A stretch of DNA of 64,000 nt, taken from assembly GCA_951406725.2 (NCBI GenBank), contig OX597822.1:99200001-99264000 (forward strand), read 5' to 3'. Each line of letters begins with the position of its first letter. Position 1 is the stretch's first letter. Under the pieces are notes generated by a model. That model saw only the letters and a program-made list of their open reading frames with translations, made no database searches and had not been told where the DNA came from. A program made the translations under genes and the position numbers. This stretch comes from Octopus vulgaris. Lineage: Eukaryota. Positions 1 to 64,000 of the stretch are shown piece by piece.

Positions 1-172
1 TAAGTTAACACCTTCCATCAAAATTCCCTGTTAATTTATGTTCTAAACAACAACTTACTAATGACAAAGTAATTTTATTAAATTCTTCATTTTCAAAATT
101 AATTAAAACAAAATGCAGAAATCTGGTAAACAAAAATGTTAAAGTTATACTAATTTTGTTACAGATACTTAC

Positions 173-421
173 CAGCTTGCAAATGATCTTCAAATATGGC
201 CCAAGGTATTTATTAACACTGAGCACTTCAAGAATACGAATGTACCACAAAACAACATCTACGATATAAACAAGACGAGAGGCTTGTAAAGTGTCTTTGT
301 TGAAACGCAAACACACTCCTAATGAAAAAAACAAGATGGCGCATGTGTCCCAGATATTCCAGATGTTTGCCAAATAAACTCTCAGCTTCATTAACAGTTG
401 AACAGGTTCAGCAGCAATAAC
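173..421 (-). CDS. TRPM: TRPM exon: S2-S3 linker, S3, S4, S4-S5 linker (VIAAEPVQLLMKLRVY...WYIRILEVLSVNKYLGPYLKIICKL)
   Basis: Acceptor tttattctag|GTT at 421, donor CTG|gtaagt at 173; 249 bp, phase 0/0. WN..D, WYIR.L and VNKYLGPY motifs. Joins the 51310 exon in frame with no missing residues relative to the TRPM consensus (EK.R-EI..SEP..L..K). Confidence 0.96.
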
Positions 422-1287
422 CTAGAATAAACAGATGAAAATTGACCGATTGTTACTGAAAGAATAAACATGGAATTGTCCAATATGTCTCTGTTTTAAT
501 GTTATTTTCTATAATGAAAACATGACAAAATGTCGAATAACAAACATTTTCTTTTGTTATAAACTAACTACAGAAATACATACATTATTCAACTGAGAAT
601 TACTACACAAGAGATAGGAACAAATATTGGTTTGCACTCCCATTTAATAAGGTTATGAGACATCCATCAAAACAGTATATAAATCAACAATTTTGATGCC
701 AGAAAAATATACGATTGTCTTTCAATTTACACGGTACTTAGCTTGTTTGGATCAATGTTTTATTTTCTTTAATTTAACATGTACAAGGTACAAGCAAGGC
801 TGTATGGTTAAGAAGTTTGCCTCACAACCACATGGTTTTGTGTTCAGTCCCACTGTATGGCAAGTGTCTTCTATTATAGCCCTGGACTGAGTGAATATGA
901 TAGACTGAAACTGAAAGAAGCTTACTGTGTGTATGTGTGTATTTACATATATGTGTGTGTTAATGTCTCCTTGTCTTGACACCATGTTATAGTTATAAAT
1001 GACTGTCACTGTCATATAAGCGACATCCTTCATTTTCAGTCTTCCACAAAACCATATCTGGCCATAAGGAAATATTTTGCTTGAAAACAGGTGAGGGTGG
1101 GTCATCAACTCTCTACAAATTCCACCCAAACCATGTGAACTTGGATAAGTGGATGTTTAAAAAATAGATGATGATGATGAAAATTATCACTTCAACATTC
1201 CCATTTTGCTCTTTCCATTAGCTTACATTTTACTTTCACTTCACTTCTTCAGTAGTGAGGGAGACCGCACTCTAAACTAATGTTTAA

Positions 1288-1502
1288 CCCTTTCGTTACC
1301 ATATTTATTTTGAGATTCTCTGTGTTTCTTTCAATTACTTTTAAATCTAACAAAGGATTTAATAAAATAACTTAGTTTTCATTAAGCTAGTGTTAGGAAC
1401 ATAAATTGTGACTAAGATTTGGTGGAAGATTTTAATTCAAAACTTATGAAAACAAGACGTTTGTACTCAGAGCCAGTTTCAGCTGGGTTGTTAGTGAAAA
1501 GG
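1288..1502. mobile_element. TTAA-flanked (piggyBac-like) MITE, about 215 bp
   Basis: TTAA|CCCTTTCGTTACC...GAAAAGG|TTAA. Confidence 0.8.
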
Positions 1503-1546
1503 TTAAGCTGGAACTTAAACAAAAATTTTTTTTATAAATATTTTAA

Positions 1547-1754
1547 CCCTTTTGTTACCAAACCGGCTCTGGCTCTGAGTACAAATGTCTTGTTTTCATA
1601 AGTTTTGAATTAAAATCTTCCACCAAATCTTAGTCACAATTTATGTTCCTAACACTGGCTTAATGATAACCAAGTAATTTTTCTAAATTCTTTGTTATAT
1701 TTAAAGTAATTCAAAGAAACAGAGCATCTCAAAATAAATACGGTAACGAAAAGG
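1547..1754. mobile_element. TTAA MITE, inverted relative to 1288-1502
   Basis: TTAA|CCCTTTTGTTACC...GGTAACGAAAAGG. Confidence 0.8.
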
Positions 1755-2186
1755 TTATAGTATTTTATGACTGAATAATAAAGTTTTGAATGTCAAAGAA
1801 GTCAATTTTTGTAGAAATGATAATACATTCCATCAATTTCAAAATGGAAAGGGTTCAAAAGAAACTACAAAACCAGTTTAATATAAATGAATTGTTAGCA
1901 TAAGATAAAAAAAAAAAAAAATCAGTGCCAGTAGAATAACTGCTTCATCAATAACTTCCCATTATGGAAACAATAGGAAAAAGTATTATTTTGGATAGTA
2001 AATAAAACCCAATATTATAACAGTACTTGTACATGCACACACACACACACACACACACAAACAAGGAGGTGCTGGAAAGTTCCTGGCTTTCAGGGTATCT
2101 GCTTTTAACTGGTTTTAAAATCCTTAGACAAACCTTTTCTGATGTGTCATCGTCAGCAAAAACAATGAAGTTAAGAAAGACATTAA

Positions 2187-2400
2187 CCCATTTGTTACTG
2201 TATTTATTTTGTGGTGCTCTGTGTTTCTTTCAATTACTTTGAATATAACAAAGAATGTAGTAAAATAACTTAGTTATCATTCAGCTAGTGTTAGGGACAT
2301 AAAGTGTGACTAAGGTTTGGTGGAAGATTTTAATTCAGAACTTATGAAAACAAGACATTTGTACTCAGAGCCGGTTTCAACCGGGTTGGTAACGAAACGG
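2187..2400. mobile_element. TTAA MITE copy
   Basis: TTAA at 2183-2186 and 2401-2404; same family. Confidence 0.8.
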
Positions 2401-4338
2401 TTAAAGTATTTACAAAATCTTCAAGCTATGAAGTGACTATTAATTCAGAACCCCACCCCAAAAACTGGCACTCCATCACTTACGATGACAAGGGTTCCAG
2501 TTGATCCAACCAATGGAACAGCTTGCTCGTGAGATTAAAGTGCAAATGGCTGAGCACTTCACAGACACGCATACCCCTTCACATACTTCTCAGGGAGATT
2601 CAGCGTGACACAGAGTATGCATTTTTGCCAGTTGAGTGGAGTGGAGCACTGTGAAATAAAGTGCCTTGCTTAAGGATACAATGCACTGCTGGGAATCGAA
2701 TTTGCAATCCTGCGATTGCAAGCCGAATACTCTAACCACTAAGCCACATGCCTTCACAATTCAGAACCACAACTTCATGTATGTGTGTGTGTGTGTGTGT
2801 TTTAATATACTTCAGGTTTCAGGTCAGTCTCACTGTACAACACCTTGAGCAAATGTCCCATACTGTAGCCTTGGGTTGACCAAAAGCTTTGTAAGTGAAT
2901 TTGATAGACAGAAACTGGAAGAAGCCCTTTGATATGTATGTTCATTTTATCCTTGAGCAAGACACTTTATTTCACCATGCTCCAGTCTGCTCAGCTGGTA
3001 AAAATGAGTAGTATCCGTAATTTAAGGGGCCAGCCTTGTTACATTGTGTGTCATGCTGAATCTCCCTAGGAATCACATTAAGGGTACGCGTGTCTGTGGA
3101 GTGCTCAGCCACTTGCATGCTAATTTCACGAGCTGGCTGTTCCACTGATTGGATCAATTGGAACCCTTGTTGTCATAACTGACAGAATGCCAAGTCATAT
3201 ATGTGTGTGTGTGTGTGTGTGTGTATTCATATTCACAGCATGTGTGCATGCATATCTACATGTCCATTTACATTTGCAACAAACACTGCTTGTTATGAGT
3301 CATACTATAGTTAACAGTTCTCCTGTCAACAAAATATCTGCTCACCTCACACCATAGAATACATTTGGAACGAGAGATCCTTTACTTGAAAAAAAAAAAA
3401 AAAAAGCAGATACATATTAGTGACAGGAAGGGTATCCAGCTGCAAAACCATACCTCGATAATACATATGCCTAATCCATGCCGGTATGGTGAGAGTGGAG
3501 GGGAGAAGGAAAAAGTATGTAAAACAAATGGATATTTTTAGCACACTGATTTATTCTCAATCAACCAGCACACAAAGAAAAAAATCTTTTCCAGTTTAGC
3601 AAAATACAATACTCGATTTCAAAGCATTGTATAATTTATGTGGCTTTCAAACCATTCAGATTCACTATAAAAGTCTTAGGATGCCTTAAGGAAAGTTCTT
3701 TAACTAAAACTAAGAAAATACTCTCTACACTAGCATTAGTTGAATTGTTTTTATTACCATCCATTAATATATTTAATGCAGATTTTTCAAAAGGATGGAT
3801 CATTTAATGCTTCAGCTAGTATAAATATCCATTAATATGTTCCCATTATTTATGAGAGCTTCTTACAAATGCAGAAGAAAATGACAATGTGGAAGTATTT
3901 TATGATAACTTCAAAATCTGTTAAGTTTATTTAACACGGATTCGGACATAAAAAACTTCCAGTCTTCAAACCATGAATAAATACTGTCATATAATGTTGC
4001 TGAAATACCATGTTTAGAAAATGTCTATCGTTGAACGAAGCCAAAGTAATTTTCTTAGTAAATAATATTAATTTACCCCAGTAAGTAATGTTAAGGTGTT
4101 GATGATTTGATGACAGTGAAATCTGGTCATGCAGTGGAAGAAAATTCATGAAGTAGACAAGTTTGAGTGATTAAATTGAATGAGAGGAAAACATTCTAAT
4201 CAAATGTTTCACAGATTCTTAAGTTAATTACTAAAGTGAAAAAAATGAAAAGAAATTTTATATGGAAACAAGAGGCTGGAGAGCTACAGAAATGAAAATG
4301 GACTGAAATGAAAGTGCCTTAGTTATGTTTCTTTACAT

Positions 4339-4738
4339 TCATCATCATCATCATCATTGTTTGATGTCTGTTTTCCATGCTAGCATGAGTTGGACGGTTC
4401 GACTGGGGTCTGGGAAGCCAGGAGGCTGCACCAGGCTCCAGTATGATCTAGCAGTGTTTCTACAGCTGGATGCCCTTCCTAACGCCAACCACTCTGTGAG
4501 TGTAGTGGGTGCTTTTTACGTGCCACTGGCACAGGAAAAGGGGAGGCTGGCAACGGCCACGATCGGTTGATGCTTTTTACGTGCCACCAGCACGGAAGCC
4601 AGTCAAGGCGGTGCTGGCACCGGCCACATTCAGATGGTACTTTTTACATGCCACTGGCATGGGTATCACAACTACAATTTCCATTTGATATTTATTTTGA
4701 TGTTGATGTACTTGACTCAATAGGTCTCCTCAAGCACA
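4339..4738 (-). mobile_element. RTE 3'UTR-type repeat with (GAT)n tail
   Basis: (cat)n then ttccatgctagcatg...ctacagctggatgcccttcctaacgccaaccactc...gtgccacc units. Same sequence as the 3' end of the RTE at 59200-59690, in reverse. Confidence 0.8.
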
Positions 4739-5080
4739 TTGTCAAAATATATTGCCTTTCTTCTTTCCAGGGTCAATGTAATGAGTTGATTTAATCCATT
4801 ATCTGGTTTAGCACTATCTGGCCCTTTGGCACTTTTTGCAAACTTTATAGCAAGCATTTGCACCTCGCTTACTATCAGAGGATGACTCCTGCCTGTCAAC
4901 TCTGGGAAAAGATTTATAGGTAAAACCCTTCTTCCTCTGACTAAGCTATTAAAAATAAAAGTAGCAGTGATACACTGGAGTCTACTAGACTCTACTTTTT
5001 AGCTGTAAATTTATGGCCTTGTATCAATGTACTAAATCAGTGTGTATTAAAACAGGAGTGAGTTAATAAGCTAGACTATA

Positions 5081-5313
5081 CAGGATTGGCCAAAAGCCAC
5101 CTGACAGTAAATCAAAACCATTTAATTCTAAGATTTATTTATGTTTAACAACTGAATGAATTTAATAAAAGCATCTAAATATGAAACATCATGAAGATTG
5201 TTCAAACTGAAGTCCTTCTTGAGCAACACGTTTTCCCATTCAAGTCAATACAGAATTACAGATAGTATTAATGGAATTTTAATTTACTGTTGGGTGACTT
5301 TTGGCCAAGCCTG
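5081..5313. mobile_element. Tc1/mariner-type MITE
   Basis: TA|CAGGATTGGCCAAAAGCCACCTGACAGTAAAT ... ATTTACTGTTGGGTGACTTTTGGCCAAGCCTG|TA. Confidence 0.8.
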
Positions 5314-5663
5314 TATGTTTCACAGTGTGCTTTGAATGCCAGGCTACCAAGTTCAACTCTTGTCAGAGTTGACTTCATCTTTCATCCTCTTGCAGTTGAA
5401 AAAAGTTTGTACCAATAAAACATTGAGGTTGATTTAACTAACTATTCTCATTACTCTTTGAGTGAGATTTGAATTGAGAATGTAAAAGAAAACCAAACCA
5501 CTACCACAACGTGTTGTACAAGTCTATCAAATCTTCCATTAAATGTGTCATTTTGTAAATTTATAATATTTTAATCATGTCCATTCTTTACTCTTTAACC
5601 AAAAAAATAAAAGCAACAGAAAACCTAGACCATTTGGAAAGCTTGCTATGATGAAATATTTAA

Positions 5664-5884
5664 CTCTTTTGTTACCAACCCGGCCAAAACCGGCTCTGGC
5701 TCTGTAGTATAAATGTCTTGTTTTCATAAATTTTGAATTAAAATATTCCACCAAACCTTAGTCACAATTTATGTTCCTAACACTATCTGAATGATAACTA
5801 AGTTATTTTACTAATTTCTTTGTTATATTTAAAATAATTGAAAGAAACACAGAGCATCTCAAAATAAATACAGTAACAAAAGGG
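5664..5884. mobile_element. TTAA MITE copy
   Basis: TTAA flanks, same family. Confidence 0.8.
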
Positions 5885-6184
5885 TTAAGCACATTGGATA
5901 AAAAAAAAAAAAGAAAGAAAAATAGATTGCTTTGTGTCTGTTTACAACTACATCCTTAGAGACTAAAGTATTGTTGAATTAGTGTTAACAGATTTAATGT
6001 AATGAGAAAATAAATCTAATTAGAAAGACATAGTATGAACGAGACAACAATAGCCCTATGATTAATATTATTTTAATCATTTCAAAGGACATAAAGTCAC
6101 CTGTAGACATACTCTTGTCTCTGGCACACTGGTAAACTGTCTTTACTCTCTGCCATTTCTACTATTATTATTATTATTATTATA

Positions 6185-6475
6185 ACGGCTTCAGCTCCTT
6201 GGAGCTGGCTAGGCACCTGCCACCTCCTGACCAACTCATCTCTCTTCCTCTCTTCATCTTTGTAATGTCCATTCCACTAGCCTTAGACTAACCACTGGTC
6301 ACAGACTTTCTTCCTACAATCTTGGTCATCTGGAATGCCATCTTAATCGAAGCCTTTCCACAAGATGTTGACGTGCAAAGATTCAAGCGGAACATTAATG
6401 GCAAGAATTTCACCTGTTTAGGAGAGCTTGCAGAGGTCATGAGCACTGGTCCTTCCACCAGACCCAGCAAGTAAA
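6185..6475 (+). mobile_element. CR1/Jockey-group LINE 3' fragment
   Basis: Plus-strand translation SSLELARHLPP...FLPTILVIWNAIL.EAFPQDVDVQRFKRNIN resembles the ORF2 C-terminal F.PRT..lWNsLP...FK motif. Confidence 0.5.
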
Positions 6476-6755
6476 ATAACATAACCTCCCCCTCAAAACA
6501 GGGAGACAACTCTAATATGTTTCTGATGTATAAGACCTCCTCTATGGAAGTTTGAAGTAATGTTAGCCTAAGAGCTAATATCATCCTTTCCACACCAGAA
6601 GTATTTTTGACAGTCACTACATCAAATATGTTAAGAATGTTAATATTAACACTAACTGTGGTACGGAGAATCTGTACACCCCCATGACTGGCTAAGTGAA
6701 CCATACTAGTTAGTATAAACGAGCATGTGCAGAACAGTCCAGAAAGAGTGTCATA

Positions 6756-7086
6756 TCATCATCATCATCGTTTAACGTCCGTTTTCCGCGCTAGCACGGG
6801 TTGGACGGTTCGACTGGGGTCTGGGAAGCCAGGGCTGCACCAGGCTCCAGTCTGATCTGGCAGTGTTTCTACAGCTGGATGCCCTTCCTAACGCCAACCA
6901 CTCCGCGAGTGTAGTGGGTGCTTTTTACGTGCCACCTGCACAGGTGCCAGGGGGGTCTGGCATCAGCCACGATCGGTTGGTGCTTTTAACGTGCCACCGG
7001 CACGGAAGCCAGCCAAGGTGGCGCTGGCATCGGCCACGTTCGGATGGTGCCTTTTATGTGCCACCGGCACAGAAGCCAGTTGAGGC
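6756..7086 (-). mobile_element. RTE 3'UTR-type repeat copy
   Basis: Same family as 4339-4738, CpG-rich (young). Confidence 0.8.
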
Positions 7087-8805
7087 TGTGGTACAGGTCA
7101 TAGGAAACTACTGAATAGAGATATCGTAGAGTGCTTGTTGAAGATACACAGTTAAGGAGTAATAAGAGAACATCAGGAATGCTTGATATTATAACAGTTC
7201 AGATATAACAGTGACAACGAGAAGTCGTATGTCATATCACTAGCACTGATAGTTTTTCACATGAATGACACTGAATTAACTAACTCCAGTGCTTTATTTT
7301 TCTTTATTATTGTTAGCTGTGTAATTTGAAAAATTTATTAACATTTCCCAACAAATAATTTTATCTGACATCAATAGTGCAACAATCTCAAAAAGTCAAC
7401 GGAAATTTTTGCCAGAACCCTTTAGATGGATTAGCACTTTTGAGTCATCCATAAGCTTATCCTCTTTAGGCTTCACCTCTGTTTTATAAACTGGATATGG
7501 ATTAGAATAAATCCATGGTTGTATTAAAACAAAAAGGAATAAACAAGATAAAAACAAGCCGTAATTGTAATTCCAACTATTATAAAGTGAAAATGTTTTT
7601 CTATGTGTAGCATATGCTGAAATGATTAACAATAAACAAGCAAAAATTCTCACTTTTAGATTAATATTATCTAAACAAGCTAATGTGAAGAGCAGCTTTT
7701 GAAGCCTTAATTTTGTTTCTTTAAATTTAATTTAAAAATCACAACCTGAACTAAAAGACAGAGAAAAATACAACATCACCATCATTATCATCATCAGTAG
7801 TAGTATTTAGCATCCATATTCTATATTAGCATGGGTTGGATGGCTTGACAGGATCCAAGGAATATAATCATTAAAAAAAAAAAGGTTCTGCATGTTCGAG
7901 AAGCTTGCTTTATAACCACATAATTTCAGGTTCGATGGAATTAGTAGATCAGATCAAACCTTCTACATAGTGGAAGTTATCATCACCACCATCATCATCA
8001 TCAACATTTAACGTCTGTTTTACTGGCAGGCATGGGTTGGACGGTTTCACAGGAACTGGCAAAGCTAGGGGTCAAAGTCTGTTTTAGCTTGGTTGCTACA
8101 GCTGGATATCCTTCCTAATGCCAACCACTCTACAGAGTGTACTGGGTGCTTTTTACATGGCACTATCACCAGTGTCTTTTGTGTGGCACCAGCACCAGAG
8201 CTTTTTATGTGGCACCAGCACCCATACCAATGCATTTCACAAGGCACCCTGGTGTATGTTCTATCAACCCCCCTTTTATGGAATTGCCAAGTTACAAGGA
8301 TATAAACAAACCAATACCAGTTGTCACACACACACTGAACAGCCTTCTATACAGTTTCTTCATGGCACCTTTGGCAAGTGTCTTCTACTATAACCCAGGG
8401 CCAATCAATGCCTTGTGAGTGAATTATGGTAGATGGAAACTGTGAAGAAGCTGTTAGTGAATGTGGGTGTGAGTGCACATGTGCATGAACACACACACAT
8501 ACCATCATCATCCTTGTCATCATGATATCCACTTTTTCATGCTTGCATGGGTTGCACAGTTTACTGAGGCATATTTTCTATGGGGTGGTGGTGGTATGCC
8601 TTTCCTGACACCTACCCTTAACCGCAGCCAAGCAACATAATATTTCTGCATGGTCAGACATGTTTTGTATGACAGTGATGACACTCATTTACAACTATCA
8701 CATGATGTCAAGATGAGGAGAAACAAGCAAAGATATACAAATGTCAAGCTTCATTCAGTTTCCATCAACCAAACTCACTCACAAGGCTGATGCCCTTTCT
8801 TGATT

Positions 8806-9073
8806 TAAGATGGCAAGGTGTAATTTGGAGATTTAGCTGCTCTTTCAAGCAGGTTGATCAGCCATGCAGAGGCTCCCATATTAGCTATATCTTACCTTAG
8901 TTCAATACTTTTGTCAGGATATTTACAAATTTATATGACTGCCTCAAGATGGCAAGGTGTAATTTGAAAGAGTTTTAACTGCTCTTTGAAGCAGGTTGGT
9001 CAACCATATAGAGGCTCTCATATTAGCTAAACCTTGCTAAAGTTCAATACTTTATTCAGGGCATTTACAAATT
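8806..9073 (+). repeat. Direct tandem duplication, about 140-bp unit x2
   Basis: aagatggcaaggtgtaatt...agaggctc.catattagcta...agttcaatacttt...atttacaaatt occurs twice. Confidence 0.8.
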
Positions 9074-9296
9074 ATCAATGTCACAAGATTCTGCTTCCTT
9101 ATTGCTTGACTTTCAGAATGATGCTCTTGATATATAATTTTTTTTGTGTTGTTTAACCCTTTTAATACCAACCTACTTAAGCCAGCTCTTGGTTCTATGA
9201 GATAAACATCTTTTAAAGTGATCTAAATTAAAACCTTTCATCAAGATTTCATGCCAGTAGATATTCCTAATAGTAGCTTAATAATGACAAATTTGT

Positions 9297-9630
9297 GGAG
9301 GTGTATGGCTCAGTGGTTAGAGTGTCGAGTTTACGATCAAGAGGTTGTGAGTTTGATTCCCAGACCGGGATACGTGTTGTGTTCTTGAGCAAGACACTTT
9401 ATTTCACATTGCTCCAGTTAACTCAGCTGTAGAAATGAGTTGCAACATCACTGGTGCCAAGCTGTATCGGCCTTTGCCTTTCCCTTGGATAACATCAGTG
9501 GTGTGGAGCGGGAAGGCCGCTGTGCATGGGCGGCTGCTGGTCTTCCATAAACAACCTTGTCCGGACTTGTGCCTCGGAGGGTAACTTTCTAGGTGCAATC
9601 CCATGGTCATTCATGACCGAAGGGGGTCTC
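9297..9630 (+). mobile_element. tRNA-derived SINE family D (CORE-like), inserted in a TTAA MITE
   Basis: A-box tggctcagtgg, B-box-like gtttgattcc, ttgagcaagacactttatttcac. An inverted copy lies at about 27440-27785. Related heads at about 2465-2757, 14575-14860 and 20390-20697. Confidence 0.75.
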
Positions 9631-9828
9631 CTCCTCCTCCGAATAACAAATTTATTTTACTAAATTCTTCATTATTTTCAAAATTAAATGAAACAAAGGC
9701 AGTTGAATTTCAACAGAAATATGGTAACAAAGGGTTAAAGTGATCTACATTAAAGTCTTCCACTAAAATTCCACATTAATTTATGTTCCAAACATCAGCT
9801 CAATAATGACAAAACTATTTCACTAAAA

Positions 9829-10332
9829 TCATCATCATCATCATCATCATCATTTAACGTCCGCTTTCCATGCTAGCATGGGTTGGACGGTTCAACTGGG
9901 GTCTGGGGAGCCCGAAAGCTGCACCAGTCCAGTCAGATCTGGCAGTGTTTCTACAGCTGGATGCCCTTCCTAACGCCAACCACTCCGAGAGTGTAGTGGG
10001 TGATTTTATGTGCCACCGACACAGGTGCCAGACGAGGCTGGCAAACGGCCACGCTCGGATGGTGTTTTTTATGTGCCACCGACACAGGTGCCAGACGAGG
10101 CTGGCAGACGGCCACGCTCGGATGGTGTTTTTATGTGCCACCGACACAGGTGCCAGATGAGGCTGGCAAACGGCCACAATCGGATGGTGTTTGTTACGTG
10201 CCCACAGCACGGAGGCCAGTCGATGCGGTACTGGCTACGGCCACGTTCGGATGGTTTTCTTGTGTGCCACGTGCCACCGGCACTGGTACCACAAAGATAC
10301 AAATTCCATTGATGTTCATCTATTTTGATTTG
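9829..10332 (-). mobile_element. RTE 3'UTR-type repeat with three near-identical 62-63 bp internal units
   Basis: Family sequence. Units start atgtgccaccgacacaggtgccag at 10008, 10071 and 10133. Inserted within a TTAA-MITE-like sequence. Confidence 0.85.
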
Positions 10333-11272
10333 TTAAAATCTTTGTTAATTTTTAAAATTAATTGAAGCAAAATTAGCATATTTCGATAGAAATAGGACAA
10401 GAGGTTCAAATAAGCTGCTCTTATTACTTAGCTCCAGGTCAGCTCTTATGCAGCATCCTTATGATCAAAAGCACCTGAGCTGTGAACATCCCTTCTTTTG
10501 TTTTTTAGCTGCTATTTCTAGAAGGTCATAATGACTATACAGAGTCCTCACCCAACACTTGTCAGTTCGAGAAATGTACATGTAATTTTAATGACAATAT
10601 ATAATAAATTCACTTAAAATGCTTAGCAACATTTTGTCCGTCTTTACATTCTGAGTTCAAATTCTGGTGAGGTCAACTTTGCCTTTCATCCTTTTGGGGT
10701 CAATAAAATAAGTACCAGCTGAACACAGGGGTTGATGTAATCGACTTTACCCTCCCCTAAAATTGCTGGTCTTGTGCCAAATTTGAAATTTATAATTAAA
10801 TTTACTGATTTAATAAATTTCTGTGTATAAGAGGATTGAATTCAGATTACATTTAATTGAAAACTTTTTACATTTTTTTTTATTATTACATCTGAACAAA
10901 GTATGCAGATACAAAGGATATTTAAAGGGAAATCAAAAATGATTTCCCAAGATGATTTCATTGCAAAATAATTATTTACAATATAGTCAAATCACAACAT
11001 ATTTGATATTAAAAAAAAAAGTGTGTTAAGACAACAATAGAAAAATTTCCAATAGTTCCCTTGATAGACTATACAACAAACAGCTGTTTCTTGACAGATG
11101 ATGTAATCTCACAATTTTTATATGTCAATGAAGAACGAAAACAGAAAAATAGAGTTAGTGATTGAAAACTATGATAGAAAATGTCAGTAGTAAACTGGTA
11201 GGTTTTCCTGTCTTTTAATTAGCAGGATAGACTAGTCTATCATTGCTAGATAGACTTGTCTAGACTTTATAA

Positions 11273-11846
11273 CCCTTTAGCATTCAGATTGATCTGTTAA
11301 CCCTTTCATTACCAACCCGGCTGAAACCGGCTCTGGCTCTGAAGTACAAATGTCTTGTTTTCAAAAGTTCTGAATTTAAAATCTTCCACCAAACCATAGT
11401 CACAATTTATGTTCCTAACACTAGCTGCATGATAACTTAGTTATTTTACTAAATTCTTTGTTATACAGGGTCTCCACAAAGTCTGGGTACATGGAATAAA
11501 TAAAACCATAACATAAAGAATTAAATAAGAAATAATAATTTCTTAAAGTATGTGTCAATCCCCATGTACCCAGACTTTGCGGACACCTTGTATATAATAT
11601 AATAGAAGGAAACAGAGCATCTCAAAATAAATACGGTAATGAAAGGGTTAAACGTAATACTTATTTAATTCACATTGTTTTGAATTAATCTTGTGTTATT
11701 TCACAGCTTTGAGATTTCAATGATGTAATTATGTGTATATTTAGAATGACATCGTAGGATAGGTGTGACAGGCCAGATCTGGTCAATTTGAATGTAACAT
11801 AGGGAGAATATTTAGGCTACACATTGCTGGTTAAAATGCTAAGGTG
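11273..11846. mobile_element. Triple-nested MITE stack (outer TTAA MITE B > TTAA MITE A 11301-11647 > TA mariner MITE 11466-11590)
   Basis: Outer element matches the uninterrupted copy at about 55733-55953 in reverse. Middle element has a TTAA duplication (11297-11300, 11648-11651). Inner element has TIR CAGGGTCTCCACAAAGTCTGGGTACATGG and TA flanks. Confidence 0.8.
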
Positions 11847-11981
11847 TTAAACTTAGACTTGTCATGAGCCATATGATTCATAAGGCTAGAGCTTCACCCA
11901 GTTTCCATAATGTGTAAGTGACTGAGATTACAACACTCTCTCCTGAATGGGATGCTAGTCCATCACAGGGTTAACTTTCCA

Positions 11982-13138
11982 GGATCTTTGTAGTTTTCGT
12001 CACTGTTTATAATTTTGTTCCTATTGCTTTCAAATTTGGTGTATGGATTAAGTTTTGTAAACTAATTATGAAAATGGAATTCATTTTCCCTATAAATCTA
12101 TAATTAAAAAGTTATTAGCCTTTAACATTTGCAAAATTTGGGTATTGTAGCCAATCAGAAGTGAGTATTCTACATACCTATTTCTTTACTACCCACAAGG
12201 GGCTAAACACAAAGAGGACAAACAAGGACAGACAAACGGATTAAGTCAATTACATCGACCCCAGTGCGTAACTGGTACATAAGGAGAAGGAGATATGAGA
12301 AAGGTAATCTTCTACTATAATAATACTCCATCACAACATATGAATGAGAAAGGAAGGGGTGATGACAAACTGGTGTGATGGGGAAGTATGAGAACATTGA
12401 CAAGTTTATTAATTTGATTTACTATCCATATTATATATAAAATACTATAATCAGCCGTCATTTTTGATGGCACAGGGGCCAGCTAGTTTATTTTATAAAA
12501 TCCTAGAGTGTATTGCAAACTTTCGCTCTTGAATTTTTTAAACTAATAAATGTCTGTTTTAAACAATATTTTGACTGTTATTTCTAGCAACTTCTGTTGG
12601 TTTGTTTGTTCGTCGCTTTTAAACATTTAATTTGCTTGTAAATATTTTAATGTTAACTTCGTTCACGTATATTATGTTTTGACTTATTTCTAACAATGCT
12701 TTGACATGCTGATGCCCCCCCCCCCCCATGGAAGAGGCAACGAACGCACTGTTTTCTGAATGGCTGAAAATTATCAAAATTTGAACACCTGTAATATTTT
12801 TGCAAAATTTTTCTGGAATAAATGAATAACAAATTCGGATTCAGCGTCAAAAATTACATCTTTACTCTTACTTGTTTCAGTCATTTGACTGTGGCCATGC
12901 TGGAGCATCGCCTTTAGTCGGGCAAATCAATCCCGGGACTTATTCTTTGTAAGCCCAGTACTTATTCTATCGGTCTCTGTTGCCGAACCGCTAAATGACG
13001 GGGACGTAAACACACCAGCATCAGTTGTCAAGCAATGCTAGGGGGACAAACACAGACACACAAACACACATCTGTATGATACATTAAAATATTTTTTTTA
13101 AAGATAATTGTAAACAGTGACGAAAACCACAAAGATCC
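11982..13138. mobile_element. Non-autonomous DNA transposon with GG..CC termini, 33-bp TIRs and 8-bp TSD (Merlin-like), carrying nested SINE/Helitron pieces
   Basis: TIR GGATCTTTGT(A/G)GTTTTCGTCACTGTTTA(T/C)AATT at both ends. Flanks actttcca (11974-11981) and acttccca (13139-13146). Interrupts a SINE. Confidence 0.7.
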
Positions 13139-13349
13139 ACTTCCCAGCTATTTCTGGAACTTATTTACAGTTGACCAGACTGGAGCAACAGGAAATGAAG
13201 TGTTTTGTTTTGAAAGCACAATGCACCACCTGGTCTTTGAATCGAGACCACAATCTCACAATCATGAGTGCAGTACCCTAACCACTATGCCTTCACATTA
13301 AGGTGAAAAACATTAAAAAAAGTAAAAAAAAACGAAATCACTGTTGATT

Positions 13350-13990
13350 AATATTGATTTTAAATTTTGACACAAGGTCAGCAAGTTTGAGGAAAGGGGT
13401 AAGTTGATACATCAACCCCCAAAAGATGAAAGGCAAAGTTGACCTCGGTGGAATTTGAACTCACGAAATGTTACTAAGCATTTTTTGCCCAGCATGCTAA
13501 TTAGTCAACCAGCTTACTGCCATACAGTTGATTAATATTCGTTTCAAATCATAGCACAAGGCCAGCAAATTTGGAGAAAGGGGTAAGTTCATTATATCAA
13601 CCCCAGTGTTCAACTGGTACTTATTTTACCAACCCCGAGAAAGGATGAAAGGCAAAGTTGACCTAGGTAGAATTTGAACTCAAAATGTAAATATGAACAA
13701 AATGCCACTAAGCATTTTGCCCAGCACGCTAATGAGTCTGCCAGATTACCGCCTTACAGCTGATTAATATTGGTTTCAAATTTTGGCATAAGGCAAACAA
13801 TTTTGGAGGAGGGACTAAATTGATTACAGCAGCCCCAATGTTCAACTGGTACTTATTTTATCAACTCCAAAAGGATGAAAGGCAAAGTTGATCTAGGTGA
13901 AATTTGAACTTAGAACATAAAAATGGACAAAATGCCACAAAGAATTTTGACTAGCATGTAAGCGATTCTGCCAGCTCACCAACTTACTGT
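13350..13990 (-). mobile_element. Tandem array of SINE family B units
   Basis: Repeated ccccagtgttcaactggtacttatttt...aaggatgaaaggcaaagttgacct...aatttgaactcagaa...gctaa...ctgccagct, about 3 head-to-tail units. Confidence 0.75.
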
Positions 13991-14316
13991 TGATTGATAT
14001 TAAAAATTCAAGGTCAGAATTTAACAAAATAAAAAAATAAAAAAGAATAACAAATTTAGGGAGCAACTGAACAGAAGAGAAAAGAATGCTAGCCCATTTA
14101 ATAAGTGGCAAGAAAAGTAAGAGAAACCATAAAGATGGCAACAGGAAAAGCAACCTTAAGCATGAGTTTGAAGGTTTTATCTGTACAACTGTTGATATTA
14201 AATTAATATCAACAGCAGATTCTGTGCTATTTCACATATAGCTGAAGCTATTTCAGAAAATTGCAAATATACTCTAATAATTATATTGTTAGAATTGCTC
14301 ATTGAGAAGTGAAAGA

Positions 14317-14364
<48 letters not shown>

Positions 14365-15590
14365 TAGATCTTTTACACCTGCTGAAACTCAACATTTCAA
14401 TGTTAAACTAAAAGATTGTTTGATATTATCATGATAATGAAAGGAAAATTATGCATTATCATATTTTAAAGCATAGCAGCCCCAGGGAATTTCATTTAGT
14501 GAATAAAAAGATATTTTTTAAAATTTGTTCAGTAAAAAAAAAAACAAAAAAAAATCCAACTTCTTTTGGTAACAAAGGTGTATGGCTCAGTGGTTAAGGT
14601 GTTGCACCTGCAATCATAAGATTGCAGTTTCAATTCCTGGATCAGGTGAGTTGTTGTGTTCTAGAGCAAAACACTTCATTTCACATTGCTCCAGTCCACT
14701 AAGCTGTAAAGTAATTCCAGCAATGGCAGGGAAGTTAACTCTATGACAGACCGAGTCCCATTCTGGGGTGAATATTATAATCTCAGTCACTTAAACCCCA
14801 TGGAAGCCAGGTTAAGTTTTGGCCTTATGAGTCCTAGGATCATGTCAGACCTAAGTCCAGGTGACAGTTTGTGTACATGGGGAGATTAGGAAAATTTTCA
14901 AAGAGTAGAGGAAATGGTGAGGAGGACTAAAAATGTGTTTGGAAAAAGAGCCCTAAAGACAGTTTTTGCTTAGACTAGGCACGATAATGGTTTCAAATTT
15001 GGCACAAAGTCAGAAATTTCGTGGGGTGGGGGTTGAGTCAATCACATCAACCCCAGTGCTCAACTGGTACTTATTTTATCGACTCAGAAAAGATTAAAGA
15101 CAAAGTTGACTTTGGCTGAAAACATAACAGAAGGAAGGAAAATTATGGTAACAAGGACCAATCAAAGACCAACAAAAGCTTATATGAAGATACCAAAAAT
15201 ATTAAGAGAAAATAAACTTTAAAATGATAGAAGCAATGTGAATATAACTATTATGGAATGGCCATATAAAGTATATAAATAATTTAAAACTATATGCCAA
15301 ATAAATAAATGAATAAGTCAGATACCTCACCAAGAGAACAGGGGGAAAATACAGAAATGAGTGACTAGTAAACAAGTGTTAACTTGAATAGTGGTTTTAT
15401 AGAATTTAGAGTAAAGTAAATACTGATAGTGTACTGTATTATTCCCAACCTGTTTTTTTTTTCAATGCCTTAAGGGCTGAGAGATGAAGTGTATTACAAG
15501 AACAAATTACAAAACAGTGGGAGCTTTTTACAGTGTGTTTGAGAGAGAACAACAAATAATTTTTTTTTCTTTCTCTCTTTTAGGCACTTT

Positions 15591-15820
15591 GGACCTCCAC
15601 CAGAGTTTCCTCTGGCTTCATCCAGACTGAGCATAAATCGTCATCTTTTGGGTCCCCAGCCACCTGCTACACCCGAGTTGGATTGAAATGCATGGCCCTT
15701 ATGGGTGGGTGTAAATGATGCTTCAAAGCGTCGCGTATTGTGCCATCTCTCACCAGAGTGAGGCAATGTGGGCGCAATGACGTGTCATGTTTTCACTTTC
15801 GCTTTGCTGTCAGAGTTTGT
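15591..15820 (-). pseudogene. Decayed 28S (LSU) rRNA fragment
   Basis: Reverse complement of 15591-15657 reads GGGACCCAAAAGATGACGATTTATGCTCAGTCTGGATGAAGCCAGAGGAAACTCTGGTGGAGGTCC. This matches the conserved eukaryotic LSU segment GGACCCGAAAGATGGTGAACTATGC...GAAGCCAGAGGAAACTCTGGTGGAGG. Weaker similarity continues to about 15820. Confidence 0.8.
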
Positions 15821-15978
15821 GAAGTGAATTAAAGTGAAGATCATGTTACCATGTGATCCCAATGGCAAGATATGACCTAAATGTCCTCTACTAAATCTCG
15901 TTAGTATTATTGAAGCAAAAGAAGTAATAGTACAGACCTCATACAGTGAACATAAAGGAGTTAAACCACCTGTAAAAG

Positions 15979-16189
15979 CTCTTTACTCTTTACTTGTTTC
16001 AGTCAATTGAATGCGGCCATGCTGGAGCACCGCCTTTAGTTGAGCAACTCGACCCCGGGACTTATTCTTTGTAAGTAAAGTACTTATTCTATCGGTCTCT
16101 TTTGCCGAACCGCTAAGTGACGGGGACATAAACACACCAGCATCGGTTGTCAAGCAATGCTAGGGGAACAAACACAGACACACAAACAT

Positions 16190-16260
<71 letters not shown>

Positions 16261-16423
16261 TACGACGGGCTTCTTTCAGTTTCCGTCTACCAAATCCACT
16301 CACAAGGTTTTGGTCGGCCCGAGGCTATAGTAGAAGACAGTTGCCCAAGGTGCCACGTAGTGGGACTGAACCCGGAACCATGTGGTTGGGAAGCAAGCTA
16401 CTTACCACACAGCCACTCCTGCC
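15979..16423 (-). mobile_element. SINE family A copy
   Basis: Reverse complement of the 45173-45597 family. Confidence 0.85.
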
Positions 16424-17672
16424 TCAGTTTCATCATAAAGTGGGCTCTAACAACTGATTTTATGGATAAACGATTTGGAAGAGTTAAAGAAAATAAAAAA
16501 ATAGAAAAATAAACAGATGTGAACTAAGTGTGTCCCAATAGATGATAAAGGTGGTAGCCATTTGGGGCTAATCAGAGAATTCACTTATTTCAGATTTTCT
16601 TGATTAATAAAGGCAGGTGCTCTCTCCCAACTGAGGTCTTAGGTTTACAGCTGCGTGTTAAGAGTAGGCTTCTTTAACCAAAAAATTGACACGGGTTATG
16701 TGTAACGGGGATAAAAGATGGGTGAAGAAGTGCCAGAGATCCAAGTGGAAAGTGACTATGGAAAGGGAAAACTAAATGAAACAAGGACAAAAGTGGTGAA
16801 AGCTGATCTCAGGATGGTGAAGATATAAAGATGACAAAGAAACGGGTAAGAAGTTGTGTTGAAAGGATCAGGCCAACCCAACCCATGCAATCAGGGAAAA
16901 GTGGAAGCAAAAATGTCACTGTTGTTGTTGATGATGGTATGAATCGTAGAAAGAATGAAAAGGAACAGAAAAATTAAGATGTGTATGTGAGAAAGAAAGA
17001 GAGAGAGAGAGAGGAGGTGAAAGATAAGGCTGAACATAAAAATGAGAACAAGTGTATCAAGGCAAAACTGGAGTTAACTCTTTTGTTACTAAACTGGCTG
17101 ACACTGCTTCAGTTTGATGATACAAACATCGTGTTTTTCTTCAAATGATTTAAATTAAAACCTTGGATCAAAATTTCATGCTAATTTATGCCCCAAACAC
17201 CATCTTAATAACGACAAAGTTATTTTGTAAAACTCTTCAATAATGTCAAAACTGCTCAAAGCAAAGGCAGCAAATTTCAAAGGAAATATGATAACAAAAG
17301 GGTTAAAGAAACTACAGGAAGAAGTCAAGCAAGAGAGACAGAGAGAAAAAGTGGAAAGCATGAGAAAGTGATAGAGATGGAGTGGGAAGAAATAAAGAGG
17401 GGGGAAACGAAAGCAGAGAGAGAGAGATGGAGAGAAGAACAAACAAGGAAGTAGGGGTGCATACATACAATTTGCATATTGATATCAATTTTTGTTTATC
17501 TGGAGAAAAGACAGACTGGATTATTGAGGATGTTTAGATCCAATGTTATTCCTTCTGTGATATCAAACCTTCTCAGGTGTAATTTTATTCCTTCATCTCA
17601 ATGTGTTCAGATTTATTAAGAATATTACCAGCATAAGTACCAACTTCTCTACCTACATATGCCAAAGTCAGC

Positions 17673-17703
<31 letters not shown>

Positions 17704-17796
17704 GGTAAGATCAATATTTAAATACCGATCTTATCAGGTGGCTAGCATGGGAATAAAAACTTTCAAAGGTAATAATTATTATCTCTTAGATACCCT

Positions 17797-17831
<35 letters not shown>

Positions 17832-17834
<3 letters not shown>

Positions 17835-17997
17835 AGTGGCTGTGTGGTAAGTAGTTTGCTAACCAACCACATGGTTCCGGGTTCAGTCCCACTGCGTGGC
17901 ATCTTGGGCAGGTGTCTTCTGCTATAGTCCCGGGCCGACCAATGCCTTGTGAGTGGACTTGGTAGACGGAAACTGAAAGAAGCCTGTCGTATATATG

Positions 17998-18041
<44 letters not shown>

Positions 18042-18255
18042 TGTTTGTGTGTCTGTGTTTGTCCCTCTAGCATTGCTTGACAACCAATGCTGGTGTGTTT
18101 ACGTCCCTGTCACTTAGCGGTTTGGGAAAAGAGACCGATAGAGTAAGTACTGGGCTTACAAAGAATAAGTCCCAGGGTCGAATTGCTCGACTAAAGGCGG
18201 TGCTCCAGCATGGCCGCAGTCAAATGACTGAAACAAGTAAAAGAGTAAAAGAGAG
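17832..18255 (+). mobile_element. SINE family A copy (followed by older copies to about 19000)
   Basis: High identity to 45173-45597. Confidence 0.85.
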
Positions 18256-19514
18256 AGTATATATGTATATAGGTGTAGCATGGCTGTGTGGTAAGAATCT
18301 TGCTTCTCAACCACATGGTTCCAGGTTCAATCCCATTGTGTAGCACCTTGGTTAAGTATTTTCTGCTAAGGCACCGGGCTGACCAAGGCCTTGCGAGTGG
18401 ATTTGGTAGACAGAAACTGAGACAAGCCTGTTGTTGTGTCTGAGTTTATCCTCACCACCACTGCTTGGCATTTGGACTTGGTATGTTTACATCTCTGTAA
18501 CTCAGTGGCTCAGCAAAAGAGACTGATAGAATAAGTACTAGGCTTTAAAGAAAATAAGTCCTGTGGTTGATTTGTTCAAATAAAACCCTTCAAAGCAGTG
18601 CCCCAGCATGGCTGCAGTCAAATGACTGAAGCAAGTAAAAGATAAAAGATATATATGTGGCTTCAGGTTCAGTCTCTTTGCATGATACCTTGGGCAAGTG
18701 TTTTTTTTCTATAGCCCTGGACTGATCAATGTCTTGTGAATAAATTTGGTAGACAGAAACTGTGAAGAAGCCCACTGTGTGTGTGTGTGTCTGGCACCCC
18801 ACCACAATTTGACAACTGGTGTTGGTTTGTCAATGTCCCCACAAGGTTAGCAGTTCAATAACAGAGACCAATAGAATAAGCACCGGACTTTAAAAAAAAA
18901 CCCCAGATAAATTGGGGTCAATTTTTTCCCCCAACTAAAAACACCTTCAAGGTGGTGCCCCAGCATGGCTGCAGCCCAATGACTATAACAAGTAAGAGAT
19001 AATAGATAAAAGCTATAATATAAGACTAAATAATTCAAAGTCTCATTAAAATTTTTTTTTTTAAAAAGGGTCTGACAAAAATAGGGAAATTTACCAGCTA
19101 TGTTTAACATGTCAAGCAAGCATATTTGTTTTTAGTGTCAGTATATCACATGTCCTGTTATATGAGCCACAGCATTCATCTTTATAATTTCCCACAATCC
19201 ATGAACGATGCAATTTCATGTCATTTTATACTTAGCTTTAAAATAAATAATATTTCATTTCAAGTTGCTGAGAAAGAAAAACATGTTAAGACAGTTGCTT
19301 CAGAACGTCCATACTCTGCATTATGATTATAAATTCATATAATATCAATAAAGTATGATTCATACCAAATGTCTTAACCCATTCTCAAATCGCTTCATTC
19401 GTAATCCTTCATCATTTAAAACCAGCCACACCAGGCCCAAATATTCTGCATGCTTTGTGTTCAAACTGGTCAGATTCAGCCTCTCACACATGCCATATAA
19501 TGTCTTTCTGAAAG

Positions 19515-19808
19515 GCACATGAAGCATTTGAGCAAGGTCATTGCCAGTGCTGCTGGACTGGCTCCTGTGCAGGTGGCACAAAAAAAGCACCATTTGGGCG
19601 TGGCCGTTGCCAGTACCACCAAACTGGCCCTTGTGCCAGTAGCACGTAAAAGCACCCACTATACTTTCATAGTGGTTGGCGTTAGGAAGGGCATCCAGCT
19701 GTAGAAACTCTGCCAGATCAGATTGGAGTCTACTTCGCCAGACCTCAGTCAAATTGTCCAACCCATGCTAGCATGGAAAGCGGATGTTAAATGATGATGA
19801 TGATGATA
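19515..19808 (+). mobile_element. RTE 3'UTR-type repeat copy
   Basis: gtggttggcgttaggaagggcatccagctgtagaaac...catgctagcatggaaagcggatgttaaa(tga)n. Confidence 0.75.
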
Positions 19809-20935
19809 CTATCACGTCATTGAAATCTCAAAGCTATGAGATAACGAATGATTATTTCAAATCAGTTTGAATAAATAAGGATTATGTTTGATAGGATTAT
19901 GTCTGAATGCTAAAGGGTTAAAGTGCTTAAGTTTTAAATTTGAATCTAAGGAAGATAATATAAGATTCATTATCATGATCTTATGTCTGTTTTTCCATGT
20001 TGGCATGGGTTGGCCAAATTCCACTGTATCTCTCTAAGAAACAATTTAGTATACCACTATGTTAGGGAGTTTATCTCATGCAAGACAACTAAAGAGAACT
20101 AAAAAGCCCTGTCTACCCTGTCATAACTGTTATTCAGAGCAACTCCCTACTTAGAAGGATAACATTGTGAGGTGGTTTGCAGAGTCTTTTATCTCTCTTG
20201 TATATTCCATTCTGAGTACAAATAGTTGTCTTTAACAAGTTTCAAAGTTGGTAATTTCACCAAACTTTTTTGTAATTTCCAATTATTTTGAAAATTAAAA
20301 CCTAAGAAGACAGAATACAGTTAGAAATATAGACATAAAAGAGTTAAGAAACAAAATTGAGAAGCTGTTACTGAGTGGGTGGATACTCTGCTGGCCATGA
20401 TGCAGAGTTTTCCATTTGATCTGATCAATGGAACAGCCTGCTTGTGAAATCAACATGCAAGTGGTTGAGTACTCCACAGACATGCATACCCTTAACATAG
20501 TTCTCGGGGAGATTCAGTGTGACCCACTGAATGCGACATGGCTGGCGCATTGAAGTACAATTCATTTTTGCCAGCTGAGTGGACTGGAGCAATGTGAAAT
20601 AAAGTGTCTTGCTCAACAACACAATGTGCCGCTGGGGATCAAACCCACAACCTTATGATCGTGAGTTAATTACACAAACTATTAAGCCACACGCCTTCTG
20701 TTATAGAGTAAAAGGACTCTTAGCTCCGCTTAATATCAAAACCACTAAACTCTATCTGCAAACAGAAGTGTGAAAATATAAAATACTGTTTTAAGCGTAG
20801 TGAATCTCAAGTTGCTGATGTCTGAATTTCAACAAACGATAGGTGTTTCCTTACTAACTTTAATATAAAGGAAACCACACACAAAGAAATCCATACAAAT
20901 CAACATACAGACATGCATGTCAGTGTATGTCATTA

Positions 20936-20939
<4 letters not shown>

Positions 20940-20991
<52 letters not shown>

Positions 20992-21390
20992 TTATATATA
21001 TATGAATATATATATATATGTGTGTGTGTATATATATATATATAAATATATATATATATGTACATCAACACATTCATATATAAGAGATGATCACATATAA
21101 GAGATAAAAAGAAAAAAAAGGACAAGATCTTGGAGAAATGTGTGAGCGTGAGTTTATAGAGAGGCAAGGAATACACACACATGTATGTGTGTGTGTGCGC
21201 GTATATGCATGTGTGTACGTATGTGTATATGTATATACATACACACATACATATATGTATGCATGTATATATATATATATACACATATATATATATACAC
21301 ACATATATATATATATATACACACACATATATATATATACACACACATATATATATATATATGTAGAGAGAGAGAGAGATAGAAAGAGAC
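20940..21390. repeat. Compound (TA)n/(CA)n/(GA)n microsatellite field
   Basis: Direct inspection. Confidence 0.9.
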
Positions 21391-22439
21391 GAGAGTGGGT
21401 GGGTGGAGTTCAATATTTATTACGACATCAATAACCAATAGAATGTGCTACTGCTAGTATAGCTGTAGAGGATAGTGTGCAGAGAGCCAAGTTGGATGGA
21501 ATGCTCTCCATCTCCTCTGCTTAGCAGCTGGCTATAGTTCTTCTCTCTTTGTTTCTTTCCAATGTTTATATCTAATGATGACAAGCTGATGTGACATCTA
21601 CAATAAAGCACTGCATTTCATGGTAAGTTTTATCTTGTTTTGTGAACTTATAACTAACCCAAAGCTATCTTAAGCTCCCGGCCACATTGCTGGTGGAAAT
21701 GGTTATTTAAAAAAAAAAAAAGGGGGAAAGAAAAGCAGAAAGAAAGAGAAAAAAGTTGTAAAAAATTGGAAGACTACAAATAACTAAACTATACAAATAT
21801 ATATATAGGTGAATATACAAGTGTATGTATGTGTGTGAAATTATATATATATATATATATATACATACACACACACAACTTATTTTTGTCTATCATGATC
21901 TAGTTCAGAAAATCCAAAATTAGCTAGCTATAAGCAATAAAGAAAGAACATATATATATATATATGTAAATTGCAAGTTATGGTGGCTCCTTCTTTTATA
22001 GATATTTGATCTTTTGTTGATGGAAATAACTTATTCTTCACAGAAAAAAAGGAAAGAATATACACACACATAAACAAACAAAATAACAAAATTCTCCCTC
22101 ATAAATGAGATCTATAGACAGACAGTAAAAAAAAAAAAAAAATCTTCAGACACCATGGTAAGTGATGTAAAAGTTATTTCTACATTCATTCTCTGGTAAT
22201 CAAGTTTAATTTTTCCTCTGTTTATTGTTTATTAGCTTTTGTTTTGCTTTCTTTTCTTTCTTACATTGCTGTTGTCATCATCATCATCACCCCTAATTAA
22301 ATTCTTCAAAAAAATGTAAGGTGAAATATCCAACTTTCACTACACTGGTGTGTAAGGAAAAAAAGAATGTATAACTGCCGCAGAATTTTTCTTGAATAGA
22401 CAACCTAACTTATAGCAGAGATGTGATTGATTTTATATC

Positions 22440-22522
22440 ATATATATGTGTATGTGTATATATATGAGTTTGTGTACATATGTATGTGTATATATGTGTG
22501 TGTGTGTATATATATATATGTT

Positions 22523-22586
<64 letters not shown>

Positions 22587-22950
22587 TATCATACATGTGT
22601 GTATGTATATATATATGTATGTGTGTGCATATATATATCGTTTGTGTGTATATGTGTGTGCATATATTTGTACATGTTTGTGTATATATGTTGTCGTTTA
22701 ACATCTGCTTCCCATGCTGGCATGGATATGTATGTGTGTATATATATATATATACGTGTGTGTGTGTATATATATATATATGTATGTGTATATATACATA
22801 TATGTATATGTATGTGTGTATATATATGTGCGTATGTGTATATATATGTGTATATTTATGTATGTATATATATATATATGTATGTACATGTGTGTATATA
22901 TGTATACATATATGTGTGTATATGTGTATGTATGTATATATATATGTATG

Positions 22951-23003
<53 letters not shown>

Positions 23004-23015
23004 AAACACACACAA
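22440..23015. repeat. Compound (TA)n/(TG)n microsatellite field
   Basis: About 570 bp of alternating purine-pyrimidine; the source of many spurious YI/VC ORFs. Confidence 0.92.
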
Positions 23016-23426
23016 ACGTATAAGGTTAACCTGTTATCAGATTTGTTAAAGAGTTGTCATGCTTACTTTGTGACTTTAAGTAATTTTCAGCTACAATTTA
23101 GACGAGCATAACTACATTTTCTAATAATTATTTATTAATTGGAGAACATTTAAAGTTCATCAAGGAGAAATTTACAGGTAGAAAATAAAAAGAAGCAAAT
23201 AAAAACAAGTAGAGTTTTATTTTTTAATTTAGTTAAACAAATTTATATCCATCATTTGTTATAAAATTCCACCCTGTTTTTGTTCGTTCCTTTTATGCTG
23301 TGCTCTAATTATTTAGGGTAATTAATGTTTGTGTTATAAACTATAACTTATTTTATGGATAACAAGTCTATCACTGATGTATGTTAACACCAATGAACTA
23401 ATGCAAAGGAAATATACTTTGGTATA

Positions 23427-23625
23427 CTCTTTTACTTGTTTCAGTCATTTGACTGCGGCCATGCTGGAGCACCACCTTTAGTCGAACAAATCGACCCCCA
23501 AGACTTATTCTTTGTAAGCTAGTACATATTCTATTGGTCTCTTTTGCCGAACTAAGTTATGGGGACGTAAACACCACCATCGGTTGTCAAGCGATGTTGG
23601 AGGGACAAACACAGACACACAAACT

Positions 23626-23672
<47 letters not shown>

Positions 23673-23835
23673 GATGGGCTTCTTTCAGTTTCCGTCTACC
23701 AAATCCACTCACAAGGCTTTGGTCGGCCCGAGGCTATAGTAGAAGACACTTGCCCAAGGCGCCACGCTGTGGGACTGAACCCGGAACCATGTGGTTGGCT
23801 AGCAAGCTACTTACCACACAGCCACTCCTGTGCCT
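23427..23835 (-). mobile_element. SINE family A copy
   Basis: Reverse-complement family match. Confidence 0.85.
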
Positions 23836-25184
23836 ATGTATAAAAACAGAACAACAAAAAATTCTCAATAAATTTTAAAATAAACTAAATAATAAAATTT
23901 CACTATCTTAATGAATAAGATGTGTATAGTGGGTCTGGTTGAAAGAAATTAGCAGTTATTTTCCTCAGTTAGGTAAATTAACATACATCAAGGTCCAAAA
24001 ACTAAAGGCTTTTCAAGCTTCTGTTATGCTGGTTCCATCATTAATGCCACAACAAACTCACCAAAACTAATATTTTAATTCCAGTCTTTTTAAACTAATT
24101 ATGTATTCTTCTTCTTCTCTTTATTTATGGACAGAAGACATTAATAATTGATTGCTTTTACCTTTTAAAAACAGTCAAATGTAGTTGAATTAAGTTTGTG
24201 TCAAAAACTAGACTGATGCAGGTACAAGTCTTTTTTTCTCTATAAATTATTTAAGAGGAAATGGATAAGCTAAAAGTATTATTATAAAGCCCAAGTTTAA
24301 ACTGAAAGCTACAAAAAAAATAAATAAATAAAAGCAAATTCTATTGAGTTAATTTCAATATTTCTATAAATTATTAAACAATTATTTTACAGTTGTGTGT
24401 GTGTATATATATATATAATTATTATTTGAGGGAATAAAATCCAAACTTACAAGGAAAAAAATTCAATTTAGAAATACTAAATCAAATATCATACAATATA
24501 ATATAGAAAAAATTAGAAAAAAAAACCACCTTTTTAATTGTTTTTAATTTAATTGTTCATTTTGAATTGATAAAAGGTGGGTTTTTTTCTAATTTATATA
24601 TATATATAACCCATGCTAGCATGGAAAACGGACGCTAAACAATGATGATGATGATGATGATATAAACAACATGAAGCACACAAATGAGTGATATCACTTT
24701 TATAGCAATATTGTTGAGACAAGCAATGTGCCTCATCTTAAGTCTGCTAGAAATATCAGCCAAGTTAAGCTCAAGTCACAAAATCACACCTTGATATCTT
24801 TACAAAGGATTTAAAAAATGCTAGTAAGCTGGCAGAACAGTTAGCATGCCAGGTAAAATACCTCGTGGCATTTCATCTGTCTGCATTCTGAGTTCAAATG
24901 CCACTAAGACTGACTTTTCCTTTCATCCTTAAGGGGGTTGATAAAATAAGTACCAGTTGAGCAGAGGGGTAATTGACTTAGCACCTCTCCTGAAATTGCT
25001 GGCCTTATAACACATCCTAATAGCAAATATCCAGATATAGAACTAGCTATTTCTGAAAACATTCACAAAGTTGATGAAATCCAATTAATCCAAATCTGTT
25101 ATAAGATTGTTCATTCTATACATAATTATCCTTTCACACAAATGCATCATCATCATAAGATCCATTCTCCATGCTAGCAAGAGT

Positions 25185-25220
<36 letters not shown>

Positions 25221-25893
25221 GATAGATAGATATCCACCCCAACAAATTCTGTCTGACCCAGACCCATGCAAAAGCAAGAAGTGAATGTTAACATAATTTA
25301 TTCTTTAATATATATATATATATATATATATATTCTATGTGTGTGTATGTATTCAAATGTTGTCCCTTAGCAGAAAAAAGTACTGGGGTTGATTTATTCA
25401 ACCAAACAGTTTAAGGCAGTACCCTAACTTAATCACAGTTGAATAAATGAAAAAAGTAAAGAGATAAAAGAAAGATGAAGGAGAGAAAAACAAAAGAGAG
25501 AGAGAGAAAAAAGACAAAGTTAAAATGATCACAACCAACCACATATAATAAAGTACATCACTTTTAAATGCTTCATTGTTGATTAAAACAGCAAGAGATT
25601 TGAGATACAGAAAGAAAAAAAGCATCAAAAGACAAAAAAAGTCAATGATAAAAGACACAAACATAAAGGTGCTCCACCCACAACATAAGAAAGAAATAAA
25701 ACAAAGAAAAGAAAGAAAAATTCAAATGAATTTTGTTTCTTAAATGTATTTTTAAAAAATACAACACACAGAATGAAAAAGAAAGGATGTTTCAAAAGAT
25801 ATCGAATATAAACCAAAGCTGGAAAACCATCAACTTGCATTGTAAAAAAGAAATACTTTTAACAGCATATGACGTTTTCTTGAAACACACATA

Positions 25894-25930
<37 letters not shown>

Positions 25931-26088
25931 GCTCACAATGTTCTTTAACTTGGATGAGGAAATTCTCAAGACAATATATATTTTCTTGAAGTAATAATTC
26001 ACTGATACACACATGTGCAAAAGCGTTCTTTTATTTCCAAGTTTTAATGCAGCTCATTTGAAGGACAAATTATTTTCCATACTAGCAT

Positions 26089-26439
26089 AGGTGCAGGCAT
26101 GACTGTGTGATGAGAAGCTTGCTTCCCAACCACATGGTTCCGGGTTCAGTCCCACTGTGTAGAACCTTGGGCAAGTGTCCTGTACTATAGTTTCAGGCCA
26201 ACCAAAGACTTGTGAGTCGATTTGGTAGATGGAAACTGAAAGAAGTTTGTCATATATATATATATATATATATATGAGTGGCTGTGTGGTAAAAAGCTTG
26301 CTCACCAACCACATGGTTCCGGGTTCAGTCCCACTGCGTGGCATCTTGGGCAAGTGTCTTCTGCTATAGCCTCGGGTTGACCAATGCCTTGTGAGTGGAT
26401 TTGGTAGACGGAAACTGAAAGAAGCCTGTCGTATATATG

Positions 26440-26470
<31 letters not shown>

Positions 26471-26682
26471 ATATGTTTATGTGTCTGTGTTTGTCCCCCC
26501 TCCACCATCGCTTGACAACCAATGCTGGTGTGTTTACGTCCCCGTCACTTAGCGGTTCGGTAAAAAGAGACCGATAGAATAAGTACTGGGCTTACAAAGA
26601 ATAAGTCCCGGGGTCAATTTGCTCGACTAAGGGTGGTGCTCCAGCATGGCCGCAGTCAAATGACTGAAACGAGTAAAAGAGT
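26089..26682 (+). mobile_element. SINE family A: 5' half with a younger full copy (26276-26682) inserted in its TA microsatellite
   Basis: Two consecutive heads. The host copy's 3' half resumes at about 26900-27110. Confidence 0.75.
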
Positions 26683-27869
26683 ATATATATATACATATAC
26701 ACCATGATAGATCGTTAGCCACTACACACATTTTTTTTGTCTCCTTGTTTTTTCTGTGTCCCTTTCTGTAGAAGAGCGCAGGCCCGAAACGTAAAAGACT
26801 TTTTCAATTCCTGAGCGTTATACTAATACACCTGTTTGTTTTGTACACCACCTGTCTTTGTCTTTTGTTTTTTTCGTAAACTTTCCCTATATATATATTA
26901 TGTGTGTGTCTTTGTGTCTGTGTTTATCCCCACTGCCATCGCTTGACAACTGATGCTGGTGTGTTTATGTCCTTGTAACTTAGCAGTTTGTTAAAAGACA
27001 CTGATAGAATAATTACAAGTCCTGGGATCATTTTCTTCGACTAAAAATCGTTTAAGGCAATGTTCCAGCATGGCCACAATCAAATGATAGAAACAAGTAA
27101 AAGAAATAAAAGAACAGCATTGCAGTCACTCAGAGTTTCTGAGTTCTAGTCAAGCACTAAGGTAATTCACATAATTCAACTGAAGCTAAAGAATATCACA
27201 AAACGCAGACAATGGAAAGAGAACCGTGTACCCCAGTACATCAAATAAAGGATTAAGTTTGAAATTCCAATACAACAACCAAAAACCAATTTCAACACAA
27301 AACACCTGAAGAAGGCTGGAGCATACACCAGCTGAAATGAAGTGAAAGTAACAATTAAGATGAGGACATCAGTCCAGCTAATATAAACAGTATACATAAT
27401 ATAAATCCCACATCTCAGCAATATAAAATTATAAAAAGGGTAAGGGTAAAGACTCCTTCAGTCATAACTGACCATGGGATTGCACCTAGAAAGTTCCCAT
27501 CCGAGGTACAAGTCCAAACAAATTTGCTTATGGAAGACCAGCAGTTGTCCATACATAGTAACTTCCCCCTCTCCACACCGTTGAAGTTATCCAAGGGTGA
27601 GGCAAAGGCCAAAACAGCTTGGCACCAGTGACATCACAACTCATTTCTACAGCTGAGTGAAGTAGAGCAACGTGAAATAAAGTTTCTTGCTTAAGAACAT
27701 AACACATAACCTGGTCTGGGAATCAAACTCACAACCTCATCATTGTGAGCCTGACGCTCTAACCACTGAGCCATGTGCTTTCACATATATCTATCTATGT
27801 AGATAGATAGATAGATAGATAGACAGACAGATAGATAGAAAGATAGATAGATATTGGCGTATCGGCAGT

Positions 27870-28735
27870 ACTTCAAGTATTGTGGTAAGAAGTTTGCTTC
27901 CCAACCACATGGTTTAGGGTTCAGTCTCACTGCATGACACCTTGGGCAAGTGTTTCCTACCATAACCTTGGGTCAATCAAAGCCTTGTCAGTGGGTCTGG
28001 TAGAAGGAAACTGAAAGAAGCCAGTCATATATATGAATGTGTGTGTGTGTTTGTCCCTCCATCATTGCTTGACAATTGGTGCTGCTGTGTTTATGTCTTT
28101 GTAACTTAGTGGTTTGGCAAAAGAGACTGATAGAAAATGTACCAGGCTTAAAAAAAAAAAAATAAGTACTGAGGTTCATACATTCAACAATAAATTCTTC
28201 ACAGTGGTGCTCCAGCATGACCACAGTCTAATGACTGAAACAAGTAAAAGAAAAGAAATATTTATGTGTGTTTGTGTATGTATACGTGTATGTTTGTGTA
28301 TATATATATACATACATACACACACACATATATATATATGCAAATGTGGTTGTATGGTAAGAAGTTTGCCTCCAACCACATGGTTCTGGGTTCAGTCTCA
28401 CTGCATGCCACCTTGGGCAAGTCTCTTCTACTATAGCCTAGGGCTGACCAAAGCCTTGTGAGTGGATTTAGTAGATGGAAACTGAAAGAAGCCTGTCGTA
28501 TATATATATATATACATATACACATGTGTGTGTCTGTCCCTGTCCCCACCACCATCACTTGACAACTGATGCTGGTGTGTTTATGTCTCTCTAACTCGAC
28601 AGTTTGTCAAAAGACACTGACAGAATAATTACTAGGCTGACAAAAAATAATTCCTAGAGTTGATTTGTTTGACTAAAACCTTTATGGCAGTGCTCCAGCA
28701 TGGCCATAGTCAAATAACTGAAACAAGTAAAAAGA
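27870..28735 (+). mobile_element. Two tandem older SINE family A copies
   Basis: Heads at about 27870 and 28343, each with microsatellite and 3' half. Confidence 0.7.
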
Positions 28736-28738
28736 AAA

Positions 28739-28777
<39 letters not shown>

Positions 28778-29586
28778 TATATGTTTTATCCTATATTTAA
28801 TCTTTCTATAAGGTGTAATTTTTTTCTAAATGGCATAATTTAATTTTTTCATTATTAAATTGACAAAAGGTGGTTTTTTTCTAATATATATATATATATA
28901 TATATAATATTTTGTGAAATTTGATTCAGTAGTTTTAAGTTGAATTTTTCCCTGTAAGTTTGGAATAATATTCCCTCATATTATTATTATATGTATGTAT
29001 ATATATATAATAAGGGTGTATTGACAGTACGTCCAGTGATGTAGGTGTCACAACTAAACTTATTGGCATTGTGCAAAACTTAATAGAATCATCATATACA
29101 TTTTGTTGTTGTTTGGTCCTCCTTGAGCCATGCCAGGCTCATAAGGGCTGGTTTCCTGGTTTCACTGGCATATAGACTTCCCACCTGGACAGGATGCCCA
29201 GTCCGTCACAGGTGAGCTGCTAGATGCAGGTGGAAAGAGTGAGAGAAAGTTGTGGAGAAAGAGTCAGCAGAAGTTCGCCATTACCCTCTGCTGGAATCAT
29301 GTGGAGTTTAGGTGTTTCACTCATAAACACACATCTCGCTCAGTCTGAGATTCAAACCAGCAATCCCTCAACTGCGAGTCCCCTGCTCTAACCACTAGGT
29401 CATGTGCCTCCATGTGACCGCGTGTGTACCGTTGGCGATTTTTTCTCCTCTGTCTTCCCTTCTCCTATGTTTCCAACGAAGAGCTCCGCTTGAAACGTTA
29501 AACCCGCCTTCTTTCCTGAGCATCCAATAATACTATATTTGTTCCACGTCCTCGCGTTGTGTTTTTTTGTGTTTTCTTGTTTGGAT

Positions 29587-29630
<44 letters not shown>

Positions 29631-30037
29631 AGATTATTCTTTATCAGAAATCAAAATACTATTCTTCATTTTTCTATGACAACCAGTTGCAGGTAGCACA
29701 AATAATTTATATTATAAATCTCACTGTCAGTGAGTTAATATATGAGACAATTATTCTGAGCTCTTTTCAGGAATTTTGCTATTTTAATTTAGCTGTAAGC
29801 AAAATGTTGAATGTTAGTCCATAGTTTGGTATTAGCAGTTAAAACAAAATTTATCATCAATGGACAAGATGTAGAAGAAAGACTTGAGATTGTCTTGTCA
29901 TTCAAGGAATATACAAGGTAAATGCAAATAAAATAAAGTTCTATATTAGGATTGGTAAATTGTAAGAAGCTTACAGAATTGTTTTGCCTGTTTTATGATT
30001 GGAATTTGCAACTATATATATATATATATATATATAA

Positions 30038-30228
30038 TTACATACATATAAGACTGATGACCACTAAGTGGACATCCCTGTATCTTTACATTTATCTTGC
30101 TCACTTACGTTCTGGCGTTTGCTAAATTTTCTTGAGATAATTCCTTTCTTAGTGGTAAGACCATAGGGTGTCGACTTCTCGCATAATGGATGTCCACTTA
30201 GTGGTCATCCCTCTTATATGTATGCAAT
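30038..30228. repeat. Short element with about 40-bp inverted ends
   Basis: catacatataagactgatgaccactaagtggacatcc ... ggatgtccacttagtggtcatccctcttatatgtatg. Confidence 0.8.
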
Positions 30229-31631
30229 ATAATTTTTCTGAATCTTCAGACTTTTCAATATGCTAGACCACTGGTTTTAAATTGATATTAATCAAATTAA
30301 TATTCAAGTTTTTCACCTAGAAAGATAATACTGATGTTGTCCTCATCACCATCATCATTATTATTTAGTATCTGTTTTTCATGTCAGCATAGAATGGACA
30401 ATTTGACAGGCTCCAACAAGTTGAACAGTGCTGAGCTGCAATGTCTATTTTGGCATGGCTCCTATAACTGGATACCCTTCCAAATGCCAACCACTTTACT
30501 GTGTACTTTTTATGCAGCACCAGCACTAGTGAGGATGCCAAGTAACTAGTAAAAAGGCCCTCAACTGAGCAGACAGAGGTAGAACTATGCCAGGTACCAT
30601 GCCAAGACACTAAAGTATGATAAAGGGGACAGGCACAGAAGGAGATATGTGGCTACCCTGCATTATATAACGGCGAGAGTAGCTGAAAAGAAGACTATGG
30701 TAGCAGTGATGGAGTGTCAGAGTGCATTCTCAAGATACAAGAACTGAGAATATAGACAAAATATTGGAAAGGATACCAGCATAAAAGGAACAGAGAAGCA
30801 AATGAAAATGTATGATTAAAAACTTGGGATATGAAATTAAGGAACAACATACAACCACTTTCAGTTTCTTTTGTGGCCTTTTCAAAATTATTGTAATGTG
30901 CACAGGCATGATTGTGAAGAAGAAGCTTGCTTCCCAACCAAAGTCTTGCGAGTGGATTCGGCAGATGGAAACTGAAAGAAGCCTGTTGTGTATGTAGATG
31001 TAAATATAAGTAAAAATTAAAAAGCAAACCATTTGGCACCACTCAAGAAAGACATTTAATTTACATAGAGAATATAAACATGTAGAGTTCATATATGTTA
31101 ATATTGTCTATGCCAAATATTTTGCTTTTTCATTTTTACTTTAATCTATGTGCATACGTATATACGTGTGTGTACCTTTGTCTTGACCTCAAGTGATGGT
31201 TGTAAGTGAGCATCACAATCATAAAAGCAATGGTTCCAGTTTACCAATGAAACCATGCCCGGCCATGAGGAAATAGCTACCTTGCTTGGAAAAAGGAGAT
31301 AGTTAGCAATAGGAAGGGCATCTGGCCATATAGAATCTGTCTGACTCATGCCAGCATGGAAAAATGGATGTTAAATGATGATGATGATGGTGATGATGTC
31401 CTCAATAAATACATTTAAAAAAATTATTTTAATACTTTCTATTCGTTTTTCTATTCAACCCCAAAGAAAAAATTACACACATACCATTTTATGTGGTTTT
31501 TCTATGTAGGAATGTATTGGATGTGTTTCCGGAGACAGTCTTTTACTGCTGGTTGATCTTTTTATCCCCAACTCCTTTACTCACTTCTTACAATGTACAC
31601 AGAAAACCCATTCTAAAACTGGGATACACAA

Positions 31632-31690
<59 letters not shown>

Positions 31691-32216
31691 AAGGAATGAA
31701 AGAAAGTTGTTCTATATGACCAGAATATACAGTATAAAACTCTGAATGATGTGAAACGAGAGAAGCTTAACTCTTGACACCTGTCTACCTGAGATTGCCC
31801 TAGACTCTGTGATACAGACTTTTTGTCATAAAAGTGCCTAAATTAAAAACCCCTTCTGTCAGAATTTCATGTTAATTTATGCCCCAAACACTAGTTTAAT
31901 AACAACAAAGTTATTTTACTAAATTCTTCATTATTTTCAAAAGTCATTGAAGCAAAAAAAAAAAAAAAAAGCACTGCATTTCAATGGATATAAGGTAACA
32001 AAAGGGTGAAAGGGAACTAAATTAAAATCCATCAAATTTCATCTAAATTTATTATTTGTCTTGAACACCAGTTTAATAATGAATAATTTAGTTATTTTGC
32101 TAAAACATTCATTATTTTCAAAATTATCTGCGATCAATTTCAACAGAAATATGGTAACATTTAATATGAACATTTAAAATGTATGACAGAGAAATAATTA
32201 TATTAAACTAAGCATA

Positions 32217-32627
32217 GGCGTAGGAGTGCCTGTGTGGTAAGTAGCTGGCTTACCAACCACATACTTCCGGGTTCAGTCCCACTGTGTGGCACCTTGGGCA
32301 AGTGTCTTCTACTATAGCCTCGGGCTGACCAAAACCTTGTGAGTGGATTTGGTAGACGGAAACTGAAAGAAGCCCATCGTATATATGTATGTATGTATAT
32401 ATATATATGTATGTGCCTGTGTATATATTTGTGTGTCTGTGGTTGTCCTCCCAGCATTGCTTGACAACCAATGCTGGTGTGTTACTTAGTGGTTCAGCAA
32501 AAGAGTCCGATACAATAAGTACTAGGCTTACAAAGAATAAGTCCTGGGGTCGATTTGCTCGACTAAAAGGCAGTGCTCCAGCACGGCCACAGTCAAATGA
32601 CTGAAACAAGTAAAAGAGTAAAGAGTA
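32217..32627 (+). mobile_element. SINE family A copy
   Basis: Family match. Confidence 0.85.
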
Positions 32628-33999
32628 AGCAAGAAATGACATATATAATGAACATTAGCAAATGTTGTGCCAGAATATAGAAAGTTGTACAGACAAGCAA
32701 AAATTTATTTTGGAAGTATTTCACAACTATTTTATTAAAATATTTTAAATATCTATGCACATTTAGAGTAGCAATTAAATAAATGAAAATTACTTAAAAT
32801 TTATATTCTTATGCATCTTGAATTTTGGGTGGGGTGTGGATTAATGATTTATTGAATCCAGTAAGCCACTAATACTTTGTTTTATCAACCTCAGAGAAAT
32901 GAAAAGCAAAGCTGGCCTTGGCAGGATTTGAACTCAGAACGTAAACAGTTAGAATAAATACAGAAAGGCATTTTCCTTGATGCTTTAACAATTCTGCCAA
33001 CCTTACTGCCCTAGCATATCGGTTCTGAATTTTTCTTTTTTTTTTTTTTTTTTTATTAAATCAGATTATTATAAAGGATACAAAGAAAAATAATTTCACA
33101 TGATTAAATAAAATATTCTATCAAGGACAAGAAACCTATTTTAATTAACATGACAACAGAATTCATACAAAACTATGATTATTTGAAAAATAAACCTTTT
33201 TTTCACCCTTTCTTAACAAATAATGAACAAACAGAGAATTTACTGAGAGCATTTAACTTTAAAATACAACTATTTTCAGTTTTTATTCTTTTTCCAATTT
33301 TACTCAGCAGTTACATCTCTGCGGAAACCTTAAAACAAACATCTAGAAAACATATCACTTATCTTGGATAAGAAAATATATGGGAAAATATTCAAGATTA
33401 CATTTGAATCTACTACGAAACATCATCGATTTAAAGAAAAACAGAAATTTTGAATAAACATATATTATCATCGTTGTTATTTAGTTTAGATAAGAAATCC
33501 TTTTAGGTAAAATGAGAACTAACAAATATATTATATTGATAAAAAAATTTTGATGAATATTTGGTAGGTTTGGTAAGAATGTAGCTATATCATAAATGCT
33601 TGTTGTTCTCAGCATGATTGTTTGAAGATTTATTTTCCCAATTTTGGATGTGTTAAGCAATTCTTGGTAAGCTCGAAAGAGACTCTGAAAGGTATGCGTC
33701 AACAATTTATCTTTCCAAGAGTACATTTCAGATATATATATATTTGTGCCTGTGTCACATAAAATGTATTTGTGCTGGTGTTATGTAGGATGCAGTCATG
33801 CTTGGTAGCACACAAAAAGCACCCAGCACATATTAGGAAGTGATTCACATCAGGAAGGGCATCCAGCTATAGAAACCATGCCAAAACAGACAGCTCTCCA
33901 GGTGGCCAGCACCTGTCAAACCATCCAACCCATGCCAGTATGGAAAATGGACATTCAATGATGAGATGGTGATTTTATATATATATATATATATATATA

Positions 34000-34385
34000 T
34001 CTCTCTCTATATAAACGGCAGTTTGTCTGTGCGTGTTTCTGTGTGTCTGTTTTCTCGTACCCTCACCCTGACCACGGCTTTCAACCGATTCTGATGAAAC
34101 TTGACACACACATAGCCCAATGTCATAATTCAAAACTAATGCAGCGAAAATTTTGAAAAGTTCCCCCAGTTCTGAAAAAAATCGATAAATTCGACATGGG
34201 GTCGAGAATAAAAAAAAACAAACCACAGACTGTCTAGGGGACGCAACTCAACCTTTTTTACTCTCAAAAAAAAATTTACCATCATTTTTTTTCCATTTTT
34301 TTGCTATATTTTGGCTATAACTCTCTAAAAATGCTTTATAGTTATTTCCCTTACAAACCTGAGCAACGCCGGGCGATACTGCTAG
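34000..34385 (+). mobile_element. Non-autonomous Helitron
   Basis: 5' TC after A. 3' subterminal hairpin cctgagcaacgccggg, then CTAG|T. Confidence 0.75.
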
Positions 34386-37300
34386 TATATATATATATAT
34401 ATGGATAGATAGGCACAGGTACGGCTGTGTGGTAAAAAGCTTGCTTCCCAACCACATGGTTCTGGGTTCAGTCCCACTGGGTGGTACCTTAGGCAAGTGT
34501 CTTCTATTATAGCCTCAGGCTAACCAAAGCCTTGTGAGTGGGTCTGGTAGATGGAAACTGAAAGAAGCCTGTTATATATATGTGTGTGCATGTCTGTGTG
34601 TCTTTGTATCTGTTTGTCCCCGTAACTTAGCAGTTCCGCAAAATAGACTAATAGAATAAGAACCAGGTTTTAAAAAAAAAGTCCTGGGGTCAATTTGTCT
34701 GACTAAAACCCTTCAAGGTGGTGCTCCAGCATGGCCACAGTCAAATGACAAACAGACAAAAGAATACACGCACATACACACAGATATTTCAAACAGTTAA
34801 CATACTGATATTAGTTAATGTTCCGTCGAGAAAGAGATAAAACAACAGTGGTGATTGCAGTGTCAGAGCAAATCCCTCAAGATGCAAGAAAATAAATGAA
34901 AGGATGTGTGTGTAGGATAGCTGATGAGGAAGGGTCAGTGCATAAAGGTTGCTAGAGTGTAGGGATAGAGTGAGAGGTGGTTAGAGATGAGGGTAAGGGT
35001 GAATGCAGTAAATTCACCCTTACCCTCAGTGAATGGTGAACCATGGAGTTTCATACCAAGGGTAAGGATTGGCTAAGACAGAAAGAGTACAGCATTGTAT
35101 TCCAGTGATGTATCACAATATTAACAGGGTCTTCCAATTGTTAATGAAAATTTAGACAAAAGCAAGTCAAACAAACTTAACCCTTTAGAATCTAAACCAG
35201 CCATATTTGGCCAAAATATTCTATCTGTTTTACGTTTAAACTGGCCAGATCCAACCACTCACACCTACCCTACAGTGTCATTTTAAAAGTAAACAATCAC
35301 ATCATTGAAATCTTGAGGCTCTAACAGGATAATGCATGATTCTCTCAAAGCAATATGAATAAATAATTATTACATTTGACAGACACAGTAGCTTGGTGTA
35401 GTCTTCTACCCGGCTGGCTACTTGTCAAACCTTCCAACCCAAGCCAGCATGGAAGGTGGATGTTAAGCGATGATGATGACAACAGAGTAATGTGAATGTT
35501 AAATGGTTAAATAGGTTATTCCAATTTTAACAGATATATAACAACACTAGTATAAATCTAGTAATTTGAAAACATTTGTACTTTTCTACAGTAGCAATAA
35601 CATACATACACACACTCTTTCCTACCCTCTCACTCTCCCAAAAGTAAAGATTTGTGGAAAGTATGAATACAAAATCGCATTGTAACAATATGATAAATTT
35701 GATGGAAAGATCTACTTCTATTGATATTATATATATGACTACACTTGCATTGTTATACAGATTTTTGTTTTTGCTTTCATTCTTTGATTCTCTGTTCAGA
35801 TTTGATGGAACTATCTAATAGGTCAGAGTGAGTCCCTTACGCATATAGGGAGATAAGCTATAAATTTTCAGTTCCAGGAAAAGTCCAGTTGATGACATAC
35901 ATAGCCAGTCCTATACCACTGCCACTGGGGTCAGTTTCACAGATTTATTTCAGATTATGGATCGGTTGTAGTAATACATATTCAATATGAATATTTAATT
36001 GTTGGGAATAAGAATCAATAATCCAGAATTACAGGTTTTGAGTCAGTGCCATAAAAGAATATAATTTAATATATTTTGAGCTACCATTGGATGTTAGCAA
36101 GCATGGCTGGGTGGCTAAGAATTTCACTTCCTGAGCATGCGGTTCAAGATCCAATCTCACGTGCAGCACTTTCAGTAAGGGTTTTCTACCACATCTGCAG
36201 CCTGACTAATACTTTGTAAATAAAATTTGATAAGCACTAATTCTCTCTTTTCTCTCTCTCTTATACACATACACACATGGTAGTTACTGGTGTCATGCAA
36301 CTGGCACTCATGCTGGTGGCACATAAAAGCATCCATTACACTCTTGGAGTGGTTGGCATTAAGAAGGACATCCAATCGTAGAAACCATGCCAAATCAGCC
36401 CTGGTCAAACTGCCCTACCCACGCCAACATGGACAACAGATGCTAAATGATGATGATGATTTTATTTATATATATATATATATCTTATATAATGAAATAG
36501 AGTTTGTGTGCGCGCGTATGTTCCTTATGGATTCGAAAACGGAGTTGCCAATTTTGACGTATGAGGAATCAAAAGATTCAGTAATCTTTTGACAACCAAA
36601 TAAAGTATGTTTTTTTTACTACAAAAATAATCTCAAAAACAAGGTTAGGTCGCACAATTTTGAGGTCTTAAGTTAAGGGATGCAACTCTGAGTGTGTGTG
36701 TTTTGTTGTGGTGAATAAAATACTTTTTCTCAGAATATTTTGCACAATAATTTTTAAAGAAATTTGGACATCTTTCTTACTGCTAACCATTCAACTTCAA
36801 ATTACAATTGTTAATTGTTGGAAGTCAAGTAGACTGAGATGTACATATAGTGTTATCGTATAGAATGGGAGTTCAATACAAAGTTTTGAAGCATATTATC
36901 TTGTGGTTAGTAATCCATTACCTTAAATTTGAAGCCATTAAGTCTTTAAACATTATTTTATTGGGTTTAGTCTTTTGACTGTAGCTATGATGAAGTATCA
37001 CCTTCAAAAATTTAATTGATCATACTGACCTCAATACGTATTTTTATAGATCTCTGCTTGATGAACTGCTAAGTTTGAGATATAGAGGGGCATAATACTC
37101 AATTTAACAACAAATGTAAACACACACACATATTAGGTGCAAGAATGACTGTATGGTTGAGAAGTTTACTTCCCAACTCCATGGTTCCATGTTCAGTCCC
37201 TCTGCAGGGTACCTTGGGTGTTTTCTACTATAGCCCTAGGCCAACCACAGACTTGTGACTGAATTTGGTAGATGGAAACAGCAGTGTTGTTCATCAGAAA

Positions 37301-37496
37301 ATGACTGAGAAACATGTTTATAGAGAAGAGTTGTTTGCTTCAGACTTCTAGTGTTCTGATTCTGCCCATAAGAAAGGAACAAATAATACAATGGGGCTGT
37401 AGGTCATAACACCTGAGCAAGATTGGGGTGCACTGCTAGTATACAGACACAAGGATATATATATGTGTGTATATATGTGTGTGTGTGTAATATATA

Positions 37497-37853
37497 CTAG
37501 CACTATGACCTGGCGTTGCCGTGTCATAGTGCTAGCACATGCATATGCAGCTGCATGCATGCGCACATACACGCGAGTAACGTCCAAATTTCTGACCAAT
37601 CACATACAGCTAGCTGGCATATCAAGTTTCAGGCATTTTGATTGGGTTTGGGATAGACAATTCACAAAAAAGTAACTTCTATTGATTTTTAAATGGCTTT
37701 GCGGGGTGACTGGGGAAATGTAAAGATATGCACGACCACCCTTGGACGGTTTTGAATGACAATAGAAAGTGCGAACCCTCTAACTGAAAAATTGTGGATT
37801 TGTATAAAGGACACACACACACAAGCATTTTGCCATTTATATATATAGGGAGA
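37497..37853 (-). mobile_element. Non-autonomous Helitron (minus strand)
   Basis: A|CTAG end with hairpin ctagcactatgacc-tggcgttgcc-gtgtcatagtgctag; the other end reads ...atatatagggaga. Confidence 0.65.
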
Positions 37854-38379
37854 TATATGTGTGAGAGAGAAAGAAAGAGAATTACTGTTTATCAATGATG
37901 TCCATCCCTATTGCCTTTGCCTCCAACTCATATTTACCATTGACTGTCCCTCTTGTTGACCATTCACTACATTCACCCTTACCCCATCTCTCACAATCTT
38001 TACTCACTCTTCTTGATCTTCTGTTCTCACATTCACTTCTCTCCACCTTCTTGTATCTTGAGGGCATGCTCTGACACCTTGTCACTACCATCTTTATTTT
38101 TCCAGCTCCATCCTGACTACTCTCTTTAACCCCTATATAATGTGAGGTAGCCAAGCATCCCCTCAACAGCAAGAAGCCTGTTTCTGTTCCTTCTACTATA
38201 ATTTAACCTCTCAATACCTAGCATAAACCTGTTCTACTATACTCTCATTCAGTCAATTTTTTAAAAAAGTCATAGAGGCCATGCTAAAGTAGATGTTGGA
38301 GCATAGCACAGTGCTCTTAACTCTGCAGATTCCATTAAACCATCCGACTCATGCAAGCATAGAAAAACGAAAGTTAAGG

Positions 38380-39170
38380 AGGAAAGGTAAATTTGAGCTC
38401 AGAACATAAAGAGATAGGAGAAATTCCATTAAGCATTTAGTCTGATGTGCTAGCAATTCTACCAACTTGCTGCCTTAATAATAATAATAATAATAATAAT
38501 AATCATAATAATAATAATAATCCTTTCTACTATAGGCACAAGGCCTGAAATTTTGTGGGGAGGGGGCTAGTCAATTACATTGACCCCCCCCTCCCAGTGC
38601 TCAACTAGTACTCATTTTATCAACCCTGAAAAGATGAAAGGCAAAGTCAATCTTGGTGGAATTTGAACTCAGAACATGCAGAGGGACAAAATGTTGTAAA
38701 GCATTTTGTCGCCACCTTTATTATAATCCTTTCTACTAAAGGCACAAAGCCCTTACTTTGGTGGGAGGAGACTAGTCAATTACATTGACTCCAGTGTTCT
38801 ACTGGTACTTAATTTATCGACCCCGAAAGGATGAAAGGTAAAGTTGACTTCAGCAGAATCTGAACTCAGAACATAGAGACAGACAAAATATTGTGAAGCA
38901 TTTTGTCCAGGGTGTTAATAATTCTGCCAACTCACCACCTTTGATGATGGTGATGACAGTTTCAGATTTTGACACAAGACCAGCAATATTTAAGGAGAGG
39001 GGATTAGCCTGTTACATTGAGTAGTGCTCAACTGGTGTTTATTCTATCAACTCTGGAAGCATGAAAAAAGCAAAATTGACCGTGGTGGAATTTGAACTCA
39101 GAATGTAAAGAACCCCAAGAAATGCTTTTCGACATTTTGTCTGACAATGTTAATTTTATCAGCTCACCAC
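38380..39170 (-). mobile_element. Tandem array of SINE family B units
   Basis: About 4 units separated by (AAT)n or (GAT)n. Confidence 0.75.
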
Positions 39171-39547
39171 TGCAACAATAATACTAATAATAAAATCTTG
39201 TAAACTATAACGATTACAAATTGAGTAAACTGATTTTCGGTCCCTCTTTGTGAGTGGAATTGTTTCTGATGCTCCAGAGCATTTAATGTATTTTCCAAAA
39301 CATCAGAGATAATTCCATCGATTATATTGAATTTATTTCATATATTACTATGTTCTATATTCATAATCTTTTATCTTCAACAATTTATATGGTTGTGTAA
39401 ACATTTTACCAATTGGTGTTGGTAAATATCCAGTGAACTGCAGTAATTACAGAGCTGATTACAGAGTATAGATACATATAGAGATATAACAATACATGAT
39501 AATATGATATGGAGCAACAAGACATAACCAATACCAACATTTTAAAA

Positions 39548-39927
39548 TCTATATATATAAAGCTGAAGTTGTCTGTGTGTGGCAGGTTTGGTAGCTTTCA
39601 ACTAACACTATCTCCTCCGAGACCCAGCGGAGCAAATTGACCAAAATTGAGAGTATGATAGAAGAAGGCTTGCTCTTCCTTCTGTAGAAGATAAAATTCA
39701 AATCGGATCAAAAATTATTTACATCAAAAAGGTGCTTTTTTTCTATGAAAATCCCTATTTTTTAACGATTTTTTGACAGCTGTGTCGCCATTTTTTGGTG
39801 CATTTCAACCAGAAAAATGTTCACTTAAAGAGAATAACAAGCTACATAATGCAAAATTTTTACTTTTCAAAAATTCCAATTCTAAAGGGTCGAAACAAAC
39901 CCGAGCAACGCCGGGCAATACTGCTAG
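39548..39927 (+). mobile_element. Non-autonomous Helitron
   Basis: A|TCTATATATATAA... cccgagcaacgccgggcaatactgCTAG|T; its 3' end is nearly identical to that of 34000-34385. Confidence 0.78.
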
Positions 39928-40938
39928 TATAGTTTATAGTTGTCTTTCACTACATTATTTATTACCCAATGGCAAAAAAGATGCTACATCACATTGTTTA
40001 TTCATTTTATATTGTAAATGAGCAATGGCAAAATTGGTTAAAGATTTCAAGCAGGTTAATCACTGGTTTACAATACTATTGATGATGATCATGTCAGTGA
40101 CAAAGGCATGTGTAATAATACAGAACAAATATCTAAAGGGACTTTTTTTTATTGTAAAGCACTCACTTATGGTCAATATTGATAACACAAATCATCATCA
40201 TCGTTTAATGTCTGTTTTCCATGCTGGCATGGGTTGGACGGTTTGACTGGGGACTGGCAAGCCAGGAGGTCGCACCAGGCTCCAATCTGATCTGGCAATG
40301 TTTCTACAGCTGGATGCCTTTTCTAATGCCAACCACTCCGAGAGTGTAAGGGAGCCAGTCAGGTGGCACTGACATTGGCCACGTTCAGATGGTGCTTTTT
40401 ACGTGCCACCAGCACAGGAGCCAGTTGGGGTGGGGGTAAGGGCTGACACACACACACACACGATTGACTTCCACACATTATCCATGTATGAATTTCAACT
40501 CAGAAGGCTATGGCAGAAAACGGTAGGATTGAACCCCAAACCCACATGTTTGCAAAGCAAGCGTCTTAACTACACAGCCATGCACTCAGGGGCTATCTAA
40601 AAGCTATATGTAAGAATTAAAACATTATATAAAGCCATATTGAAGACTTAAAAAACAAATCAATATATAAAGTCACATTCATTTTTATTAATTATGTTCC
40701 AATTAAACATAATTAATAATTAATATGATGTCAAAATTTTGTTGCTCAAAACTATGACCTTGCATACTGATGAAAAATTGTGCATGCAATTATTTGCCAA
40801 TGAACAGGTTGCAGTTAAAACTATAGTAAATAGTAGTAAAAGATATTCAATAGGACCAACATAAATGTAATTTTAAAGTGAAACTTGATTGATTAGTTAT
40901 GACAATAATTATTTAATAGAGAACATCACCTGTAATCT

Positions 40939-41292
40939 CATCATCATCATCGTTTAACGTCCGTTTTCCGTGCTAGCACGGGTTGGATGGTTCGACCGGG
41001 GTCTGGGAAGCCAGGAGGCTGCACCAGGCTCCAGTCTGATCTGGCAGTGTTTCTACAGCTGGATGCCCTTCCTAATGCCAACCACTCCGTGAGTGTAGTA
41101 GGTGCTTTTTACGTGCCACCGGCACAGGTGCCAGGGGAGGCGGGCAATGGCCACGATCGGTTGGTCCTTTTTACATGCCACCGGCACAGAAGCCAGTCAA
41201 GGCGGCACTGGTTTCGGCCACGTTCGGATGGTGCTTTTTACGTGCCACCGACACAGGTATCACGACTACAATTTCCATTTGATATTTATTTT
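40939..41292 (-). mobile_element. RTE 3'UTR-type repeat abutting the GPCR splice acceptor
   Basis: Near-identical to 4339-4700 and 6756-7086. Ends about 30 bp before the AG at 41318-41319. Confidence 0.85.
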
Positions 41293-41346
41293 AATCTATA
41301 TTTTAATTTTATCTTGTAGATGATTCGTAACCTGTTTGCAAGATAA
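41293..41346 (+). promoter_or_regulatory. Probable splice acceptor of the GPCR coding exon, followed by a short out-of-frame uORF
   Basis: T-rich tract ttttaattttatcttgtag| ends at 41319. ATG at 41320 opens MIRNLFAR* (41320-41346). An in-frame TGA at 41321 closes the GPCR frame upstream. Confidence 0.5.
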
Positions 41347-41389
41347 CACCAAACTGGAGCCGGACACAGCGAAGTGGGAAGACATCAAT

Positions 41390-42499
41390 ATGTCCCTGAG
41401 TGACAACATGACATACACACTACCCACTTGGGCTAACGAGACAACAGTTCTCAGCCAAAAACAACTTGAGCAGATCAAAGCCTACCAAATCTCAATTTCC
41501 ATCCTCATCTATGTTCTTCCAGTGATAATTATCATGGGAACAATAGGGAACATTCTCAGTTTCATCATTTGGATGAAACGTAAATTACGAAGAACATCGA
41601 CTTTTTTTTACCTTGCCATGCTGGCAATCTCGGACACTGTATTCCTCCTAATAAGTGGTCTCAAGACATGGATTCGTATGTGGTCTTACATAGAACTCTT
41701 ACACGTTTCTGTCTTTAGCTGTAAAGTAATAATATTTATTATAAACTCTTCCTTACATATATCTGCCTGGTTGATTGTAGCAGTGACTGCAGAAAGGTTC
41801 CTGGCGGTTTGGTTTCCTTTGCGCGCGAACGGCATGTGCAGTTTCCGTCGAGTCAAAATTGTTACTGCTACGATTGTCACAGTATTTCTATTGCTCAACT
41901 CACATTTCTTTTGGACAGCAGAACTAGTAAGTACTGACAACCCCGAGAGCCCTGACAAACTAGAATGCACAAGTAAAATGATCAAAATTTGTGTTTATTT
42001 CCCATGGTTCAACATGGTCCTCTTCTCTGTGATTCCCTCTGTTCTACTTCTTATATTGAACCTGCTCATCATATTCTGCTTACTGAAGCATCGTGAAACA
42101 TTGAAAAGTGCCATGACAAAGGACGATCAACACATGCGAAGCATACACCGCCGACTTGCAGTCATTCTTTTAACTATTTCCTTTGTATGGATTTTCACAA
42201 CAGTTCCTAACACCCTCACTTCCATCACTAAAAAATCCAGGAAGGACTTAGAAAGCCTGGCTGAGGCCATACTCTTACGAGTACTCAGTTACATTCTTCT
42301 TTACATCAACCATGCTATCAACTTCTTTCTCTACTGTTTAACTGGCAGGCTTTTCCGTATAGAATTAAAAAAGTTATTCTGCTGCAAATCACAGAAGAAG
42401 CATCGTCAGATAATTGTTTTCAAAGCCAGCAACAATGACAGTGCACATCCACTCATGGAACAACACAAAATACAAATAGTTTATAAACGCAGCCAGTAA
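41390..42499 (+). CDS. Rhodopsin-class (class A) GPCR, FMRFamide/peptide-receptor-like orphan, single coding exon, nested antisense in the TRPM intron
   Basis: Open frame of 369 aa from the first in-frame ATG (41390); the track's TTG start at 41336 is less likely. Seven hydrophobic segments with TM1 GTIGN, TM2 LAISD, TM3 Cys and TAERFLAVWFPL, ECL2 Cys, TM5 P, TM6 TTVP and TM7 NHAINFFLYC. N-terminal sequons NMT and NET. No stops or frameshifts. Confidence 0.95.
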   Translation: MSLSDNMTYTLPTWANETTVLSQKQLEQIKAYQISISILIYVLPVIIIMGTIGNILSFIIWMKRKLRRTSTFFYLAMLAISDTVFLLISGLKTWIRMWSYIELLHVSVFSCKVIIFIINSSLHISAWLIVAVTAERFLAVWFPLRANGMCSFRRVKIVTATIVTVFLLLNSHFFWTAELVSTDNPESPDKLECTSKMIKICVYFPWFNMVLFSVIPSVLLLILNLLIIFCLLKHRETLKSAMTKDDQHMRSIHRRLAVILLTISFVWIFTTVPNTLTSITKKSRKDLESLAEAILLRVLSYILLYINHAINFFLYCLTGRLFRIELKKLFCCKSQKKHRQIIVFKASNNDSAHPLMEQHKIQIVYKRSQ

Positions 42500-43226
42500 A
42501 CCAACAACTTGACTTTAGAATGCAAACACAAAAGAGATGACCACCTCACCCCGAAAATAATGACTGATATTTTACAATAGTTTCAGAGTAAGAATTATAG
42601 AAACATACAGAATTATGTAGAGTTATGTAGAGTAGGAATTATACAGCGTGGATAAATTTCTAAACAATCTTTGTCAATAATTCAAGAGTAATATAAAACA
42701 AGACATAATTCTTTTTAAACAACATTATTCACAAGTTAATGGAGAACATGATTATTTCATTGAATTAATTCTAAAATGAAATCAACTGAGAAAGATTTAT
42801 TTTATATCCTAAAACATTATCAAAAGATAAGAGACAAAGATTTATAAAAAATAATAATATAATTTTGAATATCAATCAGAGAATGTCATTAAGTAGTCAC
42901 TCTACACTGTCACAAATTTTTGCTGTACTTTTCAATGAAATTGGTTCTCTTTATAATCATCAACTTCATAAGAAGCAATTACTAGATGGCTGCTAAGATA
43001 AAAATTTCTAGTTAAATATGTCACAGTTTCCATAATGTGAAATGGTGAAAAATGAGCTTGGCGTGAGGTGGAGGTTAAAAATTAATAATCCTAATGAAAA
43101 ATAATATTTAATTTTTACAATTAAAAAAAAACTGCTTTTGTATCCTCTTTAAAACAAAATAATAATAATAAAAAAAAAACTGAACGAAAGCTGAAAATAA
43201 CACCATTTTTGATTTAATTAAACTAT

Positions 43227-43260
43227 AATAAATAGATAAACATGGAGATAAAATAATAAA
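43227..43260 (+). terminator. Candidate AATAAA polyadenylation signals for the GPCR
   Basis: AATAAA at 43227 and 43255, within a repeat-poor AT-rich stretch downstream of the stop. Such hexamers are common by chance in this composition. Confidence 0.25.
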
Positions 43261-44384
43261 GCAATTCATTTTTATATGCCGTTTTTAGAATAATGAATGT
43301 ATCATCTAGAAAAAGAGCAACTTCATACTTTCTCAAATTAAAAAGAGAATTAGAAAGTTAATTTTTTTTTTTTTGTAATTTAGTTATGAGTAGAAACAAT
43401 AAATATCAATGAAATATATATATAAGCATAATCCTTCTGAAACCAACCAATCAGTTTCTACCATACAAACTTTCTGTTTTAAAGTGATCTAAAGTAAAAA
43501 CCTTCCATGAAAATTTCATGTTACTTTATGCTCCAAATTTTGATAAACTCTTCATTAAAAATTAATTGAAACAAAAGCAATAGATTTCAATGGAAATATA
43601 GTAACAAAAGGGGTGAAGGGAATAATCTGATAATTTACATAAAGGAAACACATTAGAAATAAAAATAAGTAAGCATAAACCAAAATTAGCAATAGATAAA
43701 TAATTAAATAAATTCCTCAATCAAATATGCTTATTTGGCTTATGACAGGTTGCTCTACAAAATCTAACAGAAAGTAAATCACCAAATCTTAATGCAATTA
43801 CCAAAGAGAAACACAAATATAAAACAACCATTACAGTTGCAGAGTTATTTTTTAGTTTAGTGCCACAGCTAAAGCAATAATACGTGAATCGGGTCTTCTC
43901 CAAAATTGTCTTCATACAATTTCCATAGAACACAAATACAGAATCTTAAGACATTTGCAGCTTCTTTAGTTTCAATTTGCTGGAAAATTGTTTCAGAATT
44001 TGAATCCTATTTAAAATGTTGTACATTATCTCCATTAACAATATCTCTACAGAAAATCGTGGCAGCAGTTTATGTGTTTTAACAATAATCGAATAACCGC
44101 TTGCTTAATTGAACTAAATCCATTTGGAAAAGATACAAAAATTAGGAACCTTATTTTCCCATTTGAAAATCAGAATCATGTGGCTTTATCTTTTCATCAT
44201 TATATAAACATGTTGGGGGATTTTCTTTCCTCATTATACACACATCTGCATAACATTGATCCAAGCCTCAATTTCTATCATGTGACCATAAATAGGAAAC
44301 AGTTTTCAAGATTGCGTTGGTTCTCTTTTTGCTACCTCTAAGTTGTAGGTGTGCTTTCCATATTGTGTTTGTTCTTTATATATG

Positions 44385-44427
<43 letters not shown>

Positions 44428-44450
44428 ATGCATGCGTGTGTGCATGTGTT

Positions 44451-44481
<31 letters not shown>

Positions 44482-45172
44482 GATATCCAATTCCAATAAA
44501 GAAAATAGGAAGAAAGAGACAAAGAAGAACAAGTTGAGACACAATCTAGTCTCAAAACTTCAAACGTGCAACAGAACACTTCATCAAATTACGCATCCAG
44601 CCGAGATACTAAAAGGAGGAAAAAAAAACTAGGTGAAATAGCTGTTATTTATTGCCATGAACACCAATAAAAAAAATTAAAAGATTTTTGCCCCCAAAAA
44701 AAAACAAAAACAAAAACAAAAAAAAAACAAAACATTGCTGTCATCATGTGAAGAATTATTTCTTCAAAAATGAATCAACTTAATAAACCATTAAACTCAG
44801 AGAAGAGAAAGCAGGTCTGTATAACATTAAACATTGATTTATGAATGTTTTCAGTGTTCACTGCCGGAGTTGGAAGATTATAACCAAATTACCAAAACTA
44901 AGGAATGGGCTTTTGTGTCTTGAATACAATGATGGATTTGTAGCATGGCTCAAGAACTACAGACCAAGAACGCTATTTAAATTGATAGTTTTGTTGTTCT
45001 TGTTTTGTGATGACTATCAATTATATAATTGTTATATTATCATAAATAATTTATTAAAACAACTGTTACTATGGTTACTATTTTTTTTTTATCAATGTAA
45101 ATATTTGTAACATTTTTGGTATGTGTTTTTTTATAAGAGTTAAAAAAAAATAACAAAAATGTTTAAGATATA

Positions 45173-45337
45173 GGCGCAGGAGTGGCTGTGTGGTAAGTAG
45201 CTTGCTAACCAACCTCATGGTTCCGGGTTCAGTCCCACTGCGTGGCATCTTGGGCAAGTGTCTTCTGCTATAGCCCCAGGCCGACCAATGCCTTGTGAGT
45301 GGATTTGGTAGACGGAAACTGAAAGAAGCCTGTCGTA

Positions 45338-45380
<43 letters not shown>

Positions 45381-45597
45381 TTGTGTGTCTGTGTTTGTCC
45401 CCCTAGCATTGCTTGACAACCGATGCTGGTGTGTTTACGTCCCCGTCACTTAGCGGTTCGGCAAAAAGAGACCGATAGAATAAGTACTGGGCTTACAAAG
45501 AATAAGTCCCGGGGTCGATTTGCTCGACTAAAGGCGGTGCTCCAGCATGGCCGCAGTCAAATGACTGAAACAAGTAAAAGAGAAAAGAGAGAAAGAG
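45173..45597 (+). mobile_element. tRNA-derived SINE family A (about 430 bp, internal TA/TG microsatellite), full-length copy
   Basis: Pol III A-box TGGCTGTGTGG and B-box GGTTCAGTCCC, body ttgggcaagtgtcttct...gaaactgaaagaagcc, then (TA)n(TG)n. The second half ends gcatggccgcagtcaaatgactgaaacaagtaaaagag. Confidence 0.85.
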
Positions 45598-45606
45598 ATA
45601 TAAAAC

Positions 45607-45640
<34 letters not shown>

Positions 45641-45959
45641 ATGTGCATATGATTGAATTTGAATTTGAGAAAAAAAATCCCATCCATTTATGTATCATAG
45701 AAATTAAAGTGATATTTTTAACATAGTGGATATGAAACTGAAATGTTTTTGGCACGTGGATATTGGTTAAATACCACTACTTTTGTTTTGGGCTATTTTC
45801 CAACAAAGGAAGCAAGAAGTGTCTTGTAGGTAGTTGACATTTATACAACTGATTAACTACAACAGCTACACACTGCTAAACTTGATGACAATTCTTATTA
45901 TATCAACTGACAATCTTTGTTGATAGGGCTTCCAAGTATATATACCTACGCAAGTACAA

Positions 45960-46390
45960 AGCACACACACACACATAAGTACATATCTATATATGTATAT
46001 TATGTGAGTGTGCCTATGTACACCCACCCACACACACACATATTTATATATATATGTGTGTGTGTGTATATATATGTATATATATTTATGTGTGTTTGTG
46101 TGTGTAAATGTAAATCTATATGCATTTAAATCTATATTAATGTGTGTATGAACACACACATATATATGAAGGCATATATATAATATATACATATGTGTAT
46201 ATATAAATGTTTACATAAATGTACATGTGTGTGTATATGTATATATGTGTGTGTGTGTGTATATACATACATATCACTCTAAGTAGATATATGTATATGT
46301 GCGTGTATACATATTTATAAATATAAAAGTGTATATATCAATATATGTCTATATATATAAGCATGTATATTTATATGTGTACACACACAA
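45960..46390. repeat. Degenerate TA/TG/CA microsatellite field
   Basis: Direct inspection. Confidence 0.85.
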
Positions 46391-47176
46391 AAAAAAAAAC
46401 TTATGGATTTAAATAATATATAAATACAGGTATGGCTTTGTGGTTAAGAAAGTCTCTTTCCAACCATGTGGTTTTCAGTTCACTCCCACTGTGTGGCACC
46501 TTGGGCAAATGTCTTCTACTACAACCTTGATTCAACAAATGCCTTGGGAGGAAATTCAGTAGACATTAACTGTAAGTTTGTCCTCAACATACACACATAT
46601 TTCTATATATGTGTTTGTTCCCCCAACAGTACCCTACAACTAATGTTCATTTGTTAACATTGCAGTACCTTAGAAGTGTTGCAAAACGGGCCAATAGAAT
46701 AAGTAAGAGGCTCCAATAGAAGTACAGAGATTGATTTGATTGACTAAATTGGAGGTTCTCAATTATTTTTTATCTCTAGTTCCCTTTGATTACTATTTGA
46801 TTCTGGTGGATCTCCATAGCCAGTCAATGTTTAAATATCAGCAGTTGTTGACTGCCATGACACTGCATCCTTTAAGGCCCTCATGCTTTCCGAAATCCGC
46901 CGAAACTACACCTGATTATATATACACTTTAGATGAGTTGTAGTGCACCTGAGCACTGTACACAATTATTATTATTATTCTTTCAAAATTCCTATTTTGT
47001 TTTTCACACAATAACTTGTGTAGGTTGAACTATGTAAAATGTTAGAGAAAGAAACCTGGCTGTTTCGTGCAATACACACCAATATATACAATATATACAT
47101 ACCAATATATACATCTAGGGGCTCTTAAAAAAAACTATTGCAGATTCACAATCTACTATTTCGTTGTGTGACCCCA

Positions 47177-47500
47177 CATCATCATCATCATCGTTTAACG
47201 TCCACTTTCCATGCTAGCATGGGTTGGACGGTTAGACTGAGGACTGGCGAACCAGATGGCTGCACCAGGCTCCAATCTGATCCGGCAGAGTTTCTACAGC
47301 TGGATGCCCTTCCTAGTGCCAACCACTCCGAAAGTGTAGTGGGTGCTTTTACATGGTACTGGCAATGGCCACACTCAAATGGTGCTTTTTATGTGCCACC
47401 TGCACAGGAGCCAGTCCAGCGGCACTGGCAATGACCTCACTCGAATGTTTTTTCATGTGCCACCAGCACAAGTGCCAGCAAGGCGACGCAGGTAACAATC
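47177..47500 (-). mobile_element. RTE 3'UTR-type repeat copy
   Basis: Family sequence. Further copies lie at about 7990-8230, 40192-40425, 47862-48148 and 60958-61270. Confidence 0.75.
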
Positions 47501-48148
47501 ACCCCACTGCAAATCTTATATGGACCCTCAGATGCCATATGGAACCTGTCTGAGAACCACTGGACTAAACCCTCCAACGCAGTGTCCCAGCATGGCTGCA
47601 ACCCAATGACTGACACAAGTATGAAAGATGATAATCCATAATGATGGTGTGTGAAAGGGCTCGCAAGTCAATTTTACAAGACATACAGTGGTTCATAAGG
47701 ATTATCCCTCACAAGTGATCTTATCAATATAGAGGAAGTAACAATTTTTGTCTGTCACCTATACATCTAACCATTCAGATCAGCAATGGCACTGAATAGT
47801 CCTTTGAGAGACAGCAATCATTTGTATGACTATTTTCAAATGGTTTTCATCTTCCTTGACACATCATCATCATCATTTAACGTCCGCTTTCCATGCTAGC
47901 ATGGGTTGGACGGTTCGACTGGGGGTCTGGGAAGCCAAGAGGCTGCACCAGGCCTAGTCTGATTTGGCAGGGTTTCTATGGGTGGGTGCCCTTCCCAACG
48001 CTAACCACTCTGAGAGTGTAATGGGTGCTTTTACATGCCACAGTCATGGGTGCTGGTTGCGTGATGCCAGTATCCGCCATGACTACAATTTTACTTGGCT
48101 TGATGGGTCATGTACTCAAGCACGGCATGTTGCCAAAGGTCTCGGTCA

Positions 48149-48192
<44 letters not shown>

Positions 48193-49169
48193 GGTGTGGA
48201 AGCACAATGGCCCAGTGGATTCTTGGTCATAGGATCATAGTTTCGATTTCCAGACTGGGCATTGTGAGTGTTTATTGAGCGAAAACAACTAAAGCTCCAC
48301 GAGGCTCCGACTTTCTCTCACTTTTTCTTCTGTTGGCCTGCTCACTTAGCCAACGGGGTGGTGTCATTTGAAGGCTAAAACAATGCGAAGCGCATTGTGA
48401 CCAGCGATGTGTAGCAACATCTGATAGCCTGGTTGGTCACGTGATATACATACATACATACATATATATATATGTATATGTACACATACATGTGTGTATG
48501 TATGTACCCCTTGACTTGACAACTTGTGATGGTTCAAAGTGACTATCACCACCATCATACAAGTGATAATGTTCATTTCCAATCTTCTGTGAAAAACATG
48601 TCTGACTATAGGGAAATCTTAGCATGCTTGGAACAAGGTGAGGGTTGGTGAGAGAGGAAGGGCATCTGGCCATCTGACCTATGCAAATATGGAAAAGTGG
48701 ACCTTAAACGTGATCAACATTCCCTTAAAGTCCACTTTTCCATGCTTGTATGGGTCAGACAAAATTTGGCAGATTTCCTGCGGTTGGATATCCTTCCTGT
48801 CGGCAACCTACCCGTTTTCAAAGATGGTGATATTTCCCCATAACCTTCAGATATGAACAATACAACTGCTGGACATGTTTCCACAGAAGATTGCAAAAGA
48901 GTGACACTATTTGTATGACAGTAAGGATCATTTAAAACCAGCATGTGATCTCAAAAACAAGGGGACACACACACACATTCATCAGGTGTCTTTCAGGTTC
49001 CATCAACCTAATCTACTCACAGGGCCTTGGTTGGCCAAAGGTTATAGTAGAAGACATTTTTTTTTAAGATGCCACACATTGGGGCAGAACTTGAAACCAC
49101 ATGGTTGGGAAGCAAACTTCTTAACCACACAGCCATGCCTCCACCTGTACTTGTGTGTTAGTCTGTCTG

Positions 49170-49217
<48 letters not shown>

Positions 49218-49780
49218 TGTGTGTGTGTGTGTGTAATGGGTTTCATGCATTCATTTATGAGTGTGTTTGTTTCTTCCCAATCAGAATTGCAATCCCTCCT
49301 AAATAGTTCATAATATATATATATATATTGTATTTTGAACAACTTAATTATTATTGAAATATAAACATAATATTTACTATATACACAAAAATAATGTTCA
49401 TGCAGTTTTTCTATTTGATTTATTTACATGCTTTATAATTGTTTATCTTAAATAAAAAATATTTTTCTTTGGAAAATGATTTTGTTTTCAAAAAGAAAAA
49501 TAATGAATCTCTTATATCGTCGTCAGTGTCATCGCTGCCACCATCATCACCTTTTTAATGTTTGCATGGGTCAAACAGAATTTGGTGAGACATATTTTCA
49601 ATGGTAGGATGCCCTTCCTGTCACCAACTCTCACTTGCACCTAAGTAAGGTAATATTTCCCCCATGGCCAGACAGGTTTTTTCACAGAAGACTGAAGTAA
49701 ACAACACTGCCTATATGAGGGTGATGCTCATTTACTAACACCATGTTATATCAAGTTGGGGGTCAAGACAAACATGCGTA

Positions 49781-49993
49781 CGAAGGGGTGCTGAAAAGTT
49801 CCCGGCTTTAAGGATATCGCAAAAGGCCTGGTTGGAAACCCGGCCTTCTGAGTTCTTTTACAGGGTTAAGAAAACCTGAAGGATCATTGCGATAAGTATG
49901 TGAATCTGAGAGGAGAATGTGCTGAATGAAATTATAACTGATCCTCCTGTATTTTCTTCTACCCAAAGCCAGGAACTTTTCAGCACTTCCTTG
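49781..49993. mobile_element. Mariner-type MITE
   Basis: TA|CGAAGGGGTGCTGAAAAGTTCC...GGAACTTTTCAGCACTTCCTTG|TA; a partial end also occurs at about 2062. Confidence 0.8.
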
Positions 49994-50574
49994 TATATAT
50001 AGATACAAGTACTTGTTCTTGTGACAGCAGTCACACTGAGTGGGTTGAACCCAGCTCTGACAAACTTCACCATGTCCCTCACGACTGCTGACTACATCTG
50101 ACAGCCGGCCTCAGCAGGAATACAAGTTCACATGTGGTTCCTGATCACATGCATACACACTTTGGTATAGTGTGATCCATAACATATCAACTTGTCAACG
50201 ATTGTTGACCATCACAGAGGATTTTCTGACCAAGTCACCATTGATTATTGGAAAAGTCATAGACTGGGTTTGGAGTAGGTGGTACATATGCTATTAACCC
50301 ATAGCTAGGACCCTAACAAGTGCTACTACTCCAGGTCAAGTAGACTTGAGATCATCAGTGGCTAAAGGGTGGTGCCTCACTCCTCAAAACATTATGCTAC
50401 CTTATTAATAATAATTTCGCTTTTGGATTTGACTCAAAACTATTGAAAAGGTTGCAAAATGCAACAAAAATTTTAGAAAAATAAAGAAGAAATAAGTGGA
50501 AATTTTACCGGTGAGTGTCTTAAATTATAAGGCACCAAAAGAGAATGACTCTCCCCAGACACAACAGAATAATA

Positions 50575-50770
50575 AAGCCTGAAAATTTGGGGGAGGGGAC
50601 TAGTTGATTAGATCGACACCAGTGTTTCACTGGTACTTAATTTATCAACCCTGAAAGGATGACATGCAAAGTTGGTCCTGGCCTAATTTGAACTCAGAAT
50701 GTAGCGACAGATGAAATGCCGCTAAGCATTCTGCCCAACGTGCTAACAATTCCGCCAACCTGCTGCCTTT

Positions 50771-50812
<42 letters not shown>

Positions 50813-51200
50813 CCTTTCTACTATAGGCACAAGGCATTGAAATATTGGGGGAAGGTTAAGTTCATTACATTGACCACAGTACTTGGCTGGTACTTATTTC
50901 ATTGATCCCAAATGGATGAAAGGCAAAGTCGATGTCAAGGTAGATGAAATACAGCTAAGCATTTCACCTGGTGTGGATAATAATAATGGTTTCAAATTTT
51001 GCCACAAGAGCAGCCAATTTGGGGGAGGGGATGAATCAATTACATCGACTCTAGTGCTCAACTGGTACTTCTTTTATCGACCCCAAAAGGATGAAAGGTA
51101 AAGTTAACATCAGTGGAAATTGAACTCAGAACATATCGACAGATGAAATACTGCTAAGCATTTCACCCGGCATGCTAACCACACTGCCAGCTTGTCATCT
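50575..51200 (-). mobile_element. Tandem array of SINE family B units just downstream (TRPM sense) of the S1-S2 exon
   Basis: About 3 units separated by (AAT)n. Confidence 0.75.
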
Positions 51201-51309
51201 TGATAATAAGATAATGATGAAGAAAAGAAATCAACAGCAGTAACAGGTACCATTATGTAGGGAATCAGAAAATAAAGAAATGGAAAGAAGAAAAAGAAGT
51301 GATACTTAC

Positions 51310-51438
51310 CATGCGCATCTTTTCTAATGCAAGAGTTCCGATGTATGCAATAACATAATACTCCTGCCAGCGTGGCACTGGTAAAGTTCTTAATAACACA
51401 ATATATGTGAAACAAAACAGGAATGTCATATAAGAAAT
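51310..51438 (-). CDS. TRPM: TRPM exon: transmembrane S1-S2 (ISYMTFLFCFTYIVLL...WQEYYVIAYIGTLALEKMRM)
   Basis: Acceptor tttccttcag|ATT, donor ATG|gtaagt; 129 bp, phase 0/0. Matches TRPM S1/S2 (P..QE..VI.YI.TL..EK.R). Confidence 0.93.
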
Positions 51439-52150
51439 CTGAAGGAAAAGAATAAGAAAAAAAAAAAGAATGATTAAATTAGTTATTTTAAAAAAAAAAA
51501 CAGGAAAAAATATAAACTGAAAATTTACGGAAACATCATCATCATCATCATCATCAACATTTATGGAAGCTGAAAATTTATGGAAAACTTCATCAACATT
51601 TAATGTCCACCGGGTTCCATAGTCTGTTTTGGATTGGTTTCTACAGCTAGATGCCCTTTCTAATATCAACCATTTTACAGAATGTACTTGGTGCCTTTTA
51701 CATGGCACCATCACCAGTGGTTTTTTTTTTTTATGTGGTACCAGCACCCATACCAATGCCTTTTAATTGGAACCATCAATTCTGCTGTGGTGGGTGATAT
51801 GAAGCGGATCTAAAACAACAAGAAATTATTATTTTTTGCACAAGAAAAAGCTAAGGCAAAATCAAATTAGAGTTGTAAAATATAGGAATTGAATTTCATC
51901 AAAGAAAAGCCATTGTTAGCCATCTAAAAACATACAAAACCATAAAATTTATCCATCCATCTTCTCCACCCACCATTCCTGGAAAGGTTAAAGGAGTTGA
52001 GTCCTCAGGTTCCCCTTTCATAGTGTCCTAACAGAAGCGATAATCAGCATTAGACTTTTCAGCTGGATTCTTAAGCATGACTGACTGAGACTATGGCTAT
52101 TATGCAACCATCTCATTCATGGTCTACCCCTAGGTATCCTGCTTGTTGTA

Positions 52151-52345
52151 AGGCAGTGAGCTGGCAGAAACGTTAGCATGCCGGATGAAATGGTCAGCAG
52201 TATTTCGTCTGTCGCTACGTTCTGAGTTCAAATTCAACTTTGCCTTTCATCCTTTCGGGGTCGATAAATTAAGTACCAGTTATGCACTGGGGTCGAGAAA
52301 ATTGACTTAATCTGTTTGTCCTTGTGGGCAGTAAAGAAATAGGTA
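52151..52345 (+). mobile_element. SINE family B copy
   Basis: ggcagtgagctggcagaaacgttagc...gttctgagttcaaatt...gcctttcatcctttcggggtcgataaattaagtaccag (tRNA-like head plus conserved central domain). Confidence 0.8.
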
Positions 52346-52798
52346 TCCTGCTGGTTGGCTTGACTTGAAGAAGGTGTCTTGCAATTCTTTCCTGTGACAT
52401 TCTAACCACATGTGCTTAGTACCAAAGATGTGGTTTCTCAATACAGAGAAATAGCTGCTTGACATGGAGAGATTCTTTGCACCCTGCTGAGTAATGTGAC
52501 TCAAGAGGTCCTTTGAAGGAACCCTGGAAACCCTTCTTGACCACTTGTATTCGTAATCATATTCTTTCAGTCATTACCTATAATTCATGAAACTTATTTG
52601 ACATTTTTTTCCCTGAGGTGTCACAATTTTCATTGTATCACTACTACCTGGCAGCATTGGAACTGTGTTGCCATGAATATAGGAAATTGTGAAATAACAA
52701 AGGTGTCAATTTTTTCTGTCAAATTGGGTAGGCTCTAATGAGAACAAAACAATGTCAAGGTTGTAATAGAATTTTGGATATGTGCTCTGAAAATTTTG

Positions 52799-53182
52799 GG
52801 AGTGGCTGTGTGGTAAGTAGCTTGCTTATGAACCACATGGTTCTGAGTTCAGTCCCACTGCATGGTGCCTTGGGCAAGTGTCTTCTACTATAGCCTTGGG
52901 CCGACCAAAGCCTTGTGAGTGGATTTGGTAGGCAGAAACTGAAAGAAGCCCGTCGTATATATGTATGTATATGTGTGTGTGTGTGTATTTGTGTTTGTCC
53001 CCCCAACATAGCTTGACAACCGATGCTAGTGTATTTATGTCCCCATAACTTAGCGGTTTGGCAAAAGAGACCGATAGAATAAGTACTAGGCTTACAAAGA
53101 ATAAGCCCTGGAGTCGATTTGCTTGACTAAAGACAGTGCTCCAGCATGGCCACAGTCAAATGACTGAAACAAGTAAAAGAGT
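52799..53182 (+). mobile_element. SINE family A copy
   Basis: Family match. Older copies lie at about 34405-34765 and 56283-56635. Confidence 0.8.
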
Positions 53183-53439
53183 ATATCCCAAGAAATAAAT
53201 GGGTAGTGAATTTGAACACTTTTTCTGTATGATTTTAAACAACTAAACTGGCTCCTTCCATGAAGGAACTGCATCAGCTTCAACATATGAGTCTCAGATA
53301 AAATCATTTGCTAGACAAATACATCTTCATCATCAATTAATGTCCATGTTCCATCCTTACAGAGGTTGGATGATTTGACAGGATCCGACAGGTCTGATGT
53401 CTGTATCATGATTTGAGCAAAACTAAAACTTGCTTCTGT

Positions 53440-53678
53440 TGTGTCTGGGGAGAGTCATTTTCTTTTTGTGCCTTATAATGTAACACACTCACCGGTAAAA
53501 TTTCCACTTATTTCTTATTTTTATTTTCCTAAAATTTTCGTTGCGTCTTGCAACCTTTTCAATAGACTTGATTGAGTCAAGAAAATTTTAGGAAAATAAA
53601 AATAAGAAATAAGTGGAAATTTTACTGGTGAGTGTGTTACATTATAAGGCATAAAAACAAAATGACTCTCCCCAGACA
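53440..53678. repeat. Foldback (about 97-bp arms), Penelope-like end; solo copy at about 50440-50568
   Basis: tgtctggggagagtcatttt...cctaaaattttc is mirrored by gaaaattttagg...aaaatgactctccccagaca. Confidence 0.88.
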
Positions 53679-54756
53679 ACAAAATATGCTTCAACACACG
53701 AACTCATATAAAGAATCTTGCAAACCAAATCCAAAATCAGAAAAAAAACTTGCTTCAATATCCTTATATAAACCGAATTGACTTTATTTAAGAAAATTAG
53801 CAGAAACTACACAAGAAACAATATATTAGCTTATTTTTTTTGTTTTTTGATGGCAGTAGTGCGGAAACATTATTCATTTATTAAAATTCATATTTTCATT
53901 GATTTACAACCACATATAATCTACATATTGTTTTTCAACATGCTGAACTGTAACTAAGATAAGCTGCAGAATATTTCCTTTAAAACTTTGGCACATTTCC
54001 AAACGTACCACCCACACATCTCTTTCTTCCAACGCCTCACTCAGGATTCTTCCCCACCCCAGTCTGTTGCTTTCTTCCTGTCTACTTTCCCTTATACCTT
54101 CTGCCCATATTTGCCCCTTATAATTCAGGATAGCCCTAAACATTTCTATACAACCTGTCCTATCATCTTTCCAAATTCATCCCTTTCTTTTTCTCAATTT
54201 TGTCTTTAATCCTTTCCCCTTCTCCTATTCCCCACCCTACTCCTGCAACCACCCCCCTCATCTTGCCATTCCTTCTTTCCTCCACCTAGCATCATCGCCC
54301 TGCCTCCTACGGCTTTCCTTCAGTTATTGGAACCACTTTAGGGCCTTAAACTTTCAAGTTATGAGGCAATCATCCTACAGCTGGCGCCATGAAAAAAGAA
54401 CCCAGTACACTGTGAAAAGTGGTTGATATTAGGAAGGGCATTCAGTTGAAGAAACCACCCACCAACTTACCTGACCTGGTCAAACCATCCAACCACGGAA
54501 GCCAGATATTAAAATATGATGTTCTTTGTCTCATACTGGCATGGACAGGATGGATTGTCAGGACAATTTTTAGCTATTACTGCAAAGTTGCTGAACCAAA
54601 AGGCCATAAATTCAAACTCCTATTACGATCATTCAGTACGTTGACAACAGCTTTATATTTAAGGTAATCAAGGGACAAACGGACACCTTTTTCACATCAC
54701 AATTTAATATATGCACAAAGACAGAATAAAAGAACCGAGACCAATTAACTTCTAAT

Positions 54757-55700
54757 GATGGTTTCAAATTTTGGCACAGGGCCAGCAGTTTTTCTGGGAA
54801 GGGAGAAAGCTAATCAGATCGATCCCTGTACTTGACTGGTACATTTTTTTTAATGACCCTGAAAAGATGAAAGGCAAAGTTGACTTTGGAATTTGAGCTC
54901 AGAATGTCAAGATGGGCAAAATGCTAAGCATTTTGTCCCAATGCATCTGATGTGCAAACAGTGCTGCCAACTCACTGTCTTTCCTTAAGCTAACAATAAA
55001 TGCAAATAATTGGTATGATTATTAAGGCAACGAACTGGTAGAATCATTATCACGCCAGGTGAAGTGCTAAGTGGTATTTCATCTGCCATTATGTTCTGAG
55101 TTCAAATTCTGCCATGGTTGACTTTTGCCTTTCATCCTTTTGGGGTTGATAAATTAAGTACTAGTTACTCACTGGGGTCGATGTAATCGACTTAATTCCC
55201 TCCCCCAAGCTGCCCTTGGGGCAAAAATTTGAAATCATCATCATTATTATTATTATCATTAAGGCAGCGAGCTGGCAGAATCATTAGCATGCTGGATGAA
55301 ATGCTTAGTGGTATTTTGCCTGTTGCTATGCTCCGAGTTCAAATTCTGCCAAGGTTGACCTTGCTTTTCATCCTTTCAGGGTCGATAAAATAAGTACGAG
55401 TTGAACAATAGACGGAGGGGTGGGGCTCCAATGTAATCAGCTCATCCTTCAAAACTGCTGCTCTTGTGGCAAAATTTGAAACCATTATTATTATTATTAA
55501 AGGCAATGAGCAGTAGAATTATTAAAAAATGTGCTGAGTAGTATTTCCTTCTAACTCATTACATTTTAAGTTCAAATCTGCTAAGCTTGACTTTAACTTT
55601 TTCAACCTTTTGGGGTTGATAAAATAACTGGCAACCAAGTACTAGGGTCAATGTAATTGATTTATGCCCTTCCCTCAAAACTGCTAAAATTAGAAAGTAT
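54757..55700. mobile_element. SINE family B cluster (one minus copy, then three plus copies)
   Basis: Minus unit at 54757-54980, plus units from about 55022. Confidence 0.7.
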
Positions 55701-56021
55701 TATTATCATTATTATTAGTAGCACTATGTTTAACCCTTTAGCATTCAAACCGACCATATTTGGCCAAAATATTTAACCTGTTATATATTGAAACTGACCA
55801 GATCTCACCTTTCATCTCAGCCCTACAATGTCGTTCTAAAACCAAAAAATCACATCACTGAAATCTCTAAACTACAAGATAATGCATGATTAATTCAAAC
55901 CATTTTAAATAAACAAACATCACATTTGACAGAATAATCTGAACACTAAAGGGTTAATATCATATTTATTTGTTTGCCATCCCTCTCTTTCTCTCACACA
56001 AAGGTATATAGGTAGATCCTT

Positions 56022-56106
56022 GCTGGGCAAATGCACCCAGTCAATAGTATTGAAGGGCCCCTATTCTAGGCAAATGCATCCAGTCAATAGTATTGAAAGC
56101 CCACTA
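56022..56106 (+). repeat. Direct repeat, about 43 bp x2
   Basis: ggcaaatgca.ccagtcaatagtattgaa.g.cc twice. Confidence 0.75.
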
Positions 56107-57082
56107 CCTATCATGACAAGTCAGGCCATTCAGCTATCATTAGTCTGATGACTCCAATCTGCCAGTCTACACTAAGTGCCCACTCCATGGCTCTACATTC
56201 AGTCAAACAAATATGCCAATCTATGCAGTCTCCGCCTCTCTCTTTCGATCTTCACACTATGGCACCATTAGCAGTATTATGGAAGGCTGAGTGGTAAGAA
56301 GTTTGCCTCCCAACCACATAGTTCCAGTTTCAGTTCCACTGCATGGCACCTTGGGCAAATTCCTTCTACTATAGCCTCAGGCTGATCAAAACCTTGTGAG
56401 TGGATTTGATAGACAGAAACTGAAAGAAACCTATTGCGCACGCGTGTGTGTGTGTGTGTTGTGTCTGTTTGTTCTCTTTTACCCTCTGACAACCAGGGCT
56501 AGTTTGTATATGATCGATAAAATAAGAACCAAGCTTTAAAAAGAAAAAAAACTGGGGTTGATTTAGCCAACTAAAAAAATTCTCCAAGGCAATGAAGTGT
56601 CCCAGCATGGCCACAGGCTAATGACTGAAAACAACAAAAAACTTTAAAAACTCTTCTTGCCACAAACCCGTTTGATTGGCTTATTGGTCTGTCTTCTACA
56701 TAATGGTCAAGCAGTTAGCAACAAGATCACCTAGCTACTAAAGTGACTGATCTCACAGAGTCTAAATATGTTATGTTACAAAATAACATAACCCAAACCA
56801 TGGTGAGATTTAGTGGTTGGACAATGCACAGTGTCACCATCATTGATTTAGTGTCCATTTTTCCAAGCTTCATCAAGGTAGGTTTTCTATGACTAGATGC
56901 CTGTCCTGTTGTCAACCTTCACCAATAGGGTAATATTTCCGCATAGTTGTTCATGAGTCAAAATTTTGGGTAGGACACTGTATTGTGTGACCTACTAGCT
57001 GAATTGCTTTGAAGGTAACCACAAAAATTGTATACAAAAAGACAACTGATGGTGTTTATTTAGAATGAAACAGATGCAAGCA

Positions 57083-57490
57083 AGCTGGCAGAAACGTTAG
57101 CACGCAGGGTGAAATGCTAAGCAGTATTTCATCTGCTGCTAGGTTCTGAGTTAAAATTCTGCCACGGTCAACTTTGCCTTTCATCCTTTCGGGTCAATTA
57201 AATAAGTACCAGTTACGCACTGGGGTCGATATAATCAACTTAATCTGTGTGTCTGTCTTTGTTTGTCCCCTCTGTGTGTAGCCCCTTGTGGGTAGTAAAC
57301 AAATAGGTATTTCGTCTGCCGCTACGTTCTGAGTTCAAATTCCACCGAGGTCAACTTTGCCTTTCATCGTTTCGGGGTCGATTAAATAAGTACCAGTTAC
57401 GCACTGGGGTCGATATAATCAACTTAATCTGTGTGTCTGTCTTTGTTTGTCCCCTCTGTGTGTAGCCCCTTGTGGGTGGTAAAGAAATCA
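57083..57490 (+). mobile_element. SINE family B with tandemly duplicated 3' about 185 bp
   Basis: gtatttcatctg...gtagccccttgtgggt occurs twice (about 57124 and 57308). Confidence 0.8.
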
Positions 57491-57948
57491 GATGCAAGCA
57501 AGCATAGCCATATGATTAAGAAGTTTGCTTCCCAATTTCCATGGCTCTGGGTCCAGTTCCACTGACTGCCACCTTGGGCAAATGTCTTCTCAAATAGTGC
57601 ATGCCAACCAAAAACTCGTGAGTGGATTTTGGAAACTGAAACTGAAAGAAGCCCATAGTATGTGTGCTTGTTTGAGTCTCCTTGTCTTGACAGCATGTGA
57701 TAGTCGTAAACAAGTGTCACTGTCATACAAGCAGTGTCGTTCACTTCCAATCTTCTGTGAAGATCATGCTCGGCCATGAGGCAATATAACCTTACCTTGG
57801 AAACAGGTGAAGCTTAGTAACAGGAAGGGCATCTGGCCATAGAAAACCTGCCTCACTAAACTCTGTCTGACCCATGCAAGCACAGAAAAGTAGACACTAA
57901 AATGATGACAATGATGATGAATGAAGGCTGTAGAAAATATATACTTAC

Positions 57949-58167
57949 AGTGTGTGCCCAGAATTTTGTTATAGGTGCATTATAAAACTCATAGAGTTTC
58001 TTCCCAGGTTTTAAAGGTGATTTCTTCTTCAGTGGCTTATCTGGGAATGTAATAGGATGAAGTGCATTAGATAGCACATCCACGTCTTTATTGATTGCTG
58101 TTGGCGGTGGTGCTGGTACAGTTGTACTTCCAATGGAATTATTATCAATATCTTCTCCATATTCATT
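57949..58167 (-). CDS. TRPM: TRPM exon: variable linker to KLYEFYNAPITKFWAHT
   Basis: Acceptor ttattctgcag|AAT, donor ACT|gtaagt; 219 bp, phase 0/0. Ends in the conserved K.YEFY.API.KFW motif preceding S1. Confidence 0.95.
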
Positions 58168-58295
58168 CTGCAGAATAAAAACAGAAATAATCTTTAGTCA
58201 GTTATTAAAATTTGATTAACTCAATGAATTTATTGAAAATTGCTATTGTTGGGAAGTTACCAATAAAGTAAATATGTGCTGGTATGGTCATGTGA

Positions 58296-59690
58296 TGCAA
58301 TAACAGAGAAATTCAAGACAAGATGCCTCTGGGAGCACCTCTATGCTAATGACCTTGCTCTAATAGCTGAGTCACTATCAGAACTAGAGGAAAAGTTTCG
58401 GGTGTGGAAGCAAGGTCTAGAATCGAAATGCCTTAGAGTCAATCTAGCAAAAACCAGTCTTAGTAAGTAGGAAGGCAGGCAAATCACAAATCCCTACAGG
58501 TAGATGGCCCTGCTCGATCTGTAGAAAAGGTGTAGGTAGAAACTCCATAAGATGTACCTGGTGTAAGCTATGGACACATAATAGGTGCAGCAGTATCAAA
58601 GGAAGGCTAACTGGGAAGATGGTTTTTGCGTGTGGCAGATGAACAGGGGCAATAAACACTGAAAGTGTGCAGAAAACAGCTTCAGGCACATGCCAGGTGG
58701 AAAAATTAGAACTGGTTGATAGCTTCCATCACCTAGGTTACCAAGTCAGTAGCAGGGGTGGATGCTCTGAGAGCATAGCTGCTAAAACAAGAATAGCCTG
58801 GGCAAAGTTCAGAAAGCTCCTACCTCTGCTGGTAATTAAGGGTCTCTCGCTCAGAGTGAAAGGTAGACTGTATGACATGTGTGAGAACTACACGGCAGTG
58901 AAACATGGGCTGTGACTGCTGAGGACATGTGCAGGCTTGAAAGAAACAAAGCTAGTATGCTCCACTGGATGTGTAATGTCAGTGTGCATACATGACAGAG
59001 TGTAAGCGCCCTCAGAGAAAAGTTGGACGTAAGAAGCATCAGATGTGTGTGCAAGAGAGACAACTGCACTGGTATGGTTATGTGTTACATATGGATGAGG
59101 ACAGCCGTGTGAAAAAGTGTCACACCCTAACAGTGGAGGGAACCTGCAGAAGAAGTAGACCCAAGAAGACTTGGGATGAGGTGGTGAAGGGCCTCACAGA
59201 GGCAAGTACTTGAGAAGACCTGGCAAGCCAAGTGAAACCATAGTCGTTGCCTATGCCAGTGTTGCATAACTGACCCAGTTAAAAGTACCATTCAACCATT
59301 GGGCAATATGCTGTACTTGAGAAGACCTGTTGAGTCAAGTGAAATCATTGTCATGGCAGATGCCAGTACCACCTAACTGGCATCTGTGCTGGTGGCACAC
59401 AAAAAGCACCAAATGAGTGTGGTTGATGCCAGTCCCACCAGACTGGCTCCCATGCTGGTGGCACATAAAAAACATCATTCAAGCATGGTTGATGTCAGTG
59501 CCGCCTAATGGGCCCCCACCCCCATGCTGGTGGCACATAAAAACCACTCTCGGAGTGGTTGGTGTTAGGAAGGGCATCCAGCTGTAGAAACCTTGCCAGT
59601 TCAGACTGGAGCCTGGTGCAACCACCTGGTTTGCCAGTCCTCAAGTCAAACCGACCAACCCATGCCTGCATGGAAAGTGGACGTTAAGCA
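58296..59690 (+). mobile_element. 5'-truncated, frameshifted RTE-clade LINE (RT C-terminal part plus 3'UTR)
   Basis: LYANDLALIAES...KFRVWKQGLESK.LRVNLAKT (decayed YADD) followed by a Cys-rich insert WPCSICRKGVGRNSIRCTWCKLWTH.RC. Further motifs are DSFHHLG, RIAWAKFRKLLPLL, LHWYGYVLHM and RPKKTWDEVVK. It runs into a repeat-containing 3'UTR ending ...GGACGTTAA. Confidence 0.88.
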
Positions 59691-59974
59691 TTATATATAT
59701 ATATATATATATGATTATCTTTTTTCAATTTGCATCTACTCAGAAAACTTAGATTGGTCTAAGATGCCATGGAATGGGGCTGAACCTGAAACCATGTTGT
59801 TGGGAAGCAAAATTCTCAATCACACACCCACACTTGTGCTTAACTGCTATAGATATTAAATTGACATGAAACACCAAAGTCTTTATCAAAGCAATCCTCA
59901 TGGAATTTTTTCTTATTTTAAATAATTACTTATTAGACTTGATGTGAAGATGGGAAAAAAATGTATAAACTCAC

Positions 59975-60139
59975 TTCAGCTTCATCAAAAGAACTGATGG
60001 AGACTCGATCATTCTCACTTGCTTCTTCTTCCATGTCATCCAAATGTTCTTCCATTGTCTGAGGCATCAACAGCAGTTCTTCTTTGCTTTTAAATTCTAG
60101 CAGCAGAATGTATGGTGGTAAAAAGATACCCAATATTAC
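59975..60139 (-). CDS. TRPM: TRPM exon: pre-S1 helix and acidic linker (VILGIFLPPYILLLEFKSKEELLLMPQT...)
   Basis: Acceptor tttcatatag|GTA, donor GAA|gtgagt; 165 bp, phase 0/0. Motif LPP.IL.LEFKSKEE...MPQ is typical of TRPM1/3/7. Confidence 0.95.
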
Positions 60140-60546
60140 CTATATGAAATGAGAATTAGAAGAAAAAACATAACTAACAAATACATATAGAGAAAAATAA
60201 TTCAATGATGTATTAAGTCAATAATTTAGATTTTACAATTAAAATTATTTTGTTTGTTTTTTGTATATTTGCAAAAGGTTTAAAAATAAGTTGTGTTACT
60301 GAATTCTTAATTAATCTGAAAATTGAATGAAACAAAGACAGTATATTGCAACAGAAATGTGGTGAGGAAAGGGTTAAAAATTACAGTTATTTAACTAAAT
60401 TCTTCATTAATTTGAAAACTAATTGAATCAAATGTTATGTATACTTCAAGAGAAATATAGTAATGAGAGTGTTAATAATGACAGGTTATAAATTGATACA
60501 CACTTAAATTTCAACTTGTCAGATTGGACGATGAAGAGTTACCTAC

Positions 60547-60775
60547 CTTGAGAGCAGTATTCTTCCTCATGCGCAATCCTCCCATCCACATGTCATTGAG
60601 CAACATTTGACAGCAGGTGTGGGCGACAAACTCCCTGTGGTTAGCAGCAACGGCAAGGCTGAGGCAAGTCTGATCACTGAAGTTCTTCAATTCGTACGTA
60701 AGCAGTTGTTGTGTGTAATCGTCATCTACTTTGTAGCAATGCTCCAACAACTCTAAAGCGAGAGTCTGAAACTCT
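60547..60775 (-). CDS. TRPM: TRPM cation channel (TRPM1/3/7-like), internal exon, MHR4/pre-S1 region
   Basis: Translates [76 protein letters not shown], matching the TRPM signature [36 protein letters not shown]. Donor AAG|GTAGGT at 60547/60546. The acceptor is less certain (ttgag|A at 60775, or ttcag| at 60765). Confidence 0.95.
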
Positions 60776-60957
60776 CTCAAAGAAACAATAAGAGAAAAAC
60801 ATAAAGCATACAAGTAAAAGAAAAAAAAAACAACTTTTGCAGGTATACCTGTGTGTTTAAGATGTTCACTTTGCAACCACATGGTTTCGGGTTCAGTCCC
60901 GATGGGCTTCTGTACAACTTCTAACCACCATATTTCACTTATAGAGGATTGGATGAC

Positions 60958-61270
60958 CATCATCATCGTTTAACGTCCGCTTTCCATGCTATCATGGGTT
61001 GGACGGTTCGACTGGGGTCTGGGAAGCCAGGAGGCTGCACCAGGCCCCAGTCTGATCTGGCAATGTTTCTACAGCTGGATGCCCTTCCAAATGCCAACCA
61101 CTCCTTGAGTGTAGTGGGTGCTTTTTACATGCCACTGGCACAGGTGCCAGGAGAGGTTGGCAACAGCCACGATCGGTTGGTGCTTTTTACGTACCACTGG
61201 CACGGAGGCCAGTCAGGGCGGCACTGGCAACAGCCACATTTGGATGGTTCTTTTACGTGCCACCGGCATT
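60958..61270 (-). mobile_element. RTE 3'UTR-type repeat copy
   Basis: Family sequence with (cat)n end. Confidence 0.8.
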
Positions 61271-61764
61271 ATAGCAAAAAACATTTTCTCGAAATGCCAT
61301 GTAGTGAGATTTAACTAGAAAGAATCTTGTTGCAAAACAGACTTCTTAAGCATATAGTCTGCATCTATATTACAAAATTTTAATTAAAAGTCAATGTTTA
61401 TATAATCGTGACATTACATATGCCATAAATAAAAAGTCACAAAGACCAGCATTGGACCTAAGTTCTGCAGATTGTTTATGTTGGGGCTAAGACAAGGTAA
61501 TGTCTTTCACACACTTCCTTCTGTACACTAATAGCATACTTAGTCATAACTAGCTAACCACACATATACATTCTCTTTAATAAAAGTGGCAATATCCTTT
61601 ACTCCTGTCTCAATCTTCTGCACACAAGCATAATCCATATTCCACCATTTTATGCCAGATATGAACTGAGACCTCATTGGAGACATGATACACTTTTGTA
61701 CTACAACATATCTACCCCTTATGCATAAACAACATAACAGAAGTACACTCATTACCAGTGACTT

Positions 61765-61809
<45 letters not shown>

Positions 61810-61880
61810 AATTCAGGGTGAATACTTGATAAGTGTAAGCACCTGTATATGCCAGCTAGTAGCAGAGGTGAGAGGGTATA

Positions 61881-62437
61881 TGCATCAAATGAAATCAAAA
61901 ACAGAACACAAAGGATGTCGCGGTACACGTGTTTCAAGCTTTATACAACAACCTATTCTTACATCAATGTATAATCGACATAACAGATGGTTTAAAACTC
62001 TCTTCAGCCGCATGCAATTGCTATACCAAAGACTTCCATCACATTATGAAAAAACCGGAAATGTACATTTGGTATTATCTATAATGGTGGGTATATTGAG
62101 TTTCACTGAGAAACTCAATGTTGACTGACGATAGAGTATGGACGGATTTTTGCAGTCCAATGATACCCTACATACCTATTTGATTATGAAGATTTACAAA
62201 CATACTTTCACAGTGATACTCAATATACCTACCATTATAAATAATACCAAATGTACATTTCCGGTTTTTTCATAATGCGATGGAAGTCTTTGGTATAGCA
62301 ATTGCATGCGGCTGAAGAGAGCTTTAAACCATCTGTTATGTCGATTATACATTGATGTAAGAATAGGTTGTTGTATAAAGCTTGAAACATGTGTACCACA
62401 ACATCCTTTGTGTTCTGTTTTTATTTCATTTGATGCA
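61881..62437. repeat. Foldback element: about 232-bp inverted arms (61881-62113 / 62206-62437), about 92-bp spacer
   Basis: Arms are reverse complements, which is why the twin ORFs 61826+ and 62481- encode the same peptide. TA flanks. Confidence 0.92.
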
Positions 62438-62927
62438 TATATATATATATATGTATAATGGTCAAATTTGCATTGTAACAACTAAGCTTCCTCTCAAATA
62501 GAGTAACAGAATGAGATAATTTCTGATTTCCTGTTGAAGGATAATATGTCCTGCTTTAGGCTATAGTTTTTCAGGTAGGCAGAGCCAGCAGTTATGCAAT
62601 CAACAGAAGTATGGAGGGGCCCTATTAACAATATTGTAGGTTATACTTAAACAGTCATGTGCCTGGTCATTGAGCTACCAAATGATACTAGACAGAGAGG
62701 TGAAATTTAGCCCTTAGCGGTTTGCTAACTCTTTACAAAGCTCAACCCAAACCCAGACTACACTGAACCCATAGCTAGGGCTATGCTCCTGTTTCACACA
62801 TCATCATCACCAGGTTGAGCTTGCACAATTTTGCATGTCTCTAATGCTCCGTGCATCTACATGTTCTATGTTATGTAACACTTGTCTTCAGTGAGATTCA
62901 GTGTTATGATCTAACCAACTAATATTA

Positions 62928-63104
62928 CTATTTCTTTATTGCCCACAAGGGGCTAAACGTAGAGGGGACAAACAAGGAGAGACAAAGGGATTAAGTCGAT
63001 TACATCGACCCCAGTGCGTGACTGGTACTTAATTTATCAACCCCGAAAGGATGAAAGGCAAAGTCGACCTCGGCGGAATTTGAACTCAGAACGTAGCGAC
63101 AGAC
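62928..63104 (-). mobile_element. Young 5'-truncated SINE family B copy with 17-bp target-site duplication
   Basis: Flanked by identical ctaaccaactaatatta at 62911-62927 and 63105-63121; CpGs retained. Confidence 0.88.
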
Positions 63105-63123
63105 CTAACCAACTAATATTATG

Positions 63124-63470
63124 TCTTCATAGAGTGGGCAATGCAGTCTCAACTATGATGAGGTGTCCGACATTGGATGCCACTAACAAGCTCCTCCATA
63201 TATTTCTAACCATATCCTGCAAAAAAATAAACGTGTCTCTAATGGTGTCTGGTGCTTTGCAAAGCTTATCAGATAATCTTTCTTCCATAAGTTGTTCTTT
63301 CTTGGATATATTAAAAATGGCATAAAACAAGTGCTGTCCAGTATAGTTTCAAGTCCTTTGGTTAGTGCCCAGGTAAAAGAGCCATACAGCAATACAGATC
63401 CAAACACTAGGAGGAAGGAGTTCCTTTTAAGATCTCCCAAGATTTCAGATTTCCACATAAACATCCTAAG
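63124..63470 (-). mobile_element. Degenerate RTE/RTE-X LINE C-terminal fragment
   Basis: Frameshifted MWKS....LKR..F....SVLLYGSFTWALTK.LE..LD.....A.FNIS.....L...PDTIR resembles the post-RT region of RTE-type elements. Confidence 0.65.
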
Positions 63471-64000
63471 CTGTAGAAAAAAATTTCCTTCATCTAATTG
63501 ACAAAGATTTATTCACCAGAAAGGTCATTCATATTATGACTGACAAACCACAAAATTGTTCAATGCACATACTATTAAGATGATATATTCTTGTCTAGAC
63601 AATGCTATTTTCTACAACTGCATGAGAAAAAAAAACACAATTGCTTTGCTCACACCCAACAATCTACCTACATTTGCAGAAACTGAGCTACTTATCCTTT
63701 CCAAGATTGTAGGATATAGAGCTATACTCAAATCACTAGATGGTATCCAAAGGACTAATATATGGCTTACTGTAAACAATTTCATAGAGCAGTATAAGCA
63801 ATATCTGTATTTCTTTGGGTCTGAAAGATGGGAAATTCCACATCTCAATACTGTTTCAACTGGAAGCTCAAAACACCAGGGACACAACTGCCCAACTATG
63901 ATCTAACAATATTTTTGAGGGACCCTCCACTAATTGTATACCTTAAAGCAGCAGACTGTGATATTCCTCAGTCTGAAATCTGAATTGATCTCAAGGTGTT

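Follow-up and report, generated by a model that had tools for sequence, protein, structure and literature searches.

The Octopus vulgaris DNA analysed here (G000:C9:99200001-99264000; hereafter the window, 64 kb with no N) contains a class A G-protein-coupled receptor (GPCR) gene nested within an alpha-TRPM channel gene. In octopus and in a clam represented by the metagenome contig L014, the entire receptor coding sequence lies inside one host intron on the opposite strand. Nesting in the same intron is thus seen at the DNA level in these two species, and linkage of the two genes extends to 16 species from three mollusc classes. These comparisons make it likely that the two genes were paired long ago in molluscs. 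Our default reading, to which we assign a probability of roughly 0.58, is that of an old opposite-nested pair passively locked in place.

Results

A class A receptor gene on the plus strand

The 369-residue receptor product matches the Pfam 7tm_1 family with an E value of 7e-19 (68.8 bits against a cut-off of 30.5); the Srw family also scores above its cut-off (E 4e-12) and ranks below 7tm_1. An AlphaFold model (pLDDT 77.8) displays seven long helices followed by helix 8, and every top Foldseek match to this model is a class A receptor. Asn1.50, Asp2.50, Cys3.25 with its ECL2 cysteine, Arg3.50, Pro5.50, and Pro6.50, numbered by deduction from the motifs, are invariant in 22 of 22 alignment rows. 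ERF and NFFLY occupy the positions where DRY and NPxxY are expected. The canonical NPxxY is absent from helix 7 across the 22-row alignment, where the Asn and Tyr of NFFLY are invariant, and NFFLY is a variant common to the receptor's relatives rather than a mark of decay. By sequence and predicted fold, the protein is a class A (rhodopsin-like) GPCR. An uninterrupted receptor frame of this class opposite to the TRPM strand had been proposed in a first-pass annotation of the window, and it stands with its end at 42499; position 41320, given there as its start, is instead the first base of the last exon, and the ORF begins at 41390 (Table 1).

Automatic database names for the receptor's orthologues are of four inconsistent kinds, GPR139-, TRH-receptor-, and ghrelin-receptor-like among them. 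Orthology to GPR139 was considered and rejected, as the profile search favors the ghrelin receptor (E 4e-28) and the TRH receptor (2e-25) over GPR139 (2e-19). The receptor's Atlas neighbors are FMRFamide-receptor-like and Srw-type clusters. Because the nearest solved structures by profile search and Foldseek are peptide receptors, the class A relatives closest to srw are likewise peptide receptors (PMC3963977), and the extracellular-side residues are invariant in the orthologue alignment, the ligand is by analogy probably conserved and likely a peptide. In lineage-specific chemoreceptors of lophotrochozoans, by contrast, the extracellular face is variable (PMC11886862). The supplements of PMC8557429 and PMC11886862, searched by motif and by accession, yielded no match to the receptor and no known ligand.

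Table 1 Features of the nested pair (window positions unless a contig is given)
Feature	Position	Strand	Remarks
alpha-TRPM exon A (Pfam PF25508)	60547..60772	-	AG/GT ends
alpha-TRPM exon B	59975..60139	-	AG/GT ends
alpha-TRPM exon C	57949..58167	-	AG/GT ends
alpha-TRPM exon D (S1-S2)	51310..51438	-	AG/GT ends
alpha-TRPM exon E (S2-S3 linker to S4-S5 linker)	173..421	-	AG/GT ends
Host intron, phase 0, directly after helix S2 (residues 945/946 of P0122)	422..51309	-	50,888 bp
Optional 18-nt alpha-TRPM micro-exon (locus L012, outside the window)	G000:C9:99277570-99277587	-	AG/GT ends
Orphan class A GPCR coding sequence	41390..42499	+	369 aa, intronless coding sequence; 99% to O. bimaculoides XP_014787600
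Last exon of receptor transcript	41320..44371	+	70-nt part of 5' UTR, coding sequence, at least 1.9 kb of 3' UTR; from assembled contigs
Pyrimidine-rich tract and AG splice acceptor of receptor last exon	41291..41319	+	From sequence and contig starts
Out-of-frame upstream ORF, eight codons, from first base of receptor last exon	41320..41346	+	From sequence
High-copy interspersed repeat directly 5' of receptor acceptor	40936..41280		Summed contig depth thousands to millions; approximate edges

The probable receptor transcript and selection on the coding sequence

Four of the 24 sequencing runs listed were examined; none is on record as RNA, so that their identity as RNA is a guess, and their contigs show presence only. 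A 3242-letter contig from run X1 spans 41319-44371, and its first 152 letters match nowhere in the region 38500-44400. Contigs from runs X5 and X9, which belong to separate studies, likewise start at 41319, while a contig from the far larger run X17 runs across this site. The coincidence of the X1, X5, and X9 starts with the acceptor at 41319/41320 indicates that the receptor is likely transcribed and spliced. One or more 5' exons of its mRNA likely lie upstream of 38500, so that only the coding region is intronless, and the true 3' end of the last exon lies beyond the region examined (38500-44400). Among the coding differences listed between the contigs and the window, four are shown (three synonymous, one Ile to Val), and the table has 116 further rows. 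Within a short tandem repeat stretch of the 3' UTR, at ~42613, the X5, X9, and X17 contigs carry a 10-letter deletion that X1 does not. Copies similar to the repeat that abuts the acceptor lie at 6776, 9858, 47129, and 60925, for which SINE-like is a tentative label.

Compared with two clam-type orthologues, the receptor's synonymous sites are saturated (pS 0.82-0.92) against a dN of 0.23-0.46, a pattern that identifies it, at the level of sequence, as an apparently live gene under purifying selection. The first-pass annotation had noted that a silent receptor, or a dN/dS of about 1, would speak against its proposal; likely transcription and the gap between pS and dN point in the opposite direction.

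The host is an alpha-TRPM gene with several very long introns

Five minus-strand exons of the channel, A to E, fall within the window. When joined, they yield 329 codons with no stop, separated by introns of 407, 1807, 6510, and 50,888 bp. The in-frame join of exons D and E, which the first-pass annotation had proposed, is borne out by the AG/GT ends, the lack of a stop, and the contiguity of the residues in the O. vulgaris TRPM protein P0122. This 945/946 join is ungapped in P0122 and in 29 other alignment rows, up to fish TRPM3, and such agreement in 30 of 30 rows implies that no exon is missing from the 50,888-bp intron. The same annotation had called this intron far longer than the others, which is correct inside the window but not gene-wide. 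The whole gene spans ~552 kb, and the largest of its 23 inter-exon intervals measure ~288, 51, 45, 22, and 19 kb, placing the host intron second, with interval edges that are approximate and one interval that may conceal a missed exon. An intron of 50.9 kb is unexceptional for this gene. The ~288-kb first interval occupies G000:C9:99439748-99727461.

A tblastn search with all collected proteins detects no further gene in the 50,888-bp intron (its matches are confined to the receptor and TRPM exons A to E), and no Rfam match occurs in the 64-kb window. A GC-richer stretch at 58300-59200, within a TRPM intron, contains frames that resemble a decayed LINE fragment.

Exon E is 100% identical to P0122, whose cluster contains XP_052826705, a protein listed under TRPM-alpha (PMC13143021, Table S1), and we adopt this placement from that table. 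The alpha-TRPM clade unites vertebrate TRPM1, 3, 6, and 7 (PMC13402157). The octopus channel is an alpha-TRPM and a co-orthologue of TRPM1/3/6/7, not an orthologue of TRPM1/3. Elsewhere in the genome (L093:3473-4471; G000:C7, ~67.31 Mb, plus strand), a single-exon frame of 332 codons encodes a complete TRP-like transmembrane region together with the TRP box. It is 26% identical to TRPM, its Ion_trans match (E 3e-5) falls below the cut-off, and a TRPN- or TRPC-like affiliation is a guess.

The receptor is an old mollusc orthologue

A search of the octopus genome with the receptor returns at least 88 matches including the receptor itself; the rest share at most 36% identity with it and are mostly single-frame. 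Orthologues from bivalves and limpets are 44-51% identical to the octopus protein. Two trees, one with 174 rows and one with 53, place the sequences from octopods, limpets, abalone, caenogastropods, and bivalves in one clade (FastTree support 0.975; quick-tree SH-aLRT 96) that excludes all eight octopus paralogues included. On this phylogeny the receptor is best described as an old single-copy orthologue conserved in molluscs. Nine of the ten clusters examined for linkage outside molluscs belong to its sister clade, and among them is CAH1797089 from the annelid Owenia; no Owenia TRPM is present among the TRPM matches obtained.

Some distant relatives are arranged in tandem. About 20 single-frame copies, some with stops, cluster at G000:C6:67.09-67.77 Mb, likely a lineage-specific expansion, and smaller clusters lie on C5, C6 (114.6 Mb), and C20. 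In Saccostrea cucullata, two near-identical receptor copies (XP_062571903 and XP_062571917) share one 0.5-Mb scaffold with TRPM and represent either a local duplication or an uncollapsed haplotype.

Receptor and channel genes stay together across molluscs

The receptor and TRPM orthologues reside on the same contig in 16 of the 16 molluscs in which both could be placed: two Octopus species, Argonauta, two Patella, Haliotis rufescens, Littorina, two Mytilus, Pecten, Argopecten, Mizuhopecten, two Saccostrea, Mercenaria, and Dreissena. This assignment compares contig sizes and accessions between the two orthologues. The species do not count as independent observations, and two of the 16 shared placements are scaffolds of just 0.5 and 0.7 Mb. 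Ylistrum, two further Haliotis, and Batillaria were not placeable for linkage. No receptor orthologue was identified among the matches for chitons, Solemya, Magallana, or heterobranch gastropods, and receptor losses or un-nesting in heterobranchs, chitons, and Magallana may be overlooked. In the 13 species whose two accessions come from a single annotation run, the listed cluster members are adjacent in seven, within 2-4 in three, and 10, 40, and 58 apart in the others, accession order being an indirect measure of position. In Patella caerulea, the receptor tag SNE40_012230 falls between the two TRPM pieces 012229 (N-terminal) and 012231 (C-terminal). The C-terminal piece starts at residue 1032, so that the tags establish nesting but not the identity of the intron.

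To compare the arrangement at the DNA level, we draw on a scan of metagenome contigs that gave 439 pattern matches and 273 relatives, of which the best 80 of 273 were analysed. TRPM exons are present on one of these 80 loci, the 8068-bp L014, whose receptor groups with that of Dreissena in the quick tree and whose TRPM exons share 83% identity with TRPM from Mya and Mactra. The L014 receptor ORF occupies 5057-6280 (+). Exon E lies at 3208-2960 (-) with AG/GT ends, 1.85 kb from the receptor ATG, and is followed by the next exon at 1516-1340; its acceptor is at the same phase-0 position as in octopus. Exon D is absent from the 8-kb contig, and the same queries detect it in the octopus window at E 1e-6 to 1e-26. 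The shared acceptor and orientation place the clam receptor, as far as sequence can tell, antisense in the D-E intron as in octopus, on a contig that stops short of exon D.

The distance between the receptor and exon E ranges from 1.85 kb in the clam to 41 kb in octopus, and blastn of the octopus against the clam introns finds shared sequence inside the coding sequence only. With similarity so confined and spacing so variable, no conserved regulatory element is visible. The 78 non-orthologue loci, most of them shorter than 8 kb, carry no TRPM exon, nor does a second clam-type orthologue, L013, within its flanks of 2.4 kb and 1.1 kb. Among 21 TRPM records examined at the D-E junction, chosen mostly as partial, four (Elysia marginata, Plakobranchus, and Mytilus edulis included) start or stop at this point or continue from it into the intron, consistent with a conserved long intron.

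The channel has an optional-exon slot in common with vertebrate TRPM3

Vertebrate TRPM1 and TRPM3 are direct G-protein targets; the optional exon 17 of TRPM3 binds Gβγ through two contact lysines, and the region is common to TRPM1 (PMC12799613). The 10-residue exon-17 insert is present in the fish row P0256 and absent from the other fish TRPM3 rows, and the Gβγ-binding sequence is found in no mollusc row shown of the TRPM alignment. Isoforms nevertheless differ at exactly this position, by six residues in Octopus and by five in Mytilus, with included and skipped forms of each. The mollusc inserts have no sequence in common with the TRPM3 segment and contain neither of the Gβ-contact lysines. 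In the alignment, the optional-exon slot is common to mollusc alpha-TRPM and vertebrate TRPM3, and the binding sequence is not. The first-pass annotation had described TRPM channels of this clade as GPCR effectors, a statement that applies to vertebrate TRPM1 and TRPM3 (PMC12799613) but cannot be carried over to mollusc alpha-TRPM through the TRPM3 Gβγ sequence, which it lacks. The exon preceding the octopus micro-exon ends in a GC-type donor, and TRPM records from abalone, Gigantopelta, Biomphalaria, and Elysia also have short inserts at the micro-exon position. The slot offers a handle on whether splice-switched G-protein control predates vertebrates.

Discussion

Why the pair persists

The split between the cephalopod, gastropod, and bivalve lineages dates back about half a billion years. 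Under passive locking, the reading we prefer, the receptor likely entered the post-S2 intron of alpha-TRPM before this split, after which no inversion or translocation would free it without breaking one of two conserved genes; it is probably still nested because extraction carries this cost. The receptor is likely transcribed from its own upstream plus-strand promoter and spliced onto the exon at 41320, and the channel transcript likely discards the receptor region as intron. The receptor would then answer its conserved, probably peptide ligand via a G protein and function for the most part apart from the channel, and transcriptional sharing or interference between the two genes would be a side effect. 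Many ancient gene neighborhoods were broken in coleoid genomes (PMC9023564), a reshuffling from which nesting would passively protect a pair. In mammals and flies, ~5-10% of all genes are nested (PMC13343718), and a genome contains hundreds of opposite-nested pairs, which are on average less co-expressed than neighbors (PMC12274878). The authors of the latter study view the nematode-wide nesting of ceh-10 in polq-1 as a by-product without specific function. As a counterpoint to passive locking, ancient cephalopod microsyntenies are co-expressed above random on average (PMC9023564), an optional micro-exon occupies the place of the TRPM3 Gβγ exon, and such long persistence is equally expected under co-regulation or coupling.

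Coupling of the two products is possible, if doubtful. The receptor and alpha-TRPM would be active in the same cells, with gating via Gβγ/Go or PLC-PIP2, the nesting as a means of holding both genes in one regulatory domain, and the micro-exon as a switch for this sensitivity. The linkage in 16 of 16 species agrees with this, as do the direct G-protein regulation of vertebrate TRPM1 and TRPM3 from the same clade (PMC12799613) and the mollusc inserts, with an 18-nt AG/GT micro-exon in octopus, at the exact position of the fish TRPM3 insert. Against it weigh the missing TRPM3 sequence and contact lysines in those inserts, the equal relationship of mollusc alpha-TRPM to TRPM6/7, and the tendency of opposite-nested pairs toward lower co-expression (PMC12274878). 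We regard as unlikely the wider version, a mollusc-wide receptor-channel module ~half a billion years old in which a peptide receptor signals to alpha-TRPM in the same cells and an ancestral micro-exon slot tunes the coupling. Were it true, an invertebrate alpha-TRPM would have its first candidate for an upstream receptor, and G-protein control of the clade would be older than vertebrates. A regulatory interlock, in which selection retains the nesting because receptor transcription represses full-length TRPM through interference or the receptor promoter fires a short TRPM from exon E (S3 onwards), is rather doubtful. The receptor's 5' end does face exon E in octopus and clam, a nested C. elegans gene induces a short host transcript (PMC12274878), and two gastropod TRPM gene models start at exon E. 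Those models are partial, however, and an assembly or prediction break at a long intron is the simpler account, given that one Mytilus model stops there too; the octopus and clam introns also lack conserved non-coding similarity.

The first-pass annotation had allowed for the mere insertion of a retrogene into a large intron, for nesting absent in relatives, and for a misassembly between 421 and 51310. A recent retrocopy, a lineage-specific chemoreceptor, or a misassembly in a repeat-rich octopus intron would fit the intronless coding sequence, the 88 genome matches with their mostly single-frame relatives, and the large introns common in the TRPM gene. The occupancy of the same intron in the clam and the linkage across three classes nonetheless rule out a recent landing, and the receptor's identity to bivalve and limpet orthologues exceeds that to any octopus paralogue. 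Misassembly is countered by P0122, contiguous across the join, and by the same pairing in other octopod assemblies and in the clam. Together, L014 and the accession adjacency refute a young retrogene or a misassembly, barring a chimeric L014 plus coincidental adjacency, and we consider explanations of this kind extremely improbable.

Significance and comparison with known systems

Because the nested pair has persisted in three classes of mollusc and has survived the rearrangement of coleoid genomes, it is a firm marker of receptor orthology. In practice, work on either gene, be it a knockout or an assembly, can disrupt its partner. One specific orphan receptor is now named as a candidate for mollusc alpha-TRPM, whose upstream control is unreported in the literature examined. 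Literature listings and abstracts contain no report of receptor-TRPM nesting that we could find, although supplementary microsynteny tables might list the pair, and the word "nested" is absent from the main texts of PMC13143021, PMC12919962, and PMC13402157. The receptor-in-TRPM pair is apparently unreported; GPCRs in host introns as such are already known.

The receptor itself resembles the Srw and FMRFamide-receptor-like class A GPCRs of protostomes in its above-threshold Srw match and its ERF and NFFLY variants (PMC3963977; Atlas clusters), but it is single-copy and conserved across molluscs, in contrast to variable, lineage-specific chemosensory expansions (PMC11886862). The closest functional parallels are mGluR6-Go-TRPM1 and Gi/o-GPCR-Gβγ-TRPM3 signaling, which involve the alpha-TRPM clade and an optional exon at the same MHR4 position (PMC12799613). 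The octopus channel differs in lacking the binding sequence, and the nested receptor is class A rather than class C. We know of no genomic nesting of the mGluR6-TRPM1 and Gi/o-GPCR-TRPM3 pairs in vertebrates.

Vertebrate orphan GPCR genes located in host introns include GPR52 in RABGAP1L, LPAR6 in RB1, and GPR18 and GPR183 in UBAC2. Gpr21 in Rabgap1 is similar in being a class A receptor with an intronless coding sequence in a long intron of an unrelated gene (PMC4813635). There, however, receptor family and host are different and Gpr21 is drawn on the same (positive) strand, whereas the octopus host is a channel of a G-protein-regulated clade. The microRNAs mir-211 and mir-204, in introns of vertebrate TRPM1 and TRPM3, are likewise long-lived passengers of an alpha-TRPM intron (PMC13143021). 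The octopus passenger is instead an antisense protein gene, in a window devoid of Rfam matches. The mir-211/mir-204 host intron is probably also a different, N-terminal one. A further parallel is ceh-10 in polq-1 of nematodes, where a small conserved gene lies within a host intron on the opposite strand and is retained on the scale of a phylum (PMC12274878); in octopus, by comparison, the pair consists of a receptor inside an ion channel.
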